64,000 bases of DNA. Origin: a bacterium (GTDB lineage: Bacteria; Planctomycetota; JAFGQW01). Location of the stretch: contig JAUHXU010000003.1 in assembly GCA_030426805.1 (NCBI GenBank), forward strand, positions 665,488-729,487. Direction: 5' to 3'. The position numbers were made by a program, and so were the translations under genes. Each line of letters opens with the position of its first letter. The first letter of the stretch is position 1. A model generated the notes under the pieces. That model was not told the DNA's origin, made no database searches, and saw only the letters and a list, made by a program, of their open reading frames with translations. Shown in pieces: positions 1 through 64,000 of this stretch.

Positions 1-16
1 CCGCACGGAGAGACCG

Positions 17-190
17 ATGGTCGAGACCGTCTTGCTCGCGCTGCTGACGGGGTTCCTCGTCGGCGTGATCTTCCGCGCCGTACACCTGCCGTTGCCGGCA
101 CCGCCGGTGCTCGCCGGCGTCATGGGCATCGTCGGGATCTTCCTCGGCGGCCGCGCCTACGAATGGGTCGTCGGGCGCTACTTCTCGTGA
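17..190 (+). CDS. Small hydrophobic membrane protein, XapX/DUF1427-like (57 aa)
   Basis: ATG at 17 and TGA at 188-190. Translation is MVETVLLALLTGFLVGVIFRAVHLPLPAPPVLAGVMGIVGIFLGGRAYEWVVGRYFS, a pattern of two hydrophobic helices. The stop overlaps the GTG of the next gene in a GTGA arrangement. It is absent from the ORF track because it is shorter than 60 aa. Confidence 0.45.
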   Translation: MVETVLLALLTGFLVGVIFRAVHLPLPAPPVLAGVMGIVGIFLGGRAYEWVVGRYFS

Positions 191-573
191 CCGAACGCGA
201 CCCGTTGATCGCGGCGGCGACGCGCGCGCGCGACAACGCGTACGCGCCCTACTCCCGCTTCCGGGTCGGCGCGGCGCTCCGCGGGGAGGACGGGTCGATC
301 CACGCCGGGTGCAACGTCGAGAACGCGTCGTTCGGCATGACGATCTGCGCGGAACGTGCGGCGATCGTGCGCGCGGTCGCGGACGGGTGTCGTCGCTTCT
401 CGGCGCTTGCACTCGTGCTCGACGGCGACGGGACGCCGTGCGGCGCGTGCCGACAGATGCTGCACGAGTTCGCGCCCACGTTGCCGATCACGATCGCCCG
501 TCCGGACGGAACCGTCGTTCGGGAGACGACGCTCGACCGGCTGCTGCCGGAGCCGTTCTCGACGTTCGAGTAG
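163..573 (+). CDS. cdd: Cytidine deaminase
   Basis: Zinc-ligand motifs CAERAAI and PCGACRQ are present and the length is typical (about 130 aa). An alternative GTG start at 187 overlaps the upstream small-ORF stop (GTGA). Confidence 0.8.
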   Translation: MGRRALLLVTERDPLIAAATRARDNAYAPYSRFRVGAALRGEDGSIHAGCNVENASFGMTICAERAAIVRAVADGCRRFSALALVLDGDGTPCGACRQMLHEFAPTLPITIARPDGTVVRETTLDRLLPEPFSTFE

Positions 574-649
574 GCCTCGGCCGAAGCGCTGCAGACACGA
601 AAACGGGGCGGTCGGCATGGCCGAGCCGCCCCGCGATTCGGAGAGCGAC

Positions 650-1648
650 CTACTGGAGAGTGATGTGGAGGTCGGGGGCGATCTCCGACACGGCGCTGCC
701 GTTGAGCGACACCGCGCTGGCGAAGATCCGGACGCCCTTGAGCGCCGCCGCGTTCGGAGCGTTGATCGTGAGCGAGAACGCACCGTTGGTCTGCGCCGTG
801 GTGCCGGTGAAGTTCGAGAAGACCTGCGGCACGTTCAGCGACGCGAACGTCAACGCGTCGAGCGAGAGCGGGATCGAGCGGCCGCCACCGATCGAGACGC
901 CGGCGTTGCCGAACGAGCACGCGGCGACGTAGGTCTCGCCGCGTCCGAGGCGACCGTCGATCTGGATCGCGGTGCCGACCACCGGCTGCGACACGAGGAA
1001 GAGCGCGCCGTTGAAGTAGTTCAGGTCATCGATCACGCCGTCGCCGAAGCCGGCGGCGCCGACCTTGCCGGTCGCGCCGAGGCCGAACGTCGTCGCGGCC
1101 GAGCGCGAGTAGTCCCACCGGCCGTCCATGTCCCAGTCGACGAACGCCTCGACGAGCACGCTCGAGGCCTGCTCGACGACTTGCATGCGGATGCGCGCTT
1201 GCTTGAACGCGGTCAGCGACGTCGCGGTGAACGGCACGAGCGTCTCGTAGCCGTGGATGTCGTGGAAGTAGAGGAAGATCGAGTCGAAGCCGTCGTACGG
1301 CCCGAAGCTGTCTTGCACCTTGAGCTGGAAGAAGCCGGCGGTGCCGCCGCTGCCGGAGTGACGCGCGATCACACCGCTGTAGCACAGCGTCGTGGCCGTG
1401 TGCGTCGCGACGACCTCGATGCAACAGTCGTTGTCGGTGATCGAGTCGTTCGTCACCTCCTGGAACGTCAGCGCCGAGTCCTGCACGAGGGTCGTGCCGG
1501 AGACGGTCCAGTCACCGCGCTCCTCGGTGTAGCCCGGCACGCTGGTGCCGGCGCCGTAGTTGAACGGATCCGTGAACTGCTGCGCGATCGAACCGCCGGC
1601 CGCACCGATCAGTGCGGCGAGGGTGAGCGCGACGCGTGACATACGCAT
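650..1648 (-). CDS. Secreted hypothetical protein; member of the window-wide paralog family with the shared C-terminal domain
   Basis: Start taken at the ATG for MRMSRVALTLAALIGAAGGSIAQ (signal peptide), which has a GGAAGG RBS. The C-terminus (...RGETYVAACSFGNAGVSIGGGRSIPLSLDALTFASL...) aligns with the conserved C-terminal module of the other paralogs. Confidence 0.6.
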   Translation of the reverse strand: MRMSRVALTLAALIGAAGGSIAQQFTDPFNYGAGTSVPGYTEERGDWTVSGTTLVQDSALTFQEVTNDSITDNDCCIEVVATHTATTLCYSGVIARHSGSGGTAGFFQLKVQDSFGPYDGFDSIFLYFHDIHGYETLVPFTATSLTAFKQARIRMQVVEQASSVLVEAFVDWDMDGRWDYSRSAATTFGLGATGKVGAAGFGDGVIDDLNYFNGALFLVSQPVVGTAIQIDGRLGRGETYVAACSFGNAGVSIGGGRSIPLSLDALTFASLNVPQVFSNFTGTTAQTNGAFSLTINAPNAAALKGVRIFASAVSLNGSAVSEIAPDLHITLQ

Positions 1649-1863
1649 CGTAGACCTTCCTTCGTCGTTGGACGGCACCTCGGGCCGTCACTCCTCTCTC
1701 CGGACGGTCGACTCGGCGGTTGGTTGTGCTTGGCATGCACGCCGGGACGACCACTATCTCTGAAGTCTGCTTCCAAGCTACTCCAGGTGTCCGAAGCCTG
1801 CAATCCCCAAAGGGTTGGAATGCACCGAGCAGAGAATTCCGACGCCAAGGGCGGGGTCGGGGG

Positions 1864-1906
1864 TTGACGGATCCGGGAAACATCCTAATATCCGAATATT
1901 CGGATA
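1864..1906 (+). promoter_or_regulatory. Sigma70-like promoter (TTGACG-N16-TAATAT) with an overlapping 18-nt perfect palindrome TATCCGAATATTCGGATA; putative autoregulatory operator of the downstream ArsR-type regulator
   Basis: -35 at 1864-1869 and -10 at 1886-1891. The perfect inverted repeat at 1889-1906 lies in an unusually AT-rich patch for this roughly 70% GC sequence. Confidence 0.5.
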
Positions 1907-1946
1907 CCCGGTTTCGCGAATCGAGACAGATCGGCAGACACGGACG

Positions 1947-2909
1947 ATGGACGACCAGGCGGTCTTCAAGGCGATGGCAGACGCGACGCGGCGCAACATC
2001 CTGCAGCTCGCATCGCGCCAGGAGCTCAGCGTGAGCGAACTGGTCGACTGCCTGCGTCAGCCCCAGTCCACCGTTTCGCGCCACCTGAAGGTCCTCCGCG
2101 ATGCAGGACTTCTCCACGACCGACGCGAAGGCACCGCCGTGCTCTACGCGGCGCCGGAGAACGCGACGAACGGCAACGGCGACGCGGACCTGCAGGGCCA
2201 CCTCGTCCATTGGCTGGCCGACCGGCCGCTGCCCCCGTCGCTCGCGCGGCGCCTGCGCGGCATCGTCCAGCGGCGGGCGGGGCGCAGTGACGCGTTCTTC
2301 TCGCAGGTCGGTCACCGCTGGGACCAGATGCGACTCGACGCCTTCGGCGACGCGTTCCACCTCGAGGCGCTCGCGATGCTGCTGCCGGGGGACTGGACCG
2401 TCGCCGACATCGGAACCGGGACCGGCTACCTCCTGCCGACGCTCGGGCGTGCGGTCGAGCGCGTGATCGCGGTCGACCCGGTCGCGGCGATGCTCGACAT
2501 CGCCCGCGACCGCGCGGCGGCCGCGGGCGTCGACAACGTCTCGTTCCGCGAGGGCGGACTGTCGCGGCTGCCGCTGGACGACGGTGCGGTCGATCTCGCG
2601 CTCGCCGTCCTCGTCTTGCATCACGTGCCGTCGCCGGCCGATGCGCTGGCCGAGATCTGCCGCGTCGTGCGGCCCGGCGGCCGCGTGCTGATCGTCGAGC
2701 AGTATGCGCACAGCCTCGAGGCGTTCCACGATCGGATGCAGGATCGCTGGTGGGGCTTCGAGCCGGAGGCGCTCGCCGAGTCGGTGACCAGCGCCGGCTT
2801 CGATGCCGTGCGCCACCGACGCCTGCCGGCGAACGGCGCGGCGGACGCGCCCGACCTCTTCGCACTCACAGCCACTCGACCGGACGGCGCGACGCCGAGC
2901 CGGAATTGA
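1947..2909 (+). CDS. sahR: ArsR/SmtB-type winged-helix regulator fused to a SAM-dependent methyltransferase-like domain (SahR-like SAH-responsive regulator)
   Basis: N-terminus [48 protein letters not shown] is an ArsR HTH. The C-terminus [14 protein letters not shown]...VIAVDP...LVLHHVPSP...[12 protein letters not shown] is a class I methyltransferase fold. It lies immediately upstream of ahcY, which is the SahR arrangement. Start chosen at the ATG for MDDQAV; the ORF-track start at 1815 lies within the promoter. Confidence 0.65.
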
Positions 2910-2961
2910 CTTCTTTCGACTGTTCCCAACGAACCCACGGCCCCGGGCCAAGGAGACTTCG

Positions 2962-4272
<1,311 letters not shown>

Positions 4273-4289
4273 TCCGGCCCGCCTCGATC

Positions 4290-4323
4290 GGCGCGAGCGC
4301 GGCCCGGCACCGACCGGGCCGCG
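4290..4323 (+). terminator. GC-rich hairpin with a 14-bp perfect stem (CGAGCGCGGCCCGG caccga CCGGGCCGCGCTCG) downstream of ahcY
   Basis: Perfect inverted repeat 18 nt after the ahcY stop. There is no U-tract, which is common in high-GC genomes. Confidence 0.45.
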
Positions 4324-4362
4324 CTCGTGTACGCCCCGGAACATGTTCGCAAAACGCGGTTT

Positions 4363-4407
4363 CGGCGACACGTTTGAGTTGACGTGTCGCCGCAGACGAC
4401 GTATCTT
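4363..4407 (+). promoter_or_regulatory. Promoter TTGACG-N17-TATCTT for fic, embedded in a 10-bp-arm inverted repeat (CGGCGACACG-N10-CGTGTCGCCG)
   Basis: -35 at 4379-4384 and -10 at 4402-4407. The ATG at 4414 lies about 7 nt after the -10, which suggests a leaderless transcript. Inverted-repeat arms are at 4363-4372 and 4383-4392. Confidence 0.4.
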
Positions 4408-4413
4408 CCAGAT

Positions 4414-5556
4414 ATGTCGTCAAAACGCCATTCTGCGAACATGACCTGGGCTCCCGATCGCCCTTACAACGACCTGCCGCCCCTCCCGCCGGCCGCAGAC
4501 GTCGAGACGAAGCCCGTCCTCCGGCGGTGCGCGACCGCGCGAGCCGCCCTCGGCGAGCTCAAACACGCCGTCGACCTGATCCCGAATCAGGGCATCCTCC
4601 TGAACACGCTCCCGCTCCTCGAGGCCCAGGCCAGTTCGGAGATCGAGAACGTCCTCACGACCGCCGATGCCCTTTTCCGCCACCTCGAAGCGGAGCGGGA
4701 CGTCGACCCGGCCACCCGCGAGGCACTCCGCTACCGGGAAGCCCTGATGGACGGCTACCGGGCACTCGCCGACCGTCCGCTCGGCACGCGCACGGCCGAG
4801 GCGATCTGCACGCGCATCAAAGGCGTCGACATGCGCGTCCGCGTCGTGCCCGGCACCACGATCGCGAATGCGGCGACCGCGGAGACGATCTACACGCCGC
4901 CCGACGGCGAGTCCCGGCTCCGCGACCTGCTCGCGAACTGGGAGCGCTTCCTGCACGAACCCTCCGAGCTCGACCCGCTGATTCGGATGGCGATCGCACA
5001 CTATCAGTTCGAGGCGATCCACCCGTTCACGGACGGCAACGGCCGCACCGGGCGGATCCTGAACAGTCTCTACCTCGTGCAGCAGGGGCTCATCGCACTG
5101 CCCGTGCTCTACATGAGCCGCTACATCATCGCAAACAAGCGCGACTACTACCGCATGCTCGCGGCGGTCACGCGCGACGACGACTGGGAACCGTGGATCG
5201 TCTACATGCTGTCGGTGATCACCGACACGGCGCAGTGGACCACGGCCAAGATCTCGGCGATCCGCTCGCTGGCCAACCAGACGAACGAACACGTGCGGCG
5301 CCACCTGCCGAAGATCCACAGTCGCGAGCTGATCGACGTGCTCTTCGAGCAGCCGTATTGCCGTATCGGCAACGTCACCGACGCGGGCATCGTCAGGCGG
5401 CAAGCGGCGTCACGCTACCTGCAGCAGCTCGCGTCGATCGGCGTGCTCGAGGCGCACCGCATCGGCCGCGAGTTGCTGTTCACGCACCCCCGCTTGCTCC
5501 ACCTCCTGACGACCGACGCGAACGACTTCGCGCCGTTCGAGCCTACTGCACCGTGA
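4414..5556 (+). CDS. Fic-family protein (class II Fic AMPylator/adenylyltransferase)
   Basis: Canonical Fic motif HPFTDGNGRTGR is present. An N-terminal inhibitory-helix-like motif SSEIEN matches (S/T)xxxE(G/N). Length about 380 aa. The ORF-track start at 4384 (GTG) lies inside the -35 box, so the ATG at 4414 is preferred. Confidence 0.8.
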   Translation: MSSKRHSANMTWAPDRPYNDLPPLPPAADVETKPVLRRCATARAALGELKHAVDLIPNQGILLNTLPLLEAQASSEIENVLTTADALFRHLEAERDVDPATREALRYREALMDGYRALADRPLGTRTAEAICTRIKGVDMRVRVVPGTTIANAATAETIYTPPDGESRLRDLLANWERFLHEPSELDPLIRMAIAHYQFEAIHPFTDGNGRTGRILNSLYLVQQGLIALPVLYMSRYIIANKRDYYRMLAAVTRDDDWEPWIVYMLSVITDTAQWTTAKISAIRSLANQTNEHVRRHLPKIHSRELIDVLFEQPYCRIGNVTDAGIVRRQAASRYLQQLASIGVLEAHRIGRELLFTHPRLLHLLTTDANDFAPFEPTAP

Positions 5557-6766
5557 AGCCGGCGGTGTTCGCGACCGCTTGCAGGCCGGCGCCGGTGAAC
5601 GTGACGAAGGACACGTAGAAGCGCAGCCCCTGGAGCGGGCCGTTCGGGATCACGACGCCGGCGGCGGCGGTGCCGTTGGCGCCGAGCGTGCCGACGAAGC
5701 CGGGGAAGAGTGCAGGCACGTTCTGGCTCAACAGGAACAGCGTGTCCGGCGTGAGATCGACCGTGCCGATCGGCAGCGCAAACCCCGGTGTGTGCGAGAA
5801 GGACGCAGCCGCGACGTAGTTCGCGCCGGCACTGCCAGGCTCGCTGAAGCGCAGGGCGAGCGTCGTACCCGGCGTCGGGTCGGCGGCCGCGACGACGTTG
5901 CGGCTTCCATAGACCTCGACGTCGAGCGGGAACGGAATCGCGGTCAGCGTCGTCGCGTTCCCGCTGCGATCCACACGAATCAGGTTCGCGTTCGCGGTCG
6001 CGCAACTACCGCCCATGACGAACGCATCCCGCGTGCGATCGTATGCGAGGCCCGGGAAGCAGCCGTTGAACCCGCCGACGATCGTCGTCATCGTGCCGAG
6101 CGTCAGGTTCACCGAGACCAGGCTGTTCTGCTGGCTCACGATCGCCTCGCCGGTGCGGGCATCGCTGATCATGTCGATCGAGTTGTTGATCGCGACCGAA
6201 CCCACCACGAGCGACGACGTGCCGTCGCGTCGCACCGAGAAGAGGTTCGGGATCTCACCCACGAGGTAGCTGCCGGTGCCGATGTCGACCGCCATTCCGC
6301 GCGGCTTGCCGTTGCCGATCGACGGCGCGGGCATGATCGTCGTGACCGCGCCGGTCGCGTCCATCTTGCCGATCATGATGCTGCTCAACCCGATCAGCGG
6401 CACGAGGTAGCTGCCGTCCTGGTCGACCGCGAGGTTCTCGCTGAAGCTGACCGGCAGCGTACCGACGGTCGCGACCGCACCGCCCGGCGACACCTCGGCG
6501 ATGAACGCCGCCGAGCCGGAGCTGCCGAGGACGGCGACATCGCGGTTGTTGGGCGCCATCGTCGCGGCGCTGATCCGGAAGCCGAACGTCGTCATCGTCG
6601 TGATCACGCCGTTGGGCGTCACGGTGAGCAATGCCGCCCCGCCGGTGACGCTCGCCGGGACGACGTAGTCACCCGGGGCCGGTTGGGCCGTCGCGCGAGG
6701 CGCGCCGATCGACGTCGCGAGCGCGAATCCGGCCACGAGCAGCCGCTGTCGGAAAGAGTGGATCAT
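5543..6766 (-). CDS. Secreted hypothetical protein, paralog family with the shared C-terminal domain
   Basis: Start at the ATG for MIHSFRQRLLVAGFALATSIGAPRATAQ (signal peptide) with an AGGAGA RBS. The C-terminus LALRFSEPGSAGANYVAAASFSHTPGFALPIGTVDLTPDTLFLLS...GLRFYVSFVTF is the family signature. The 3' end overlaps the fic stop convergently. Confidence 0.7.
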   Translation of the reverse strand: MIHSFRQRLLVAGFALATSIGAPRATAQPAPGDYVVPASVTGGAALLTVTPNGVITTMTTFGFRISAATMAPNNRDVAVLGSSGSAAFIAEVSPGGAVATVGTLPVSFSENLAVDQDGSYLVPLIGLSSIMIGKMDATGAVTTIMPAPSIGNGKPRGMAVDIGTGSYLVGEIPNLFSVRRDGTSSLVVGSVAINNSIDMISDARTGEAIVSQQNSLVSVNLTLGTMTTIVGGFNGCFPGLAYDRTRDAFVMGGSCATANANLIRVDRSGNATTLTAIPFPLDVEVYGSRNVVAAADPTPGTTLALRFSEPGSAGANYVAAASFSHTPGFALPIGTVDLTPDTLFLLSQNVPALFPGFVGTLGANGTAAAGVVIPNGPLQGLRFYVSFVTFTGAGLQAVANTAGFTVQ

Positions 6767-6905
6767 CGGGCGTTCTCCTGTTCTGTCATCTCGTCTGCCT
6801 GTCCCTCGACCCCGAGTGTCCCTCGCCCCGCCCCCCACCGCAACCGCAAACCCCACAGCCGTGCACGCGACACTACAATGGCGCCCGACGACATCCCGGA
6901 GGTTG

Positions 6906-7277
6906 ATGATGCGCACACTCCTCGGCGCCGCGGTGATCGCGAGCGCGCTCGCCGGTGCCCTTGCGGCCCAATCGGCCCGATTCGCACTCGACGTGGTCTA
7001 CGTCGGCACGCCCGACTCCGACCGCGGCCGCGCGTTCGAGTCGTTCCTGCGCGAGCGATTCGCGTCCGTGCGGGTCGCCGATCGCACCGCGTGGGATCCC
7101 TCGACGGTGGGCGAGGCCTCGGTCGTCGTCCTCGACTGGCCGCAGGACATCAAGGACATGCCGCCGAAGCATTGCCCGCTCGGCCGCTTCGATGCGTGGA
7201 GCACGCCGACGGTACTGATCGGCAGCGCCGGGCTGATGCTCGCGGTCGCCTGGGACGTGCGCGGCGGGATGGGCTGA
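6906..7277 (+). CDS. Signal-peptide protein, 5' portion of a gene interrupted by an in-frame TGA (see findings)
   Basis: GGAGG RBS followed by ATGATG. The signal peptide is MMRTLLGAAVIASALAGALAAQSA. It ends at TGA 7275-7277, and the following 111 nt in the same frame keep a coding-like GC3 of about 78% up to the next ORF. Confidence 0.5.
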   Translation: MMRTLLGAAVIASALAGALAAQSARFALDVVYVGTPDSDRGRAFESFLRERFASVRVADRTAWDPSTVGEASVVVLDWPQDIKDMPPKHCPLGRFDAWSTPTVLIGSAGLMLAVAWDVRGGMG

Positions 7278-7388
7278 ACCTGCCTCGACCCGCTCGCGTA
7301 CGGGCTACGCGACAACGACGCCACCTTCCGGCACCCTGTCTTCCGTGAACCGATTCCGATCGATACGACCAAGACCGTCGAAGCACGC

Positions 7389-8231
7389 GTGCCCAAGTCG
7401 TGGGGCGCCGGCGACGGGCCATACCGCTTCCTGCGCCTCACCCGTGACGACGCGCCTCGCTCGAGGCCAGGCTGGTGCGTCTACCCGTCCGGCTTCGACG
7501 CGACGCCCGAGGTCGAGGTGATCTGCGGCGGACGCAACTCGAAGAAGCCGAGCGCGGCCGCGATCTGGCGGCAGGGCAACTTGCTGCACTTCGGCTTCGA
7601 GCCGGACCCATCGGCTTACAACGAGGTCGGACGCGCGCTGCTGACGAACGCGATCGTCTACGCGTCGCGCTTCGGCGACGACCGGCCGCTGTTTCGCGAG
7701 AAGAGCCCGTTCAAGTCGAAGGGCCGCGGTCGGCGCCCGATCACGCCCGACTTCGTCGGGCAGTGGCGGGACAAGTTCAACGTCAAGATGATCGACTACT
7801 GGTTCGAGCCGGAGTTGCTCGCGGCGGTCCCGCGCGACGATGCCGAGATATTCTGGGCGTGGTTCGATGCGAACCGCCCGTTCCTGCGCACGACCGAGGC
7901 CGGCAAGCTCGCCTTCGACGAGGAGGCGCGGGCGCTCGGTGCGAAGCCACGCGCCGCGTCGTTCTTCGCCGACACGATCGCGATGCTCGATCGCGGCGAC
8001 CGCGCCCGGGCGCAGAAGCTGCTCGCACGGTACGCCCCCGAAGGCGCGCCGAAGAGCGAAGCGGGCGCCGAGATCTGGTCCACGTGGTGGCGCGACAACG
8101 GGCCGTATCTCTACTGGTCCGAGTCCGACGGCCATCGCTGGGCGCTCGACCGGCTCGCAAAGCGTCGCGGCATACCGACCGGCGAATGCCGCGGCCCGAA
8201 ACGCGCGGGCCCCTATCCGCTACCCCGGTAG
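7389..8231 (+). CDS. Hypothetical protein, 3' portion in the same frame as 6906-7277 (GTG start in the track; probably a continuation)
   Basis: Same reading frame as the upstream ORF, with a single intervening stop. No recognisable domain. The 3' end overlaps fxsA convergently. Confidence 0.5.
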   Translation: MPKSWGAGDGPYRFLRLTRDDAPRSRPGWCVYPSGFDATPEVEVICGGRNSKKPSAAAIWRQGNLLHFGFEPDPSAYNEVGRALLTNAIVYASRFGDDRPLFREKSPFKSKGRGRRPITPDFVGQWRDKFNVKMIDYWFEPELLAAVPRDDAEIFWAWFDANRPFLRTTEAGKLAFDEEARALGAKPRAASFFADTIAMLDRGDRARAQKLLARYAPEGAPKSEAGAEIWSTWWRDNGPYLYWSESDGHRWALDRLAKRRGIPTGECRGPKRAGPYPLPR

Positions 8232-8714
8232 CTTGTCGCGGTCGTCGTCGCGGACTTCGACTTCGACGTCGATCACGTCGGGGCCGGGGCCCCGCGGGGA
8301 CTCGCCGCCGGGGAAGCCACCCCCGGGGAAGCCACCGAACGTCCGGACCTCGACCTGCTTCGCGAAGTGGCGCTTGAGGCTCTCCGCGCCGCTGCGACGC
8401 GCGCCCGGTGCCAGCAGCAGGAAGCCGAGCGCGTCCGTGACGAAACCCGGTACGAGCAGCATCACGCCGGCGACGACGAGGATCACGCCCTCGAGAATCT
8501 CGGTCGCAGGAACACGCCCCGCCATCGCCTCGGCGTTCACCCGTTGGAGGGTGAGTCGCCCCTGACGTCGCGCGATCGTCCCGCCGATCACCGCGGTCAG
8601 CAGGCACAGTCCGACGGCCGTCAACGGGCCGAACGCGCCCGCGACCTTGACGAGCAACACGAGCTCGACGAACGAGAGCGCGAGCGCGATCAGAAAGAAG
8701 AGTCCGACGAAGGG
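8220..8714 (-). CDS. fxsA: FxsA family cytoplasmic membrane protein
   Basis: MPFVGLFFLIALALSFVELVLLVKVAGAFGPLTAVGLCLLTAVIGGTIARRQGRLTLQRV...LVVAGVMLLVPGFVTDALGFLLL matches the FxsA architecture. The C-terminus is low-complexity and Gly/Pro-rich, with a 12-bp direct repeat. Confidence 0.75.
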   Translation of the reverse strand, partial: PFVGLFFLIALALSFVELVLLVKVAGAFGPLTAVGLCLLTAVIGGTIARRQGRLTLQRVNAEAMAGRVPATEILEGVILVVAGVMLLVPGFVTDALGFLLLAPGARRSGAESLKRHFAKQVEVRTFGGFPGGGFPGGESPRGPGPDVIDVEVEVRDDDRDKLPG

Positions 8715-8757
8715 CATGGAGCAGTGTTCGCGCCGGTTCGTGCTCGGGTCAAGGAGC

Positions 8758-8793
8758 GACCAGCTTCTGGCCACCGGTCACCAGTTTCTGGTG
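8758..8793. promoter_or_regulatory. Two adjacent palindromes, GACCAGCTTCTGGCC and CACCAGTTTCTGGTG, in the fxsA/efflux divergent intergenic region; candidate operator
   Basis: CACCAGTTTCTGGTG (8779-8793) is a perfect 15-nt palindrome. The upstream copy (8758-8772) has a perfect 11-nt core. They lie about 70 nt upstream of the first efflux gene. Confidence 0.3.
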
Positions 8794-8863
8794 CCGCGCG
8801 CGCGATCGGGCCCGCGCCGACTCGACTTACGGCTCGATTCGCGAACGGCCCGACGTTTGCGCT

Positions 8864-10273
8864 GTGTCGGCCATGCTCGATCGATCCCACCGCGTGGCCA
8901 TCGCCGCCGCGCTCCTGACGCTCGCCGGCTGCGCGGCTTCGGGCCCGGGTTTCCGCGCCGACGAGACGCCGGCACTCGCGCCCGCGCGCACGACGCCGGC
9001 CGCGCCAGCCGCGGTCACACCGCGGAAGCGATCCGACGAGCCTGCGCGGCTGCACGACTCCGACGGTCGCCTCTCGCTCGCGGGCGCCCTGCGCACCGCA
9101 CTGGAGACGAGCCCGCGCATCCGCGCCGCGCGCGAAGCCGCCGGCGCAGCGGCAGCCCGCGAAGGACACGTCGCCGCATTGCCGGATCCGATGGTGCGCC
9201 TCGGCTGGTACGCCGAACCGATCGAGACCCGAACCGGCCCACAACGCTGGTCGCTCGCCGTGCAACAGGCGATCCCGTGGCCGGGCGCGCTCACGGCCAC
9301 CGCGCGGGTCGCCGAGGCGGGCCGCCGTGTCGCAGAGACGCGGGCAGCGATCACGACGCGCGACGTGCTCGTCGACGTCGCGCGCACCTACCACGAACTC
9401 GACTACCTGCACCGTGCCCGTCAGACGACGACGGCGATCACGCGCGCCCTCGAACGGCTGGTCGCATTCGCCGCGCGAGGTGACGACGACGGACAGGCAC
9501 GCATCCCCGAGACGGTCCGCGCCGAGACGTGGCTCGTGCGCACACGCAACGACGCGCTGATGCTCGAGGAACTCGAACGCACCGAACGCGCACGACTCCG
9601 CTCCCTGCTCGGCCTCTCCCCCGACGCGTCGATCGGCACGCCTCGCGGCATCATCGCGATACCGTTGAATGCATCGGTCGACGCTCTGGCTGCACGCGCG
9701 GAGCAGGGCAACCACGATCTCGCGCTCGCCGCGCTCGAGGCCGAACACGCCGAGCGCGACGCCGAGCGCCTCGCGACGCGCAGCTATCCCCAACTCGCGA
9801 TCGGCGGCCGCTACATCGCGACCGAACGGCGCGACGACGCGGACCCGCGCGGCAACGGGGACGACCCGCTGTTCCTCGAACTCGGGGTGTCGATCCCGAT
9901 CTGGCTCGGCGCGAACGGCGCGGCACACCGCGAGGGCGCGAGTCGTGCGCGCGCCGCCGCGCACGCGCACGACGCGATGCGTCACCGGCTGCGTGCCGAC
10001 ATCGCGCGGGCCTACTGGCGCGCCGCGAACGCCGAACGGTTGTGGCACCTGCATCGCGACGCGTTCGTCCCGCAGGCGCAGCGCGCGGCTGCATCCGCGG
10101 AAGCGCTGTTCGACGAGGGCCACGCGTCGTTCACGGCCGTCGTCGAGACACTCGCCGCGTGGCACCAACTCGAACTCGCGATGCACCGCGCCCGCGCCGA
10201 CTACTTGCAGACGATCGCCGCGATCGAACGCCTCGTCGGCGCGCCGCTCGCTCGCACCGGAGACGACCGATGA
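8864..10273 (+). CDS. TolC-like outer membrane efflux protein (OMF lipoprotein, CusC/CzcC-like), copy 1
   Basis: Signal peptide plus lipobox (LLTLAGCAAS). An alpha-helical, Ala/Arg-rich TolC-like repeat structure, about 470 aa. GTG start at 8864 (ATG at 8873 is an alternative). Confidence 0.75.
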   Translation: MSAMLDRSHRVAIAAALLTLAGCAASGPGFRADETPALAPARTTPAAPAAVTPRKRSDEPARLHDSDGRLSLAGALRTALETSPRIRAAREAAGAAAAREGHVAALPDPMVRLGWYAEPIETRTGPQRWSLAVQQAIPWPGALTATARVAEAGRRVAETRAAITTRDVLVDVARTYHELDYLHRARQTTTAITRALERLVAFAARGDDDGQARIPETVRAETWLVRTRNDALMLEELERTERARLRSLLGLSPDASIGTPRGIIAIPLNASVDALAARAEQGNHDLALAALEAEHAERDAERLATRSYPQLAIGGRYIATERRDDADPRGNGDDPLFLELGVSIPIWLGANGAAHREGASRARAAAHAHDAMRHRLRADIARAYWRAANAERLWHLHRDAFVPQAQRAAASAEALFDEGHASFTAVVETLAAWHQLELAMHRARADYLQTIAAIERLVGAPLARTGDDR

Positions 10274-11781
10274 TCCGCGCAGCACTCGCGCTCGTCGTCG
10301 TGGTCGTCGCCGGTTGCGCCCACCCCGCGCCGGCGCCGACGACGACGCCGTTCGCGCGCGACTTCATCGATGCGGCAGACGCGGCAGACGCGGCGGCCGC
10401 CGAAGAGCCGGCGAGCGCACCCGTCCCGTCGGCCGAGCCCGCCGAGCGACCGGCGGTCCGCGGCCGCGACGACGAACTCGCCGCGACCCTCGGCGGCTCC
10501 GCGCCGCCGATCGACCTGACCGACGACGACCGCTTCGCGTCGTGGCTCGCTGAACCGCGCACAGCCGACGCGCTGATGCGCGCCGCCTGGTTGCGCCATC
10601 CGGCCGTCGCCGCTGCACGCGCGAAGCACCGCGCCGTCGCCCATCGCTACGACCAAGCGCACTACCTCGCCGACACCGTCGGCCGCTACCGCACGTTCAC
10701 CCGCACCCAGATGCAGCGGATCGGTCCGTCCGGCGCCGCGGGCACGCGCGCCGCCGAGTCGATGCTCGTCCCGGCGCCCTCGATCGCGACGCTGCGTGAA
10801 CGCCTCGCGACGCTCGCGACCGACGACGCCTGGCAACGACTGCGCAAGACGATCGTCGACCGGGCGGCGGACGTTCTGGACGCGACCGCGGCACTGCGAC
10901 TCGCCGCGAACCTCGAGCGGATCGCGACCGCGCATGCGGCGCTCCTCGGCGACCTCGAACCGGTCGTGCAGCGACGCGTGTCCGCGGGGCACGGCAGCCG
11001 CGCCGACGTGCTGCGCATCCGCGCCGCAATCGCCGACCTCGAACGCGAGGCGACGGTCCGCGCCGCGGAGCGGACGCACGCGACGACGTGGCTGCGCACG
11101 GCACTCGCTTGCGACGGCACGCCCGAGGTCCGACTCGCGTCCGCGCCGCGCTGGGCGGCGCCGCCGGCAGCCGCCGACCTCGAGCGCGTCGCGCGCACCG
11201 ACGCACCGGCAAGTCGAATCGCGGCGATCGCCGAGGCGCGGGCCGATGCGGCGATCGCGCTCGCCGAACGCATGACGATCCCGCAGGTCGACCTCGGCTC
11301 GACACGCGTGGAGCGCGGGATGACCGGCGACGCCGGCGACGCGCGCACGCCGATGTTGACGCCGACACGGCCCCGCGTCGACGTCGGCCCGATCGGCTTC
11401 GCGCCGACGACCGCGATGCTCGACGAGTTGCGCGAGCGACGCGCGGCGGCGCGCGAACACGTGCGGAGCGTCGCGCGCGACACGACGACGGCGGCGTCCG
11501 CCGCGCGCACGCGCGTGATCGACGCCGATGCACGCTTCGCGGTCCACGAATCGCGGCTCGTCCCGCTGAGCCGCCAGGCATACGACACGCTGCTCGGCGC
11601 CTATGCGGGCCGTCGCGCCGCGTTCGTCGACGTGATTCGCGCCGCCGAGGAGCGGCTGCGCGTCGACCGCGGCCTCGCGCAAGCACAGCACGACGCGACC
11701 CGCGCGCGCGCGACGCTCCTCCGAGCGACCGGCGATGCGCGCACGATCCCCTTCGCACCCACCGCCGGAGACGACCGATGA
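10270..11781 (+). CDS. TolC-like outer membrane efflux protein (OMF lipoprotein), copy 2
   Basis: The ATG overlaps the upstream stop (ATGA). Lipobox VVAGCAHP. It ends in ...TGDDR, as copy 1 does, and has similar composition, which suggests a tandem paralog. Confidence 0.7.
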   Translation: MIRAALALVVVVVAGCAHPAPAPTTTPFARDFIDAADAADAAAAEEPASAPVPSAEPAERPAVRGRDDELAATLGGSAPPIDLTDDDRFASWLAEPRTADALMRAAWLRHPAVAAARAKHRAVAHRYDQAHYLADTVGRYRTFTRTQMQRIGPSGAAGTRAAESMLVPAPSIATLRERLATLATDDAWQRLRKTIVDRAADVLDATAALRLAANLERIATAHAALLGDLEPVVQRRVSAGHGSRADVLRIRAAIADLEREATVRAAERTHATTWLRTALACDGTPEVRLASAPRWAAPPAAADLERVARTDAPASRIAAIAEARADAAIALAERMTIPQVDLGSTRVERGMTGDAGDARTPMLTPTRPRVDVGPIGFAPTTAMLDELRERRAAAREHVRSVARDTTTAASAARTRVIDADARFAVHESRLVPLSRQAYDTLLGAYAGRRAAFVDVIRAAEERLRVDRGLAQAQHDATRARATLLRATGDARTIPFAPTAGDDR

Positions 11782-12467
11782 AGACACTCGTCGTGCCCGT
11801 AGTCGCCGCGATCGTCGCTGGCGTCGCGATCGCGATCCTGATTCGCGCGGGCGGATCCCCGCCGCGACCGACACCCGCCCCGGCGTCCCACGCGCATGCC
11901 GGCCACGCGATGCCGGACAAGCCGAAGAAAGCCGACGCGCACGCGGGACACGCGAAGCCCGCTACACCGACCGACCCGAAACCGGCGGACCCGGCACCGT
12001 CTCCGCCCGACACGCTGCTCGCCCGCCTCGTCGACGCCGGCTACCGGGACGCCGGCAACGAGACGTGCCCGATCATGGGCAACGCGTCCGACGGCGACGA
12101 CCCGACCGTGATCGCCTACAACGGCTGGCTCGTTCGCTTCTGCTGTCCCGGCTGCGACACCCGATTCCTCGCGTCGCCGCGCGACCACCTGCGGGCACTC
12201 CGCGACGGCGGCGACACGATTCCCGACGCACTCCTCGCGGCGGACGCGCACCCCGCGGTCGTCCGCGCGAACAACACCGCGTGCCCGATCACCGGCGCAC
12301 CGGTCGACGACAAGAGCCCGACGATCGTGCACCGCGGAGTCGTCGTGCGGGTGCGCGACACCGACGCGCTCGTCGCGTTCGCGAAGGCGCCCGACCGTGC
12401 GCTCGCCGAGGCCGCAAAGACCGGGACCGTCCCCGCGGACCGCCTCCCCGGCGGAGGTGAACGATGA
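11778..12467 (+). CDS. Membrane-anchored periplasmic His-rich / Cys-motif putative metal-binding protein
   Basis: ATGA overlap with the upstream gene. An N-terminal TM segment is followed by the His-rich stretch HAHAGHAMPDKPKKADAHAGHAKP. Two repeats follow with CPI(M/T)G ... and FCCPGC Cys motifs. It sits inside the heavy-metal efflux operon. Confidence 0.6.
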   Translation: MKTLVVPVVAAIVAGVAIAILIRAGGSPPRPTPAPASHAHAGHAMPDKPKKADAHAGHAKPATPTDPKPADPAPSPPDTLLARLVDAGYRDAGNETCPIMGNASDGDDPTVIAYNGWLVRFCCPGCDTRFLASPRDHLRALRDGGDTIPDALLAADAHPAVVRANNTACPITGAPVDDKSPTIVHRGVVVRVRDTDALVAFAKAPDRALAEAAKTGTVPADRLPGGGER

Positions 12468-13858
12468 CCGGACTGCGACTCGGCTTGGTGCTTGGCGGAA
12501 TCGTGCTCGGGCTCGCGGTCGGGTTCGTGCTGCCGGACCGGTGGCTGTTCGACGGCGTGACCGCGGAATCGGCGCCATCGGGCGCCGGCACTCAGTACGC
12601 GTGCCCGATGTTCTGCGTCGTCGAGAAGACGCTTCCCCCCGACGGCAAGTGCTCGGTGTGCGGCATGGAACTCGCGGCGATCTCGTCGGCGCCGACGATC
12701 GACCGGCACGAGCGCGCGATGATCGGCCTCGAGCCGGCGCGAATCCGGGCGCTGCCGCTCGTGCGTGAGGTACGCCTCTTCGGCGAGGTCGACTACGACG
12801 ACACGCGCATCGTCGCCGTGTCGGCGCGCGCCGACGGCTGGCTCGAGCGGGTCGACGCCCGCGCGACGTGGACCGACGTGAACGAAGGCGACCCGTTGTT
12901 CGCGCTCTACAGCCCGGCGCTCTTCGAGGCGCAGCAGGAGTTCTTGAGCCTGCGCAACGCCGACGCGACGCTTCGCGACAGCGCGGTCGAACGACTCCGA
13001 CTGCTCGGCCTCGACCGCCGCGAGATCGACGCGATCGCCGACGCCGGCGCACCCCAGCGCACGCTCACCTACCGAGCGCCGCGCGCGGGCACGATCGTTC
13101 GGCGTCGCGCGGTCGAAGGTGCCGCGGTCAAACAGGGCCAGGAGATCTACGCGATCGCCGACCTCGATCGGGTGTGGCTCCAGATGGAGGCGTTCGAGAG
13201 CGACCTGCCGTTGCTCCGGCCCGGCGTCGAGGTGCGCATCACCGCCGATGTGCACCGCGCCGACGAACCGGTCGAACGCACCGGCCGCATCGCGTTCGTC
13301 GACCCGGTCGTCGATCCGCGTGCACGCACCGTCCGCGTGCGCGTCGAGATGGACAACCCCCGCACGGACGGTCGCTACGCACTGCTGCCGGGCCAGCGCG
13401 TCGTCGGCGTCGCGCGGTTGCCGCTCGGTGCCGACGAGCCGGACGGCGAACCGGTCCCGACGCTCGCGATCCCGCGCGACGCGATCCTGCGCACCGGGGA
13501 GCGCACGATCGTCTACGTCCTGCACGGGATGACCGACGAGGGCGCACCGGACTACGCGATCGACGCCGATGCACTCCCCGACACGCTCGGCTACGAACTC
13601 GTCGAGGTGGCGCTCGGTCCGCTCGCGCGGCGCGCGGACGCCGAGACCCGTGAGGACTACTATCCGCTCGTCCGCGTCGTGCCGCCGCCACCCGGCGAGG
13701 GCAACGACCTGCGGCTGCGCCGCCTGCGCGCCGGTCACGTGATCGCGCGCCACGGCGCGCTGCTGCTCGACTCGCAGGCACAACTCGCGGGCCGCCCGTC
13801 GCTCCGCTTCCCCACCGGTCGCGACGGCGCGCCCGCCGACCCGCACGCGAACCACTGA
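12464..13858 (+). CDS. Efflux RND periplasmic adaptor (membrane-fusion protein, CusB/CzcB-like) with an N-terminal heavy-metal-binding domain
   Basis: ATGA overlap. YACPMFCVVEKTLPPDGKCSVCGMEL is the YxCPMHP...CPxCGM heavy-metal-binding motif. The rest is HlyD-like beta-barrel and lipoyl-type adaptor sequence. Confidence 0.85.
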   Translation: MTGLRLGLVLGGIVLGLAVGFVLPDRWLFDGVTAESAPSGAGTQYACPMFCVVEKTLPPDGKCSVCGMELAAISSAPTIDRHERAMIGLEPARIRALPLVREVRLFGEVDYDDTRIVAVSARADGWLERVDARATWTDVNEGDPLFALYSPALFEAQQEFLSLRNADATLRDSAVERLRLLGLDRREIDAIADAGAPQRTLTYRAPRAGTIVRRRAVEGAAVKQGQEIYAIADLDRVWLQMEAFESDLPLLRPGVEVRITADVHRADEPVERTGRIAFVDPVVDPRARTVRVRVEMDNPRTDGRYALLPGQRVVGVARLPLGADEPDGEPVPTLAIPRDAILRTGERTIVYVLHGMTDEGAPDYAIDADALPDTLGYELVEVALGPLARRADAETREDYYPLVRVVPPPPGEGNDLRLRRLRAGHVIARHGALLLDSQAQLAGRPSLRFPTGRDGAPADPHANH

Positions 13859-13871
13859 TCGGGAGTCGTCC

Positions 13872-16800
13872 GTGCTCAACGCGATGATCCGCTTCTCCGT
13901 TCGCAACCCGGTGCTCGTGCTGGTGTTCACCGCCGCCGCGTTCGCATGGGGGTGGTCGGCGTGGACGAACAAGACCGTCGACGCGATCCCGGACATCAGC
14001 GAGAACCAGGTGATCGTCGACGCCGCGTGGCCCGGACGCTCACCGAAGGACGTCGAAGACCAGGTGACGTTCCCGCTGTCGACGCGACTCGCGGGCGTCA
14101 AGGGCGTCAAGGAAGTCCGCGGCCTCTCCGGCTTCGGGTTCAGTCGGATCTACGTCGTGTTCGACGAGCCGATCCGGCTCTTCGAGCGCTCGGCGATCGA
14201 CGACTTCTACGAGTCGCGCACGCGCGTGCTCGAGCACCTCGCGACGGTCGCGTCCGATCTGCCGCCGGACGTGACGCCGGAACTCGGCCCCGACGCGACC
14301 GCGCTCGGGCAGATCTTCATGTACACGGTCGACGGGCCGTACGACCTCGCCACGCTGCGCAGCGTCCAGGACTTCGTCGTGAAGTACGAGCTGCAAGCGG
14401 TGCCCGGCGTCGCCGAGGTCGCGAGCGTCGGCGGGCAGGTGCGCGAATACCAGATCGACGTCGACCCCGACAAGATGCGCCACTACCACGTCGGCATCGC
14501 CGAGATCGCGCAGGCGATCCGCCGGGCGAACCTCGACGTGGGCGCGAAGACCCTCGAACAGGGCGGCGAAGAGGCGATCCTCCACGGCCTCGGCTTCATC
14601 GATTCGATCCGCGACATCGAAGAAGTGCCGATCCTCACGCACCAGGCGATGACGCCGGATCGCGACGCGCGTGCGGGGTTGCGCACGCTCGTCGTGCCGC
14701 GAACCGACGGCGGGATCGTCGCCGGCGACCGCGGCGCGCCGGCGCACCGACCGGTGCTCGTGCGCGACGTCGCGACCGTGAAGATCGGGCCGGCGTTCCG
14801 GCGCGGCGCACTCGCGGACGGCGCCGGCGAGCGCACCGGCGGCATCGTCACGATGCGGCTCGGGGCGAACCCCCGCGACGTGATCGAGGGCGTGCGCGCG
14901 GCGATCCTCCGGATGAACGAACCGGCGAACTCGATCCTGCCGCCGGGGGTCCGGATCGTGCCGTTCTACGACCGCACGCAGCTGATCGACGAAACCGTCG
15001 AGACGCTCGAGACCGCACTCGGTCAGGAACTGTGGATCACGATGTTCGTCGTGCTCGTGTTCCTGCTGCACTTGCGATCGGCGCTCGTGATCTCGGTGAC
15101 GCTGCCACTCGCGGTGATCTCGAGCTTCGTGCTGATGGACCTCACCGGCGTCGCGTCGAACATCATGAGCCTGACCGGCATCGCGATCGCGATCGGCACG
15201 ATGGTCGACATGGGCGTCGTGATGACGGAGAACATCTACCAACGGTTGCAGGCCGACGGTGGCGCTCGACCGCGACGCGAGGTGATCGAGGAGGCCGCGT
15301 GCGAGGTCGGACCGGCGCTGCTGACCGCCGTCGCGACGACCGTGATCAGCTTCATCCCGATCCTGTTCCTGACGGATCAGGAAGGCAAGCTCTTCCGACC
15401 GCTCGCGTGGACGAAGACGTTCGCGCTCGGGATGGCGGCGATCGCCGGCGTCTTCGTCGTGCCGGTGCTGTGCCGACTGTTCCTGCGCGAGGGCGCCGCG
15501 GTCCGCGCGCCGGGACAGGGTCGCGCGCGACGAATGCTGACGGTCGCGGCCGTCGCTTCCCTGCTCGGATTCGTCGCCGCGCGGCTGGGGCTGCTCGGCC
15601 TCGAGCCGCTCGTCGCATTCGCGGTCGTCGCCGTGCTCGTCGCGACCGCGGTCGCGTGGATGATGCGCGAACGGCTCGTGCCGATCGACGACAACCCGGT
15701 CACGCGCGCGATCCACGGCGCCTATCGTCCGACGATGCGGTGGATCCTCGACCACAAGCTCACGTTCCTCTCGATACCGCTGCTGATGATCGTCGTCGGG
15801 CTCGTGGTCGCCATCGGCCTGCCGACTGCGCTGCGCCCGGTGCGCGCGATCGTCGGCGACGGCGTCGACCGACTGAAGCCGGTCGCGTGGCTGTCGGAGA
15901 AGTTCGGCGGCATCGGCCAGGAGTTCATGCCGCCGCTCGACGAGGGCAGCCTCCTCTACATGCCGTCGCTGCTGCCGCGCGCGTCGCTCGACGAGGCGCT
16001 CGCGGTGATGCAGCGGCAGAACGCGCAGATGGAACGCGTGCCCGAGGTCGCCAAGGTGATGGGCAAGCTCGGTCGCGCGGAGACCGCGCTCGACCCGGCG
16101 CCGGTCGGGATGTTCGAGACGATCGTCGTGTTGAAGCCGCGCTCGGAATGGCGGCCGGGCAAGCTCAAACGCGACATCGTCAACGAACTGATGCGTGTCG
16201 CGCACACGCCCGGCGCGGCCGCCGGTCCGGGTGCGTGGCTGCAGCCGATCGAGACGCGCGTCGTGATGCTCAGCTCCGACGTGCGCGCGCCGCTCGCGAT
16301 CCGGCTGATCGGCAGCCCGCGCGACGCGAGCGGCCGCACGCTCGACGCGAAGGAGGGAATCGTCGAACTCGAGCGCGTCGCCGCGAAGATCCGCGACGTC
16401 GTCGCGGCCGTCCCCGGCGCGGCCGGCCCCAACGTCGAGAACCTCGGCGGCAAGCCCTACATCGAGTTCGAGATCGATCGCGAGCGCGCGGCGCACTACG
16501 GCGTGTCGGTCGGCGACGTGCAGGACGTGATCGCGACCGCGATCGGCGGCATGGTCGTCGGGCAGACGCTCGAAGGGCGCGAACGCTACGGCATCCGTGT
16601 CGCGTACGAGCGTGAGCGCCGCGACCGACTCGAGTCACTCGACCGCGTGCTCGTTCGGACCGGCACGCGCGGTCACGTGCCGCTCTCGTACGTCGCGACC
16701 GCGAAGCAGACGACCGGGCCGGCGATGATCAAGACCGTCGACGGACGGCTGCGACTCCACGTGATGTTCGCGGCGCGCGACCGCGACGAGCGCTCGGTCG

Positions 16801-17501
16801 TGCTGGACGCGATGAGCCACATCCGCGACTGGCGCCAGGGCGAGATCGCCGCCGGACGGGTCGATCCGATCCCGGCCGGCGTGTCCGTCGAGCCGGCCGG
16901 CCGCTACGAATCGCAGAAGCGCGCGCGCGACCGCTTCATGGTGCTGATCCCGATCTGCTTCGCGCTGATCCTGCTGTTGCTCTACCTCAAGTTCAACGAC
17001 TGGCTGATGACGGTCAACGTACTGCTGGCGGTGCCGGTCTGCGTCGCCGGCGGCGTCGTGCTGATGGCTCTCTTCCCCGACCTGAAAGACGCGATGTTCG
17101 CGATCGGCCTCTGGGACCAGCCCAGCACCGGACCGGTCTACTTCACGGTGGCGGTCGTCGTCGGGTTCATCGCGCTCGCGGGCATCGCGACCGACGACGG
17201 CGTCGTGATCGGTGCGTTCCTCGAGCAGTCGTTCCGCGAGCGCAAGACCGACACGATCCGCGGCATCCGCGATGCGACGATCGAAGCCGGCCTCCGCCGC
17301 ATCCGCCCGTGCCTGATGACGACCGCGACGACGATCCTCGCGCTCTACCCGATCCTCGCGAGCACCGGCCGTGGCTCCGACGTCGCCCAGCCGATGGCGA
17401 TCCCGGCGGTCGGCGGCATGATCGCCGGACTCGTCTCGCTGTTCATCGTCCCCTGCGTCTACTGCTGGGTGCAGGAGGTGCGCCTGAAGCGGAGCGGCTG
17501 A
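13872..17501 (+). CDS. Heavy-metal efflux RND transporter, CusA/CzcA family (HME-RND), with extra internal insertions
   Basis: MIRFSVRNPVLVLV...; twelve-TM RND architecture; the LDEGSLLYMP motif is typical of CusA/CzcA. It is 1209 aa against a typical length of about 1045, because of an extra hydrophobic hairpin before TM7 and an extended periplasmic loop. GTG start at 13872 with a GGGAG RBS. Confidence 0.9.
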   Translation: MLNAMIRFSVRNPVLVLVFTAAAFAWGWSAWTNKTVDAIPDISENQVIVDAAWPGRSPKDVEDQVTFPLSTRLAGVKGVKEVRGLSGFGFSRIYVVFDEPIRLFERSAIDDFYESRTRVLEHLATVASDLPPDVTPELGPDATALGQIFMYTVDGPYDLATLRSVQDFVVKYELQAVPGVAEVASVGGQVREYQIDVDPDKMRHYHVGIAEIAQAIRRANLDVGAKTLEQGGEEAILHGLGFIDSIRDIEEVPILTHQAMTPDRDARAGLRTLVVPRTDGGIVAGDRGAPAHRPVLVRDVATVKIGPAFRRGALADGAGERTGGIVTMRLGANPRDVIEGVRAAILRMNEPANSILPPGVRIVPFYDRTQLIDETVETLETALGQELWITMFVVLVFLLHLRSALVISVTLPLAVISSFVLMDLTGVASNIMSLTGIAIAIGTMVDMGVVMTENIYQRLQADGGARPRREVIEEAACEVGPALLTAVATTVISFIPILFLTDQEGKLFRPLAWTKTFALGMAAIAGVFVVPVLCRLFLREGAAVRAPGQGRARRMLTVAAVASLLGFVAARLGLLGLEPLVAFAVVAVLVATAVAWMMRERLVPIDDNPVTRAIHGAYRPTMRWILDHKLTFLSIPLLMIVVGLVVAIGLPTALRPVRAIVGDGVDRLKPVAWLSEKFGGIGQEFMPPLDEGSLLYMPSLLPRASLDEALAVMQRQNAQMERVPEVAKVMGKLGRAETALDPAPVGMFETIVVLKPRSEWRPGKLKRDIVNELMRVAHTPGAAAGPGAWLQPIETRVVMLSSDVRAPLAIRLIGSPRDASGRTLDAKEGIVELERVAAKIRDVVAAVPGAAGPNVENLGGKPYIEFEIDRERAAHYGVSVGDVQDVIATAIGGMVVGQTLEGRERYGIRVAYERERRDRLESLDRVLVRTGTRGHVPLSYVATAKQTTGPAMIKTVDGRLRLHVMFAARDRDERSVVLDAMSHIRDWRQGEIAAGRVDPIPAGVSVEPAGRYESQKRARDRFMVLIPICFALILLLLYLKFNDWLMTVNVLLAVPVCVAGGVVLMALFPDLKDAMFAIGLWDQPSTGPVYFTVAVVVGFIALAGIATDDGVVIGAFLEQSFRERKTDTIRGIRDATIEAGLRRIRPCLMTTATTILALYPILASTGRGSDVAQPMAIPAVGGMIAGLVSLFIVPCVYCWVQEVRLKRSG

Positions 17502-17515
17502 TCCGGCCGATCAGC
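17497..17515. terminator. Bidirectional hairpin GCTGATC-cggcc-GATCAGC spanning the convergent stops of the RND and sulfotransferase genes
   Basis: 7-bp perfect stem with a 5-nt loop between convergent genes. No U-tract. Confidence 0.35.
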
Positions 17516-18323
17516 GCGCCGCGGCCGACGTCGCGGTGCCGTTGGCCGCGGGTGCGACCCGCGGGAAGACGACGTGGTCGCGCTTGACCCAGCGGTGCAG
17601 CAGGTAGCGGGCGCGGGCGCCGGCGATCTGGAGGCCGGAGTAGCGCTTCTCGCGCAGGTTGCCCCGGTAGGTGCGCTCGAGCGCGGCGACGTCGAGGTCG
17701 GTGCCGACGAACGCGGCGAGCTTCTCGACGGTCGCCTCGGGCTCGCAGATCAGGTCCTCGAACGTGATGCGGACGAACTTCGCGCCGGTGCGCTCGAAGA
17801 ATCGGTGGCAGCTGTCCCAGTAGTTGTCGAGGATGCGGACGTTCTCGGCGTAGCTCATCGGCACGCGACGGCTGAGCAGTTGCCCGGCGTAGGACTGCCC
17901 CGCCTCGCGCCCCATGTAGATGAAGCGCACCTGCGACCAGTCGACGATCTCGTTCCAGAAGTGGATCGTGTAGCAGAGGCGCGGGTCCTTCCAGACCCAC
18001 GGCTGGTGCTTGTCGCACTGCTCGGCGAACGCGCGAAACGGCGCGACGTCGATCCGTTCGGCGACCGCGCGCACCGCGTCGGGGTCGGGCGCCGGCAGGT
18101 CGGTGCAGATCGTGTTCGCGTAGCCCGACTCCTTCAGGATGCGGATGTCGAGGTCGACGAGGCCGGCGTTCTCGAACGTGTCGAAGTCGAGCTTGGCGTC
18201 CTCGCCGGGCTTGAAGATCTTCTTCGTGTCCCCGCCCACCCAGTAGCCGTGCTCGGCGAGAAAGCCGCTGAGCACCGAGCTGCCGCTCGAGCCGGGCGTC
18301 AGGATCACCAGGTTCGCTGCCAT
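17511..18323 (-). CDS. Sulfotransferase-family protein (Stf0-like)
   Basis: Start at the ATG for MAANLVILTPGSSGSSVLSG (P-loop-like PAPS 5'-phosphosulfate-binding motif). About 270 aa. It borders the polysaccharide locus. Confidence 0.55.
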   Translation of the reverse strand: MAANLVILTPGSSGSSVLSGFLAEHGYWVGGDTKKIFKPGEDAKLDFDTFENAGLVDLDIRILKESGYANTICTDLPAPDPDAVRAVAERIDVAPFRAFAEQCDKHQPWVWKDPRLCYTIHFWNEIVDWSQVRFIYMGREAGQSYAGQLLSRRVPMSYAENVRILDNYWDSCHRFFERTGAKFVRITFEDLICEPEATVEKLAAFVGTDLDVAALERTYRGNLREKRYSGLQIAGARARYLLHRWVKRDHVVFPRVAPAANGTATSAAAR

Positions 18324-18551
18324 CGTCGTTTCTCGTTCCCCATCGTGTGAACCGCTGCCGCACCCACCGGCCGCGCGAACGGTCACGCCCCGACGTCAAT
18401 CATCACGATCACGCGGTCGTCGTTCAAGTGCAGGAGTCGTGAATGGTGTGCAAAACGACGCTCCCGGAATTCTTTTCAGGGGCCGCCGGGGTTTCGGCTA
18501 AGGGAATGTCCTGCGGGCTGGGGAGCCCGGACCTCGACGACGGACGCGCAC

Positions 18552-19295
18552 ATGCACCGAGAACCACATCTTCTCCCGAGCGACGCGATGGGTCGCAAGC
18601 TCTACCTGTGGCAGTACGGCCACTTCGGCCCGCCGCTGCTCGTCTTCCCGTCGGCGTCGGGCATGGCGCACGAGTGGGAGTCCCACGGGATGATCGAGGC
18701 GCTCGCGCCGCTGATCGACCGCGGACGGCTCAAGGTCTACTGCGTCGAATCCAACGTGTCGGAAGCGTGGACCCGGCGCGAAACCGATCCCGCGTGGCGC
18801 ATTCAACGCCACCTCACCTACGAGCGGTTCGTCATCGACGAACTCGTGCCGGCGATCCGTCGCGACTGCCGTACGCCCGACATCCCGATCGCGGTGACCG
18901 GCTGCAGCCTCGGTGCGCTCTACTCCGCCAACGTCGCACTGAAGCACCCGGAGATCTTCCGCTACGCACTCTGCCTGAGCGGCCGCTACGACATCACCGA
19001 GTTCACCGGCGGCCACGACGGCGTCGACTTCTACTACAACAACCCGATCGCGTTCGTCCCGCAGCTCGACGGCCCGGCCCTCGACCGCGTTCGCCACAAC
19101 ACGCACCTCACGCTCGTGTGTGGCCGCGGCAAGTGGGAGGACGGCAACTGGCAGGAAGCGCAGCGCTTCGCCGGCATCCTCGACGCCAAGGGCATTCCCC
19201 ACTACCTCGACCTGTGGGGCACCGAGGTCGCGCACGAGTGGGTCTGGTGGCGACGCCAAGCGGCGATGCACCTGACGCAACGCTTCGGCCGGTAG
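18552..19295 (+). CDS. Esterase-family alpha/beta hydrolase
   Basis: Nucleophile elbow GCSLG, with the putative-esterase family pattern LWQYGHFGPPLLVFPSASG. An alternative ATG lies at 18588. It is on the opposite strand to its flanking genes. Confidence 0.65.
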   Translation: MHREPHLLPSDAMGRKLYLWQYGHFGPPLLVFPSASGMAHEWESHGMIEALAPLIDRGRLKVYCVESNVSEAWTRRETDPAWRIQRHLTYERFVIDELVPAIRRDCRTPDIPIAVTGCSLGALYSANVALKHPEIFRYALCLSGRYDITEFTGGHDGVDFYYNNPIAFVPQLDGPALDRVRHNTHLTLVCGRGKWEDGNWQEAQRFAGILDAKGIPHYLDLWGTEVAHEWVWWRRQAAMHLTQRFGR

Positions 19296-19304
19296 CCTAC
19301 GCGC

Positions 19305-20762
19305 TCAGCGGATCCACGAGAGGCGCTTGAGCAGCGGGCTTCCGAAGAGCGACCGCCCGCCGCTCACCGCGAGCAGCACCTGCGCGGTCGCGACCGCAAT
19401 GCACGCCTTGATCACCGCGAGGCCGAGTGAGGGCTCCGGCGCCCACACCGTGACCGCGAGCGCGAGCACGAGCGTCCCGACGTAGATCGCGACGAATCGC
19501 CCGACGTCCCAGCGGACGAGGTTCACGCGGCAGGAGATCAGGCCCAACACCGTCGTCTGCGCGACCTGGCTGAGCAGCGCGACGAGCGCTGCGCCGACGA
19601 TGCCGTAGCGCGGAATCACCAGCACGTTGACGGCCGCGCCGACGAGCACGCTGGACACGCCGGTCACCGAGATCCAGCGCGCGGTGGTCGTCGAGTAGAG
19701 CAGCTCGCGGCTGAAGATCGACTGGATGCCGAGCGCGGCGAACGAGAACGCCAGCGGCAACACGACGATCGCCGCCTCAGCGTAGCCCGGGCCGGCGAGC
19801 AGCGCGACCGCTTCTCGCGCGAACAGCGACACGACGAGCGCGAGCGTACAGTGCACCGACACGAGCAGCCCGGCGACCGAGCGCATCTCCTCGATCCGCG
19901 CCGGCTCCGACGAACGGATCGCCTCGATGAAGACCGGAAACAGCGCGCGATTCACGCACGCCACCGCGACCTGCACGAGCGCCGCCAACTGGAACCCGAT
20001 GCTGTAGACACCCGCGGCGGTCAAGCCGACGAAGTGATTCAGGAAGACGCGATCGAGCACGCCCTTGACGCCCATCGCGATGCTCTGCGGCGCCATCACG
20101 CGCCCGAACGCGAACGCGCGAGCGAGCAGCGCGCGATCGATCGTCCACGCGATGTCGTGGCGCAGCGCGACGACGACCACCACCGACGTCGCCGCGAGCG
20201 CGAGCGCCTGAGCGAGCAGCGCGCCGGCCGCGCCGAGTTCGGCGCCGACGACGAGCGCGACCGCGAGCCCGACCTTCAGCACGAAACTCGTCAGGCTGAC
20301 GATGCTGTAGCGCACCGAGCGGTGCGTCGCTTGGAGGTAGCAGAGGAACGTGTCGTACGCCGGCGCGAGCGCGACCGTCACGAGACCGATCGCGACGAGC
20401 GGGTAGAACGGCACGTCGCCGAGGAACGGCCCGAGCACCCACGGGCCGACGAGTGCGAGCAACGCCGCTGACGAGACCGAGACGAGCGCGAGCACCGAGA
20501 TGACCGTGCCGAGCAGCCGCTTGCGCGCGACCTCGTCGTCCTTCACCTCGGGGTAGAGTCGGACGAGTGCGGTGTCGAGCCCCATCGAGCAGAGCACCGC
20601 GAGGATCACGCCGACCGCCGACACGACCGCCAGTGCGCCGTAGTCGTCCGGCACGAGACAGCGCGTGTAGAGCGGCAGCAGGATGACGCCGAGCCCCTTT
20701 TGCAGGAGCGTCGCCGCGGTGTAGACCGCGGAGTGGAGCCCGACGTGGCGGATCGGGGTCAC
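19305..20762 (-). CDS. Polysaccharide biosynthesis protein / oligosaccharide flippase (Wzx, MOP superfamily)
   Basis: About 485 aa polytopic membrane protein. The N-terminus IRHVGLHSAVYTAATLLQKGLGVILLPLYTRCLVPDDYG is typical of Wzx. GTG start at 20762 with a GAGG RBS. Confidence 0.8.
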   Translation of the reverse strand: MTPIRHVGLHSAVYTAATLLQKGLGVILLPLYTRCLVPDDYGALAVVSAVGVILAVLCSMGLDTALVRLYPEVKDDEVARKRLLGTVISVLALVSVSSAALLALVGPWVLGPFLGDVPFYPLVAIGLVTVALAPAYDTFLCYLQATHRSVRYSIVSLTSFVLKVGLAVALVVGAELGAAGALLAQALALAATSVVVVVALRHDIAWTIDRALLARAFAFGRVMAPQSIAMGVKGVLDRVFLNHFVGLTAAGVYSIGFQLAALVQVAVACVNRALFPVFIEAIRSSEPARIEEMRSVAGLLVSVHCTLALVVSLFAREAVALLAGPGYAEAAIVVLPLAFSFAALGIQSIFSRELLYSTTTARWISVTGVSSVLVGAAVNVLVIPRYGIVGAALVALLSQVAQTTVLGLISCRVNLVRWDVGRFVAIYVGTLVLALAVTVWAPEPSLGLAVIKACIAVATAQVLLAVSGGRSLFGSPLLKRLSWIR

Positions 20763-20769
20763 GATCGCC

Positions 20770-21978
20770 TCACGTCGCCGAGACCGCCTCGGGGGTCTCG
20801 ATCGGCACACGGCTGCGACGCCCGTTCCGGCGCGCGCGGATCAACAGGTCGCCGACCTCACGCACACATCCCTGCCCGCCCGCGTGTTCGCACACGTAGT
20901 GCGCCGCCCGGCGAACCTGCTCCACGGCGTCGTGCGGGCACGCGGCGAAGCCGACCGCGGTCATCACTGCCAGATCGTCGACGTCGTCGCCGATATAGCA
21001 GCACTGCGACAGCTCGATCCCCTCGGATTGGCAGATCGCCTCGACGATGCTCTTCTTGTCGCGCACACCCTGGTGCACGTGGTCGGCACCGACGACGTCC
21101 GCGTGCCGCGACACGAGTTCGGTGATCTCCCCGGTGACGATCCCGGTCCGAAATCCAGCGGCACGCAACCGGCTGAACGCGAGGCCGTCACGCGAGTGGA
21201 ATCGCCGCAACTCGTCGCCGTGCTCGCTGTGGTAGACGCCCCCGCCGGTCATCACGCCGTCGACGTCGGTCAGGACGATCCGGATGCTGCGCGACGCGAG
21301 ATCGGGGCCGATCACGTGGCGACGCATCAGGACCTCGATCACGTCCCAGTCGTCGGGCTCGCCGACCTCGATCGCGTTGTACGGCGCCATCTCGTGCACG
21401 ACGACGCGACCCGGCAACCGGTGTCCCGCTTCACGCAGCGCTCCGACGCGCGTGATGCAGAACGCACCGTTCTCCATCAGCTGCCCGTCCAGCTCCCGGC
21501 GCCGCGGCCGGGATGCGGGATCGTAGTTCTTCGCGGTGCCGTCGGCGTTCCAGAGGAAGCGCCGGATGCGAACCGCGGTCACGAGCGAATCCGCGTCGGA
21601 CGCCCAGAACCGCTCGAGCCCGGCGACGAAGTCGCGGCGCCGCGTGAGCGGAGCCGCCGCACGCACGAGCAGAAACGTCGTGTCGTCGTCCAGCGGCTCG
21701 CGCGCGAGCACGTCGTGGATCGCGTCCTCCGCGGTCGCACCGTCGGCCGCGGTCGCGGGATCCCGATCGAACAGCTCGACCTTGCGCAACCGGAAGCCCT
21801 GCACCTCGCGACGGATTCGCGGACATTCGGTCGAGACGACGATCCGTTCGACGAGCCCCACCCGCTCGAGCGCGCGCAGCGACCAGTAGATCAACGGCCG
21901 GCCGCAGATCGGCTCGAGCATGCTCCCGTGCATCGGGCTGCCACGCGCCGGCGTCGGAACGAACGCGACGACACTCAT
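20770..21978 (-). CDS. Bifunctional sugar-acid cytidylyltransferase (NeuA/KdsB-like) fused to a HAD-IIIA KdsC-like phosphatase
   Basis: N-terminus MSVVAFVPTPARGSPMHGSMLEPICGRPLIYWSLRALE...IVVSTE is a nucleotidyltransferase. The C-terminus IVLTDVDGVMTGGGVYHSEHGDELRRFHSRDGLAFSRLRAAGFRTGIVTGE...CYIGDDVDDLAVM is a YrbI/KdsC-type HAD domain. ATG at 21978 with a GGAGAC RBS. Confidence 0.75.
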   Translation of the reverse strand: MSVVAFVPTPARGSPMHGSMLEPICGRPLIYWSLRALERVGLVERIVVSTECPRIRREVQGFRLRKVELFDRDPATAADGATAEDAIHDVLAREPLDDDTTFLLVRAAAPLTRRRDFVAGLERFWASDADSLVTAVRIRRFLWNADGTAKNYDPASRPRRRELDGQLMENGAFCITRVGALREAGHRLPGRVVVHEMAPYNAIEVGEPDDWDVIEVLMRRHVIGPDLASRSIRIVLTDVDGVMTGGGVYHSEHGDELRRFHSRDGLAFSRLRAAGFRTGIVTGEITELVSRHADVVGADHVHQGVRDKKSIVEAICQSEGIELSQCCYIGDDVDDLAVMTAVGFAACPHDAVEQVRRAAHYVCEHAGGQGCVREVGDLLIRARRNGRRSRVPIETPEAVSAT

Positions 21979-22078
21979 CAGTAGGTCTCCACTCCGGGCT
22001 CGGCCGTGATCGGCCCGCGGTCGTCGTCTTGTTTCGACCGGATGTCCTACCGAACTGAACCCCAAGGCTGCCGGCGGG

Positions 22079-22999
22079 TTACTCGCGGCCGTGGGCGATC
22101 GCGACCGCGGGTTCCTCCGGGGCGACGGCGTCGTAGCCGAGCTGCCGCATCGCAGCCGATCCGCCCACCGATTCCGCGAATGCGACCAGCCGCGGATCCG
22201 ACCGCCACGCGAACGCGCGGGTCGCATCCACGCCGTCGCACAGGCGATCGACCACCGCAGGCGCCGGATCGACCCCGACGAAGGACGCGAGTGCCTCGAC
22301 ACCGCGGCGCGGCTCGGCGAGGAGCGCTTCGTAGCCGACGGTGAACAGTCGATCACCCGGGATCGCGTCGAGGTTGCGCACCGCGAACGCCGCGTATTCC
22401 TCCCACAGCGCGAACGCAGCGTCGAGCGACCGGAAGCGAACCGAGTCCGCGATCCGCGCGCCGACACGCGCGACCCGCTCCGGCAGGCGCCCGTGCTCGG
22501 CGAGCCGGCGGCGCGTCGCCTCCAGCTGGCGCTCCATCCGGGTGACGAGGCTGTGTGCGACGTCGACGCCGTGACGATGCACGAACACGACGCGCGCCTC
22601 GGGGAAGAGGTCGAGCCACAGCGGGAGCGTCAGCGTCGCGCGCGGGTCCTTGAACCCCCACGGCTCGGTCATCCGCGCGAGTCCGCGACAGCGCATGTAG
22701 CGCGCGAGGCCCAGGTAGCGAACCGCACGCGGTGACGTGACGAAACCGCGGAGCGCGTCGACCGCAATGCCGCGCACCGCCGGGACGTCGAGCAACTCGG
22801 CCGCGAGCGCCGGGCGATCCCAGCTCGCACCCACCTGCTCGAGCAACCACTCGTTGAGCCGCAGGAAGAAGAGGGCCTCGTGGTTGATCTCCTTGCGCGC
22901 ACCGAGGAACACGCCGAACGCATCGAGTGCGCGCGTGACCATGCTCGTGCCGCTGCGGTGCATGCCCACGACGATGATCGGAGGGTTCGCCGCGTTCAT
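22079..22999 (-). CDS. Sulfotransferase
   Basis: 5'-PSB motif IIVVGMHRSGTSMV. ATG at 22999 overlaps the stop of the upstream GT4 gene (ATGA). Confidence 0.75.
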   Translation of the reverse strand: MNAANPPIIVVGMHRSGTSMVTRALDAFGVFLGARKEINHEALFFLRLNEWLLEQVGASWDRPALAAELLDVPAVRGIAVDALRGFVTSPRAVRYLGLARYMRCRGLARMTEPWGFKDPRATLTLPLWLDLFPEARVVFVHRHGVDVAHSLVTRMERQLEATRRRLAEHGRLPERVARVGARIADSVRFRSLDAAFALWEEYAAFAVRNLDAIPGDRLFTVGYEALLAEPRRGVEALASFVGVDPAPAVVDRLCDGVDATRAFAWRSDPRLVAFAESVGGSAAMRQLGYDAVAPEEPAVAIAHGRE

Positions 23000-24240
23000 C
23001 GATCCCCCCCGCCGAGCAGTCGCTCGAGCGCTGCGCGGCGCTGCTCGCCGATCGCGTGCCACGAGCGCTCGCGCTCGACCAGCGCGCGCCCCGCGGCGCC
23101 GATCCGGCAGCGGTCCGCGTCATCGCGCAGCCCACGCAGCGTCTCCGGGAAGTCGGCCGCATCGCGCACGAACAGGTGCACGCCGTCCCGTGCGTCGATT
23201 CCACGCGCGCCGAACGGCGTCGTCACGACCGGATGGCCGGTCGCGAGATACTCGAGCAGCTTCACGTTCGCACCGGAACCGTCGGTGACCGGGTTCACGC
23301 ACACATCGGCGGCGGCGAACCACGGCGCGAGGTCGGCGACCGGTCCGGTGACGCGCAACCGCGGGCCTGCCTCCGGTCGCGCCTCGACCGAGCCGGCGAC
23401 GACGAACAGGAAACGATCGTCGAGGCGTGCTGCCCACTCGCGCATCCGCCGCGCCGCGGCGCGATTCGGCACGTGCCAGCCGCCGGTGAAGAGCACGACG
23501 AAGCGATCGTCGACACCGAGCGCGTCGCGCGCGGCGGAACGCGCCGCGGCGCTCGGCGGGCGGAATGTGTCGAGGTCGACGCCGAGGGGCACGACGGCCG
23601 CGTCACGCGCACCGTAGCGCGCCGCGAGTTCGTCGCGGTCGGCGTCGGTGAAGCAGAACACGAGATCCGACTCGCACCACGCGCGCCGTTCGAGGTCGGC
23701 GGCCCGCCGAACGCTCGACGCCGGCGCGTCGGGCAGTCGCTCGAGCAGTGCCGCTTCGCAGTTGTGCGCGACGAGCACGCGCGTGTGCCGCGCTTCACCG
23801 AGCGGAAAGAGCCACGGGCACTCGAACTGCACGATGTCGGCCTCGTCGCACCGGCGGCGAAGCAGTCCCGAACGGCGGCGCGCGAGATGCGCCGCAGCGT
23901 CCAGGCCCGGCAAGCCGCTTCGGCCCCGGCGGAGGTAGTCCAGCCAGTTGAAGAGCGAGACGTGGCGCTCCTCGACGAGGCGGGGCTCGATCTCGCGCAC
24001 GAACGACCGGACGTGCCGGAACGCCTCGAAGCGCCGGACCCCCATCCCGAACAGGTGCACCTGCGTGCCGAGCCGCGCGAGCGCACGAGCCGGCTCCAGC
24101 ACGGCGACGTGACCGCCCGATCGGGCCGGATAGACCCCGAACGGGGACAGGATCGCGATCCGGTCGAGCGTGCGCCCCCCGGCCACGGCCCCGGCGGGAC
24201 GCGGCTCACGGACCATCGGGCGTGCGCGCGTGTTCATCAC
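22996..24240 (-). CDS. Glycosyltransferase family 4 (GT-B)
   Basis: C-terminal GT4 pattern VLFTGGWHVPNRAAARRM...VNPVTDGSGANVKLLEYLATGHPVVTT. Confidence 0.8.
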   Translation of the reverse strand: MMNTRARPMVREPRPAGAVAGGRTLDRIAILSPFGVYPARSGGHVAVLEPARALARLGTQVHLFGMGVRRFEAFRHVRSFVREIEPRLVEERHVSLFNWLDYLRRGRSGLPGLDAAAHLARRRSGLLRRRCDEADIVQFECPWLFPLGEARHTRVLVAHNCEAALLERLPDAPASSVRRAADLERRAWCESDLVFCFTDADRDELAARYGARDAAVVPLGVDLDTFRPPSAAARSAARDALGVDDRFVVLFTGGWHVPNRAAARRMREWAARLDDRFLFVVAGSVEARPEAGPRLRVTGPVADLAPWFAAADVCVNPVTDGSGANVKLLEYLATGHPVVTTPFGARGIDARDGVHLFVRDAADFPETLRGLRDDADRCRIGAAGRALVERERSWHAIGEQRRAALERLLGGGDR

Positions 24241-24378
24241 GAGTTCCTCTTCGACGCCGGCCGGCGAGGCACTGCAGCCCGAGCCACAATCCCTTTTTCG
24301 TCATGGTGTTACGTCGCCCGGACCGCCACGGCCCCCGGCCACTGCAGACGCCCGCGCCGAACTGCCGATGATGCGGCC

Positions 24379-25437
24379 ATGAGCGATACGGCCACCCGCC
24401 CCGCGCCCCCGACGGACGCCGCCCCGGTCGATCCGGCCTCCTCGGTGCTGACGATCGCGGTCCACGAACCGCCCGGCCAGCCGCTCAGCATCACCGGCTA
24501 CGCGACCGCGATCCGGCGCGAACTCGCGGGCGACCGCGTCGTGTTCGCCCCGTTCACCGGCGCCACGCCGTTGCCGGCCGCGGACGTCTACTGGGACCCG
24601 ACCGTCTCGGGCGGCAACGCGCCGACCGACGCGCTTCGACACGCACCCGGCCCGGTCGTGCTGACGGTCCACGGCGCCGCGCCGATGGCCGTGCCCGCGC
24701 GCGACTACTTCCCCACGATGCTCGACGCGATGCGCGGCCTCGTCCACAACGCGACGAACCGTCAGCGGTGGCGTCGCATCGCCGGCCACTACGCCGCAGT
24801 CATCGCGGTCTCGAACTACGCCAAGGGCGAGCTGGTCCGTTGCCTCGGCATCGCGCCGGAGTTGATCACGCCGATCCACCACGCCGCCGACCCCGAGTCG
24901 TTCCGACCGGCACCGGCCGCCGACGGCGTCGCGCCCTACCTGCTGCACGTGTCGCAGTACCAGCCGAAGAAGAACCTCGACCGCGTGCTCGCCGCCTACG
25001 ATCGCCTCGCCACACCGCGACCGCGACTCGTCGTCGTCGCGCCGGGCTTCCCCGAGCGACGGGTCCCGAATGGTGTCGAGGTCGTTCGCAACGCACTCGA
25101 CCACGGCGCGCTCGCCGGTCTCTACGCCGGTGCGATCGCGTTCGTCTTCCCCTCGCTGCACGAGACGTTCGGCATGCCGATCGTCGAGGCGATGGCGAGC
25201 GGCTGCCCTGTGATCACCGCGCGCGACACCGCGTGCGGCGAGGTCGGCGGCGACGCAGCGATGCGGGTCGACCCGCGCTCAATCGACGAGATCGCGGCCG
25301 CGATGCGCCGCCTGGTCGACGACGACGCGTGCCGCGCCCGCCTCGCCGACGCGGGACTCGAACGCGCCCGGTCGTTCTCCTGGAGCGAGTCGGCAGCGCG
25401 CCACCTCGCCGTCTTCGAACGGGTCGTCGGGCGATGA
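24379..25437 (+). CDS. Glycosyltransferase family 4
   Basis: LLHVSQYQPKKNLDRVLAAY...FVFPSLHETFGMPIVEAMASGCPVITA. It is divergent from the minus-strand cluster. Confidence 0.8.
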   Translation: MSDTATRPAPPTDAAPVDPASSVLTIAVHEPPGQPLSITGYATAIRRELAGDRVVFAPFTGATPLPAADVYWDPTVSGGNAPTDALRHAPGPVVLTVHGAAPMAVPARDYFPTMLDAMRGLVHNATNRQRWRRIAGHYAAVIAVSNYAKGELVRCLGIAPELITPIHHAADPESFRPAPAADGVAPYLLHVSQYQPKKNLDRVLAAYDRLATPRPRLVVVAPGFPERRVPNGVEVVRNALDHGALAGLYAGAIAFVFPSLHETFGMPIVEAMASGCPVITARDTACGEVGGDAAMRVDPRSIDEIAAAMRRLVDDDACRARLADAGLERARSFSWSESAARHLAVFERVVGR

Positions 25438-26423
25438 GCGCCGGCCTCGTCGCACCGGTCACCGACGCGCCGACGCCTCCCGCGGCCGATGCGCCGACGG
25501 TCAGCGTCGTGATCCCGCTCTACCAGGGCGAGCGCTGGATCCGCACCGCGATCGAGAGCGTCCTCGCGCAGCGCGGGTTCGACGACTTCGAGATCGTCGT
25601 CGTCGACGACGGATCGACGGACGCCGGCGCCGATGCCGTACGCGCGATCGCCGACGATCGAATCCGCGTGATCCGCCAGCCCAACCGGGGCATCGCGGCG
25701 GCGCGCAACGAAGGCATCGCGAAGAGCCGTGGTCGGTTCATCGCGTTCCTCGATCAGGACGATCTGTGGCAACCCGACAAGCTCGCGACCCAGATCCCGA
25801 TGTTCGCCGACGCACCCGACGTCGGGCTCGTCCACTGCCAGGCGGCGCGGGTCGATTCGCAAGGCCGGCAGATCCACTCGGGCCCACGCGTGAACCCGGA
25901 CCGGATGCGCGGGGACGTGCGCTCCGACATGCTCGTGATGAACATCGTCCCCGGCACCGCCGGCGTCGTCGTGCGCCGCGAGTGCTTCGACGCGCTCGGC
26001 GGGTTCGACGAGGCGCTGTCCGGCGCGGACGACTGGGACATGTGGTCGCGCATCGCCGGGCGATGGGCGTTTCGCTACGCCGAAGCGCCGCTCTGCTGCC
26101 TGCGCCTGCACGAGCACAACACGTCGCTCGACGTCGAGCACATGCGCACCGTGTCGGCCGCCGTGCGCGATCGGCTCTTCGCGAACCCGGACATCCGACG
26201 CGGCTTTTCGACGCGAACCCTGCGCCGCCTTCGTCGACGCAGCGATGCGCGGATTCACCACTACTGCGCGACCTGGTTGCTTCGCGCGGGGCGACGCACC
26301 GATGCGCGGCGAGAGCTCTCGGCCGCGCTGCGACTGCACCCGACCCGCCTGCGCCACATCGTGCTCTGGACCTACGCCGTGATCGGCTGGCTGCCGGGGC
26401 CACTGCGTCGCCGCCTGATCTGA
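25434..26423 (+). CDS. Glycosyltransferase family 2
   Basis: VSVVIPLYQGERWIRTAIESVLAQRGFDDFEIVVVDDGSTD...FLDQDDLW (DxD). ATGA overlap with the upstream gene. Confidence 0.85.
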   Translation: MSAGLVAPVTDAPTPPAADAPTVSVVIPLYQGERWIRTAIESVLAQRGFDDFEIVVVDDGSTDAGADAVRAIADDRIRVIRQPNRGIAAARNEGIAKSRGRFIAFLDQDDLWQPDKLATQIPMFADAPDVGLVHCQAARVDSQGRQIHSGPRVNPDRMRGDVRSDMLVMNIVPGTAGVVVRRECFDALGGFDEALSGADDWDMWSRIAGRWAFRYAEAPLCCLRLHEHNTSLDVEHMRTVSAAVRDRLFANPDIRRGFSTRTLRRLRRRSDARIHHYCATWLLRAGRRTDARRELSAALRLHPTRLRHIVLWTYAVIGWLPGPLRRRLI

Positions 26424-26435
26424 CCCATACCCGCA

Positions 26436-27446
26436 ATGAACGCCACCATGACCCCGCACTTCATCATCATCGGCGCGCAGAAGGCCGGCTCGTCGAGTCT
26501 GCAGCACTACCTGAACGCTCACCCCGACATCAGCCTGATCCGGCAGGAGGCGAACGTCCTGCAGGATCCGTTCTACTCGGAGGCCGCGGTCGACGAGTTG
26601 CTCCGCCGCTTCCCCGCCGACGCTGCCGACAAAGTCCGCGGGATCAAGCGACCGAACTACCTGAACCTGCCCGAGGTCCCGGCGCGCATCGAGCGCCACT
26701 TCCCCGACGCGAAGCTGCTCGTGACGCTGCGCGACCCGGTCGAGCGCATCGTCTCCGCCTACTTTCACTACATGCAGTACGGCGTGATCCCGGTCGTGCC
26801 GATCGAACGGGGTTTGCGCGCGATCCTGCGCGGGGACTACGACGACACCCATCCGGCGGCGATCGAAGTGCGCGAGTACGGCTTCTACGGCGCCCACCTC
26901 GCACGCTACTACGACCGCTTCCCGGCCGAACGGATCGCCGTGATCCTGTTCGCCGACCTCGTCACGGACGGGGCCGCGACGGTGCAGCGTCTCTACGAGT
27001 TCCTCGGCGTCGACCCGACGCGCGGCCCGTCGGAGGCATCGCGGGTCGTCACGAAAGGCACCTACTCGCTGCCGCGCGCCCGATTGCTCGCGCAGCGTCG
27101 CCGGTTCACGCACGACTTCGATCGCGCCCGGGGCATCGTCTCCCCGAAGCGGGTGACGACGGTCGGTCGCTACGCGGTGTCGGCGATCGACGCGGCCGAC
27201 CGGATGCTCTCACGCGTGTTCCCGAGCGACAAGCCGCGACTCGACACGGAACTCGTCGCGATGATCCGCGGGTTCTACGCCGAAGACGGACGCACACTCG
27301 AGCGCGTGCTCGGCGCGGACGCCGCCGTGAAGCTCGGATACACGACCGCAGAGCGACCGACGTCAACGCCGGTATCCCCGAGTCCTTCGAGCGCTTCGCC
27401 GGCGTTCGCCGACGACGCCAAGACGCCCCGGGCCATCTGCCGATGA
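26436..27446 (+). CDS. Sulfotransferase (heparan-sulfate-type fold)
   Basis: 5'-PSB FIIIGAQKAGSSSL and 3'-PB TLRDPVERIVSAY motifs are present. Confidence 0.8.
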   Translation: MNATMTPHFIIIGAQKAGSSSLQHYLNAHPDISLIRQEANVLQDPFYSEAAVDELLRRFPADAADKVRGIKRPNYLNLPEVPARIERHFPDAKLLVTLRDPVERIVSAYFHYMQYGVIPVVPIERGLRAILRGDYDDTHPAAIEVREYGFYGAHLARYYDRFPAERIAVILFADLVTDGAATVQRLYEFLGVDPTRGPSEASRVVTKGTYSLPRARLLAQRRRFTHDFDRARGIVSPKRVTTVGRYAVSAIDAADRMLSRVFPSDKPRLDTELVAMIRGFYAEDGRTLERVLGADAAVKLGYTTAERPTSTPVSPSPSSASPAFADDAKTPRAICR

Positions 27447-28252
27447 GCACTTCCATGAGCGAATCGATCGTTTCCACTCTGCCGCGCGCGAGCGTCGACA
27501 CGACGATCGACGTTGGACCGACCGAACGCATCGATCGGCACGACCCGGTCGGCAAGCGCGACTACCTCTCGCAGCAGCACGTCGGTCGGTATCGCTTTGC
27601 GACCGAGCGGTTGCGCGCCGGCATGCGCGTCCTCGACGCCGCGTGCGGCACCGCGTACGGCACCGAACTGCTCCTCGGTCGCGGGTGCGTCGCGATCGGC
27701 GGCGACATCGACACGGCGCAACTCACGGCAGCCAAGCGAGCACGAAGCGGCGACGACTACGTCTCGTTCGACGTGCTCGACACGCCGTTCCCCGACGCCT
27801 CCTTCGACGCGATCGTCAGTTTCGAGACGATCGAACACGTCGTGGACGGTCAGCGGTTCCTCGACGAGATGCATCGCATCCTCCGGCCCGGCGGCACGCT
27901 GATCTGTTCGACGCCGAACATCGCCTACACGTCGCACCCCGCGTATCACCTGCACGAGTATCGCCCCGAGGAGTACTACCGGCTCGTCGAAGCGCGATTC
28001 GCGTCGACGGAGCGCCACGCGCAGTACTTCACCGCGATCGACCGTCTGCAGGATCGCCTCCAGTTCATGCCGCCGACGTCGCGCACGTGGGTCCGACTCG
28101 CGCGCTATCCGCTCGAACTGTTGGGCAAGGCGTTGCGTCGGGTTCGCGGAACAGGGAGCGGCGACGGGGCGGCACGCGCCTGCTACGGCGTGGCGCCGTG
28201 CCGCGGCGACCGGCTGCTGCGAATCATGGTCACGGTGTCGACCAAGTCGTAG
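27443..28252 (+). CDS. Class I SAM-dependent methyltransferase
   Basis: VLDAACGTAYGTELL (motif I) and LRPGGTLICSTPN. ATGA overlap with the upstream sulfotransferase. Confidence 0.8.
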   Translation: MSTSMSESIVSTLPRASVDTTIDVGPTERIDRHDPVGKRDYLSQQHVGRYRFATERLRAGMRVLDAACGTAYGTELLLGRGCVAIGGDIDTAQLTAAKRARSGDDYVSFDVLDTPFPDASFDAIVSFETIEHVVDGQRFLDEMHRILRPGGTLICSTPNIAYTSHPAYHLHEYRPEEYYRLVEARFASTERHAQYFTAIDRLQDRLQFMPPTSRTWVRLARYPLELLGKALRRVRGTGSGDGAARACYGVAPCRGDRLLRIMVTVSTKS

Positions 28253-28257
28253 CCGTC

Positions 28258-28290
28258 CCGATCCGGGACCCGGATTCCCCTTTTTCGCAG
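28258..28290 (+). terminator. Hairpin (ATCCGG-gac-CCGGAT) followed by a T5 run, downstream of the GT/sulfotransferase/MTase operon
   Basis: A stem-loop at 28265-28281 is followed a few nt later by TTTTT, which is a rare T-run in this sequence. Confidence 0.35.
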
Positions 28291-28359
28291 CTTGCAACAC
28301 AACTTTCCCCGGCGGATTCCGAAGATCCAGAGGGAGGGATCGAAGCGGAGGAGCAGGGG

Positions 28360-29052
28360 ATGAACGGGCAACGTGGCTTTACACTCATCGAGCTGATGAT
28401 CGTCGTCGGGATCATCGCGATCCTCGCGTCGATCGCGATTCCCAACCTCGTGAACGCGCGAGTGCTGTCGAACGAGACGGCCGCGGTCGCGACGCTGCGC
28501 ACGATCACCTCGGCGCAGGCACAGTTCCAGACGTCGCGGGTGATCGACGTCGACGAGAACGGCCAAGGCGAGTTCGGCTACTTCGGCGACATGTCGGGCG
28601 CCACCGCGGTGCGCACGAACGCCGGGGTCAACGCCGGCGAGGTCGTGATGACCCCCGTGCTGAGTTCCGCGTTCCGCTCCATCGAGTCCGGCGTCGTCAC
28701 GAAGGCCGGCTACATGTTCCGAATCGCGATCGCCGACGTCGACGGCGTCGGCGTGCTCGAAGCGGCCAACGGCGGGGCCACGCAGCTGCTCGTCGGCGGC
28801 AACGCCGAGATCTTCTGGTGCTGCTACGCCTGGCCGATCACCTACCGTACGTCCGGCACGCGCGCGTTCTTCGTCAACCAGGAGGGCGACGTGCTGATGA
28901 CGAACAACCGGGCGACCGAATACAGCGGCCAGTTCGCCTCGCCGGAGATGGACGCCGCGTTCGTCGCTCCCTCCACCGACGACGCGATCGTCGGCCTCGT
29001 CGCGGTGAACACGACGGGCACCGACGGCAACCTCTGGATCCCGGTCAACTAA
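28360..29052 (+). CDS. Prepilin-type N-terminal cleavage/methylation domain protein (type IV pilin or T2SS pseudopilin-like)
   Basis: N-terminus MNGQRGFTLIELMIVVGIIAILASIAIPNL is the classic class III signal with an N-methylation site. GGAGG RBS. Confidence 0.85.
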   Translation: MNGQRGFTLIELMIVVGIIAILASIAIPNLVNARVLSNETAAVATLRTITSAQAQFQTSRVIDVDENGQGEFGYFGDMSGATAVRTNAGVNAGEVVMTPVLSSAFRSIESGVVTKAGYMFRIAIADVDGVGVLEAANGGATQLLVGGNAEIFWCCYAWPITYRTSGTRAFFVNQEGDVLMTNNRATEYSGQFASPEMDAAFVAPSTDDAIVGLVAVNTTGTDGNLWIPVN

Positions 29053-29067
29053 GACCGGCGCTCGGAT

Positions 29068-29337
29068 CTACCGAATGGTCGGGTTGTCTCGGGTCTGTTC
29101 GCCGAACGATCGTCGATCGTGTCGGTCCAACGCGTCCGCGATCCGCCGGCGCGGCCGGTAGGTCGCGACCTCCCACACGGAACCGAGGCCGTCGAACAGG
29201 ACGAACGCGACCGCACCGATGATCAAGCCGAGCGTCCAGCCCAGGAGCAGGCAAGCCACACCGGTGCCGATCGCGAGCACGATGAGCGTCGCGACCGCGA
29301 TCTGGAGCCCGAAGTGTTGAACCATCCGTCGTAGCAT
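29068..29337 (-). CDS. Small two-TM membrane protein (hypothetical)
   Basis: MLRRMVQHFGLQIAVATLIVLAIGTGVACLLLGWTLGLIIGAVAFVLFDGLGSVWEV... has a GGAGAC RBS. It is embedded in a longer R/E-rich artefact ORF (29068-30189). Confidence 0.4.
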   Translation of the reverse strand: MLRRMVQHFGLQIAVATLIVLAIGTGVACLLLGWTLGLIIGAVAFVLFDGLGSVWEVATYRPRRRIADALDRHDRRSFGEQTRDNPTIR

Positions 29338-29376
29338 GGGGTCTCCGCAATGGGCCGCGCGTAGAATGAGTCTATC

Positions 29377-30525
29377 ATGCGCGCGAGCCGAGCGAACCCG
29401 CTGAGGATCACCTCCTACAACCGATTCGCAGCAGTGGGTGCGCTGGCACTGATCGTCGCGACGGTCACCCTCGCGATCTACGGGCACGGCAAGTCGGCCG
29501 GGGCAGTCGGCCGCGCGCAGATCGTCGGCGTCGCCCTCACGGTGCTCGCGGCCTATGCAGTCGGACTGCTCGTCGTCGAGGCGCTTCTCGCGCGTTATCG
29601 CCTGCTCGGCATCGTGGCCGGCACGCTCTTCTCGCTCGGATGCGCAGCCGGCGTGCTGCTCGCGCTCACCGAGGGCCCCCGCCTTCGCGGACCGTCGGAG
29701 GTCGCCTACCTCGAAGCGGCGTTCGGCCTCGGCTGCGGTTGGGCGGTCGCGACGACGTGGGTGACGCGAGCGCTTCCGCGAGCGATGTTCGACGGGCTGT
29801 TCGCGGTCGCGCTGACGATCGGGTTGCTCGTCATGGCCGCGACGACCCTCGCACCCCTCGTCCCGAGCCTTCGCTCCCTCGACGACGGGCGCGATCAGGT
29901 GAATCCGGCGTGGCGCGTCATACTCGGTATCTACACCGGCTGCGCGCTGTGTCTCGGCGGTGGCCTTCGCCGATGGCCGCGGACGGTGTTCGCGATCGTC
30001 GCGCTCTTCGCATTCCTCGGCGTCCTGCTCGCGTTCACCGTCGCGGCGTTCTCGGCGGAGACGAGCCGGCCGTTTGCGCTCGCGTGGGCCGCGGGGCTCG
30101 GCCTGACGAGCGCCGCACTCGGCGCCCGCCTGGTGCGATGGGCGCTCGACTTGCCGGCGCCGAAGAGCTTCGAGGACCCGGGCTACCAACGGTTGCTCGC
30201 GTCACGCGATGCGGCGGCCGCGACGAGCGACGACGACGCGCCTCGATTGCGAGTCGACGACGACGGGCTCCTCCACTGCGACGGGCGCACGTATGAGTTC
30301 ATCACTGGCTACGGTCCCGACTTCGTCACACTCGAACTCGTCGACGTGACCGACCGGCGCGCGTCGCGTGAACTCCTGTTCGCGATCAAGGGCGAGGGCC
30401 GGCCGATCGGGTTCCTGGGCGTCGCCAACCGCGGCAAGAGCACCCACGAGAACCACTACCTCCCGCTCGAAGTCGTCGACCATTTCATGTCGGTGGCCCG
30501 GGAGCTCCGTGACGAGGACGAGTAG
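29377..30525 (+). CDS. Polytopic membrane protein with a C-terminal cytoplasmic domain (hypothetical)
   Basis: Six to eight hydrophobic helices followed by a soluble C-terminal region. No recognisable family. Confidence 0.55.
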   Translation: MRASRANPLRITSYNRFAAVGALALIVATVTLAIYGHGKSAGAVGRAQIVGVALTVLAAYAVGLLVVEALLARYRLLGIVAGTLFSLGCAAGVLLALTEGPRLRGPSEVAYLEAAFGLGCGWAVATTWVTRALPRAMFDGLFAVALTIGLLVMAATTLAPLVPSLRSLDDGRDQVNPAWRVILGIYTGCALCLGGGLRRWPRTVFAIVALFAFLGVLLAFTVAAFSAETSRPFALAWAAGLGLTSAALGARLVRWALDLPAPKSFEDPGYQRLLASRDAAAATSDDDAPRLRVDDDGLLHCDGRTYEFITGYGPDFVTLELVDVTDRRASRELLFAIKGEGRPIGFLGVANRGKSTHENHYLPLEVVDHFMSVARELRDEDE

Positions 30526-30558
30526 CGCCGGCCGCGAGATCGTGCGAGAATCCGACGC

Positions 30559-32811
30559 ATGGGCGTCCGGAAGCACCTCTTCGTTTGCGCGATCACGGCC
30601 TGGCTCGCGCTGGTGGGCTCGGCGCAACCGGACGCGGCGGCGGATCTGCTGCCGAAGCCGCTCTTGCGGGACATCGAGAAGCTCGCGAGCGCCCTCGCGC
30701 GCAAGGGACAAACGGCGCACGCGGCGGAGACGGTGCAGTTGCTCGGACGGCTCGGCTACGAGTCGACGACGCTGAAGAAGCTCGACAACACGCTCCGCTC
30801 GAGCACCGCCCGCGAACGGCGGGCTCGGTCCGCGAAGTCGGAAGCGCGCAAGGCCGAGGCGATCGCACGGCGGATCGCGCGGCTCGTCGAGGAAGCGCAC
30901 GAGCCGAACCGCGAGAAACTGGCGCGGCTCGCTCTGTTCTTCGACGCCGACGTGGAGCAGGCGCGCAAGGCGCTCGGCCACACCCGGTCCGACGGCGTCT
31001 GGCGGTCCGCGGCCGAAGCGAAGCGCCTGCAACGCCGCGCGGACATCCAGGCCGCGTTGCAGCGTGCGCGCCGCTTGCCGGTCGACCTCGACGTCACCGA
31101 CAGCACGGACCCGGTGTTTCGGTTCTTCGGCCGGCCCGCGACCGCCGTGCGCTACGGCGGGCTCACGATCCACACCGACATCGGGCGCGGGCGTGCGGTG
31201 AGTCTCGTGCGTGCGGCGCTTCGCGCGAGCGCGCTCTCCGCGTTCATCCGGGGCAAACCGCTCCGGTTGCCCACGTGTGCGGCGAGGCGGCGCATCATCG
31301 TCGTGAAGACGCACGTGTCGTTCGTCGCGCTCCTCGACGAGCTGATCAAGCGCGGGAAGATCGCAAAGGACAAGCGGGCACCGTTCGAGACGCAGGCGTG
31401 GTTCTACGTCGACCGATTTTTCGAGCCCGGCTTTCGCATCTACGAAGTCCGCGAGTACGAGGCGTTCTTGCCGACGTTTGCATACCTCGCGTATGACCTC
31501 AGTGTCGACTGGACCGAAGTCAAGGGGCGCAAGGTACAGCCGTGCTTGCACTTCGGGCACCTGAGCTGGGTCTGCCTCGCGTATCTCGGCGCGGAAGCGC
31601 CCACGCTGTGCGGCGAGGAGATCGACGAGAAGCGCATCGCGGCCCGCTACCCCGACGCCGTCCAGTCGCCGGAGTGGCGACGCGTGAGACACCTGCGCGG
31701 CGCGGGACTCGCGGGCACACGCGCGTGGCTCCGCTACATGGCCGGGCATCGAGCCGATCCCGCCTGGTCGCACGCGATGGTCGACAACGCGGTGAAGCTG
31801 TCCGGCGTGGACGTCTTGAAGAGCACGTTCGTCGTCGAATACCTGCAGGAGGAAGGGCGTTTCGTCGATCTCCTCGAGAAGTCGGCCTTCACGCCGGGAA
31901 GCTCGGCGATGCGCGCGAAGATGGAGAGCGCGCTCGGCGAGCCGATCGCGGCGTTCGACGAACGCTGGCGCGGTTGGCTGATCGGTCGGACCGTCGGGCT
32001 CAAACAACGCCTGACTCCTGCCGATCGTGGGGCGCTGCCCGCACGAACGAGCAAGGCGCTCGCGTACTTGGAACGGATCCGCGCCGAAGCATTCGAACCC
32101 CAGTTCTCCGGGATCGAGCCGCTCGAGATCGAGCCGGAACTCAGCGCCGGCGCGCTCGCTCACGCGCAGTACCTCGCGAAGCACCGCGCGCAGCTCGCGA
32201 AGTGGCCGGACGCGCACGAGGAATACCCCGACCGCGAGGGCTTCTCGGCAGCGGGTGCGTGGGCAGGTCAGCATTCGGTGATCGCGCCGGGCAGCCGCAC
32301 GTCGAAAGACGCGATCGATGGCTGGATGGGCACGTTCTACCACCGCCTTCCGTTGCTCAACCCGTGCCTGCTTCGAATCGGGTGGGGCATGCACGACGAC
32401 ATCGCCGTGCTCGACGCGACGTCGGTGTCGAATCCGTCGCTCCAACGCGGTTGGGTCCCGTGGCCCCCGCCGAACATGCGGTCGGTCCCGGTCGCCTTCC
32501 AACCCGAACTGCCGAACCCGGTGCCCGGGGCGAACCAGGCCGGCTTCGGCTATCCGGTCACGCTGCAGCACTTCGGATGGAGCAGCGAGGCAACCGCGAC
32601 GATGACGCTGCACCACGGCGGTTCGCCGTCCGCGCCACAAGTCGATTGCTGGGCCATCACGCCCGCGACCCCGATCAACCCCGAACTCGTGCCCCCGGGC
32701 GCCTACTGCCTGATTCCGAAAGCGCCCCTGAAGCGCGCCTCCCGCTACACCGTCGTCGCACAGCTCAGCACCGGCGACGAGCCCTGGGTCTGGACGTTCT
32801 CGACCAGATGA
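30559..32811 (+). CDS. Secreted protein with a C-terminal CAP (SCP/PR-1-like) domain
   Basis: Signal peptide MGVRKHLFVCAITAWLALVGSAQP. The C-terminal LAHAQYLAKHRAQ...GQHSVIAPGSRTSKDAIDGWMGTFYHRLPLLNPCLLRIGWGM resembles the CAP domain. Confidence 0.55.
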   Translation: MGVRKHLFVCAITAWLALVGSAQPDAAADLLPKPLLRDIEKLASALARKGQTAHAAETVQLLGRLGYESTTLKKLDNTLRSSTARERRARSAKSEARKAEAIARRIARLVEEAHEPNREKLARLALFFDADVEQARKALGHTRSDGVWRSAAEAKRLQRRADIQAALQRARRLPVDLDVTDSTDPVFRFFGRPATAVRYGGLTIHTDIGRGRAVSLVRAALRASALSAFIRGKPLRLPTCAARRRIIVVKTHVSFVALLDELIKRGKIAKDKRAPFETQAWFYVDRFFEPGFRIYEVREYEAFLPTFAYLAYDLSVDWTEVKGRKVQPCLHFGHLSWVCLAYLGAEAPTLCGEEIDEKRIAARYPDAVQSPEWRRVRHLRGAGLAGTRAWLRYMAGHRADPAWSHAMVDNAVKLSGVDVLKSTFVVEYLQEEGRFVDLLEKSAFTPGSSAMRAKMESALGEPIAAFDERWRGWLIGRTVGLKQRLTPADRGALPARTSKALAYLERIRAEAFEPQFSGIEPLEIEPELSAGALAHAQYLAKHRAQLAKWPDAHEEYPDREGFSAAGAWAGQHSVIAPGSRTSKDAIDGWMGTFYHRLPLLNPCLLRIGWGMHDDIAVLDATSVSNPSLQRGWVPWPPPNMRSVPVAFQPELPNPVPGANQAGFGYPVTLQHFGWSSEATATMTLHHGGSPSAPQVDCWAITPATPINPELVPPGAYCLIPKAPLKRASRYTVVAQLSTGDEPWVWTFSTR

Positions 32812-32826
32812 CGGCGCTCGAGACGC

Positions 32827-35800
32827 TCACCTCGAATCCGACTCGCGCGAAGCCGCCTCGAGCCGGATCCGGACGTGTTGCTCCGACCCCGCGACGAGTG
32901 CGAGTGTGCTCCGATGCGGGGCGTGACCGGGCGCGTTGACGCCGATCGTGTAGTCGCCAGGAAGCACGACAAGCGGCACCAGGCGACCGTCCGCACCGGT
33001 CTTCGTCAGCCCTTCGAGCGCGCGCCGACGGGCTGCGAGCACTTCCGCGCGTGACGTCGACCCACTCGCCTTGCTTGCCTTGCGCGACCATGCGATCAGC
33101 GCAGCCGAACGGCTGAGGTCCAGGGCGAACGGAACCGCGTCGGAACGAACGATCGTGACGGTTGCGTCCGGGCACGGACGGCCGTCCGCCCCGAGCACGA
33201 GGACTCGCGCCGTTGCCGGCGGATCGACGTCGAGTGTCACGTCGGTGGCGGCGCCGTTGCGCAACACGACGCGCGTGGTCGCGACGAGCCGACGGTCGTC
33301 GCTGTCGACGGCGTTCGCGTAGAGCACGTGTTCTCCGGCATCGAGACCGCTCGCGGTGAATTCGCTGTCCAGTCCCAGCGTGACCTGCTTGACACGATGC
33401 AGCCCGGCGGGACGCCGCGCGTAGATCTCGATGCGTGCGTGACGAAGCTCGCCCTCGGGTGGGCGGAGCCGACCGCGCACCGTCGCACCGGTCGAGACGA
33501 GAAACTCGAGCGGCGGCGGATCCCCGGACGCGGGTACGTCGAGTCGAATCGCGTCGGAACGACGGCCGTCGCTCGCGGTCACGGCCAAGGAGTAAGACCC
33601 CGGCGATACGAGCAGCGTGAAGCGGCCGTCTGTCGTCGTGAAGTGACCGCCCATGCGAGCGCTTTGGGACCACTGCGGCTTGGTGCCTTCCGCATCCGCG
33701 AGCGGCCGCGTGCGAATCAGGAACGCGGTCACCGGATCGCCCGTTCGCGCGTCGACCACGCGGCCGGCGACCTCGCGAAGTGCGTCGAGCGTAATGGTCA
33801 GGGGCGCGCTCGACGGGAGGACACCGCTTTCGATGCGGTCGTGATAGCCGCGCTTGAACGCACGCACGTAGTACGGCTGCTCGACGTCCCAGAGCCCGTC
33901 GATCTTGAAGCGGCCGTCGCCGTCGGACTGCGCGATCCGTTGGCAAGGAACGGTCACGTCGCGTACCCGACCGGGCTGGGCGACGGTCGCGCGGATGATC
34001 GCGTCCGCGATCGGCCGTCCCGTTGCGTCGACGACGCGACCCGTGATCGCGGTCCCCCGCTCGAGTGTCACGTCGACGCGTGGCGCCGCGCCGTTGCGGA
34101 CGACGACCGGCGCGTAGATCGCACCGCGCCACGGGGAGGCGTCGCCGTCCACGACGCCGGGTGGGATCACCCGCACCTCGTATTCACCATCCGGCACGCC
34201 CGGAATCGAGTAGTGCCCCCCCGCGTGGGACTCGATCGTGATCCGCCGAACGAACAGGCCGCCTCGCCGAGCGTGCGGAGCCCAGAGACTCACCCGAGCA
34301 CCGACGACATCGGCGCCGCCGGCCGTTCGCACGCGCCCGACGATCGTCGCGCCGGGCAAGAACCGGACGTCGAGTCCATCGACGGTCTCGCCCGCCGTCA
34401 CGCGGACTTCCGCCGAACGAGTCCACCCCAAGCCCGGAGCCGTCGCATACACCCGCAGCGAACGGCCGTTCCCGGCCGGTGCCGGTATCGAGAACGCCCC
34501 GTCGGCGTCGGTTCGCCAGACGATCGGCGGGAGCGGACCGCCATACGCGTCGACCATCGCGGGGTTGGTCGACACGCGCGCGCCCGGCACCGGTCCGGCG
34601 GGGCCGACGACCCGACCGCGAATCGTCGCGGCCGGACGCAGCGCTGCATCGAGTACGCGCTCGACGTCGTAGTGGTTCCATCCCAGCATGAACTGACGCG
34701 GGTAGTAGCCCGGCGCCACGACGATCGGAACCATGTGGCGGTCGTAGGGATTGCGAGCGAATCGTACCAGCTCGAACGAGCCGTCGGCGGCGCTCGTCGT
34801 GCGGTGGTGACGGCCCGCGACGATCGACGCGCCTGCGATCGGCTCACCGGTGACGCGATCGGTCACACGTCCGGCGAGGCGGATCGTCGGCGCGAGCACG
34901 ACGTCCCGTTCGACCGTGGCGCCGGCAGCGACGACGATCGCATCGCTGTGCGTCTGGGGACCGTTGTCCGGCACGACCCGCAGCCGCACCGTGCCCTGCG
35001 CAACGCCGTCGAGTCGGAAGCGTCCGTCATCGCCCGTGCGCGTGCTGCCGAGCGGTGCCCGCGAGCCCGCGTAGTTCCGTCGGTAGTCGAACGCATCGTT
35101 CGCCCGCCAGTGGTAGAGTGCGACCCGCGCACCGGCGACCGGCGTCGATCCCTCCGCGAGCAGGACGCGGCCCCGCACCGTCGCGGCCCGGTCGAGCACG
35201 AAGTCGACGCGAGTGTGCGGGGTCGCGTGTCGACGAACGCGACCGTGCCCTTCGGCCGACGCCTCGACGACGCAGCGCGTGTCGAGCGACCCGAGGCGAT
35301 AGTGCCCCGCATCGTCGGCGCGGGTTTCGGCAATGACCTCGAGATCGACGGCGTATGGTTCATACGCGAGCGCTCGCACCAATGCTCTCGCGAGCGCGGC
35401 GCCGTCGACACCCCGCACGACGCCGCTGACCGCGCCCGGGCCGGGTTCGATCGACACCGGCGGCGTCGCGGCCGGCTCGCTCGTGCGAGGTCGAGCCGCC
35501 GGTGTCGATGTGACCGGCGGAGCGGCAGCAGTTGGAGCCTCGGGCGCCCCGTCGTCGCGCGCGACGCCGGGTGCCGCGCCGGTCGGACGTGTCGGGTCGG
35601 GAGATCCCGGCCAAAACAGCACGGTCGCCGCAACGGTCGCAACGGTCGCAACGGTCGCAACGGTCGCGACGGCGAACTTCGTCTTGATACCCATCAGCAC
35701 GACTCCAGTCGGGATTCGGGGGAGAAACGTCGACGCGACGGGGGCGATGATCACACCGAGCGCGCGGTCGCGATCGGAGTCGCCGCCGAACTCGCGCCCC

Positions 35801-36267
35801 AAACGCGCCCGCAACTGTGCCAAGCCTCGCGACAGTCGCTTTTCGATCGTCCCGACCGCCACGTCGTGACGGCGCGCGATCTCACGCGGCGGAAGGTCAT
35901 TGAAGTAGCGGCGCAGGATCGCGCTTCGATACGGCTCGTCAAGCGCGAAGACCGCGTGCACGACGCGCTGCCGAACCGCTTCTCGCTCGCTCATCTCCGC
36001 GACCGACGGCAACGTCTCCGCGCGGGCGACTCGGGGCTCGAGAGCACGACGCCGCTCGCGTTCCCTGTGGTGACGGCGAGCGAGATTGCGGACGACACCA
36101 CGAAGCCACGCGCGGGGATGGGACGGAGAGCCGGCGGAGCGCTCGAGCGCCGCGACCCAGGTCTCGTGGACCAGGTCCTCCGCTGCATGCTCGTCGGTGA
36201 CGAGGCGCATCGCGAGCGCACGCACCCATGCGTCGTGCGCGAGGAGTTCATCGAGGCTGATCCGCAT
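32827..36267 (-). CDS. ECF sigma-70 factor fused in-frame to a TM helix and a roughly 900-aa extracytoplasmic region of carboxypeptidase-regulatory-like (CarbopepD_reg_2) repeats
   Basis: N-terminus MRISLDELLAHDAWVRALAMRL...HETWVAALER (sigma region 2) ...LDEPYRSAILRRYFNDLPPREIARRHDVAVGTIEKRLSRGLAQLRARL (sigma region 4). This is followed by a TM segment (VLMGIKTKFAVATVATVATVATVAATVLFW) and at least seven repeats of the type T(I/V)xGRV(V/T)DxxGxP(I/V)AGAx(V/I). The ORF track shows a continuous frame from 36756. ATG at 36267 with a GGAG RBS. Confidence 0.7.
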   Translation of the reverse strand: MRISLDELLAHDAWVRALAMRLVTDEHAAEDLVHETWVAALERSAGSPSHPRAWLRGVVRNLARRHHRERERRRALEPRVARAETLPSVAEMSEREAVRQRVVHAVFALDEPYRSAILRRYFNDLPPREIARRHDVAVGTIEKRLSRGLAQLRARLGREFGGDSDRDRALGVIIAPVASTFLPRIPTGVVLMGIKTKFAVATVATVATVATVAATVLFWPGSPDPTRPTGAAPGVARDDGAPEAPTAAAPPVTSTPAARPRTSEPAATPPVSIEPGPGAVSGVVRGVDGAALARALVRALAYEPYAVDLEVIAETRADDAGHYRLGSLDTRCVVEASAEGHGRVRRHATPHTRVDFVLDRAATVRGRVLLAEGSTPVAGARVALYHWRANDAFDYRRNYAGSRAPLGSTRTGDDGRFRLDGVAQGTVRLRVVPDNGPQTHSDAIVVAAGATVERDVVLAPTIRLAGRVTDRVTGEPIAGASIVAGRHHRTTSAADGSFELVRFARNPYDRHMVPIVVAPGYYPRQFMLGWNHYDVERVLDAALRPAATIRGRVVGPAGPVPGARVSTNPAMVDAYGGPLPPIVWRTDADGAFSIPAPAGNGRSLRVYATAPGLGWTRSAEVRVTAGETVDGLDVRFLPGATIVGRVRTAGGADVVGARVSLWAPHARRGGLFVRRITIESHAGGHYSIPGVPDGEYEVRVIPPGVVDGDASPWRGAIYAPVVVRNGAAPRVDVTLERGTAITGRVVDATGRPIADAIIRATVAQPGRVRDVTVPCQRIAQSDGDGRFKIDGLWDVEQPYYVRAFKRGYHDRIESGVLPSSAPLTITLDALREVAGRVVDARTGDPVTAFLIRTRPLADAEGTKPQWSQSARMGGHFTTTDGRFTLLVSPGSYSLAVTASDGRRSDAIRLDVPASGDPPPLEFLVSTGATVRGRLRPPEGELRHARIEIYARRPAGLHRVKQVTLGLDSEFTASGLDAGEHVLYANAVDSDDRRLVATTRVVLRNGAATDVTLDVDPPATARVLVLGADGRPCPDATVTIVRSDAVPFALDLSRSAALIAWSRKASKASGSTSRAEVLAARRRALEGLTKTGADGRLVPLVVLPGDYTIGVNAPGHAPHRSTLALVAGSEQHVRIRLEAASRESDSR
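35621..35674. repeat. Tandem 9-bp repeat (GCAACGGTC, 4 perfect and 2 imperfect units) inside the TM-encoding segment of the ECF-fusion gene
   Basis: Perfect units at 35630-35665 encode (VAT)n on the minus strand. Confidence 0.8.
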
Positions 36268-36352
36268 CGCTGCTCCGGTCGTGTCCGTCCTCACAGTGCC
36301 TCGGCCGCCGGAATCCCGGACCGATCGGCGCCCGCAATTTTCGAAAACGTGC

Positions 36353-36380
36353 CGAACGCCCGGGGGTTCGACGGCGGTTC
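36353..36380 (-). promoter_or_regulatory. Candidate ECF-type promoter (GGAAC-N18-CGTTC) upstream of the ECF-fusion gene
   Basis: On the minus strand, GGAAC lies at 36380-36376 and CGTTC at 36357-36353. Speculative autoregulated ECF promoter. Confidence 0.25.
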
Positions 36381-36487
36381 CAACCGCTGCCGTGTACGGG
36401 TGGTGGCTACCTGACGCGCCGTTGACGATCGTGCGTGGGCCGGCTACCGTCTGGGCGGTGGTGGCGGGAAGTGACGGGAGCGCAACG

Positions 36488-39109
36488 ATGGGGTATCGAC
36501 TCGCCGGGATCGCGTGCATCGTGTGGGTCGCGTGTGCCGTTTCGGCGCGCGGCCAGGAGACGGTCAGCGACGGTGTGCGACAGGCGCAGGCGTGCTTCGA
36601 TCGGGGCGAGATCGACGACGCACACCGCCTCGTGACGGACGCGATCGACGCCAACGGTGACGACGTCGCGGCGCGCATGCTGCGCGCCGAGATCGGCATC
36701 TTCCGCTTCGATCTCGACGAGGCGTCCGCGGACGCGCGCGCGATTCTCGCGCGCAACGCCGAGCACGTCGGTGCACGCTACATCCTCGCGCGGGTGATCG
36801 GACGCCGCTTCCACGATACCGAGGCACTCGCCGCGCACGAGGCGCTCGCCGAGTCGGCACCCGAGAGCGCGCAGGCGGTGCGGGGTCTCGCCGTCGCGCT
36901 GGCGGCCGTCGAACGCGAGGAAGAGGCGCTCGCCGCCGCGCAACGGGCTATCGAACTCGACGACACCGATGGACGGGCGTGGGTCGTGCTCGCACGGATC
37001 CGCGCCGAGCTCGACGACACCGTCGGCGCGGTCGCCGCCTACGACAAGGCGATCGAGCGCCTGCCGAAAGCGCACCGGCCGTACCAAGGCCGGGCGCTGG
37101 CCCTCGCCGAACTCGGCCGCCTCGACGCGGCACGCGAGGACGCCGAGCGCGCGCTCGAGCAACCGATCGAGCGGCCGCGCGCGCTGCTCACGTTCGCCTA
37201 CGTCATCGGTCAGGCCGATTCCGTGCAGCCGAAGGCCGCGAAGGACGCGATCGACGAGGCGTTCGCCGCGGAGGTGACCGACCCCGACGACCGGTTGGAC
37301 CGCGCGAGCTGGGCGAGCTGGCTCGGAGAACCGTGGCGCGGGAAGGCCGATCTCGCCGCCATTCTCGAGACCCACCCGCACTCGGTGGATGCGCACCGCA
37401 TCCACGCGCGCTCGCTGCTCGCCCGCTACCGCACTCACGACGCGCTGCAAGCCGCTTCGGCGATGCTCGAGCGGCTGCCGGGGAGCTGGCGCGCGCACCG
37501 GATCCGCGGCCGGGCGCACCTGCGCCGGCGCGACTACGACGCGGCGATCGAGGCGCTGGACACGGCCCTCGAGAAACACCCGCGCAGCTACCCGCTGCTC
37601 CTGATGCGGGCGGCGGCGAAACACGAAGGCAAACGCGAAGGCTACGATGCCGACCTCGCGACCGCGATCGAACTCTTCCCCGACCGGCCGGATGCGTATG
37701 CCCAACGCGCGTACTACCGAGAGCGAGCGGACGACTGGAAGGCCGCGCTGGCCGACCGCGACCGCACGGTCGAACTGCGACCGGACAACACGCTGCTTCG
37801 CGCCTTTCGTGCGGTCACTCGAAAGCGCCTCGGCGATTCCGACGGGGCGGCCGCCGACCTCGAGCGCGTCGGCGCCCGCCGCACGTTCGAAGCCGGCGCG
37901 ATCGCGCGACACGCCGCAGAGCTCGCCGAAGACGCGCGCCACGCCGAGGCGGAGCGTCGAATGAAGGACGCGCTGTTCGTGTCGGCCGACTCGGACCTCG
38001 TCTACTACGCCAAGGCGCGAATGGCCGACGACGCCGAGGACCCGAAGGAGGCGTTGGTCGCCGCGAACCGGATGATCGAACTCCGCGACACCGCCGCAAA
38101 CCGTGCGCTGCGCAGTCGGATCTTCGGCTCGCTCGAACGACTCGACGATGCGGTCGCCGACCTCGACCGCGCCCTCGAGCTCGAGCCCGGCGATGCCCGC
38201 ACCCTCGTCTCGCGCGCCTACCTCCACCGCAGTCGCGAGGACACCGAAGCGGTCAGCCGCGACTTCAAGGCCGCGCTCGCGGCCGCACCCGGCAACGACA
38301 CGATCCGGTGCCAGCGCGCATACGCGTGCGGCCCGGAGCGCAGCGACGATGCCCTCGACGAACTGGACGCCGTGCTCGAGAAGGACCCGCGCAACGCGTT
38401 CGCGCTCTCGATCCGCGCGCTCGTCTACATGATGACCGACGAGAGCGCCAAGGCGATGAAAGACGTCGAGCGCGCCCTCGCACTACGCCCCTCCGTCCCG
38501 GACGTCCTGCTCCGCATCGCCCAGGTGCAGCGCGGCGCCGACGAACGGGATGCGTCGATCGAGACGCTCGACGACGTGCTCAACCGCTACCCATACTCGC
38601 TGCGGGCTCGCGAGTTTCGCGCCTACGAGCGCACGGTCGACGAGGACTTCGAGGGTGCGCTCGAGGACGTCGATGCAGCGCTTCGACGCGCCCCCAAGTG
38701 CGCGCGGTTCCGGATGCGACGCGCGGACATCCTGATGCGATTGGAGCGGCCCGACGACGCGCTCGAGGAACTCGACGCGGTGATCGCGGCGGACCCGAAG
38801 AACCGCGACGCGCGCAGCCAGCGCGGCTACCTTCTCGCGATGCGCAAGGCGTTCGACCGCGCGCTCGAGGACTACGACGTGCTGGTCAAGCTCGACCCGA
38901 AGGACGCGCAATCGCTCGCGACGCGCGCCTGGATCCACGTCCAGCTCGAGAACTGGGACGAGGTGATCGAGGACTGCGACGCGGCGATCGAGGCCGACCC
39001 GAAGCTCGCCGTGGCCTACCACTACCGCGGCCAGGCCCGCGCAGCGCTCGGCGACCAAGTCGGTGCCGGCGAGGACTTCGAGCGCTACGAGGAGCTGCGC
39101 CAGCGGTAG
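36488..39109 (+). CDS. Secreted TPR-repeat protein (about 870 aa)
   Basis: Signal peptide MGYRLAGIACIVWVACAVSARGQ. Many tetratricopeptide-like repeats (AxxxYxxAIELDPxxAxAxxxRA pattern). It is divergent from the ECF-fusion gene. Confidence 0.8.
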   Translation: MGYRLAGIACIVWVACAVSARGQETVSDGVRQAQACFDRGEIDDAHRLVTDAIDANGDDVAARMLRAEIGIFRFDLDEASADARAILARNAEHVGARYILARVIGRRFHDTEALAAHEALAESAPESAQAVRGLAVALAAVEREEEALAAAQRAIELDDTDGRAWVVLARIRAELDDTVGAVAAYDKAIERLPKAHRPYQGRALALAELGRLDAAREDAERALEQPIERPRALLTFAYVIGQADSVQPKAAKDAIDEAFAAEVTDPDDRLDRASWASWLGEPWRGKADLAAILETHPHSVDAHRIHARSLLARYRTHDALQAASAMLERLPGSWRAHRIRGRAHLRRRDYDAAIEALDTALEKHPRSYPLLLMRAAAKHEGKREGYDADLATAIELFPDRPDAYAQRAYYRERADDWKAALADRDRTVELRPDNTLLRAFRAVTRKRLGDSDGAAADLERVGARRTFEAGAIARHAAELAEDARHAEAERRMKDALFVSADSDLVYYAKARMADDAEDPKEALVAANRMIELRDTAANRALRSRIFGSLERLDDAVADLDRALELEPGDARTLVSRAYLHRSREDTEAVSRDFKAALAAAPGNDTIRCQRAYACGPERSDDALDELDAVLEKDPRNAFALSIRALVYMMTDESAKAMKDVERALALRPSVPDVLLRIAQVQRGADERDASIETLDDVLNRYPYSLRAREFRAYERTVDEDFEGALEDVDAALRRAPKCARFRMRRADILMRLERPDDALEELDAVIAADPKNRDARSQRGYLLAMRKAFDRALEDYDVLVKLDPKDAQSLATRAWIHVQLENWDEVIEDCDAAIEADPKLAVAYHYRGQARAALGDQVGAGEDFERYEELRQR

Positions 39110-39112
39110 CCG

Positions 39113-40318
39113 TCAGTGCTGCACGACCGTCTCGGTGTTTCCGACGAGGAACCCCCCGGGCTGCGCGGGATCGATCACGACGCCCGACACGTGGATGGGC
39201 GTGCCGACCGGAACGTGTGCCGGGATCGTGAAGTAGCCGTTGGCGCTGTTCGTCGGTCGCATCGTCCCGGTGAAGGCCTGTGTGAAGAACGGTTGGCCGC
39301 CGCACACGGTCGCGAAGAACAATCCGTCCGGCGCGAGGTTGATGCGGCCGGCGCCCGGGATCGTCAGGCCGGGCGCCACGCCGAGCGATAGCGCGAGGCA
39401 GTACGGCTTCCCCGCCGATCCGGCGAAGTAGAGGATCACGTTCACGGACGACGGTCCCGTCGCGACGACACGCACACTGATCCGCTGGTCACCGAAGACA
39501 TCGATGCCGGAGATCGAGCCCCTCGTCGTGGAGCGTCGTCGCACGAACGCCCCGGTGTTCGTCAGCTCGTAGAGAACACCCTCGGCGGTTCCGACGTAGA
39601 GTCGGCTCGTGCGCTGGTCGTAGGCGCAGCAGTTGCCGCGCACGTTCGTCGGCAGGACCACGCTCCGTTGCAACGTCCCGCTCGAGCTGTAGATCTGCAG
39701 CGGTGTCGTGGTCGACAAGAACGTCACCGCGTACTGATCGATGTCGGGCATGTAGCAGATGCCCGTCGCACCGCTCGGGATCAACGAAAGCCGCGTCATC
39801 GACTGCCCGTTGAACGGAACGACGGCGAGAACCTCCGGGGCCGGTGCGGTCGTGACGAACGCCCAGTCCCCGGTTCGCAGGTTGCGGCAGATCCCGTTGA
39901 CCGTCGCGCCGGACGCATTGTGGAAGACGGAACTCCCGCCGGAGATCCCCTTCGTCACGAGCCCGGCGGTGCTCGCCGAGCAGATGTAGCGGTGCTCGGT
40001 GTCGAGGTCGATGCCGGTCGCCCACCCGCTCGTGAGGCTGGTCAACGAAAACACGGTGCCGGCGACCGTCAGCTGGAACATCGCGCCCGTCGCGCTTCCG
40101 CCGACGACGCTCTGGTTGCCGCTGGCGGTCTTGATGCACTGCAACCGGATCGACCCGACGCCGGTGCCCGGCCACACGCTCTCGGCGCTCGAGAAGTCGG
40201 CCGGCAGGTGAAACACACCGGCCGTCGTCGAGAAGACGATCTCGCCTTCGGCGGGTTGTGCGTGGGCACCGGCCACACAACCGATCGCGACCGCGACCCC
40301 AGTCAAGAGCCGCTTCAT
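39113..40318 (-). CDS. Secreted hypothetical protein, paralog family (tandem copy B)
   Basis: MKRLLTGVAVAIGCVAGAHAQPAEG... with a GGAGAC RBS. It is about 80% identical to the upstream copy. The ORF-track entry 39113-41662 merges it with an out-of-frame artefact. Confidence 0.8.
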   Translation of the reverse strand: MKRLLTGVAVAIGCVAGAHAQPAEGEIVFSTTAGVFHLPADFSSAESVWPGTGVGSIRLQCIKTASGNQSVVGGSATGAMFQLTVAGTVFSLTSLTSGWATGIDLDTEHRYICSASTAGLVTKGISGGSSVFHNASGATVNGICRNLRTGDWAFVTTAPAPEVLAVVPFNGQSMTRLSLIPSGATGICYMPDIDQYAVTFLSTTTPLQIYSSSGTLQRSVVLPTNVRGNCCAYDQRTSRLYVGTAEGVLYELTNTGAFVRRRSTTRGSISGIDVFGDQRISVRVVATGPSSVNVILYFAGSAGKPYCLALSLGVAPGLTIPGAGRINLAPDGLFFATVCGGQPFFTQAFTGTMRPTNSANGYFTIPAHVPVGTPIHVSGVVIDPAQPGGFLVGNTETVVQH

Positions 40319-40329
40319 GTAGGTCTCCA

Positions 40330-41535
40330 TCAATGCTGCACGATCGTCTCTGTGTTGCCGAGCAGGAATCCGCCCGGCTGCGCGGGGTCGATCACGACGC
40401 CCGATACGTGGACCGGCGTGCCGAACGGCACGTGCGCGGGGATCGTGAAGAAGCCGTTCCCGCTGTTCGCCGCGCGCATCGTCCCGGTGAACCCTTGCGT
40501 GAAGAACGGCTGGCCGCCGCACACGGTCGCGAAGAACAGCCCGTCCGGCGCGAGGTTGATCCGGCCGGCGCCCGGGATCGTCAGGCCGGGCGCCATCCCG
40601 AGCGAGAGCGCGAGGCAGTAGGGTTTCCCCGCCGACCCGCGGAAGGACAGGATGACGTTCATGTCGACCGGTGAAGTCCCGAACACGCGGATGCTGATCC
40701 GCTGGTCGCCGAACACGTCGATCCCGTTGATCGCGCCGCGTGTCATCGCCCGTCGACGAACGAACACGCCGGTGTTCGTCAGTTCGTAGGCAACGCCCTC
40801 GATCGTGCCGACGTAGAGTCGGCTCGTGCGCTGGTCGTACGCGCAGCAGTTGCCGCGGACGTTCGTCGGCAGGAACACGCTCTGACGCAGCGCTCCGGTC
40901 GAGCTGTAGATCTGCAGCGGCGTCGTGGTGGACAGGAACGTCACCGCATACTGATCGACGTCCGGCATGTAGCAGACGCCGGTCGCCCCGCCTGGAATCG
41001 TCGCGAGCCGGGTCAGCGACGCACCGCTGTGGGAGACGACACCGAGGTAGGTCTGCGTCGGCGCCGTCGTGACGAATGCCCAGTCCCCGGTTCGCAGGTT
41101 GCGGCAGATCCCGTTGACGGTCGCGCCGGACGCATTGTGGAACACCGAACTTCCCGCGGAGATCCCCTTCGTCACGAGCCCGGCGGTGCTCGCGGAGCAG
41201 ATGTAGCGGTAGTCGGTGTCGAGGTCGATGCCGGTCGCCCAACCACTCGTGAGATTGCCGAGCGTCACGATCGAGCCGCCGGTCGTGATGCGATACATCG
41301 CGCCGGAGATGTCCCCGCCGACAACGCCTTGGTTGCCGTAGGCAGTCTTGATGCACTGCAGGCCGAGGGAGCCGATACCGGTGCCCGGCCAGATGCTCTC
41401 GGCGGTCGAAAAGTCGGCCGGCAGATGGAACACGCCGGAGGTGGTCGAGAAGACGATGTCGCCTTCGGCGGGTTGCGCGCTCGCGCCGGCCACACAGCCG
41501 ATCACGATCGTGAGGGCGATCAGAAGTCGCTTCAT
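40330..41535 (-). CDS. Secreted hypothetical protein, paralog family (tandem copy A)
   Basis: MKRLLIALTIVIGCVAGASAQPAEG... with a GGGAGAC RBS. It ends ...PAQPGGFLLGNTETIVQH, as copy B does. Confidence 0.8.
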   Translation of the reverse strand: MKRLLIALTIVIGCVAGASAQPAEGDIVFSTTSGVFHLPADFSTAESIWPGTGIGSLGLQCIKTAYGNQGVVGGDISGAMYRITTGGSIVTLGNLTSGWATGIDLDTDYRYICSASTAGLVTKGISAGSSVFHNASGATVNGICRNLRTGDWAFVTTAPTQTYLGVVSHSGASLTRLATIPGGATGVCYMPDVDQYAVTFLSTTTPLQIYSSTGALRQSVFLPTNVRGNCCAYDQRTSRLYVGTIEGVAYELTNTGVFVRRRAMTRGAINGIDVFGDQRISIRVFGTSPVDMNVILSFRGSAGKPYCLALSLGMAPGLTIPGAGRINLAPDGLFFATVCGGQPFFTQGFTGTMRAANSGNGFFTIPAHVPFGTPVHVSGVVIDPAQPGGFLLGNTETIVQH

Positions 41536-41712
41536 GTCGGTCTCCCAAGAACGGACGAGCCGTCAGACGGCCCGCGGGTCGGAAGCCCGATGTCACGAGT
41601 GCCCTCCGGATATCAGGAAAGTGCGTCGGGAAGTTGAACGATAGAGAATCGCTTGACACCACGCGCGCGACAGCGGTCCAATGCGAGCCCAGCCGACGAT
41701 CGCGAGGAACCG

Positions 41713-42882
41713 ATGATGCGTGCCGTGCTCTTCCTACTGATGCTGGCCGTCGGCGCGGTCGGGGCGCAATACCAGCCGGGCGACCTGCTGTTCGCGGTCG
41801 ATACGCAATCGCCGGGCACCTACCTGCTCATGCGGTACACGCCGACGTCCAACGTCCCTTCGACGGTGGTGGGCTTCCCCGGGGCGCCCCGCACGATCTT
41901 GTCGAGCCCGGACAACCGATCGATGCTGATCTCGACGTGGGGCAAGACCCTCGCCGTGCCCCCCAACGGCGTCGTGCAGACCGTCTCCGGAACGGTCCCC
42001 GGTGCACTGATGGAGCTGGACGGCGCTGGACGGCTGTGGGGAAGCGACTTCGGCGTGCGCACGGTCGATTTCTTCGACTTCACCCCGGCGGGCCCCGCCC
42101 GGCTACGAACCTACAACGTGTTGGCATGGGGCAATCCGGTGTTGGAGCCGCACTCGGGACACGCGATCGACACGTTTGCGAATCGGGCGTACACACTGCA
42201 CGGGCCGAGCGTGACGACCACGCTCAATCTGCCGAGTTTCGCCGGCGCCAACGCAGAGTGGTCGCCCGAGCTCGCAGCGATGGTCGGCAAGCACGGCGAC
42301 CACCTCGCGGCGTTCACACTCGCGTCACCGCCCCTCGTGACGACGTTGGTGACCAACGCCAAGCCGAACGTGATCGAACGCGGACCCCGGGGCACCCTCT
42401 TCTCCATGAGCCTATGGCACAACCGCATCGACGAGTTCGATCCGATCCAAAACGTCACGATCCGCAGCCTCCCTCTGCCGCCCCGGTCGCAACCGCTGAT
42501 GGCCGTCGCCCGCGGCCGCACGCTGGCCGGCCTGGGGCCTGCGACCCGCGGTTCAACGTGGCCGCTGCGCATCTCGTTTCCCGGCGAACCGGGCGCCCTC
42601 TACATGTCGGCGATCGCGTTCTCGATCCACCGCGGATCCCCGATCGGCAACGGGTTTCGCCTCTTCCTGGCGCACGATCCGCTCCTTCGGCTCTCCGTTA
42701 CCAACGCCGGCCTCTTCACCGGAATGCACGGCCAATTGGACGCGCGCGGCGAAGCCTCCGCACGGGTGACCATTCCGCAACTCGCCGGGCTCGCCGGCCT
42801 GCGCATCTTCGCCCAGGCGATCGCAATTCGTAGCGGCCGGGTCGTCGGCGCATCGGCGCCGGTCGGCGTGACGATCCCGTAG
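41713..42882 (+). CDS. Secreted hypothetical protein, paralog family
   Basis: MMRAVLFLLMLAVGAVGAQ (signal peptide) with a GAGGAA RBS. The C-terminus LRISFPGEPGALYMSAIAFS...GLRIFAQAIAI is the family signature. Confidence 0.7.
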   Translation: MMRAVLFLLMLAVGAVGAQYQPGDLLFAVDTQSPGTYLLMRYTPTSNVPSTVVGFPGAPRTILSSPDNRSMLISTWGKTLAVPPNGVVQTVSGTVPGALMELDGAGRLWGSDFGVRTVDFFDFTPAGPARLRTYNVLAWGNPVLEPHSGHAIDTFANRAYTLHGPSVTTTLNLPSFAGANAEWSPELAAMVGKHGDHLAAFTLASPPLVTTLVTNAKPNVIERGPRGTLFSMSLWHNRIDEFDPIQNVTIRSLPLPPRSQPLMAVARGRTLAGLGPATRGSTWPLRISFPGEPGALYMSAIAFSIHRGSPIGNGFRLFLAHDPLLRLSVTNAGLFTGMHGQLDARGEASARVTIPQLAGLAGLRIFAQAIAIRSGRVVGASAPVGVTIP

Positions 42883-42918
42883 GCCGCCTACCCTCGTCCG
42901 CCGGAAAGGCAGGGTTCG

Positions 42919-45516
42919 ATGCCGTACGCTCTCCGCGCATTGCTCGCGGTCTTCGCACTCCTCGTGTCCGGCTGTGGCGGCGGAGAAGCGCCCGAGCCCC
43001 CGATCGCGACGGCCGTCACGCAACTGCGGGTTCAGGACGTCGTCCGCGACGAGAAGCTGATGGGGCTCGACATCAGTTGGCGGGGCAAGCTGGATCCGGC
43101 GGCAGTGAAGGCGTTGCAGGCGCACTCGGCGATCGCCGGCGTCGACCGGCGCATGGACGAAGCGTCCGGGACGATGCGCGTCGACGTTCGTGCGAACCAC
43201 GGCGACCTCGCCCGGCTGATCCTCTACACCGACCCGAAGTCCGATGATGTGCTGGGCTACTACTGCGAGTTGCGGAGTCCGGCACGCAAGCCACGTCGCC
43301 CGGGCCCCGACGCGTGGGGTGAGCGATGCCGTCGTCAGTTCGAGATGAGGCCGCTCGGTTTCTTCGGCACGGTGGACTCGCAAGGACCCACGCTGGTCTT
43401 CGACACGGACCTGCCCCGTCGGTATGCCGCGGTGCGGGATCGGCGCCTGGTCGGTTTCCTCGTCGCGACGGCAGACTTCTTCCGTCCGGATTGCCACGGC
43501 TTCCAGTCGCGGGCCGAGATCCTCGCCGACGCGAAACGACGGATCGAGGAGAAGCGCCCGCGCGAGAACCCGCTGATCGACTACGAGATCGCGGGCGTCG
43601 AGTTGAAGGAGGTCGGCCGCCAGTTGGCGGCACTGCGCAAGACGATCGCCAAAGAGCGCCACCGGGAGCAGCAGCGAGAAGGCGCGAAGCGGTGGGAGGC
43701 GTTTCTCGCGGAAGTGCGCGACGAGCCGTTCGACGTGAAGATGCAGCGCTACGCGGATGCGTACGGGCGACTGCCGACGTCCGGACGGTTCGCCGTCGAC
43801 CGGGCGCTCCGCGCCGACGCGCGGCGCGAGCTGGAGGCGACGGACGTCGGGGTCGCGCGGCGTTCGATGCTATCCAGCCTCGCGAAGTCGGGCTACCTGT
43901 CCCGGGCGAAGACGCTCCTCGCGTATGCGAATACGATCGATGGTTCACCGAACCTCGAGGCACTCGGAGCGTGGTATGCAAATCGCGACCCGCGCGCGAA
44001 CAAGCGGTTCGCCCAACGCGTCAACCAAGCGGTTCGGTTGCGCGCGTTGCACTTGCTCGCGGCCGAACGCAAGGCGCTCGCGAACCGAACGGGCGGCGCA
44101 ACGTACACCGCGCTCGGCGCGGTGAGGCGCGCGCTGAACGCACGACGCACGACGGTGACGCTCGACCTCCGCGCGACGGAGCGCTGGCTGGAGACGTGTC
44201 GCGCGTTCGACACGCTCACCGATCCGTTCGAGCGGGTCGCCGCAGCACCGTGGCTGACCGCGCCGACGAAGGCTGTCGGGGAGCGGGTCGCGCGGGCCGT
44301 TTGCCCCGCGTTGAAGCGCCAGCTGGTCGAGCGGGCGGGCGCCGCTGCCGAAGCCGGCCGGAAAGCGACGGCGGCAGCGTGCTGGCTCGCGGCGGCCGTC
44401 GCGGGCCGCGACACGTGGCCGACCGCGACGACCGGGGAGCAGCTCATCGGCAAACGGGCCACCCCGGACGATCCGCTGGCGCAAGCACGACACGCGTTGC
44501 TGATCGAGAGCCTGCAGTTCGTACCGACGCCCGACGACGGCGCGCGCGACCTCGACCCGGTGCTGATCGACGGGGCGGCGCTGGAGTGGCCGATCGTGTC
44601 CAAGCTCGGCATCGCCTACTCGCCGAGCGCGAGGCGACGAAAGGCGATCAACGAGATCGGTGGCCGAACGGACAAGGTCACGCGCCTGCTCCGTCGCAAC
44701 GGCCGTGTCGCGTGGGTCGACATCCTGCGCTCGACGCCTGACGAGCGCCTGCCCGGGACACCGGTTCAGTTCCTCGCGCCGACGCGTGACGCACTGTCGG
44801 CGAAGTCGCGCAGAGAATCCGACGCGCTGAACCGCGAGAGCGAGGCATTGCGTGCGCGGGCGAAGGAACTCGAGGACTTGCCGCCGACCAAGGACTCCAA
44901 CGAGTTCGCGCGGCGATGGAAGATGCGCGAGGAGTTCGCGAAGCGACAACAGCGCTACAACGAGCGTACGGCCGAATGGGCCGACGCGGCGGCGAAGGAA
45001 CTCGCGCCTCGCTACGCCCGCGTGCGCTACGCGCGACGCACAGTGCTCGACGACTACGTCGACACGAGCTTGTTGGTCTACTCGCGACAGGTGGGCCGCA
45101 GCCTCGGCGGCGGCGAGGCGAACGAACGCGAGGTCGCGTGGATGCGCTGGTTCTTCGGGCGATCGACGCCGGGGTTCGAAGGGCTGCCGATCGAGCGGGG
45201 TGACAATCCGAACACACGCATGCGACGGTGCGATCGCCTCGAGCGGGAGGCACTGGAGCAGCCGGGCCGAGCCGAGATGGGGCGTGCAATCGCGCGCTTC
45301 TGGGACGCGGCCGAGGCGTGCGACCTCCCCCGGCGCGCCCCGCGCACGCGCAAGCTGCTCGATCAATACCGGACGACGTTCACGGCCGCACATGTGCTCG
45401 AGCACGTCGTCAAGGCGGCGAAACACGGCAAGACGCTCGAAGCCGAGGTTCTCTCGAAAGACGAGCGCCAGGAACTCGAGCGGAGCGAGCAGCGAAAGAA
45501 AACGCGACGCCGCTAA
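42919..45516 (+). CDS. Large hypothetical lipoprotein (865 aa)
   Basis: Lipobox LLVSGCGGG. Charged and helical; no recognisable domain. Confidence 0.65.
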   Translation: MPYALRALLAVFALLVSGCGGGEAPEPPIATAVTQLRVQDVVRDEKLMGLDISWRGKLDPAAVKALQAHSAIAGVDRRMDEASGTMRVDVRANHGDLARLILYTDPKSDDVLGYYCELRSPARKPRRPGPDAWGERCRRQFEMRPLGFFGTVDSQGPTLVFDTDLPRRYAAVRDRRLVGFLVATADFFRPDCHGFQSRAEILADAKRRIEEKRPRENPLIDYEIAGVELKEVGRQLAALRKTIAKERHREQQREGAKRWEAFLAEVRDEPFDVKMQRYADAYGRLPTSGRFAVDRALRADARRELEATDVGVARRSMLSSLAKSGYLSRAKTLLAYANTIDGSPNLEALGAWYANRDPRANKRFAQRVNQAVRLRALHLLAAERKALANRTGGATYTALGAVRRALNARRTTVTLDLRATERWLETCRAFDTLTDPFERVAAAPWLTAPTKAVGERVARAVCPALKRQLVERAGAAAEAGRKATAAACWLAAAVAGRDTWPTATTGEQLIGKRATPDDPLAQARHALLIESLQFVPTPDDGARDLDPVLIDGAALEWPIVSKLGIAYSPSARRRKAINEIGGRTDKVTRLLRRNGRVAWVDILRSTPDERLPGTPVQFLAPTRDALSAKSRRESDALNRESEALRARAKELEDLPPTKDSNEFARRWKMREEFAKRQQRYNERTAEWADAAAKELAPRYARVRYARRTVLDDYVDTSLLVYSRQVGRSLGGGEANEREVAWMRWFFGRSTPGFEGLPIERGDNPNTRMRRCDRLEREALEQPGRAEMGRAIARFWDAAEACDLPRRAPRTRKLLDQYRTTFTAAHVLEHVVKAAKHGKTLEAEVLSKDERQELERSEQRKKTRRR

Positions 45517-45580
45517 TGCTCGTCGTCACCTCCTCATGGAGATGATTCAAACCCGAATCTGTCCCCCAACGCTGCCATTT

Positions 45581-45610
45581 TTGCGCTTGAAGCGCTTCAA
45601 ACGTGAATAT
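45581..45610 (+). promoter_or_regulatory. AT-rich putative promoter (TTGCGC-N18-GAATAT) containing the perfect 14-nt palindrome TTGAAGCGCTTCAA
   Basis: Palindrome at 45587-45600, inside a locally low-GC island of about 120 bp (45517-45640) upstream of the paralog gene at 45822. Confidence 0.35.
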
Positions 45611-45821
45611 GTCAGCGTTGAGGGACACTTTTGGATGTGAAGCTGCCGAACCGTCCGGCGGACGTGCTCGCGCACGTCGTCCGACAAGCGAAACACCGCA
45701 AGACGCTCGGGAGCAGCGTCCTCGACGACGCGGTTGACGCGCCGAGCGCGTCGCGATTGGATGGGGTCGGGCCTCGTGTTACCGCGAGCGCCGGTCCACG
45801 ACTTCGGCGAGGAGCGACATC

Positions 45822-47115
45822 GATGAGAACCCGGGCAGCACTCCACGCGGCTGCACTCGTCGCGATCACCGCGATCGCCGCGCCGAGCCAGGACCGCTTC
45901 GTCGTCGCCGGCTGGACGACGTCGACGCCGCAACCGCTCCTCGAGATGGACGCGACCGGAACGTCGTTCACGACCGTCCTGACGTTTCCGTGGAACTTCG
46001 GTGTCCACGAGATTCGCATGGCCGACGACAACCGGTCGTATCGGATCTTCGGCCGCGACACGCAGCTCGGGCCACAGGCGATCCTCGACGCCACCGGCGG
46101 CGTGCTCACGACCGTCGCGAGTGGCGGGCCGTTGTTCCTCGCGTTCGGCGGCGTCAGAAACAGCGACGGCGACTGGTACGTGCTGAACCGCACCCCGCTC
46201 AGCGACCTGACGATCCTGCGGCTGCGAGGGAACACACTCACCCAGCTCTCGACGGCCGGCAAGATCACGCCGATCGCACTGACGCGCGACGAAGCGACCG
46301 GCCAGTTGATCGTGCGTGGCACGATCATCGGCGGGGCGTCCGGCTACTTCCGGATCGACCCGAACACCGGCACGGTCACGAGCCTCGCCGCGCGTGCGGC
46401 GAACACCACCGCGACCGGCAGCGTCGAGTTGCTGTACGACCCGGCGACCGGTGGCGTCATCGACGGACAGCGGATCAACCTCGCCGCGCAGGTCATGCTC
46501 GTCGATCCCACGTTCGGCGAGGTGCCGTTCGGAGCGGCGCTGCAAACCCATGTGCCGATCGGCATGGCGCGGTCCGGCCCGCGCCGGCACCCGGTGGCCT
46601 ACTACCTGCTCACGCACCAGACCGCGGGAAATCCGCACGTCTTCCAGTATCAGGGGGATGGGTCGATCACGGTCACGTCGTCGTTCCCGACCCCGATCTT
46701 CCCCGCTGCGTTCGCCCGCATCGGCGCGCGCCACCTCGCGTGGTTCGTCAACCGCGCGCCGAACGACCGGCGGCTACGCGTGTCGTTCCCCGGCGAAGGG
46801 GGCAAGGCGTACACGGTCGCGTTCAGCCTGACCGGAATGCGGCCGGGCATCGGACTCCCGGACGGCCGCACGATCCCGCTCGTCGTCGATGCGCTGACGG
46901 TGGCGTCGCTGGCCGGCGGGATTCCGAACGTGCTCCAGAACACGGTGGGATTCCTGAACGCGCAGGGGCAGGCGGTCGTCACCGTCGACACGAGTCGCTT
47001 CGGGAGCGCGCTGAAGGGGCGCAAGGCCTGGGCCGTCGCCGTGCTGCTCGACCCGGCCAGCCCGACGGGAGTGGCCTACATCACGAAGCCGACGCTCCTC
47101 GAAATCAACGAGTAA
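45822..47115 (+). CDS. Secreted hypothetical protein, paralog family
   Basis: MRTRAALHAAALVAITAIAAPSQ (signal peptide). The C-terminus LRVSFPGEGGKAYTVAFSLTGMRPGIGLPDGRTIPLVVDALTVASL is the family signature. Confidence 0.7.
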
Positions 47116-47133
47116 CGCTCGAGCCTGCGCGCG

Positions 47134-49614
47134 TCAGTTGATGCGGAAGCTCTCGGTGTTGGAGATCGAGTGGATGCCCTGGGGGGCGCCGGGCTTGAAC
47201 GTGACGAACGCGGAGTAGACGAACAGCCCGATCAGGGCTTGCTGGTTCGGGACGCGCACCGTCGCGAGACCGGCACCGTGGTTGTCCAGCACGCCGCCGT
47301 AGCCGGCGAACGTGCCTGGCGCGAGACCACTCGTCGACAAGAGCAGCAGCGCATCCGCGCTCAACCCGAGCGGACGCGTGCCGATCGGCGTCGGCCCCGT
47401 CCCGAGCGATGAGCCGACCTGATACGAAAGGCCCCCGTCGTCGGAGAGGTTCAGCGTGACGAGCCCGCCGATGCGCGATGAGCCGCCGACCTTCAGATCG
47501 GTGGTTTGGATCTTCGCGACGAACTGGTCGGCGCCGCTACTGCTCCGGTTGTACGTCAGGTCGGGACCGACACGCACCGGGAACTGCGTCTGGTTGGCCC
47601 AGGTCGAGCCGGCCACCCAGGCGTTGTTTCCGAGCGGGTCGGTCGCGCACGCCCGTCCATCATCGGAGAGCGCGCTGCCGAGGAGCGTGCAGTACTCGAG
47701 TGCGGCGCCTGCGGGGTCGACGCGCGCGATGAACGCGTCGCCGTTGCCGAGGTACGGAAACGACGGGCCGACGACCAGGAAGTCCGAGCTGCGCGTCACC
47801 CCGACGACCGTCGCGCGACCGCCGGCGTCGACGGCGACCGCATCCGCCGAGTCGTACGCCGATCCTCCGATGTAGCCGAGATACTCCCAGCCGCTCCCGT
47901 CGGGTCGGAGCCGCCCGACGAATCCGTCGTGGGTCGCACCGGAGCTGCGATGAACGAGGCCCGGTCCGACCGCGACGGGAAAGGTCGACTCGGTACTCAG
48001 CGTCCTGCCGCACACCGAGGCCCGGCCGGTGGGGTCGACGGCGATGCCCGAGAAGTCGGCCCCGCGGATGCCACCGATGAACCCGCAGAAGTCGAGCGAC
48101 GCACCGCTGGCGTTCACCTTCGCGACGAAACCCTCCGGGGGCTGCGTCGGCGACTGGCGCACGAGTAGCGGACCGACGCGAACGGGCAGGCTCTGCTCAT
48201 CGCTCGTCGTTGCGCCGACCACATACGCGGCGCCCCACGGGTCGACCGCGATCGCCCGACCGGTCTCCTGCCCGGCGCCGCTGATGAAACCGCAATAATC
48301 CAGACCGCTTCCGTCGGGCTTCACCCGCGCGACGAGGACCGACTGGGAGCCGTTCGCCTTCAACGACGGTCCCACCCTGATCGGGAGGGAGGCCTGCGGA
48401 CTGGTCGTCGCGCCGACGACGTAGGCGCTACCCAGCGCGTCGACGGCGATCCCGGTAAGCTGATCGAGCCCCGTACCCCCGATGTAGCCGCAGTAGTCGA
48501 GCAGCCTTCCGTCGGGGCGAACCTTGGCGACGAACCCGTCATACCCGCCGGCGATCGTCAACGACGGTCCGCCGACGACCGGGAAGGTCGCCTCGGTACT
48601 GTCGGTCGTTCCGGTGACGTACGCCGCGCCGGTCGCGTCCACCGCGATCCCGATGCCCGAATCCCTGGAAGCGCCCCCGATGAAGCCGCAGTAGACGAGC
48701 CCCGTGCCGTCGATCCGCACCTTGGCGACGAATGCATCGCTGAAGGAGCGACTGTTGTGTGTCAGATCCGGTCCGACCTTGACGGGGAATGTCGTCTCGT
48801 CGGAGAACGTGCTTCCCGTGACGTAGAGCGCACCCTTCGGGTCGACCGCGACATCCGTGATGGAGCCGGACTGTGCGCCGCCGAGGTAGCCGCAGTAGAT
48901 CAGCATCGGCGGGTCGATCACGAGCGGGCGCGTTCGGTCGTAGGCGGCCACGTCGAACGCGACGTCGCATCCATCCGGCGCCGGGTTCACGACGAGCGTC
49001 GCTGCGACGGACTCTCGCGTATCACCCGCGAGCTGATGCACGACCGGTGGCTCTTCCTCGATCTCGCCGGCCGGCGTGATCACGCGGAGCCCGCCGGCGT
49101 CGGTGCGCGCGATGCGCTCGGCTCCCTTGTAACGGAACCGCGCACGCGTCGGGTCGGCGCCCGGGTGAACGACGGCATCGTATTTGAGTCGACTGCCGAC
49201 GATCTTGTAGACGACGTCGATCCCCGGCCAGACGTCGCGGTAGACGATGCGCTCGTATGTCGGGAGCCCGGCCTGCGATCGGCCGCCGCCTCGGAAATAG
49301 CTCACGACCGTGTCGGCCTTCGCTTCGCCCACCGGCACGACCTCGGCGCCGTCGACGAACGAGAGCTTCACCGTCCACGCCGGTTCGCCCGCGAGCCGAA
49401 ACGTCACGCCGCTCGACGTGAAGAACACGGTCCGTCCGCTCGCTTCGACGAAGTAGCGAACCGCGGTCGGATAACGACCGCGGTTCTCCACGAGCGGCGT
49501 GGACAGGCCGCTCATGATCGCCTCGGCCTTTGCCCGCGAAACCGTCTGGGCAGCCGCGGAGCACCCAATGGCTGCGAGCAGAAGCGCAACCGAGCAATCT
49601 CGAACTCGACCCAT
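47134..49614 (-). CDS. Secreted beta-propeller (SBBP) repeat protein carrying the paralog-family C-terminal domain
   Basis: Signal peptide plus possible lipobox (LLLAAIGCSAAAQ). At least seven repeats DGFVAKVxxDGSGLxYCG(Y/F)IGGxxxDxGxGIAVDxxGxAYVTGxTxSxxxFPV match the SBBP pattern. The C-terminus PIGTRPLGLSADALLLLS...GLFVYSAFVTF is shared with the paralogs. GGAGGTG RBS. Confidence 0.8.
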   Translation of the reverse strand: MGRVRDCSVALLLAAIGCSAAAQTVSRAKAEAIMSGLSTPLVENRGRYPTAVRYFVEASGRTVFFTSSGVTFRLAGEPAWTVKLSFVDGAEVVPVGEAKADTVVSYFRGGGRSQAGLPTYERIVYRDVWPGIDVVYKIVGSRLKYDAVVHPGADPTRARFRYKGAERIARTDAGGLRVITPAGEIEEEPPVVHQLAGDTRESVAATLVVNPAPDGCDVAFDVAAYDRTRPLVIDPPMLIYCGYLGGAQSGSITDVAVDPKGALYVTGSTFSDETTFPVKVGPDLTHNSRSFSDAFVAKVRIDGTGLVYCGFIGGASRDSGIGIAVDATGAAYVTGTTDSTEATFPVVGGPSLTIAGGYDGFVAKVRPDGRLLDYCGYIGGTGLDQLTGIAVDALGSAYVVGATTSPQASLPIRVGPSLKANGSQSVLVARVKPDGSGLDYCGFISGAGQETGRAIAVDPWGAAYVVGATTSDEQSLPVRVGPLLVRQSPTQPPEGFVAKVNASGASLDFCGFIGGIRGADFSGIAVDPTGRASVCGRTLSTESTFPVAVGPGLVHRSSGATHDGFVGRLRPDGSGWEYLGYIGGSAYDSADAVAVDAGGRATVVGVTRSSDFLVVGPSFPYLGNGDAFIARVDPAGAALEYCTLLGSALSDDGRACATDPLGNNAWVAGSTWANQTQFPVRVGPDLTYNRSSSGADQFVAKIQTTDLKVGGSSRIGGLVTLNLSDDGGLSYQVGSSLGTGPTPIGTRPLGLSADALLLLSTSGLAPGTFAGYGGVLDNHGAGLATVRVPNQQALIGLFVYSAFVTFKPGAPQGIHSISNTESFRIN

Positions 49615-49788
49615 AGTGCACCTCCGTGCCTGCACTCTACCCGCGTTCCGCGAAGCGCGAAAGGCATGTAGGCGAGCGGCCGAGGGTCTCGCCCGGGGGG
49701 CGAATCTGGGCTACCCTTGCGAAACCGACCCCCGTCGCAAATGCGGGGCCGTCGGGGGATCCGGGAGTACTATTGGCATCGGAGGAAT

Positions 49789-50191
49789 CATGAAGAAGAT
49801 CGCTCTCAGTCTGCTCGTCGGTATCGCGGCGTTCGTCACGTCGTGTGGTGGCGAGGGTGGCACCGGCGGCGCGGCAGCCAACTTCGCGAAACAGACGAAG
49901 ATCGTGTCCGACCTGATGGCCGAGGTCGGCAAGGTCGACACGCAGGAGAAGGCGACGTCGCTCGCGAAGACGTTCGAGCAAAAGGGCGGCGAGCTGAAGG
50001 TTCTCGCCGACAAGGCGAAAGAGCTGACGAAGTCGCTCGGAAAGCCGGCGCTCGACAAGCTCACCGCCAGCCTCCACGGCGCGACGGGCAAGCTGAGCGG
50101 CGCGGTCGCGAAGCTCGTCGGCTCGAACCCGGCGGTCGGCAAGATCGTCCAGGACGGGTTCGACAAGTTCAAGAGCCTCGCCGGCCTCTAG
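49789..50191 (+). CDS. Small Lys-rich lipoprotein (hypothetical)
   Basis: MKKIALSLLVGIAAFVTSCGG (lipobox) with a GGAGGA RBS. 134 aa. Confidence 0.65.
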
Positions 50192-50236
50192 GCCGATCCC
50201 TCCTCGTCCGCGAGCGGCGACCCCGCTCGCGGACGG

Positions 50237-50686
50237 TCACGCGCTTCGCTCTGCGTGCGCGTTCAAGTCGTCGAGGTCGCGCTCGAAGAGCTTGATCATC
50301 GGCCCCTTCATCAAGGCACCGAGCGGCGACATCAGCTTCGCCGCGAACGTCACCGGCTTCGACGTGAACTCGACGTCGACCCGCGTGCCGTCGCCGTCCG
50401 GCGAGAACCGGAAATCCGTCCGGTAGTGCGCCCCGCACGAATCGGCCTCGACCGAGTAGCCGCGCCCGGGATCGAACCGCGTGATCTCCATCTCCTCGGT
50501 CGCCTCGCGCTTGAAGACGATCCGCGTCTCGCGGAATCGTGTCCCCTCGCGAACCGGTCCGTCCGTCAGCATCTCGAGCCGCGTGACGCCGCTCAACCGC
50601 TCCTCGGCGTTGGCGAGGTCCGTGTAGATCGCGAACACGCGCTCCGGCGGCGCGCCGACGCGCTTGGTGAGCTTGAATCCGGCCAT
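50237..50686 (-). CDS. SRPBCC-superfamily protein (polyketide cyclase / Bet v1-like)
   Basis: About 150 aa. MAGFKLTKRVGAPPERVFAIYTDL...GTRFRETRIVFKRE has the START/Bet v1-like fold pattern. Confidence 0.65.
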   Translation of the reverse strand: MAGFKLTKRVGAPPERVFAIYTDLANAEERLSGVTRLEMLTDGPVREGTRFRETRIVFKREATEEMEITRFDPGRGYSVEADSCGAHYRTDFRFSPDGDGTRVDVEFTSKPVTFAAKLMSPLGALMKGPMIKLFERDLDDLNAHAERSA

Positions 50687-51061
50687 CTCGGGCGCTCCTC
50701 TCGATTCGATTCCAGGGGCGGATTGTAGCAGGCCGTCAGGGCCACGGTCCTGTTGCGCAACCGCCCTCCGGCGGCGGCGTGTTTCGCGCCGAGACGAAAT
50801 CCGCCCGAATCTTCGTAGCCGCGGCGGCCGAATTTGCGGAAGGGTAAGGCTGGCCGCCCCCGGCGGCCGAAGAGACCGATGCCGCTCGTCGGCTCGCTGA
50901 AGACAGGTGCGGGCCGTGAAACCACACGATATAGTCAGGATGGAGCGAACAGACGGCGCGATGATCGACTCGCCCTACGACGCGAGCCCCGGCATGCCAC
51001 CGGATCCGACCGCCACACGCTCCGTGCGACCCGGCTGCGCGACGGCGCACCCGGCGAGGTG

Positions 51062-52144
51062 ATGGAGAAGACGACGATGCGAGTGCGGGCCTGGCCGGCG
51101 TTTGCCAGCCGAACGCGAAATCCCTACAACTGGCTGCTCTACACGACGCTGCGCGACATGGGCGTGGAGGTCGACGAGTGGTCTCCGGCCGAGTCGATCA
51201 CACCGGGCGACTCCGAGGAGCCGACGGTCTACCACCTGCACTGGCCGGAGCACCTGTTGCTGCTGCCGAGCGCGGCGCAAGCCAACGAGATGCTCGTCCG
51301 TCTCGGCGATTGGTTCGACCACGCACGCGCGAACGGGCACAAGGTCTTCTGGACCGTCCACAGCCTCAAGCAGCAGCGCACCCACCACCCCGAGCTCGAA
51401 CGGCCGCTGTTCGACCTCGTCACCCGCCGCGTCGACGCGGTGATCCACATGAGCGACGGCGCCCGCGGTGCGGCCGAACACGCGTTCCCCGCGATCCGAA
51501 ACAAGCCGAGCTTCGTGATCCCGCACGGTCACTACCGCGACGTCTACCCGAACGCGATCAGCCGCGAGGACGCGCGGCGCGCGCTCGACCTGCCGAGTGA
51601 CGCGACCGTGATGGCGTTCGTCGGGTGCATGCGATACAACAAGAACCTCCCGAGCCTCGTGCGCGCGATGCGCGGGCTCGCCGATCCCAACACGTTCCTG
51701 TTGCTCCACGGCGAGGTGCCCGATCGCACGCTCGCTGCCGAGATCGCGTTCATGGCCGGCGGCGATCAGCGCGTGCGCTTCACGCCGATCCGCGTCGAAG
51801 AGAACGCGCTTCAACGCAACCTGAAGGCGGCCGACCTCGTCGTGCTGCCCTACACCAACTTGTTGAACTCCGGCGCCGCGATGCTCGGGCTGTCGTTCGA
51901 CCGCCCGGTGCTCGTCCCGGCGAGCGGCGCGATGCCGGACCTGCAGGAAGCCGTCGGTCGCGACTGGGTCTTCACCTACCAGGGCGAACTGAGCGGCGTC
52001 GACCTCGCGGTCGCGCTCGAGGCGTGCACCGCGGTGCGCGACCGACACGCCGACCTCTCGTTCGCTTCCTGGGATCGCATCGCGGCGAAGACGCTCGACG
52101 CCTACCGCGAGATCACCCCGCAGGTCGAAGTCACGAGCGTCTGA
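51062..52144 (+). CDS. Glycosyltransferase (GT-B, GT1/GT4-like)
   Basis: C-terminus LVVLPYTNLLNSGAAMLGLSFDRPVLVPASG. It is preceded by an intergenic region of about 375 bp. Confidence 0.65.
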   Translation: MEKTTMRVRAWPAFASRTRNPYNWLLYTTLRDMGVEVDEWSPAESITPGDSEEPTVYHLHWPEHLLLLPSAAQANEMLVRLGDWFDHARANGHKVFWTVHSLKQQRTHHPELERPLFDLVTRRVDAVIHMSDGARGAAEHAFPAIRNKPSFVIPHGHYRDVYPNAISREDARRALDLPSDATVMAFVGCMRYNKNLPSLVRAMRGLADPNTFLLLHGEVPDRTLAAEIAFMAGGDQRVRFTPIRVEENALQRNLKAADLVVLPYTNLLNSGAAMLGLSFDRPVLVPASGAMPDLQEAVGRDWVFTYQGELSGVDLAVALEACTAVRDRHADLSFASWDRIAAKTLDAYREITPQVEVTSV

Positions 52145-52162
52145 ATCGCCGGAGTCCGGCGC

Positions 52163-53395
52163 TCAACGCACCGAGAACGCGGCCGACGGGGCGACGTCGA
52201 TTCCCCCCGGAAACGCCGGGTTCTCCGCGACCGCAGCGACGAACAGCCGAAGCCCGACGGGCGCCGACGCCGGCAGCTTCACGGCGATCGTCGCCGAGCC
52301 GTTCGCATCCAGCCGCCCGCGCAACCCCTGCGTCACGCCCGGGATGTCGCCGTTGCCGATCGTCACCCGCGCGAGCGCGTCGATCGCGAGGTTGATCGTC
52401 CGGCGACCCGGCAGCGGAATCGCCGGCCGCAGTCCGGACAGCGACATTGCGGCGCGATACGGTCGGCCGGCGCTGCCCGGCATCGACAGGCGAAGCGAGT
52501 ACGTCGTGCCCGGGCGCGCGCTCCCGCTCCCGACGAGCTTGTGGCTGCCGTAGATCGCGATCGACCGGAACACCTGACTGTGCTCGCGTTTCACCGGCCA
52601 CGTGCGCAACACCGCGCCCTTCAGGGTCACCTCGAGGATATCGTCGAGCCGCACGAGGAAGAGGTTACCGGTCTCCGGGTCCGTCGTCACCGAGTAGAAC
52701 CCACCCGGCCCTTGCCATTGCAATACGGTTCCGCCGTTCTGATCGAGCACGAGGTAGTCGCTGACGGTCGAGGAGGCGTTCCCCACGACGGCGTAGTTCC
52801 CGCTCGCGTCGTCGAACGACACGACACCGGGAAACGGCAACGTCGTCAGCGTCGTGATCGCGGATCCCGTCATGCGGAGCAGATGCGCCCCACTCGGAGA
52901 GGTGGTGCCGCTGCGAGCCACGACGATGTCCCCGGAGTCGCGATCGATCGTCGGAAAGCCCGCACCACTCGAGAACAGCGCCACGGTGCTGAAGAGCCCG
53001 GAGGCGGACAGGCGGACCACCGCCGCCGATCGCGACGTCACGAACCCGGCGATGAAGCGCCCGTCCTGGTCGAGCGTCATGCCGGCCATGCCCGAATACA
53101 TCGACGTCGCGTACGACTGCGCGGACACGAGCACGCCGCTCGGGGACATGCGTCCGAAGATCAGCGGCCTGGCCTGGTCGACGATCCGAATGTCGGTGTT
53201 GTTCGCCGCCATCCACACACTTCGTCGCGAGTTCGACGGCAGCGGACCGACCAGCGCTTCCGCGCCGGTCACGCGATCGATCGATCGCACGCCGGTGTCG
53301 GACGACACGAGGAGGTCGCCCGGCTTGGGCTGGGCCCCGACGCCGGCCGTGACGGCGGCGAGCACGAGCGGGGCGAGGACGATACGGGCGATCAT
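52163..53395 (-). CDS. Secreted hypothetical protein, paralog family
   Basis: MIARIVLAPLVLAAVTAGVGAQP (signal peptide). The C-terminus YSLRLSMPGSAGRPYRAAMSLSGLRPAIPLPGRRTINLAIDALARV...GLRLFVAAVAE is the family signature. Confidence 0.75.
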   Translation of the reverse strand: MIARIVLAPLVLAAVTAGVGAQPKPGDLLVSSDTGVRSIDRVTGAEALVGPLPSNSRRSVWMAANNTDIRIVDQARPLIFGRMSPSGVLVSAQSYATSMYSGMAGMTLDQDGRFIAGFVTSRSAAVVRLSASGLFSTVALFSSGAGFPTIDRDSGDIVVARSGTTSPSGAHLLRMTGSAITTLTTLPFPGVVSFDDASGNYAVVGNASSTVSDYLVLDQNGGTVLQWQGPGGFYSVTTDPETGNLFLVRLDDILEVTLKGAVLRTWPVKREHSQVFRSIAIYGSHKLVGSGSARPGTTYSLRLSMPGSAGRPYRAAMSLSGLRPAIPLPGRRTINLAIDALARVTIGNGDIPGVTQGLRGRLDANGSATIAVKLPASAPVGLRLFVAAVAENPAFPGGIDVAPSAAFSVR

Positions 53396-53475
53396 CAGGG
53401 ACTCCCGGATTGCTGTCGTGGCCTCGACGCACCGAGTATAGCCACGATCGGCGCCGGTCGGGGTATCATCCCGGG

Positions 53476-56394
53476 GTGATTGTGCTGCTGATCGCCTTCC
53501 TCGCGCTCGTCGGCGTCGCTGCCGAACCCGGTGCCCAGACCGTCGTATTCGACGAACCGGGCTTCCCGTCCATCGGAATCGCCGGTCCGGTGATCACGGC
53601 CGAGACGATCGGCGGCCGCGTCTGCAAATCGAGCGACGCGTTCATCCGCGAACTCGAGACGACGTCGGTCGTGATCTGGCGGCACGGATCGGCGTTTCCG
53701 GCCGAGGCGTGGCCCGCGTTCGTGCGGTTCCTCGAACGCGGCGGGTCGTGGGTCCATCTCGGCGGCGCACCGCTCGTGCATCCGGTCGTCGGCGAGGCGG
53801 GCGCGCGCATCGTGCAGCCGCGCACGCTCGCGCTGCTCGAAGCGCTCGGAATCAACCAGTGTCGAACGGTCAAGGTCGCCGGGGACGCGCAGTCGGTGTC
53901 GATCCTCGAACCGCGCCTGACCGACGCGCGCGACTACGACGACGAGGACGGATCCGCCGGCCCGCGCGACGGCGTGATCCGCACGCTGATGCCCCTCGTG
54001 TCGACGAAGGCCGATCGCAAGGAGGCGATCGCGGCGGCCGCGGTCACGATCGATCGGCTGCGCGGCCGTTTCGCCGGCGGCAACTGGACGCTGTTCCTGC
54101 TCGGACGCTCACCGACGAACGAAGAGACCGTGCGCCTGCTGCGCGCCACCGCATTCGACGCGCTCGACGGCGTGCGCATCGATCCGACGTTCGCGTGCTT
54201 TCACGCCGGCGAACAACCGTCACTCCTCGTGCGGCGGTCACGACCGGCAATCGGCGACACGTCCCTGCGCCTGACGCTCCACGTCGGCGAGCGCGTCTAC
54301 CGAGTCGTGCTCGCCCCGCCGCTCGGCCAGACGCGCGTCCCGCTCACCGGGACGTTCGCCCCCGGCTACCACGCGGTCGTCGTCGAAGCCGGCGGCAAGA
54401 AGCTCGACACGCCGTCGACCGGATTCTGGGTGTTCGACGAGGCCCTCTTTCGCTCCGGCCACCCGATCACGACGGACGGCGAAACGCTTCGACGCGACGG
54501 CAAGCCGATGCCGCTCGTCGGGACGACCGTGATGTCGCGCACGGTGCACCGCAAATTCCTGTTCGAACCGAACGCCGCGGTGTGGGACGCGACGTTTCGC
54601 GACCTCGCGGCACGCGGGATCGACTTCGTGCGCACCGGGCTGTGGACCGGTTTTCGCAAGGCATCCCTGGACGCGGGCCACGTCGACGAGTCGTTCCTCC
54701 GGGCCCTCGAAGCCTACTACCTGACCGCCCGCCGCCACGGCGTCGCGGTGCTGTTCACGTTCTTCGCGTTCGTCCCACCGGCCTTCGGCGCCGACAACCC
54801 CTACCTCGACCCGCGCGCCGTCGAGGGGCAACGCGCGCTGGTCGCCGCGATCGTCGGTCGCTTCGGCGGCGCGCGCGAGATCCTGTGGGACCTGATCAAC
54901 GAGCCGTCGTTCGCGAACCCCGAGAAGCTGTGGGTGTGCCGCCCGGTCGGCGACCGCCACGGCCGCGCGGCGTTTCGCGCCTGGCTCGCCGAACGCTTCG
55001 CCGACGCCCCCGGCGGCTGGGAGGCGCACGTTCGCGCGCGCTGGCGCCTCACGCCCGACGCCGCGATCGACGTCCCGACCGACGCCGACTTCGCCGAGCC
55101 GCATCTCTTCGGTGACGCGAAGCCCTACCGTGCGCGCGACTGGCTGCGGTTCGCGCAGCATGCGTTCACCGGGTGGGCGGACCGGCTCCGGCGCGTGATC
55201 GACCTCCACAGCGGCAGCGGGCAGCTGGTCACCGTCGGACAGGACGAGGGTGGCCTGATCGAACGGCCCCACCCCCAACTGCACGCCGGCGCGGTGGACT
55301 TCACGTCGATCCACACCTGGTGGCTCAACGACGCGCTGCTGTGGGACGCCGTTTGCGCGAAGGCGCCGGGCAAGCCGCTGCTCGTCAGCGAGACCGGCGT
55401 CATGGGACGCGAGCGCCTCGACGGGTCGGCGCACCGCTCCGAGGCCGACGCGGCGGCGCTCCTGTCGCGCAAGATCGGCTACGCGTTCGCCGGCGGTGCG
55501 TGCGGCGTCGTGCAGTGGTGCCTCGACGTGAACCCGTACATGCCGAGCGACAACGAGGTCGCGATCGGTGCCCGCCGCGCCGACGGCAGCGTGAAACCCG
55601 AACTCGCGGAGCTGACCGCGTTCGCGAGCTTCATCCAGCGCAATCGCGAACGACTCGACGGCCGCGTCGAGCCCGACACGGTCGTGCTGATCCCGCACGC
55701 CGACGGCTTCCCGCCCCGCGGCGTGTCGATCGCGGCGAGCCAGCGCGTCGTCGACCTCGTCGGCCGCCAGTTCGCCGAGCCGCTGCGAGCCGTCTCGTCG
55801 GAACGCACCGCGACCGACCTCGGCGCCGCGGCGGTGATCCTGCTCCCGACGTGCCGCGGACTGCACGACGACACGTGGCGCGACCTGCGCGCGGCGGTCG
55901 AGCGTGGCGCGACGCTCGTGTGCGGCGGCTACTTCGAGGCCGACGACGCCGGGCTGCCGGCCCACCGCATCGGCACGAAGGACGCGCCGCTGCGGTCGCG
56001 GCCGCTCGCGCGCGAGGAGACGGCGCCCGAGGGCATCGTCCGCTTTCCGCGCAGCGCGACGGAGTCCGTGCGCGCGGCCGATCGCGACAAACCGGCGACG
56101 ATCACGCTCGGCAAGGGGCGCATCGTCCACCATCCGCTACCGCTCGATCTCGCCGAGCCGGGACCGATCGTGCGCTTCTGGTTCGCGACCGCGGTCGGCA
56201 CCGACCCGAGCGATGCGTTCCATCCGTTCGTCGTCCGCTATCGCAACGCGACGCTCGTGATCGCGGTGAACGAGGCGAGCGTTCCCCGGCGATGCTCGCA
56301 CGCGGAGACGACGCTCACGGTCCCGGGCGGCCACGCCCGAATGCTCTTGTTCGACGCGCACGGCCGGCTCGTCGATCGTTCGCACCCGGAGTGA
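53476..56394 (+). CDS. Secreted glycoside hydrolase, GH5-like TIM barrel with flanking domains
   Basis: Signal peptide VIVLLIAFLALVGVAAEPGAQ. WDLINEP (acid/base NEP motif) and LLVSETGV (nucleophile) are spaced as in GH5. GTG start at 53476; the true start is uncertain. Confidence 0.6.
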   Translation: MIVLLIAFLALVGVAAEPGAQTVVFDEPGFPSIGIAGPVITAETIGGRVCKSSDAFIRELETTSVVIWRHGSAFPAEAWPAFVRFLERGGSWVHLGGAPLVHPVVGEAGARIVQPRTLALLEALGINQCRTVKVAGDAQSVSILEPRLTDARDYDDEDGSAGPRDGVIRTLMPLVSTKADRKEAIAAAAVTIDRLRGRFAGGNWTLFLLGRSPTNEETVRLLRATAFDALDGVRIDPTFACFHAGEQPSLLVRRSRPAIGDTSLRLTLHVGERVYRVVLAPPLGQTRVPLTGTFAPGYHAVVVEAGGKKLDTPSTGFWVFDEALFRSGHPITTDGETLRRDGKPMPLVGTTVMSRTVHRKFLFEPNAAVWDATFRDLAARGIDFVRTGLWTGFRKASLDAGHVDESFLRALEAYYLTARRHGVAVLFTFFAFVPPAFGADNPYLDPRAVEGQRALVAAIVGRFGGAREILWDLINEPSFANPEKLWVCRPVGDRHGRAAFRAWLAERFADAPGGWEAHVRARWRLTPDAAIDVPTDADFAEPHLFGDAKPYRARDWLRFAQHAFTGWADRLRRVIDLHSGSGQLVTVGQDEGGLIERPHPQLHAGAVDFTSIHTWWLNDALLWDAVCAKAPGKPLLVSETGVMGRERLDGSAHRSEADAAALLSRKIGYAFAGGACGVVQWCLDVNPYMPSDNEVAIGARRADGSVKPELAELTAFASFIQRNRERLDGRVEPDTVVLIPHADGFPPRGVSIAASQRVVDLVGRQFAEPLRAVSSERTATDLGAAAVILLPTCRGLHDDTWRDLRAAVERGATLVCGGYFEADDAGLPAHRIGTKDAPLRSRPLAREETAPEGIVRFPRSATESVRAADRDKPATITLGKGRIVHHPLPLDLAEPGPIVRFWFATAVGTDPSDAFHPFVVRYRNATLVIAVNEASVPRRCSHAETTLTVPGGHARMLLFDAHGRLVDRSHPE

Positions 56395-56398
56395 TCCG

Positions 56399-59329
56399 AT
56401 GAAGCTCGCATCCGCGCTCGCCGTCCTGCTCGGCATCGCCGCGTCGCTCGACGCGCAGCCGAAGTCGCCCGACGACGACGTGTTGACGTGGGTGAACCCG
56501 TTCATCGGCACGGGCGGCCACGGCCACACGTTCCCCGGCGCGACCACACCGTTCGGCATGGTTCAGCTCAGCCCCGACACGCGACTGGACGGCTGGGACG
56601 GCTGTTCGGGTTACCACTACAGCGACACGACGATCTACGGCTTCAGCCACACGCACTTGAGCGGCACCGGCGTCGCCGACTACTGCGACATCCTGTTCAT
56701 GCCGATGGCGGATGCGTACGAACTGCACAACGGCGCCGACGGTCGACCGGGATACAAGTCGACGTTCGCGAAGGAGAGCGAGGTCGCGTCGCCCGGCTAC
56801 TACGCGGTCACGCTCGACCGCGGGCCGATCCGCGTCGAGCTGACGGCGACGCCGCGCGTCGGCGTGCACCGCTATCGGTTCCCGAAGACCGAGAACGCGT
56901 TCGTCGTGATCGACCTGACCCACCGCGACCGGGTGCTCAGCTCGGGGCTCGCCGTGCACGGCACCCACGAGATCCGCGGCTTCCGGCAGTCGTCGTCGTG
57001 GGCCAAGGACCAGCGGGTGTGGTTCGTCGCGCGGTTCTCGAAGCCGTTCACGATGCGGCGGATCGTCACGCCGGATGACCCCGACGGCGATGACAATAGC
57101 GCCCGTGGCACCGACGTGCGCGCCGCCCTGCGATTCGACGCGCGCGACGGCGAACCGCTCGTCGTGCGCGTCGGGCTGTCGTTCACCGGGATCGAGGGGG
57201 CGCTCGCGAACCTCGATACGGAGGCTGGCGACGCCTGGTTCCACAACGTCCGCGAATGGGCACGCCAGCGATGGCGCCGCGCGCTCGAAACGATCGCGAT
57301 CGACACCGACGATGATACCGTGCGGACGAACTTCTACACCGCGCTCTACCACTGCTGCCTCGCGCCGACCCTCGCGGGTGACGTGAACGGCGCGTTTCGC
57401 AGCAACTTCGGCCCGCACACCGGCTACCGGGACTATCACCACTACTCGGTCTTCTCGCTGTGGGACACGTTCCGAGCGTTGCATCCGTTGCTGACGCTGA
57501 TCGAACCCGAGCGCTCCGTCGACTTCGTCAACGCGATGCACTTGCACGCGAACACGCACGGGCGGCTGCCGGTCTGGGAGTTGGCCGGCAACGAGACCGA
57601 CTGCATGGTCGGCTACCACGCGGTGAGCGTGATCAACGACGTGGATGAGGCAGGTTTGCTCCGCCGCACGTTTGCCCACCCGCTGTTGCTGCCCCAACTG
57701 GTGCACAGCGCCGACCGCAAGCAGGCCGGATTGAACGCGTATCGACGGCTGGGTTACATCCCGACGACCGTCGAGGCGGAGTCGGTGTCGAAGACGCTGG
57801 AGTACGCCTACGACGACTGGTGCATCGCTCGGTTCGCCGAGCGGGCCGGCAAACCCGAGCTCGTGAAGCGCTTCGACCGGCGGGCGCAGCACTACAAGAA
57901 CCTCTTCGATCCGAAGACCGGCTTCTTCCGTGCGCGCCGCGACGGCGGCTTCGTCGAGCCGTTCGACCCGACGGAGATCAACTTCCATTACACCGAAGCG
58001 AACGCGTGGCAGTATCGCTTCTTCGTGCCCCACGACATGACCGGCCTGATTCGGCTGCACGGCGGCCCAGCGCGCTTCGAGAAAGCGCTCGACTCGCTGT
58101 TCACGACGTCGTCGGCGATGACCGGCCGCAAGCAAGTCGACGTCACCGGGCTCATCGGTCAATACGCACACGGCAACGAGCCGAGCCATAGTTTCGCGTG
58201 GCTCTACCACTACGTCGGCCGGCCGGACAAGACGCGCGACCGCGTGCACGAGATCCGCACGAGCCTCTACAAGCCGACCCCCGACGGGCTGTGCGGCAAC
58301 GAAGACTGCGGACAGATGTCCGCGTGGTACGTGCTCGCCGCGCTCGGCTTCTATCCGCCGTGCCCCGGCGACGACATGTGGCTGATCACGACGCCGCTCG
58401 TACGCCGGGCGACGATCGACCTCGGCAGCAACGAGTCGCTCCGAATCGAGCGCAAGGGCGACGGGCGGTACGTTTCGCGTGTGCGGCAGGACGGCGCCGA
58501 CTACCGGTGGTCCTACCTCACGCGCGACGCGATGCGCGCACACATCGTCATCGAAACGGCCGACGAGCCCGGGACATGGGGCACCGAGCCGTCGGCCCGA
58601 CCGAAGTCCGCCGTGGCCGCGACGCTCGTGCCGGTGCCGTTCGTCGCCGAGGGCTCGACGGTGTTCCGCGATCGCACCGCGGTGCGCTTCGACGTCGCCG
58701 AGCCGGGCGCGATCGTGCTCGTCGCACGCGACGACGGACCGTTCGAGGCCCGCGCGAAGCCGATCGTGCTCGACCGCGACGCGACGCTCCGCGCCTACGC
58801 CGAGTGCGGCGACCGGCGGAGCGAGACGGTCACGGTGCGCTTCCGTCGGCTGTCGCACGACTGGACCGTGCGCCTCGCGTCACGCTACGCGAACCAGTAT
58901 TCGGCCGGCGGGGATCGTGCACTCGTCGACCTGCGCTTCGGGGGCAGCGACTACCGCACCGGCGGCTGGCAGGGCTACCACGGTGTCGATCTCGACGCGG
59001 TGATCGACCTCGGCGCACCGACCGACCTCGACGGTGCATCGCTCGGCTGCCTGCAGGACCAGCGCTCCTGGATCTGGATGCCGACCGCGATCGCGTTCGA
59101 GACGTCGCTCGACGGCGACACGTTCACGCCGTGGGGGCGCGCCACGCCGAAGACCGACGCGCGTGCCGAGGGGACGATCGTCAAGCGCTATCGGGTCGAC
59201 GGCCCGCGCCGCGCGCGATTCGTCCGCGTCGTCGCGAGCACGCGCGGCACCTGCCCGGAGTGGCACCCGGGCGCCGGCCACCGTGCGTGGCTGTTCGTCG
59301 ACGAGATCGGGCTCGATCCCGCGCGGTAA
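56399..59329 (+). CDS. Glycoside hydrolase family 92 (alpha-1,2-mannosidase-like) with a C-terminal discoidin/F5/8-type domain
   Basis: VNPFIGTGGHGHTFPGATTPFGMVQLSPDT...GYHYSDTTIYGFSHTHLSGTG is the GH92 N-terminal signature. Signal peptide present. The C-terminal roughly 150 aa is a beta-sandwich-like module. Confidence 0.85.
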   Translation: MKLASALAVLLGIAASLDAQPKSPDDDVLTWVNPFIGTGGHGHTFPGATTPFGMVQLSPDTRLDGWDGCSGYHYSDTTIYGFSHTHLSGTGVADYCDILFMPMADAYELHNGADGRPGYKSTFAKESEVASPGYYAVTLDRGPIRVELTATPRVGVHRYRFPKTENAFVVIDLTHRDRVLSSGLAVHGTHEIRGFRQSSSWAKDQRVWFVARFSKPFTMRRIVTPDDPDGDDNSARGTDVRAALRFDARDGEPLVVRVGLSFTGIEGALANLDTEAGDAWFHNVREWARQRWRRALETIAIDTDDDTVRTNFYTALYHCCLAPTLAGDVNGAFRSNFGPHTGYRDYHHYSVFSLWDTFRALHPLLTLIEPERSVDFVNAMHLHANTHGRLPVWELAGNETDCMVGYHAVSVINDVDEAGLLRRTFAHPLLLPQLVHSADRKQAGLNAYRRLGYIPTTVEAESVSKTLEYAYDDWCIARFAERAGKPELVKRFDRRAQHYKNLFDPKTGFFRARRDGGFVEPFDPTEINFHYTEANAWQYRFFVPHDMTGLIRLHGGPARFEKALDSLFTTSSAMTGRKQVDVTGLIGQYAHGNEPSHSFAWLYHYVGRPDKTRDRVHEIRTSLYKPTPDGLCGNEDCGQMSAWYVLAALGFYPPCPGDDMWLITTPLVRRATIDLGSNESLRIERKGDGRYVSRVRQDGADYRWSYLTRDAMRAHIVIETADEPGTWGTEPSARPKSAVAATLVPVPFVAEGSTVFRDRTAVRFDVAEPGAIVLVARDDGPFEARAKPIVLDRDATLRAYAECGDRRSETVTVRFRRLSHDWTVRLASRYANQYSAGGDRALVDLRFGGSDYRTGGWQGYHGVDLDAVIDLGAPTDLDGASLGCLQDQRSWIWMPTAIAFETSLDGDTFTPWGRATPKTDARAEGTIVKRYRVDGPRRARFVRVVASTRGTCPEWHPGAGHRAWLFVDEIGLDPAR

Positions 59330-59337
59330 CCCGCGGC

Positions 59338-60099
59338 TCAGACGCGACGCCACTCGAGCGACGCGACGACCGGCCGATGGTCCGACAGGCGGACGTCCGG
59401 CGCCCCGTAGTCGACGAAGCGAAACTCGGCGCTCGCCCACACGTGATCGATCGCGCGGCGCGGACGGCGTGACGGAAACGTCGCGGCCTTCTCGAACAGG
59501 AACGGATGCCCCCGCAGTCCCATCGGCTCCAGCGCGCGGAACAGGTCGCGCTCGGCGATCGTGCACGCGTTGAAGTCGCCGGCGAGGATCAGCGGGGCGC
59601 CGTGCTCGTCGCCGAGCAGCTCGACGAGCGTCGCGACCTGGTCGGTGCGCGTCCGGGCGCGCGCGAAGTCGAGGTGGAGGCTCACGACGTCCACGAGGCG
59701 CTCACCGATCTCGACCGTGCCGGCGCAGAACCCCTTGCGGCCGGTCAGCCGCCGCGGAAACCGCGCCGCGTGCTTCTGCTGGATCGGAAAGCGCGACAAG
59801 ATCGCCGAGCCGTAGCGAAACGGACCGACGGGGCCGCGTCGAATCTGCACGTAGTCGCTCCACGTGACGTGGCGCAGGTGCGTCGTCCGCTCGGCGAGGA
59901 ACTCGAGGTGGTTCAGCCGACCGCTCCACGCGCAATCGATGTCGACTTCCTGCAGGCACGCGACGTCGGCGTCGACCTCGTCGAGGAACGACGCGACTGC
60001 GGTGAGGTTCTGCTCGAGCCGCGATCGGCTGACCAGCGCCTGATGCGCGGCGACACCGCGACCGTGCGCGAGGTTCAGGCTGACGACGCGCAGCGTCAT
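59338..60099 (-). CDS. Endonuclease/exonuclease/phosphatase (EEP) family protein
   Basis: LRVVSLNLAHGRG...VACLQEVD...ILAGDFNA...LSDHRPV are the catalytic EEP motifs. ATG at 60099 overlaps the upstream stop (ATGA). Confidence 0.8.
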   Translation of the reverse strand: MTLRVVSLNLAHGRGVAAHQALVSRSRLEQNLTAVASFLDEVDADVACLQEVDIDCAWSGRLNHLEFLAERTTHLRHVTWSDYVQIRRGPVGPFRYGSAILSRFPIQQKHAARFPRRLTGRKGFCAGTVEIGERLVDVVSLHLDFARARTRTDQVATLVELLGDEHGAPLILAGDFNACTIAERDLFRALEPMGLRGHPFLFEKAATFPSRRPRRAIDHVWASAEFRFVDYGAPDVRLSDHRPVVASLEWRRV

Positions 60100-60590
60100 C
60101 GTTCGTCTCCGTCGTCCGGCAGCTCGAGGGGCGGCTGACCGTAGCGCGCGCGCATCCAGTCGATGCCGCGATGCACCGCGGGGATCCGCACGATCGCGAG
60201 TTCGAGGCGACGCTTGCCGGGGAAGTTCATCAGTGAGATCCCGATCAGAATCGTCAACACGCCTTGGCCGGGGAGCACGAGCATCGCGATCCCGGCGATC
60301 ACGAGTATGACGCCGAGCACGTTCTTCAACACGACGGCGAGTTGCGCCTGGACCGGGTGGCGCCCGACCCACGAGTCGCCGGGACCGCGGTCGGGCATGA
60401 AGTGATCGGCGCGCATGCGAACGACGAGGATCGGCAGGATCACGAGGCTCGCGACGAACGTCGCGACCGACAGGCCGACGAGCGACCAGAACAACCACGG
60501 GTGCGCGCCGAGCCAGTCGGTCAGGGTGCCGAACCACGCGGCCAGCGTGTCGGTGACGGTTGCTGCGACGGGAATCGGCACGGCACTCAC
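60096..60590 (-). CDS. PGPGW-like small transmembrane protein
   Basis: Hydrophobic helices including LVLPGQGVLTILIGISL. GTG start at 60590 overlaps the cls stop (GTGA). Seen only as the C-terminal part of a longer artefact ORF in the track. Confidence 0.5.
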   Translation of the reverse strand: MSAVPIPVAATVTDTLAAWFGTLTDWLGAHPWLFWSLVGLSVATFVASLVILPILVVRMRADHFMPDRGPGDSWVGRHPVQAQLAVVLKNVLGVILVIAGIAMLVLPGQGVLTILIGISLMNFPGKRRLELAIVRIPAVHRGIDWMRARYGQPPLELPDDGDER

Positions 60591-62014
60591 AACAACGGGG
60601 ACAGGAGACGCGCGGTATTCTGCGCGAGCCGCGCGACGAGGCCGGCGCGTTCCGGCCGCATCACCGGCCGGCTCGCCGCGAAATCGGCATCGAGCGCGCG
60701 GTCGATCGCCGCGGTGACCGCCGGGTCGAACACGAACGCACTCACCTCGTAGTTCAACCGGAGGCTGCGGATGTCCAAATTCGGCGTGCCGACCGCGGCG
60801 AAGCGGCCGTCGACCGAGAGGACCTTCGCGTGCATCATCCGCGGCCCGAACTCGAACACTTCGATGCCGGCCTGAATCAGCTCGGGGTAGTAGGAGCGCG
60901 CGGCCCATTGCACGATCCGCGAGTCGCCCTCCGCGGGCACGAGCATCCGGACGCGCACCCCGCGTAGCGCGCAGACGACGATCGCCTGGAGCATCGCATC
61001 CGACGGGATGAAGTAGGGCGTCGCGATCGACACCGACTCGCGCGCCGAGTGCAGCGCGGTGAGATAGGTCTTCTCGATGTGGTTGACCCACGCGTCGTCC
61101 GGGCCGCCGGCGATCAGTTGCGCACACGACCCTCCGTCCGCCGACGGCTCCGGAAACTGGTCCGGCGTCGCGAGCATCCTGCTCGTCGACAGGTGCCAAA
61201 TGTCCATCAGGCAGCGTTCGAGGTCGTGGACGAGCGGCCCCTCGACGCGCAGGTGCGTGTCGCGCCACGGCGTGTCGTCGCGATCGGTCTCCAGGTAGTC
61301 GTCGCAGATGTTGATCCCACCGACGAACCCGACCCGCCCGTCGATGACCTTGATCTTGCGGTGGTTGCGAAAGTCCGGCCGACGCCGCCACCGATGCAGC
61401 CGGACCGGACTGAAGAACTCGACCTCGGCGCCGCTGTCGAGCAGCGGTTTCACCCACGCCCACGACGTGCGGATCGAGCCGAACGCATCGGCCATCATCC
61501 GGACTTCGACGCCGCGCTCGGCCGCGTCGCACAGCGCGTCGCGAAACCGATCGGCCACGAGACCGGGCTCGAAGATGAAGTACTCGAAGTGCACGTAGCG
61601 CTCGGCGGCTTCGATCGCCTCGATCATCGAGTCGAACGTGTCGGGGCCGTCCTGCAGCACGTCGATGCGGTTGGCCGGACGCAGTTCGAAACCGTCGAGG
61701 CCGTTGATCAGATCGGCCACCGGTGCGTCGCGGGGATCGAGTGCACTCGAATCGCACGCGACCGCGGTCGGATAGCCGCCCTCGCGGGTCGAGTCGACGA
61801 ACTGCCGCGTCGCGGCCGCGCTCTTCTTGATGTTGCGCCGGACGATCGTCCGGCCGAAGAGCAGATAGAACGGCAGTCCGACGATCGGCACGAACACGAG
61901 GATCATCAGCCATGCGAGCGTCGCGGTGGGGTTTCGGCGCTCCATGACGATGCCGATCGCCGCCTGCACCGCGAGCACGATCACGACGAGCAGCGCGATG
62001 TTCCACCAGTTCAT
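60587..62014 (-). CDS. cls: Cardiolipin synthase (PLD family)
   Basis: Two HKD motifs (HRKIKVIDG and HAKVLSVDG) and two N-terminal TM helices. 475 aa. Confidence 0.9.
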   Translation of the reverse strand: MNWWNIALLVVIVLAVQAAIGIVMERRNPTATLAWLMILVFVPIVGLPFYLLFGRTIVRRNIKKSAAATRQFVDSTREGGYPTAVACDSSALDPRDAPVADLINGLDGFELRPANRIDVLQDGPDTFDSMIEAIEAAERYVHFEYFIFEPGLVADRFRDALCDAAERGVEVRMMADAFGSIRTSWAWVKPLLDSGAEVEFFSPVRLHRWRRRPDFRNHRKIKVIDGRVGFVGGINICDDYLETDRDDTPWRDTHLRVEGPLVHDLERCLMDIWHLSTSRMLATPDQFPEPSADGGSCAQLIAGGPDDAWVNHIEKTYLTALHSARESVSIATPYFIPSDAMLQAIVVCALRGVRVRMLVPAEGDSRIVQWAARSYYPELIQAGIEVFEFGPRMMHAKVLSVDGRFAAVGTPNLDIRSLRLNYEVSAFVFDPAVTAAIDRALDADFAASRPVMRPERAGLVARLAQNTARLLSPLL

Positions 62015-62065
62015 GGGCGGATCGTACGTCGGTCCGAGGCGCCGGTCAACCGGAGCGGTGGCGCG

Positions 62066-62698
62066 CTACAGTCGCCCGAGCACCCAGGCAGCCGCGTCGT
62101 CGGCCCCCGCGAACGCCTCGACCGGCGACGCCGAGCGAGCGATCGCCGCGCGCGTCTCGTCGTCGAGTTCGTCCACGCACCATCCGACGAGTGCCAACGG
62201 CCGGTCGTGCTCGACCGCGAGCCGGATCTCGGACGCGGTGCCCGCGCGCCCCCGAAACGCGACGACGACATCCGACGCGAGCACGTTCACGAGATTGCGG
62301 CCCGGCGCACCGGTCTCCGGGTCGAGCGCACCGAGCCCGGTGAACACGGCCCGGTCGACGAACGCGTTCGGATACCCGCCGCCCGGCACCGCCCCGGGCA
62401 ACACGCCGACCGCGAACGCCGCCCCCCGACACCCCGCCTCCATGATCCCGGGCCCACCCCCGGTCAACACCGCGACATCGTCCCGCGACACCGCCCGCGC
62501 AAACGCCTCCGCGAGCGCCGCATCCCCCGCCGCGACGTCACGCCCACCCCCCATCACCCCCACGACCCGCCGCCCCTCCGCCACCTCCCACACAAGCTCG
62601 ACCCACCGGCGTGCTTCTCCTTCTCTCGCCCGGCACACGGTCAGCGATTCCCCGCGCAAGAGATGGGCAGCACGAACGAGCGGTGGTGAGGGGGCCAC
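62066..62698 (-). CDS. TIGR00725/LOG-like Rossmann-fold protein
   Basis: VVGVMGGGRD...VLTGGGPGIMEAG is the LOG-family pattern. The start is uncertain. Confidence 0.5.
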   Translation of the reverse strand: MAPSPPLVRAAHLLRGESLTVCRAREGEARRWVELVWEVAEGRRVVGVMGGGRDVAAGDAALAEAFARAVSRDDVAVLTGGGPGIMEAGCRGAAFAVGVLPGAVPGGGYPNAFVDRAVFTGLGALDPETGAPGRNLVNVLASDVVVAFRGRAGTASEIRLAVEHDRPLALVGWCVDELDDETRAAIARSASPVEAFAGADDAAAWVLGRL

Positions 62699-63004
62699 GG
62701 TTCGCGTCCGTTGAGGCTCGCGCCCATGCCCGCTCGGCAGACCGGCACGACTCCCCCGCGAGCCGATAGAGAGCGAACCGAGGTCCCCTCACCACTGCTC
62801 GCTGCCGCGCGCCCCGACTCGTCTGGGCGGCAATCGCCGCTGACCGTCGCGCCAAAGAAAGAAACCGGGGCCGGACGAAGGTGTGGGGTGATCGGTCTCG
62901 TCATGGGTCGTCTCGGTCCCCCGAGGGACCGGGAAGCCGTCCGGCCGCCGGTTGCAACTGATCCGGGAGCCGAACCGCTTTCGCGGCAGGAACTCGAAAA
63001 AGTC

Positions 63005-63955
63005 TCAACGCGCGGCGAGGCGGAGGCGGTAGATGCGGGTCTTCGCGGTGATGAAGAGCGCGCGGCCGTCGCGGCCACCGATCGTCACGTCGGTCGGGAT
63101 GCCGGGGACCGCGACGCGACCGACGAGACGGTCGTCCGCACCGTAGATCCACAGGCCACCGGGGCCGACCGCGAACACGGTGCCGTCCGCGTCGACCGCG
63201 ACGCCGTCGGCGTCTCCGGTCTCGCCGAGCGCACGATCGAACGTCGCGACCTTGCGCGCGGCGCCGAGCGTGCCGTCGGCGTTGACCGGGTAGCGGTAGA
63301 GCGAATCGTCCGCGTCGTCGGTCACGTAGAGGCGCGAACCGTCGGGCGAGAACGCGAGTCCGTTCGGCTGCTTGCGATCGCGCGCGAGGCGTTCGGCCGC
63401 GCCGTCGGTGCCGACCCGGTAGATGCCGCACGCGGGCAACTCGGGCTCTGCCGAGTCCGGCCCGTTGCCGGTGATCGCATACGTCGCGTCCACGAAGTAG
63501 ATGCGCCCCTCGGGGCCGATCGCCACGTCGTTCGGTCCATTGAGGAGATGGCCCGCGTGTCGATCGGCGATCACGATCGGCATGCCGCGTTCGTCGGTGC
63601 GCGTCACCGTGCGATCGTGCTGCGCGGTGACGAGTCGGCCTTCGGCGTCGAACACGTTGCCCGCCGGGTGACCGGACGGGCTTCGGAAGACGACCGGCGG
63701 ACCCGGCTCGTCCCACAGGTAGAGTCGATCGGCGAGCGTGTCGCTGAACAGGAGCCGGCCACCGCGCGTCCACACCGGGCCGTCGGCGTGCGCGAAGCCG
63801 GTCAGCACGAGCTCGACACCCGCGCCCGACGCGAGCACGTCGCGAAGCGGCCCCTCGACCGCTCGCGGCGCCTCCGGCTTCGATCCGCAGCCGACGATGC
63901 ACACGAGTGCGCATGCGAGCGCCGCCATCGTCCCGATTCGCCTGTGGTCGTTCAT
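63005..63955 (-). CDS. SMP-30/gluconolactonase/LRE-like beta-propeller lipoprotein
   Basis: Lipobox CIVGCGS. Repeated SGL motifs (PNDVAIGPEGRIYFVD, PNGLAFSPDGSRLYVTD). Confidence 0.7.
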   Translation of the reverse strand: MNDHRRIGTMAALACALVCIVGCGSKPEAPRAVEGPLRDVLASGAGVELVLTGFAHADGPVWTRGGRLLFSDTLADRLYLWDEPGPPVVFRSPSGHPAGNVFDAEGRLVTAQHDRTVTRTDERGMPIVIADRHAGHLLNGPNDVAIGPEGRIYFVDATYAITGNGPDSAEPELPACGIYRVGTDGAAERLARDRKQPNGLAFSPDGSRLYVTDDADDSLYRYPVNADGTLGAARKVATFDRALGETGDADGVAVDADGTVFAVGPGGLWIYGADDRLVGRVAVPGIPTDVTIGGRDGRALFITAKTRIYRLRLAAR

Positions 63956-64000
63956 CGCGTCGACGCTACTTCGCCGACGCGGGCGCGTCAACGATCCGAG

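What the first reader, a model, noticed from the sequence alone, without database searches (positions are those of the whole stretch)
39113..41535. Near-identical tandem duplicate of a paralog-family gene
Genes 40330-41535 and 39113-40318 (both minus strand) encode 401-aa proteins that are about 80% identical along their whole length (MKRLL...GNTET(I/V)VQH). Each has its own GGAGAC RBS, and the downstream ATG overlaps the upstream stop by a single base (TGATG). This is a recent tandem duplication, and a substrate for recombination or copy-number variation. The ORF track fuses copy B to an out-of-frame artefact (39113-41662).
Basis: seen in the sequence. Interest (0 to 1): 0.5.

Follow-up and report, generated by a model that had tools for sequence, protein, structure and literature searches.

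The report
Old tandem pair of secreted propeller genes
Two adjacent genes encode 80%-identical secreted proteins from an unnamed family; the duplication is real but old, both copies are kept by selection, and the finding is ordinary.

Summary
Genes 40330-41535 and 39113-40318 (minus strand) encode intact 401-aa proteins that are 322/401 (80%) identical with no gaps. They are 11 nt apart, and each has GGAGAC four bases before its ATG. The labels "near-identical" and "recent" do not hold. Nucleotide identity is 82%, dS is about 0.5 and dN/dS about 0.26. That matches the divergence between orthologues from different metagenomes (dS 0.58). The longest identical run is 41 nt, and there is no sign of gene conversion. 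The three nearest relatives (55-70% identity) are single-copy, and A and B group together, so the duplication is specific to this lineage.

The proteins have a signal peptide, a six-bladed NHL/YWTD-like beta-propeller and a conserved C-terminal beta-sandwich (AlphaFold2 pLDDT 92.9). They match no Pfam or NCBIfam model, yet belong to a family of about 2000 clusters. Six full-length members lie in this 64-kb window. Some relatives carry an N-terminal protease domain, and only one polar propeller residue is near-invariant. I therefore infer non-catalytic, exported binding proteins whose two copies have diverged on three variable patches. The result is ordinary; the unnamed C-terminal domain is the only mildly interesting lead.

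The parts
40330..41535 (-). Copy A (P0001). 401 aa: signal peptide 1-20 (ASA|QP), six-bladed beta-propeller about 27-274, C-terminal beta-sandwich about 280-401.
39113..40318 (-). Copy B (P0002). 401 aa, 80% identical to A without gaps, same architecture, all nine Cys conserved.
40319..40329 (-). 11-nt spacer between the stop of A (TGA 40332-40330) and the ATG of B (40318). It holds most of B's Shine-Dalgarno-like GGAGAC (40328-40323). The short distance suggests co-transcription.
   Evidence: Sequence read; upstream comparison. Co-transcription is inferred.
41540..41545 (-). GGAGAC ribosome-binding site of copy A, 4 nt before the ATG at 41535.
41536..41712 (.). 177-bp divergent intergenic region between copy A and the family member on the opposite strand. 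It is the presumed promoter region for the A-B unit.
   Evidence: No sigma-70-type consensus was found, so the promoter is inferred only.
41713..42882 (+). Divergently transcribed distant member of the same family (389 aa, signal peptide ...GAVGA|QYQPGD).
   Evidence: BLASTP against the 52163-53395 product, E 1e-13, full length; family HMM, E 2e-53, but this sequence was in the training alignment; only weak against the A/B orthogroup.
45823..47115 (+). Another full-length family member (about 430 aa).
   Evidence: family HMM, E 2e-45; not in the training alignment; start codon and signal peptide.
52163..53395 (-). Family member P0006 (410 aa), 27-28% identical to A and B over the full length.
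   Evidence: tblastn, E 7e-19; hhalign, 98.6%.
5543..6766 (-). Distant family member (about 407 aa).
   Evidence: hhalign, 94.6%; BLASTP against the 52163-53395 product, E 5e-20.
47134..49614 (-). DUF7948 + SBBP propeller protein. Its last ~175 residues (about 47137-47661) are the same C-terminal beta-sandwich domain as in A and B.
   Evidence: Pfam; domain i-E 1.8e-14, HMM positions 224-399; alignment A4.

Best explanation
An old, lineage-specific tandem duplication of one gene from a large, unnamed family of exported proteins. The duplicated unit is about 1.2 kb and covers the ribosome-binding site plus the coding sequence.

Shown:
- The two genes lie head to tail, 11 nt apart.
- Both are intact and evolve under purifying selection.
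- Their differences cluster in the signal peptide and in three patches, at residues about 65-97, 157-180 and 284-299. These stretches also vary among the orthologues.

Inferred:
- The pair is co-transcribed from the divergent intergenic region upstream of copy A.
- Each product is exported by the Sec pathway and cleaved at AxA|Q.
- Each folds into a disulphide-stabilised six-bladed NHL/YWTD-type beta-propeller followed by a conserved C-terminal beta-sandwich.
- The propeller works as a non-catalytic ligand-binding surface.
- The C-terminal domain supplies a function common to the whole family, such as attachment or partner binding.
- The two copies have been retained because they differ in what they bind.
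For: Duplication and its age:
- 80% amino-acid and 82% nucleotide identity with no gaps.
- dN 0.127, dS 0.495, omega 0.26 by NG86, and 0.24 by LWL85. No 40-codon window has omega above 0.65.
- (A,B) is supported by 51 informative sites against 18 and 16.
- The orthologues are single-copy with unrelated neighbours.
- Runs of identical third codon positions show no excess (P 0.77), so there is no recent gene conversion.

Fold:
- AlphaFold2 with 100 sequences gives pLDDT 92.9 and pTM 0.91.
- Foldseek, run on the high-confidence model, gives E 5e-12 to LRP6.
- The family profile matches PknD-NHL-derived Pizza proteins (E 5e-22) and LRP2 (E 1e-18).

Export:
- A20 and Q21 are conserved in 90% and 99% of 100 family members.
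- The mature protein keeps 8 Cys, all conserved between A and B.

Binding rather than catalysis:
- N68 is the only polar propeller residue conserved in 90% or more of the family.
- Relatives carry trypsin-like or matrixin domains N-terminal to the module.
- The C-terminal domain also follows SBBP and FG-GAP propellers.
Against: - There is no experimental or annotation-based functional evidence. Pfam and NCBIfam give nothing for A or B, and no source names any family member.
- A few family members give weak SGL, strictosidine-synthase or Vgb-lyase hits, so an enzymatic role is not excluded.
- Co-transcription and the promoter are inferred. No sigma-70-like promoter was found, and the one terminator-like site (inside copy B) is no more than chance gives.
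- The organism is unidentified.
- Diverged ligand specificity rests only on where the substitutions fall. No window shows dN/dS above 1.
- The signal peptide was judged by inspection, not by a predictor.
Confidence: 0.7

Rival explanations
1. One reading: a recent tandem duplication that is still near-identical, and so an active substrate for unequal recombination and copy-number variation.
For: The arrangement is head to tail. Both copies are the same length with no indels. Some 60-nt windows reach 95-97% identity.
Against: - There are 218 nucleotide differences and dS is about 0.5. That is comparable to orthologues in different metagenomes (P0004 against P0005, dS 0.58).
- The longest identical run is 41 nt.
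- Even the most similar 40-codon windows have dS of 0.22 or more.
Confidence: 0.05
2. A much older duplication whose copies are kept similar by occasional gene conversion (concerted evolution). On this view the A-B sister relationship misleads about its age.
For: Identity is mosaic: 58-97% per 60-nt window and dS 0.22-0.84 per 40-codon window. The longest identical run is marginally longer than in permutations of all sites (P 0.046).
Against: - Runs of identical third positions show no excess (P 0.77).
- Low-dS windows are also low-dN windows, and they coincide with blocks conserved among orthologues. Heterogeneous constraint explains the mosaic.
- All three nearest relatives are single-copy.
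Confidence: 0.1
3. One copy is redundant and on its way to becoming a pseudogene.
For: With P0003 as outgroup, copy B has accumulated somewhat more amino-acid changes than A (34 against 20).
Against: - The asymmetry is not significant (chi-square 3.6).
- Both reading frames are intact, and all nine Cys and the family-conserved residues are kept.
- Pairwise omega of 0.26 is incompatible with one lineage evolving neutrally for most of the time since duplication.
Confidence: 0.05
4. The proteins are secreted enzymes of the SMP-30/gluconolactonase/strictosidine-synthase type (lactonase, lyase or hydrolase) rather than binding proteins.
Against: - A and B have no Pfam hit even at E up to 1.
- The best structural matches are non-catalytic YWTD and NHL propellers.
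- Only one polar propeller residue (N68) is near-invariant in the family. The A/B orthogroup has replaced several of the family's conserved Asp (N146 and R148 in place of D).
Confidence: 0.2

Closest known systems
NHL-repeat / YWTD (LDL-receptor class B) six-bladed beta-propellers, e.g. the M. tuberculosis PknD sensor domain, TRIM-NHL, and nidogen/LRP4/LRP6
   Different: A and B match no Pfam NHL or Ldl_recept_b model. Sequence identity to the structural matches is 9-14%. The propeller is followed by a family-specific C-terminal beta-sandwich instead of EGF or filamin modules. The A/B orthogroup carries eight mature-chain Cys, including a vicinal CC.
SMP-30/gluconolactonase/LRE-like (SGL, PF08450) and related calcium-dependent phosphotriesterase-fold enzymes
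   Different: A and B do not reach any threshold. No conserved set of metal-binding or catalytic residues is seen in the family alignment.
Propeller-plus-Ig-like surface proteins, e.g. the archaeal S-layer YVTN propeller + PKD protein (PDB 1l0q) and Bacteroides BT_3476-type auxiliary binding proteins (PDB 3tc9)
   Different: No sequence relationship was detected for the C-terminal domain. Domain order or blade number differs: 1l0q is seven-bladed, and 3tc9 has its Ig domain first (both from my own knowledge of those entries, not tested here).
Ordinary diverged tandem paralogues in expanded bacterial gene families
   Same: Head-to-tail copies with a duplicated ribosome-binding site, purifying selection on both, and divergence concentrated in variable segments.
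   Different: Nothing distinctive was found.

Membership tests
Recent or near-identical tandem duplication | Nucleotide identity close to 100% and synonymous divergence close to 0 | tested here: not met
   82% nucleotide identity, dS 0.495. The longest identical run is 41 nt.
Tandem paralogue pair (any age) | Adjacent, same strand, full-length homology, and each other's closest relatives | tested here: met
   11-nt spacer. 322/401 identities with no gaps. 51 informative sites for (A,B) against 18 and 16. The relatives are single-copy.
Six-bladed beta-propeller superfamily (NHL/YWTD/SGL; Pfam clan Beta_propeller) | Six four-stranded blades around a central axis | tested here: met
Six-bladed beta-propeller superfamily (NHL/YWTD/SGL; Pfam clan Beta_propeller) | Sequence match to a curated repeat or domain model (NHL, Ldl_recept_b, SGL) at its gathering score | tested here: not met
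   A and B match 0 Pfam families at E up to 1. At the family-profile level there are matches to NHL-derived Pizza proteins (E 5e-22) and LRP2 (E 1e-18), so the relationship is at superfamily level only.
SGL / calcium-dependent phosphotriesterase-type enzymes | Conserved metal-binding or catalytic residues (Glu/Asn/Asn/Asp type) lining the central tunnel | tested here: inconclusive
   Only N68 is a polar propeller residue conserved in 90% or more of 100 members. No residue-level superposition on an enzyme was possible with these tools.
Type IX secretion C-terminal sorting domain (TIGR04183 Por_Secre_tail) | Match of the extreme C-terminal beta-sandwich to the NCBIfam/TIGRFAM model | tested here: not met
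   A, B and two paralogues give no such hit at E up to 1.
Sec-exported protein | N-terminal signal peptide with a basic n-region, a hydrophobic h-region and an AxA cleavage motif | tested here: met
   MKRLLIALTIVIGCVAGASA|QP in A and ...GAHA|QP in B. A20 and Q21 are conserved in 90% and 99% of the family. The model shows a helix at 2-18. This was judged by inspection; no signal-peptide predictor was available.
Lipoprotein | Conserved lipobox Cys at the end of the h-region | tested here: not met
   A and B have VIGC (Cys14), but P0005 lacks the Cys and no Cys is conserved in the wider family. The conserved feature is AxA|Q.

The most novel reading that the evidence does not exclude
The roughly 120-residue C-terminal beta-sandwich is the best-conserved part of A and B (85% identity) and of the whole family. 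It sits at the extreme C-terminus of nearly all family members checked. It also follows unrelated propellers (SBBP, FG-GAP) and occurs downstream of protease domains. It matches no Pfam, NCBIfam or PDB sequence. It could be an undescribed sorting, anchoring or common-partner domain for a large set of exported proteins in this bacterial lineage, with the propellers supplying variable specificity.
Probability: 0.2. Interest if true: 0.5.

Novelty: new member of a known kind. Interest (0 to 1): 0.2.

Why it matters
As a duplication it matters little. It is a normal, old, selectively maintained tandem paralogue pair inside an expanded family. It is not a hotspot of ongoing rearrangement.

The family itself deserves a note. 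The exhaustive profile search found about 2000 clusters (at 50% identity) with E up to 1e-3, and 843 with E up to 1e-10. The proteins are about 400 aa, exported, and built as propeller plus beta-sandwich. They have no curated model and no name. Six members lie within 64 kb here. A Pfam-style description of the module, and especially of its C-terminal domain, would annotate many hypothetical proteins.

Tried and rejected
- Pfam and NCBIfam scans of A, B and the paralogues found nothing usable.
- The word-indexed homologue search found only 5 proteins for A. With the C-terminal-domain alignment it found only 4, so it added little.
- A genome-contig scan with the orthogroup alignment found no relative.
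- The second genome-contig scan used the window's AdoHcy hydrolase to place the organism. It was uninformative: the best hit was 75% to a Verrucomicrobiae MAG, and hits were spread over many phyla.
- An exact look-up of P0001 found no contig on record. The cluster look-up gave no names or accessions.
- The afdb50 fold library was unavailable.
- Synteny between the window and the orthologue contigs L001-L004 was tested with tblastx. Only the gene itself matches, so the ancestral single-copy locus could not be reconstructed.
- The promoter and terminator scan found no promoter-like site and one terminator-like site, inside copy B, which is no more than chance gives.
- Rfam and tRNA scans of the window found nothing.
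- A lipoprotein reading of the VIGC motif was rejected, because the Cys is not conserved.
- A T9SS-type C-terminal domain was rejected at the sequence level.
- The YN00 dN/dS estimate failed with a numerical error, so NG86 and LWL85 were used.

Full report
**1. The observation**

The ORF list and the sequence show two minus-strand genes, 40330-41535 (copy A) and 39113-40318 (copy B), each encoding 401 residues. BLASTP gives 322/401 identities (80%), 358/401 positives and no gaps. At the nucleotide level 988/1206 positions agree (82%). The differences fall 62, 40 and 116 on codon positions 1, 2 and 3.

Copy A stops at TGA 40332-40330 and copy B's MKRLL start is at 40318, so the spacer is 11 nt. 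GGAGAC lies four bases before each ATG, at 41545-41540 for A and 40328-40323 for B. Upstream of the ATGs only about 13 nt are shared (GGAGACC-AC). The duplicated unit is therefore the ribosome-binding site plus the coding sequence, about 1217 bp.

An ATG at 40330 does overlap the stop of A (TGATG) and is in frame with B. But homology with A and with all orthologues (M[KMR]R[LRI]L) places the start at 40318.

The 849-aa ORF 39113-41662 in the mechanical ORF list is B's frame staying open through A in another frame. This is common at 70% G+C: the window is 69.6% G+C and both genes have GC3 of 0.89.

**2. Age and mode of the duplication**

- NG86 gives dN 0.127, dS 0.495 and omega 0.26. LWL85 gives omega 0.24.
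- For scale, A and B against the nearest outside relative P0003 give dS 0.73 and 0.77. The orthologues P0004 and P0005, from different metagenomes, give dS 0.58.
- The copies are therefore as diverged as orthologues of separate populations or species. They are not "recent" or "near-identical".
- With P0004 and P0005 as outgroups, 51 informative nucleotide sites support (A,B), against 18 for (A,P3) and 16 for (B,P3).
- Protein identities agree: A-B 80%, A-P0003 70%, B-P0003 67%.
- P0003, P0004 and P0005 are single-copy on their contigs, with unrelated genes on both sides. tblastx finds no flank synteny with the window.
- The duplication therefore arose in the window's lineage after it split from that of P0003.

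Identity along the genes is mosaic, at 58-97% per 60 nt. The low-identity blocks are residues about 65-97, 157-180 and 284-299, plus the signal-peptide core. These are the same blocks that vary among the orthologues. No 40-codon window has dS below 0.22 or omega above 0.65. Runs of identical third positions are no longer than in permutations (P 0.77). I therefore see no recent gene-conversion tract and no window-level signal of positive selection.

Copy B has slightly more lineage-specific amino-acid changes than A (34 against 20), which is not significant (chi-square 3.6). Both copies keep all nine Cys. The longest perfectly identical stretches are 41, 37, 34 and 32 nt. From general knowledge of recombination between diverged sequences, this is a poor substrate for unequal crossing-over.

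**3. What the proteins are**

Neither copy matches Pfam or NCBIfam, even at E up to 1. The word-indexed search of 5.8 billion proteins finds only five close sequences: A, B, and P0003-P0005 at 70-55% identity. None has a name.

An exhaustive profile search used those five plus two window paralogues. It finds 1984 representative clusters at E up to 1e-3, 843 at up to 1e-10 and 118 at up to 1e-30. Nearly all are about 400 aa and match end to end.

AlphaFold2 with seven sequences was mediocre (pLDDT 72). With 100 family members it gave pLDDT 92.9 and pTM 0.91. The model shows:
- an N-terminal helix at residues 2-18, the signal peptide;
- 24 strands forming a propeller at residues 27-274;
- a beta-sandwich at residues 280-401.

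The 100-member profile also detects, by sequence, the Pizza designer proteins (E 5e-22) and LRP2 (E 1e-18). From my own knowledge, the Pizza proteins derive from the PknD NHL propeller. Nothing in the PDB matches the C-terminal domain. Among the 100 members, a handful give weak SGL, Mal s 1-like, DUF6923, NHL, strictosidine-synthase or Vgb-lyase hits.

The propeller therefore belongs to the six-bladed NHL/YWTD/SGL superfamily, but the family has no curated model.

**4. Hints to function**

- The family's most conserved N-terminal feature is A20-Q21-(P)-x-x-G25-D26, directly after the hydrophobic helix. This fits signal-peptidase I cleavage at AxA|Q.
- The lipobox-like VIGC of A and B is not conserved.
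- Within the propeller, N68 is the only polar residue conserved in 90% or more of members. The other conserved positions are Gly and blade-motif Asp (LDQDG, DxDTGD, VDxxTG). The A/B orthogroup has partly replaced these, with N146, R148 and Y109. That pattern fits a structural or binding propeller better than an enzyme with a fixed catalytic set, though it does not exclude catalysis.
- Longer relatives carry a trypsin-like domain (4 of 10 examined) or a matrixin domain N-terminal to the module. That is what one expects of a targeting or binding module.
- The C-terminal sandwich is the best-conserved part of the family and of the A/B pair (85% against 79% for the propeller).
- In the long relatives with N-terminal extensions the match ends within a few residues of the protein end (12 in P0119), and likewise in the top ~400-aa hits I inspected.
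- The same C-terminal domain ends the DUF7948/SBBP protein at 47134-49614. It also ends an FG-GAP protein found with the domain alignment (P0156).

My reading, as inference, has three parts. These are exported binding proteins. The C-terminal domain supplies a shared function such as anchoring or a common partner. The propeller supplies the specificity.

**5. Genomic setting**

A family HMM run over all window ORFs finds six full-length members:
- B and A;
- 41713-42882 (+), divergent from A across 177 bp;
- 45823-47115 (+);
- 52163-53395 (-), which is P0006;
- 5543-6766 (-).

It also finds the C-terminal-domain fusion at 47134-49614. P0012, another member, lies on the same 1.12-Mb NCBI contig. 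The tandem pair is thus one step in a broader family expansion.

Flanking genes are a large TPR protein that converges on B, with the two stops 3 nt apart. Beyond it lies an ECF-sigma / CarboxypepD_reg ORF. No sigma-70-like promoter was found, and the one terminator-like site (inside copy B) is no more than chance gives. Co-transcription of A and B is inferred from the 11-nt spacing only.

The organism could not be placed. One relative, P0005, occurs in a run (SRR24442555) that is cited in the biofloc aquaculture metagenome paper PMC10582022.

**6. Verdict**

"Near-identical" and "recent" are not supported, and "recombination substrate" is weak. This is an ordinary, old, selectively retained paralogue pair in an uncharacterised but widespread family of exported six-bladed-propeller proteins. 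Interest is low (0.2). The only lead with some novelty is the unnamed C-terminal domain shared by several propeller classes.

Noticed in passing
window 5543-6766(-), 39113-42882, 45823-47115(+), 52163-53395(-): Six full-length members of one unnamed family lie in this 64-kb window. Each has a signal peptide, an NHL-like propeller and a C-terminal beta-sandwich. Three of them (B, A and the divergent 41713-42882) are directly adjacent. At least one more member (P0012) lies elsewhere on the same 1.12-Mb contig.
   Followed up: yes
window 47134-49614 (-), C-terminal domain about 47137-47661: A DUF7948 + SBBP beta-propeller protein ends in the same C-terminal beta-sandwich domain as the family (domain i-E 1.8e-14). 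Elsewhere the domain follows an FG-GAP protein (P0156), and the whole module follows trypsin-like or matrixin domains. It has no Pfam, NCBIfam or PDB sequence match.
   Followed up: partly
window 32827-36756 (-): One uninterrupted ORF combines ECF sigma-factor regions 2 and 4 (residues about 174-317) with a hydrophobic stretch containing a (VAT)n repeat and six or more CarboxypepD_reg domains. It may be a sigma factor fused to a membrane-spanning extracytoplasmic extension rather than separate sigma and anti-sigma genes. The real start is probably near MRISLDELL.
   Followed up: partly
window 39107-39115: The 1007-aa TPR gene (36086-39109, +) and copy B (stop at 39113-39115, -) converge with only 3 nt between their stop codons. 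That leaves no room for intergenic terminators.
   Followed up: no
window 42919-45516 (+) and 53410-56394 (+): Two large ORFs (865 and 994 aa) with coding-like GC3 (0.85-0.89) have no Pfam match. The first sits between family members.
   Followed up: no
window 63005-63955 (-): A probable lipoprotein (MNDHRRIGTMAALACALVCIVGC...) has a weak match to the family HMM (E 3e-06). It looks like a gluconolactonase-type propeller from its sequence motifs, but it was not scanned against Pfam.
   Followed up: no
L001 4886-6094 and L004 4715-5917: In the contigs carrying the single-copy orthologues P0005 and P0004, a second ~400-aa protein about 4 kb upstream shares the C-terminal domain (32-39% identity over 64-85 residues). 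It is closest to the window's 41713-42882 product. Family members therefore also lie near each other in relatives.
   Followed up: partly
window 2803-4272, 4384-5556, 13872-17501, 26436-27446, 56399-59329, 60587-62014: The ordinary genes of the window are AdoHcy hydrolase, a Fic/SoFic-like protein, an AcrB-type transporter, a sulfotransferase, GH92 with an F5/8 type C domain, and a PLD-like (cardiolipin-synthase-type) protein. The whole window has no tRNA and no Rfam match.
   Followed up: partly
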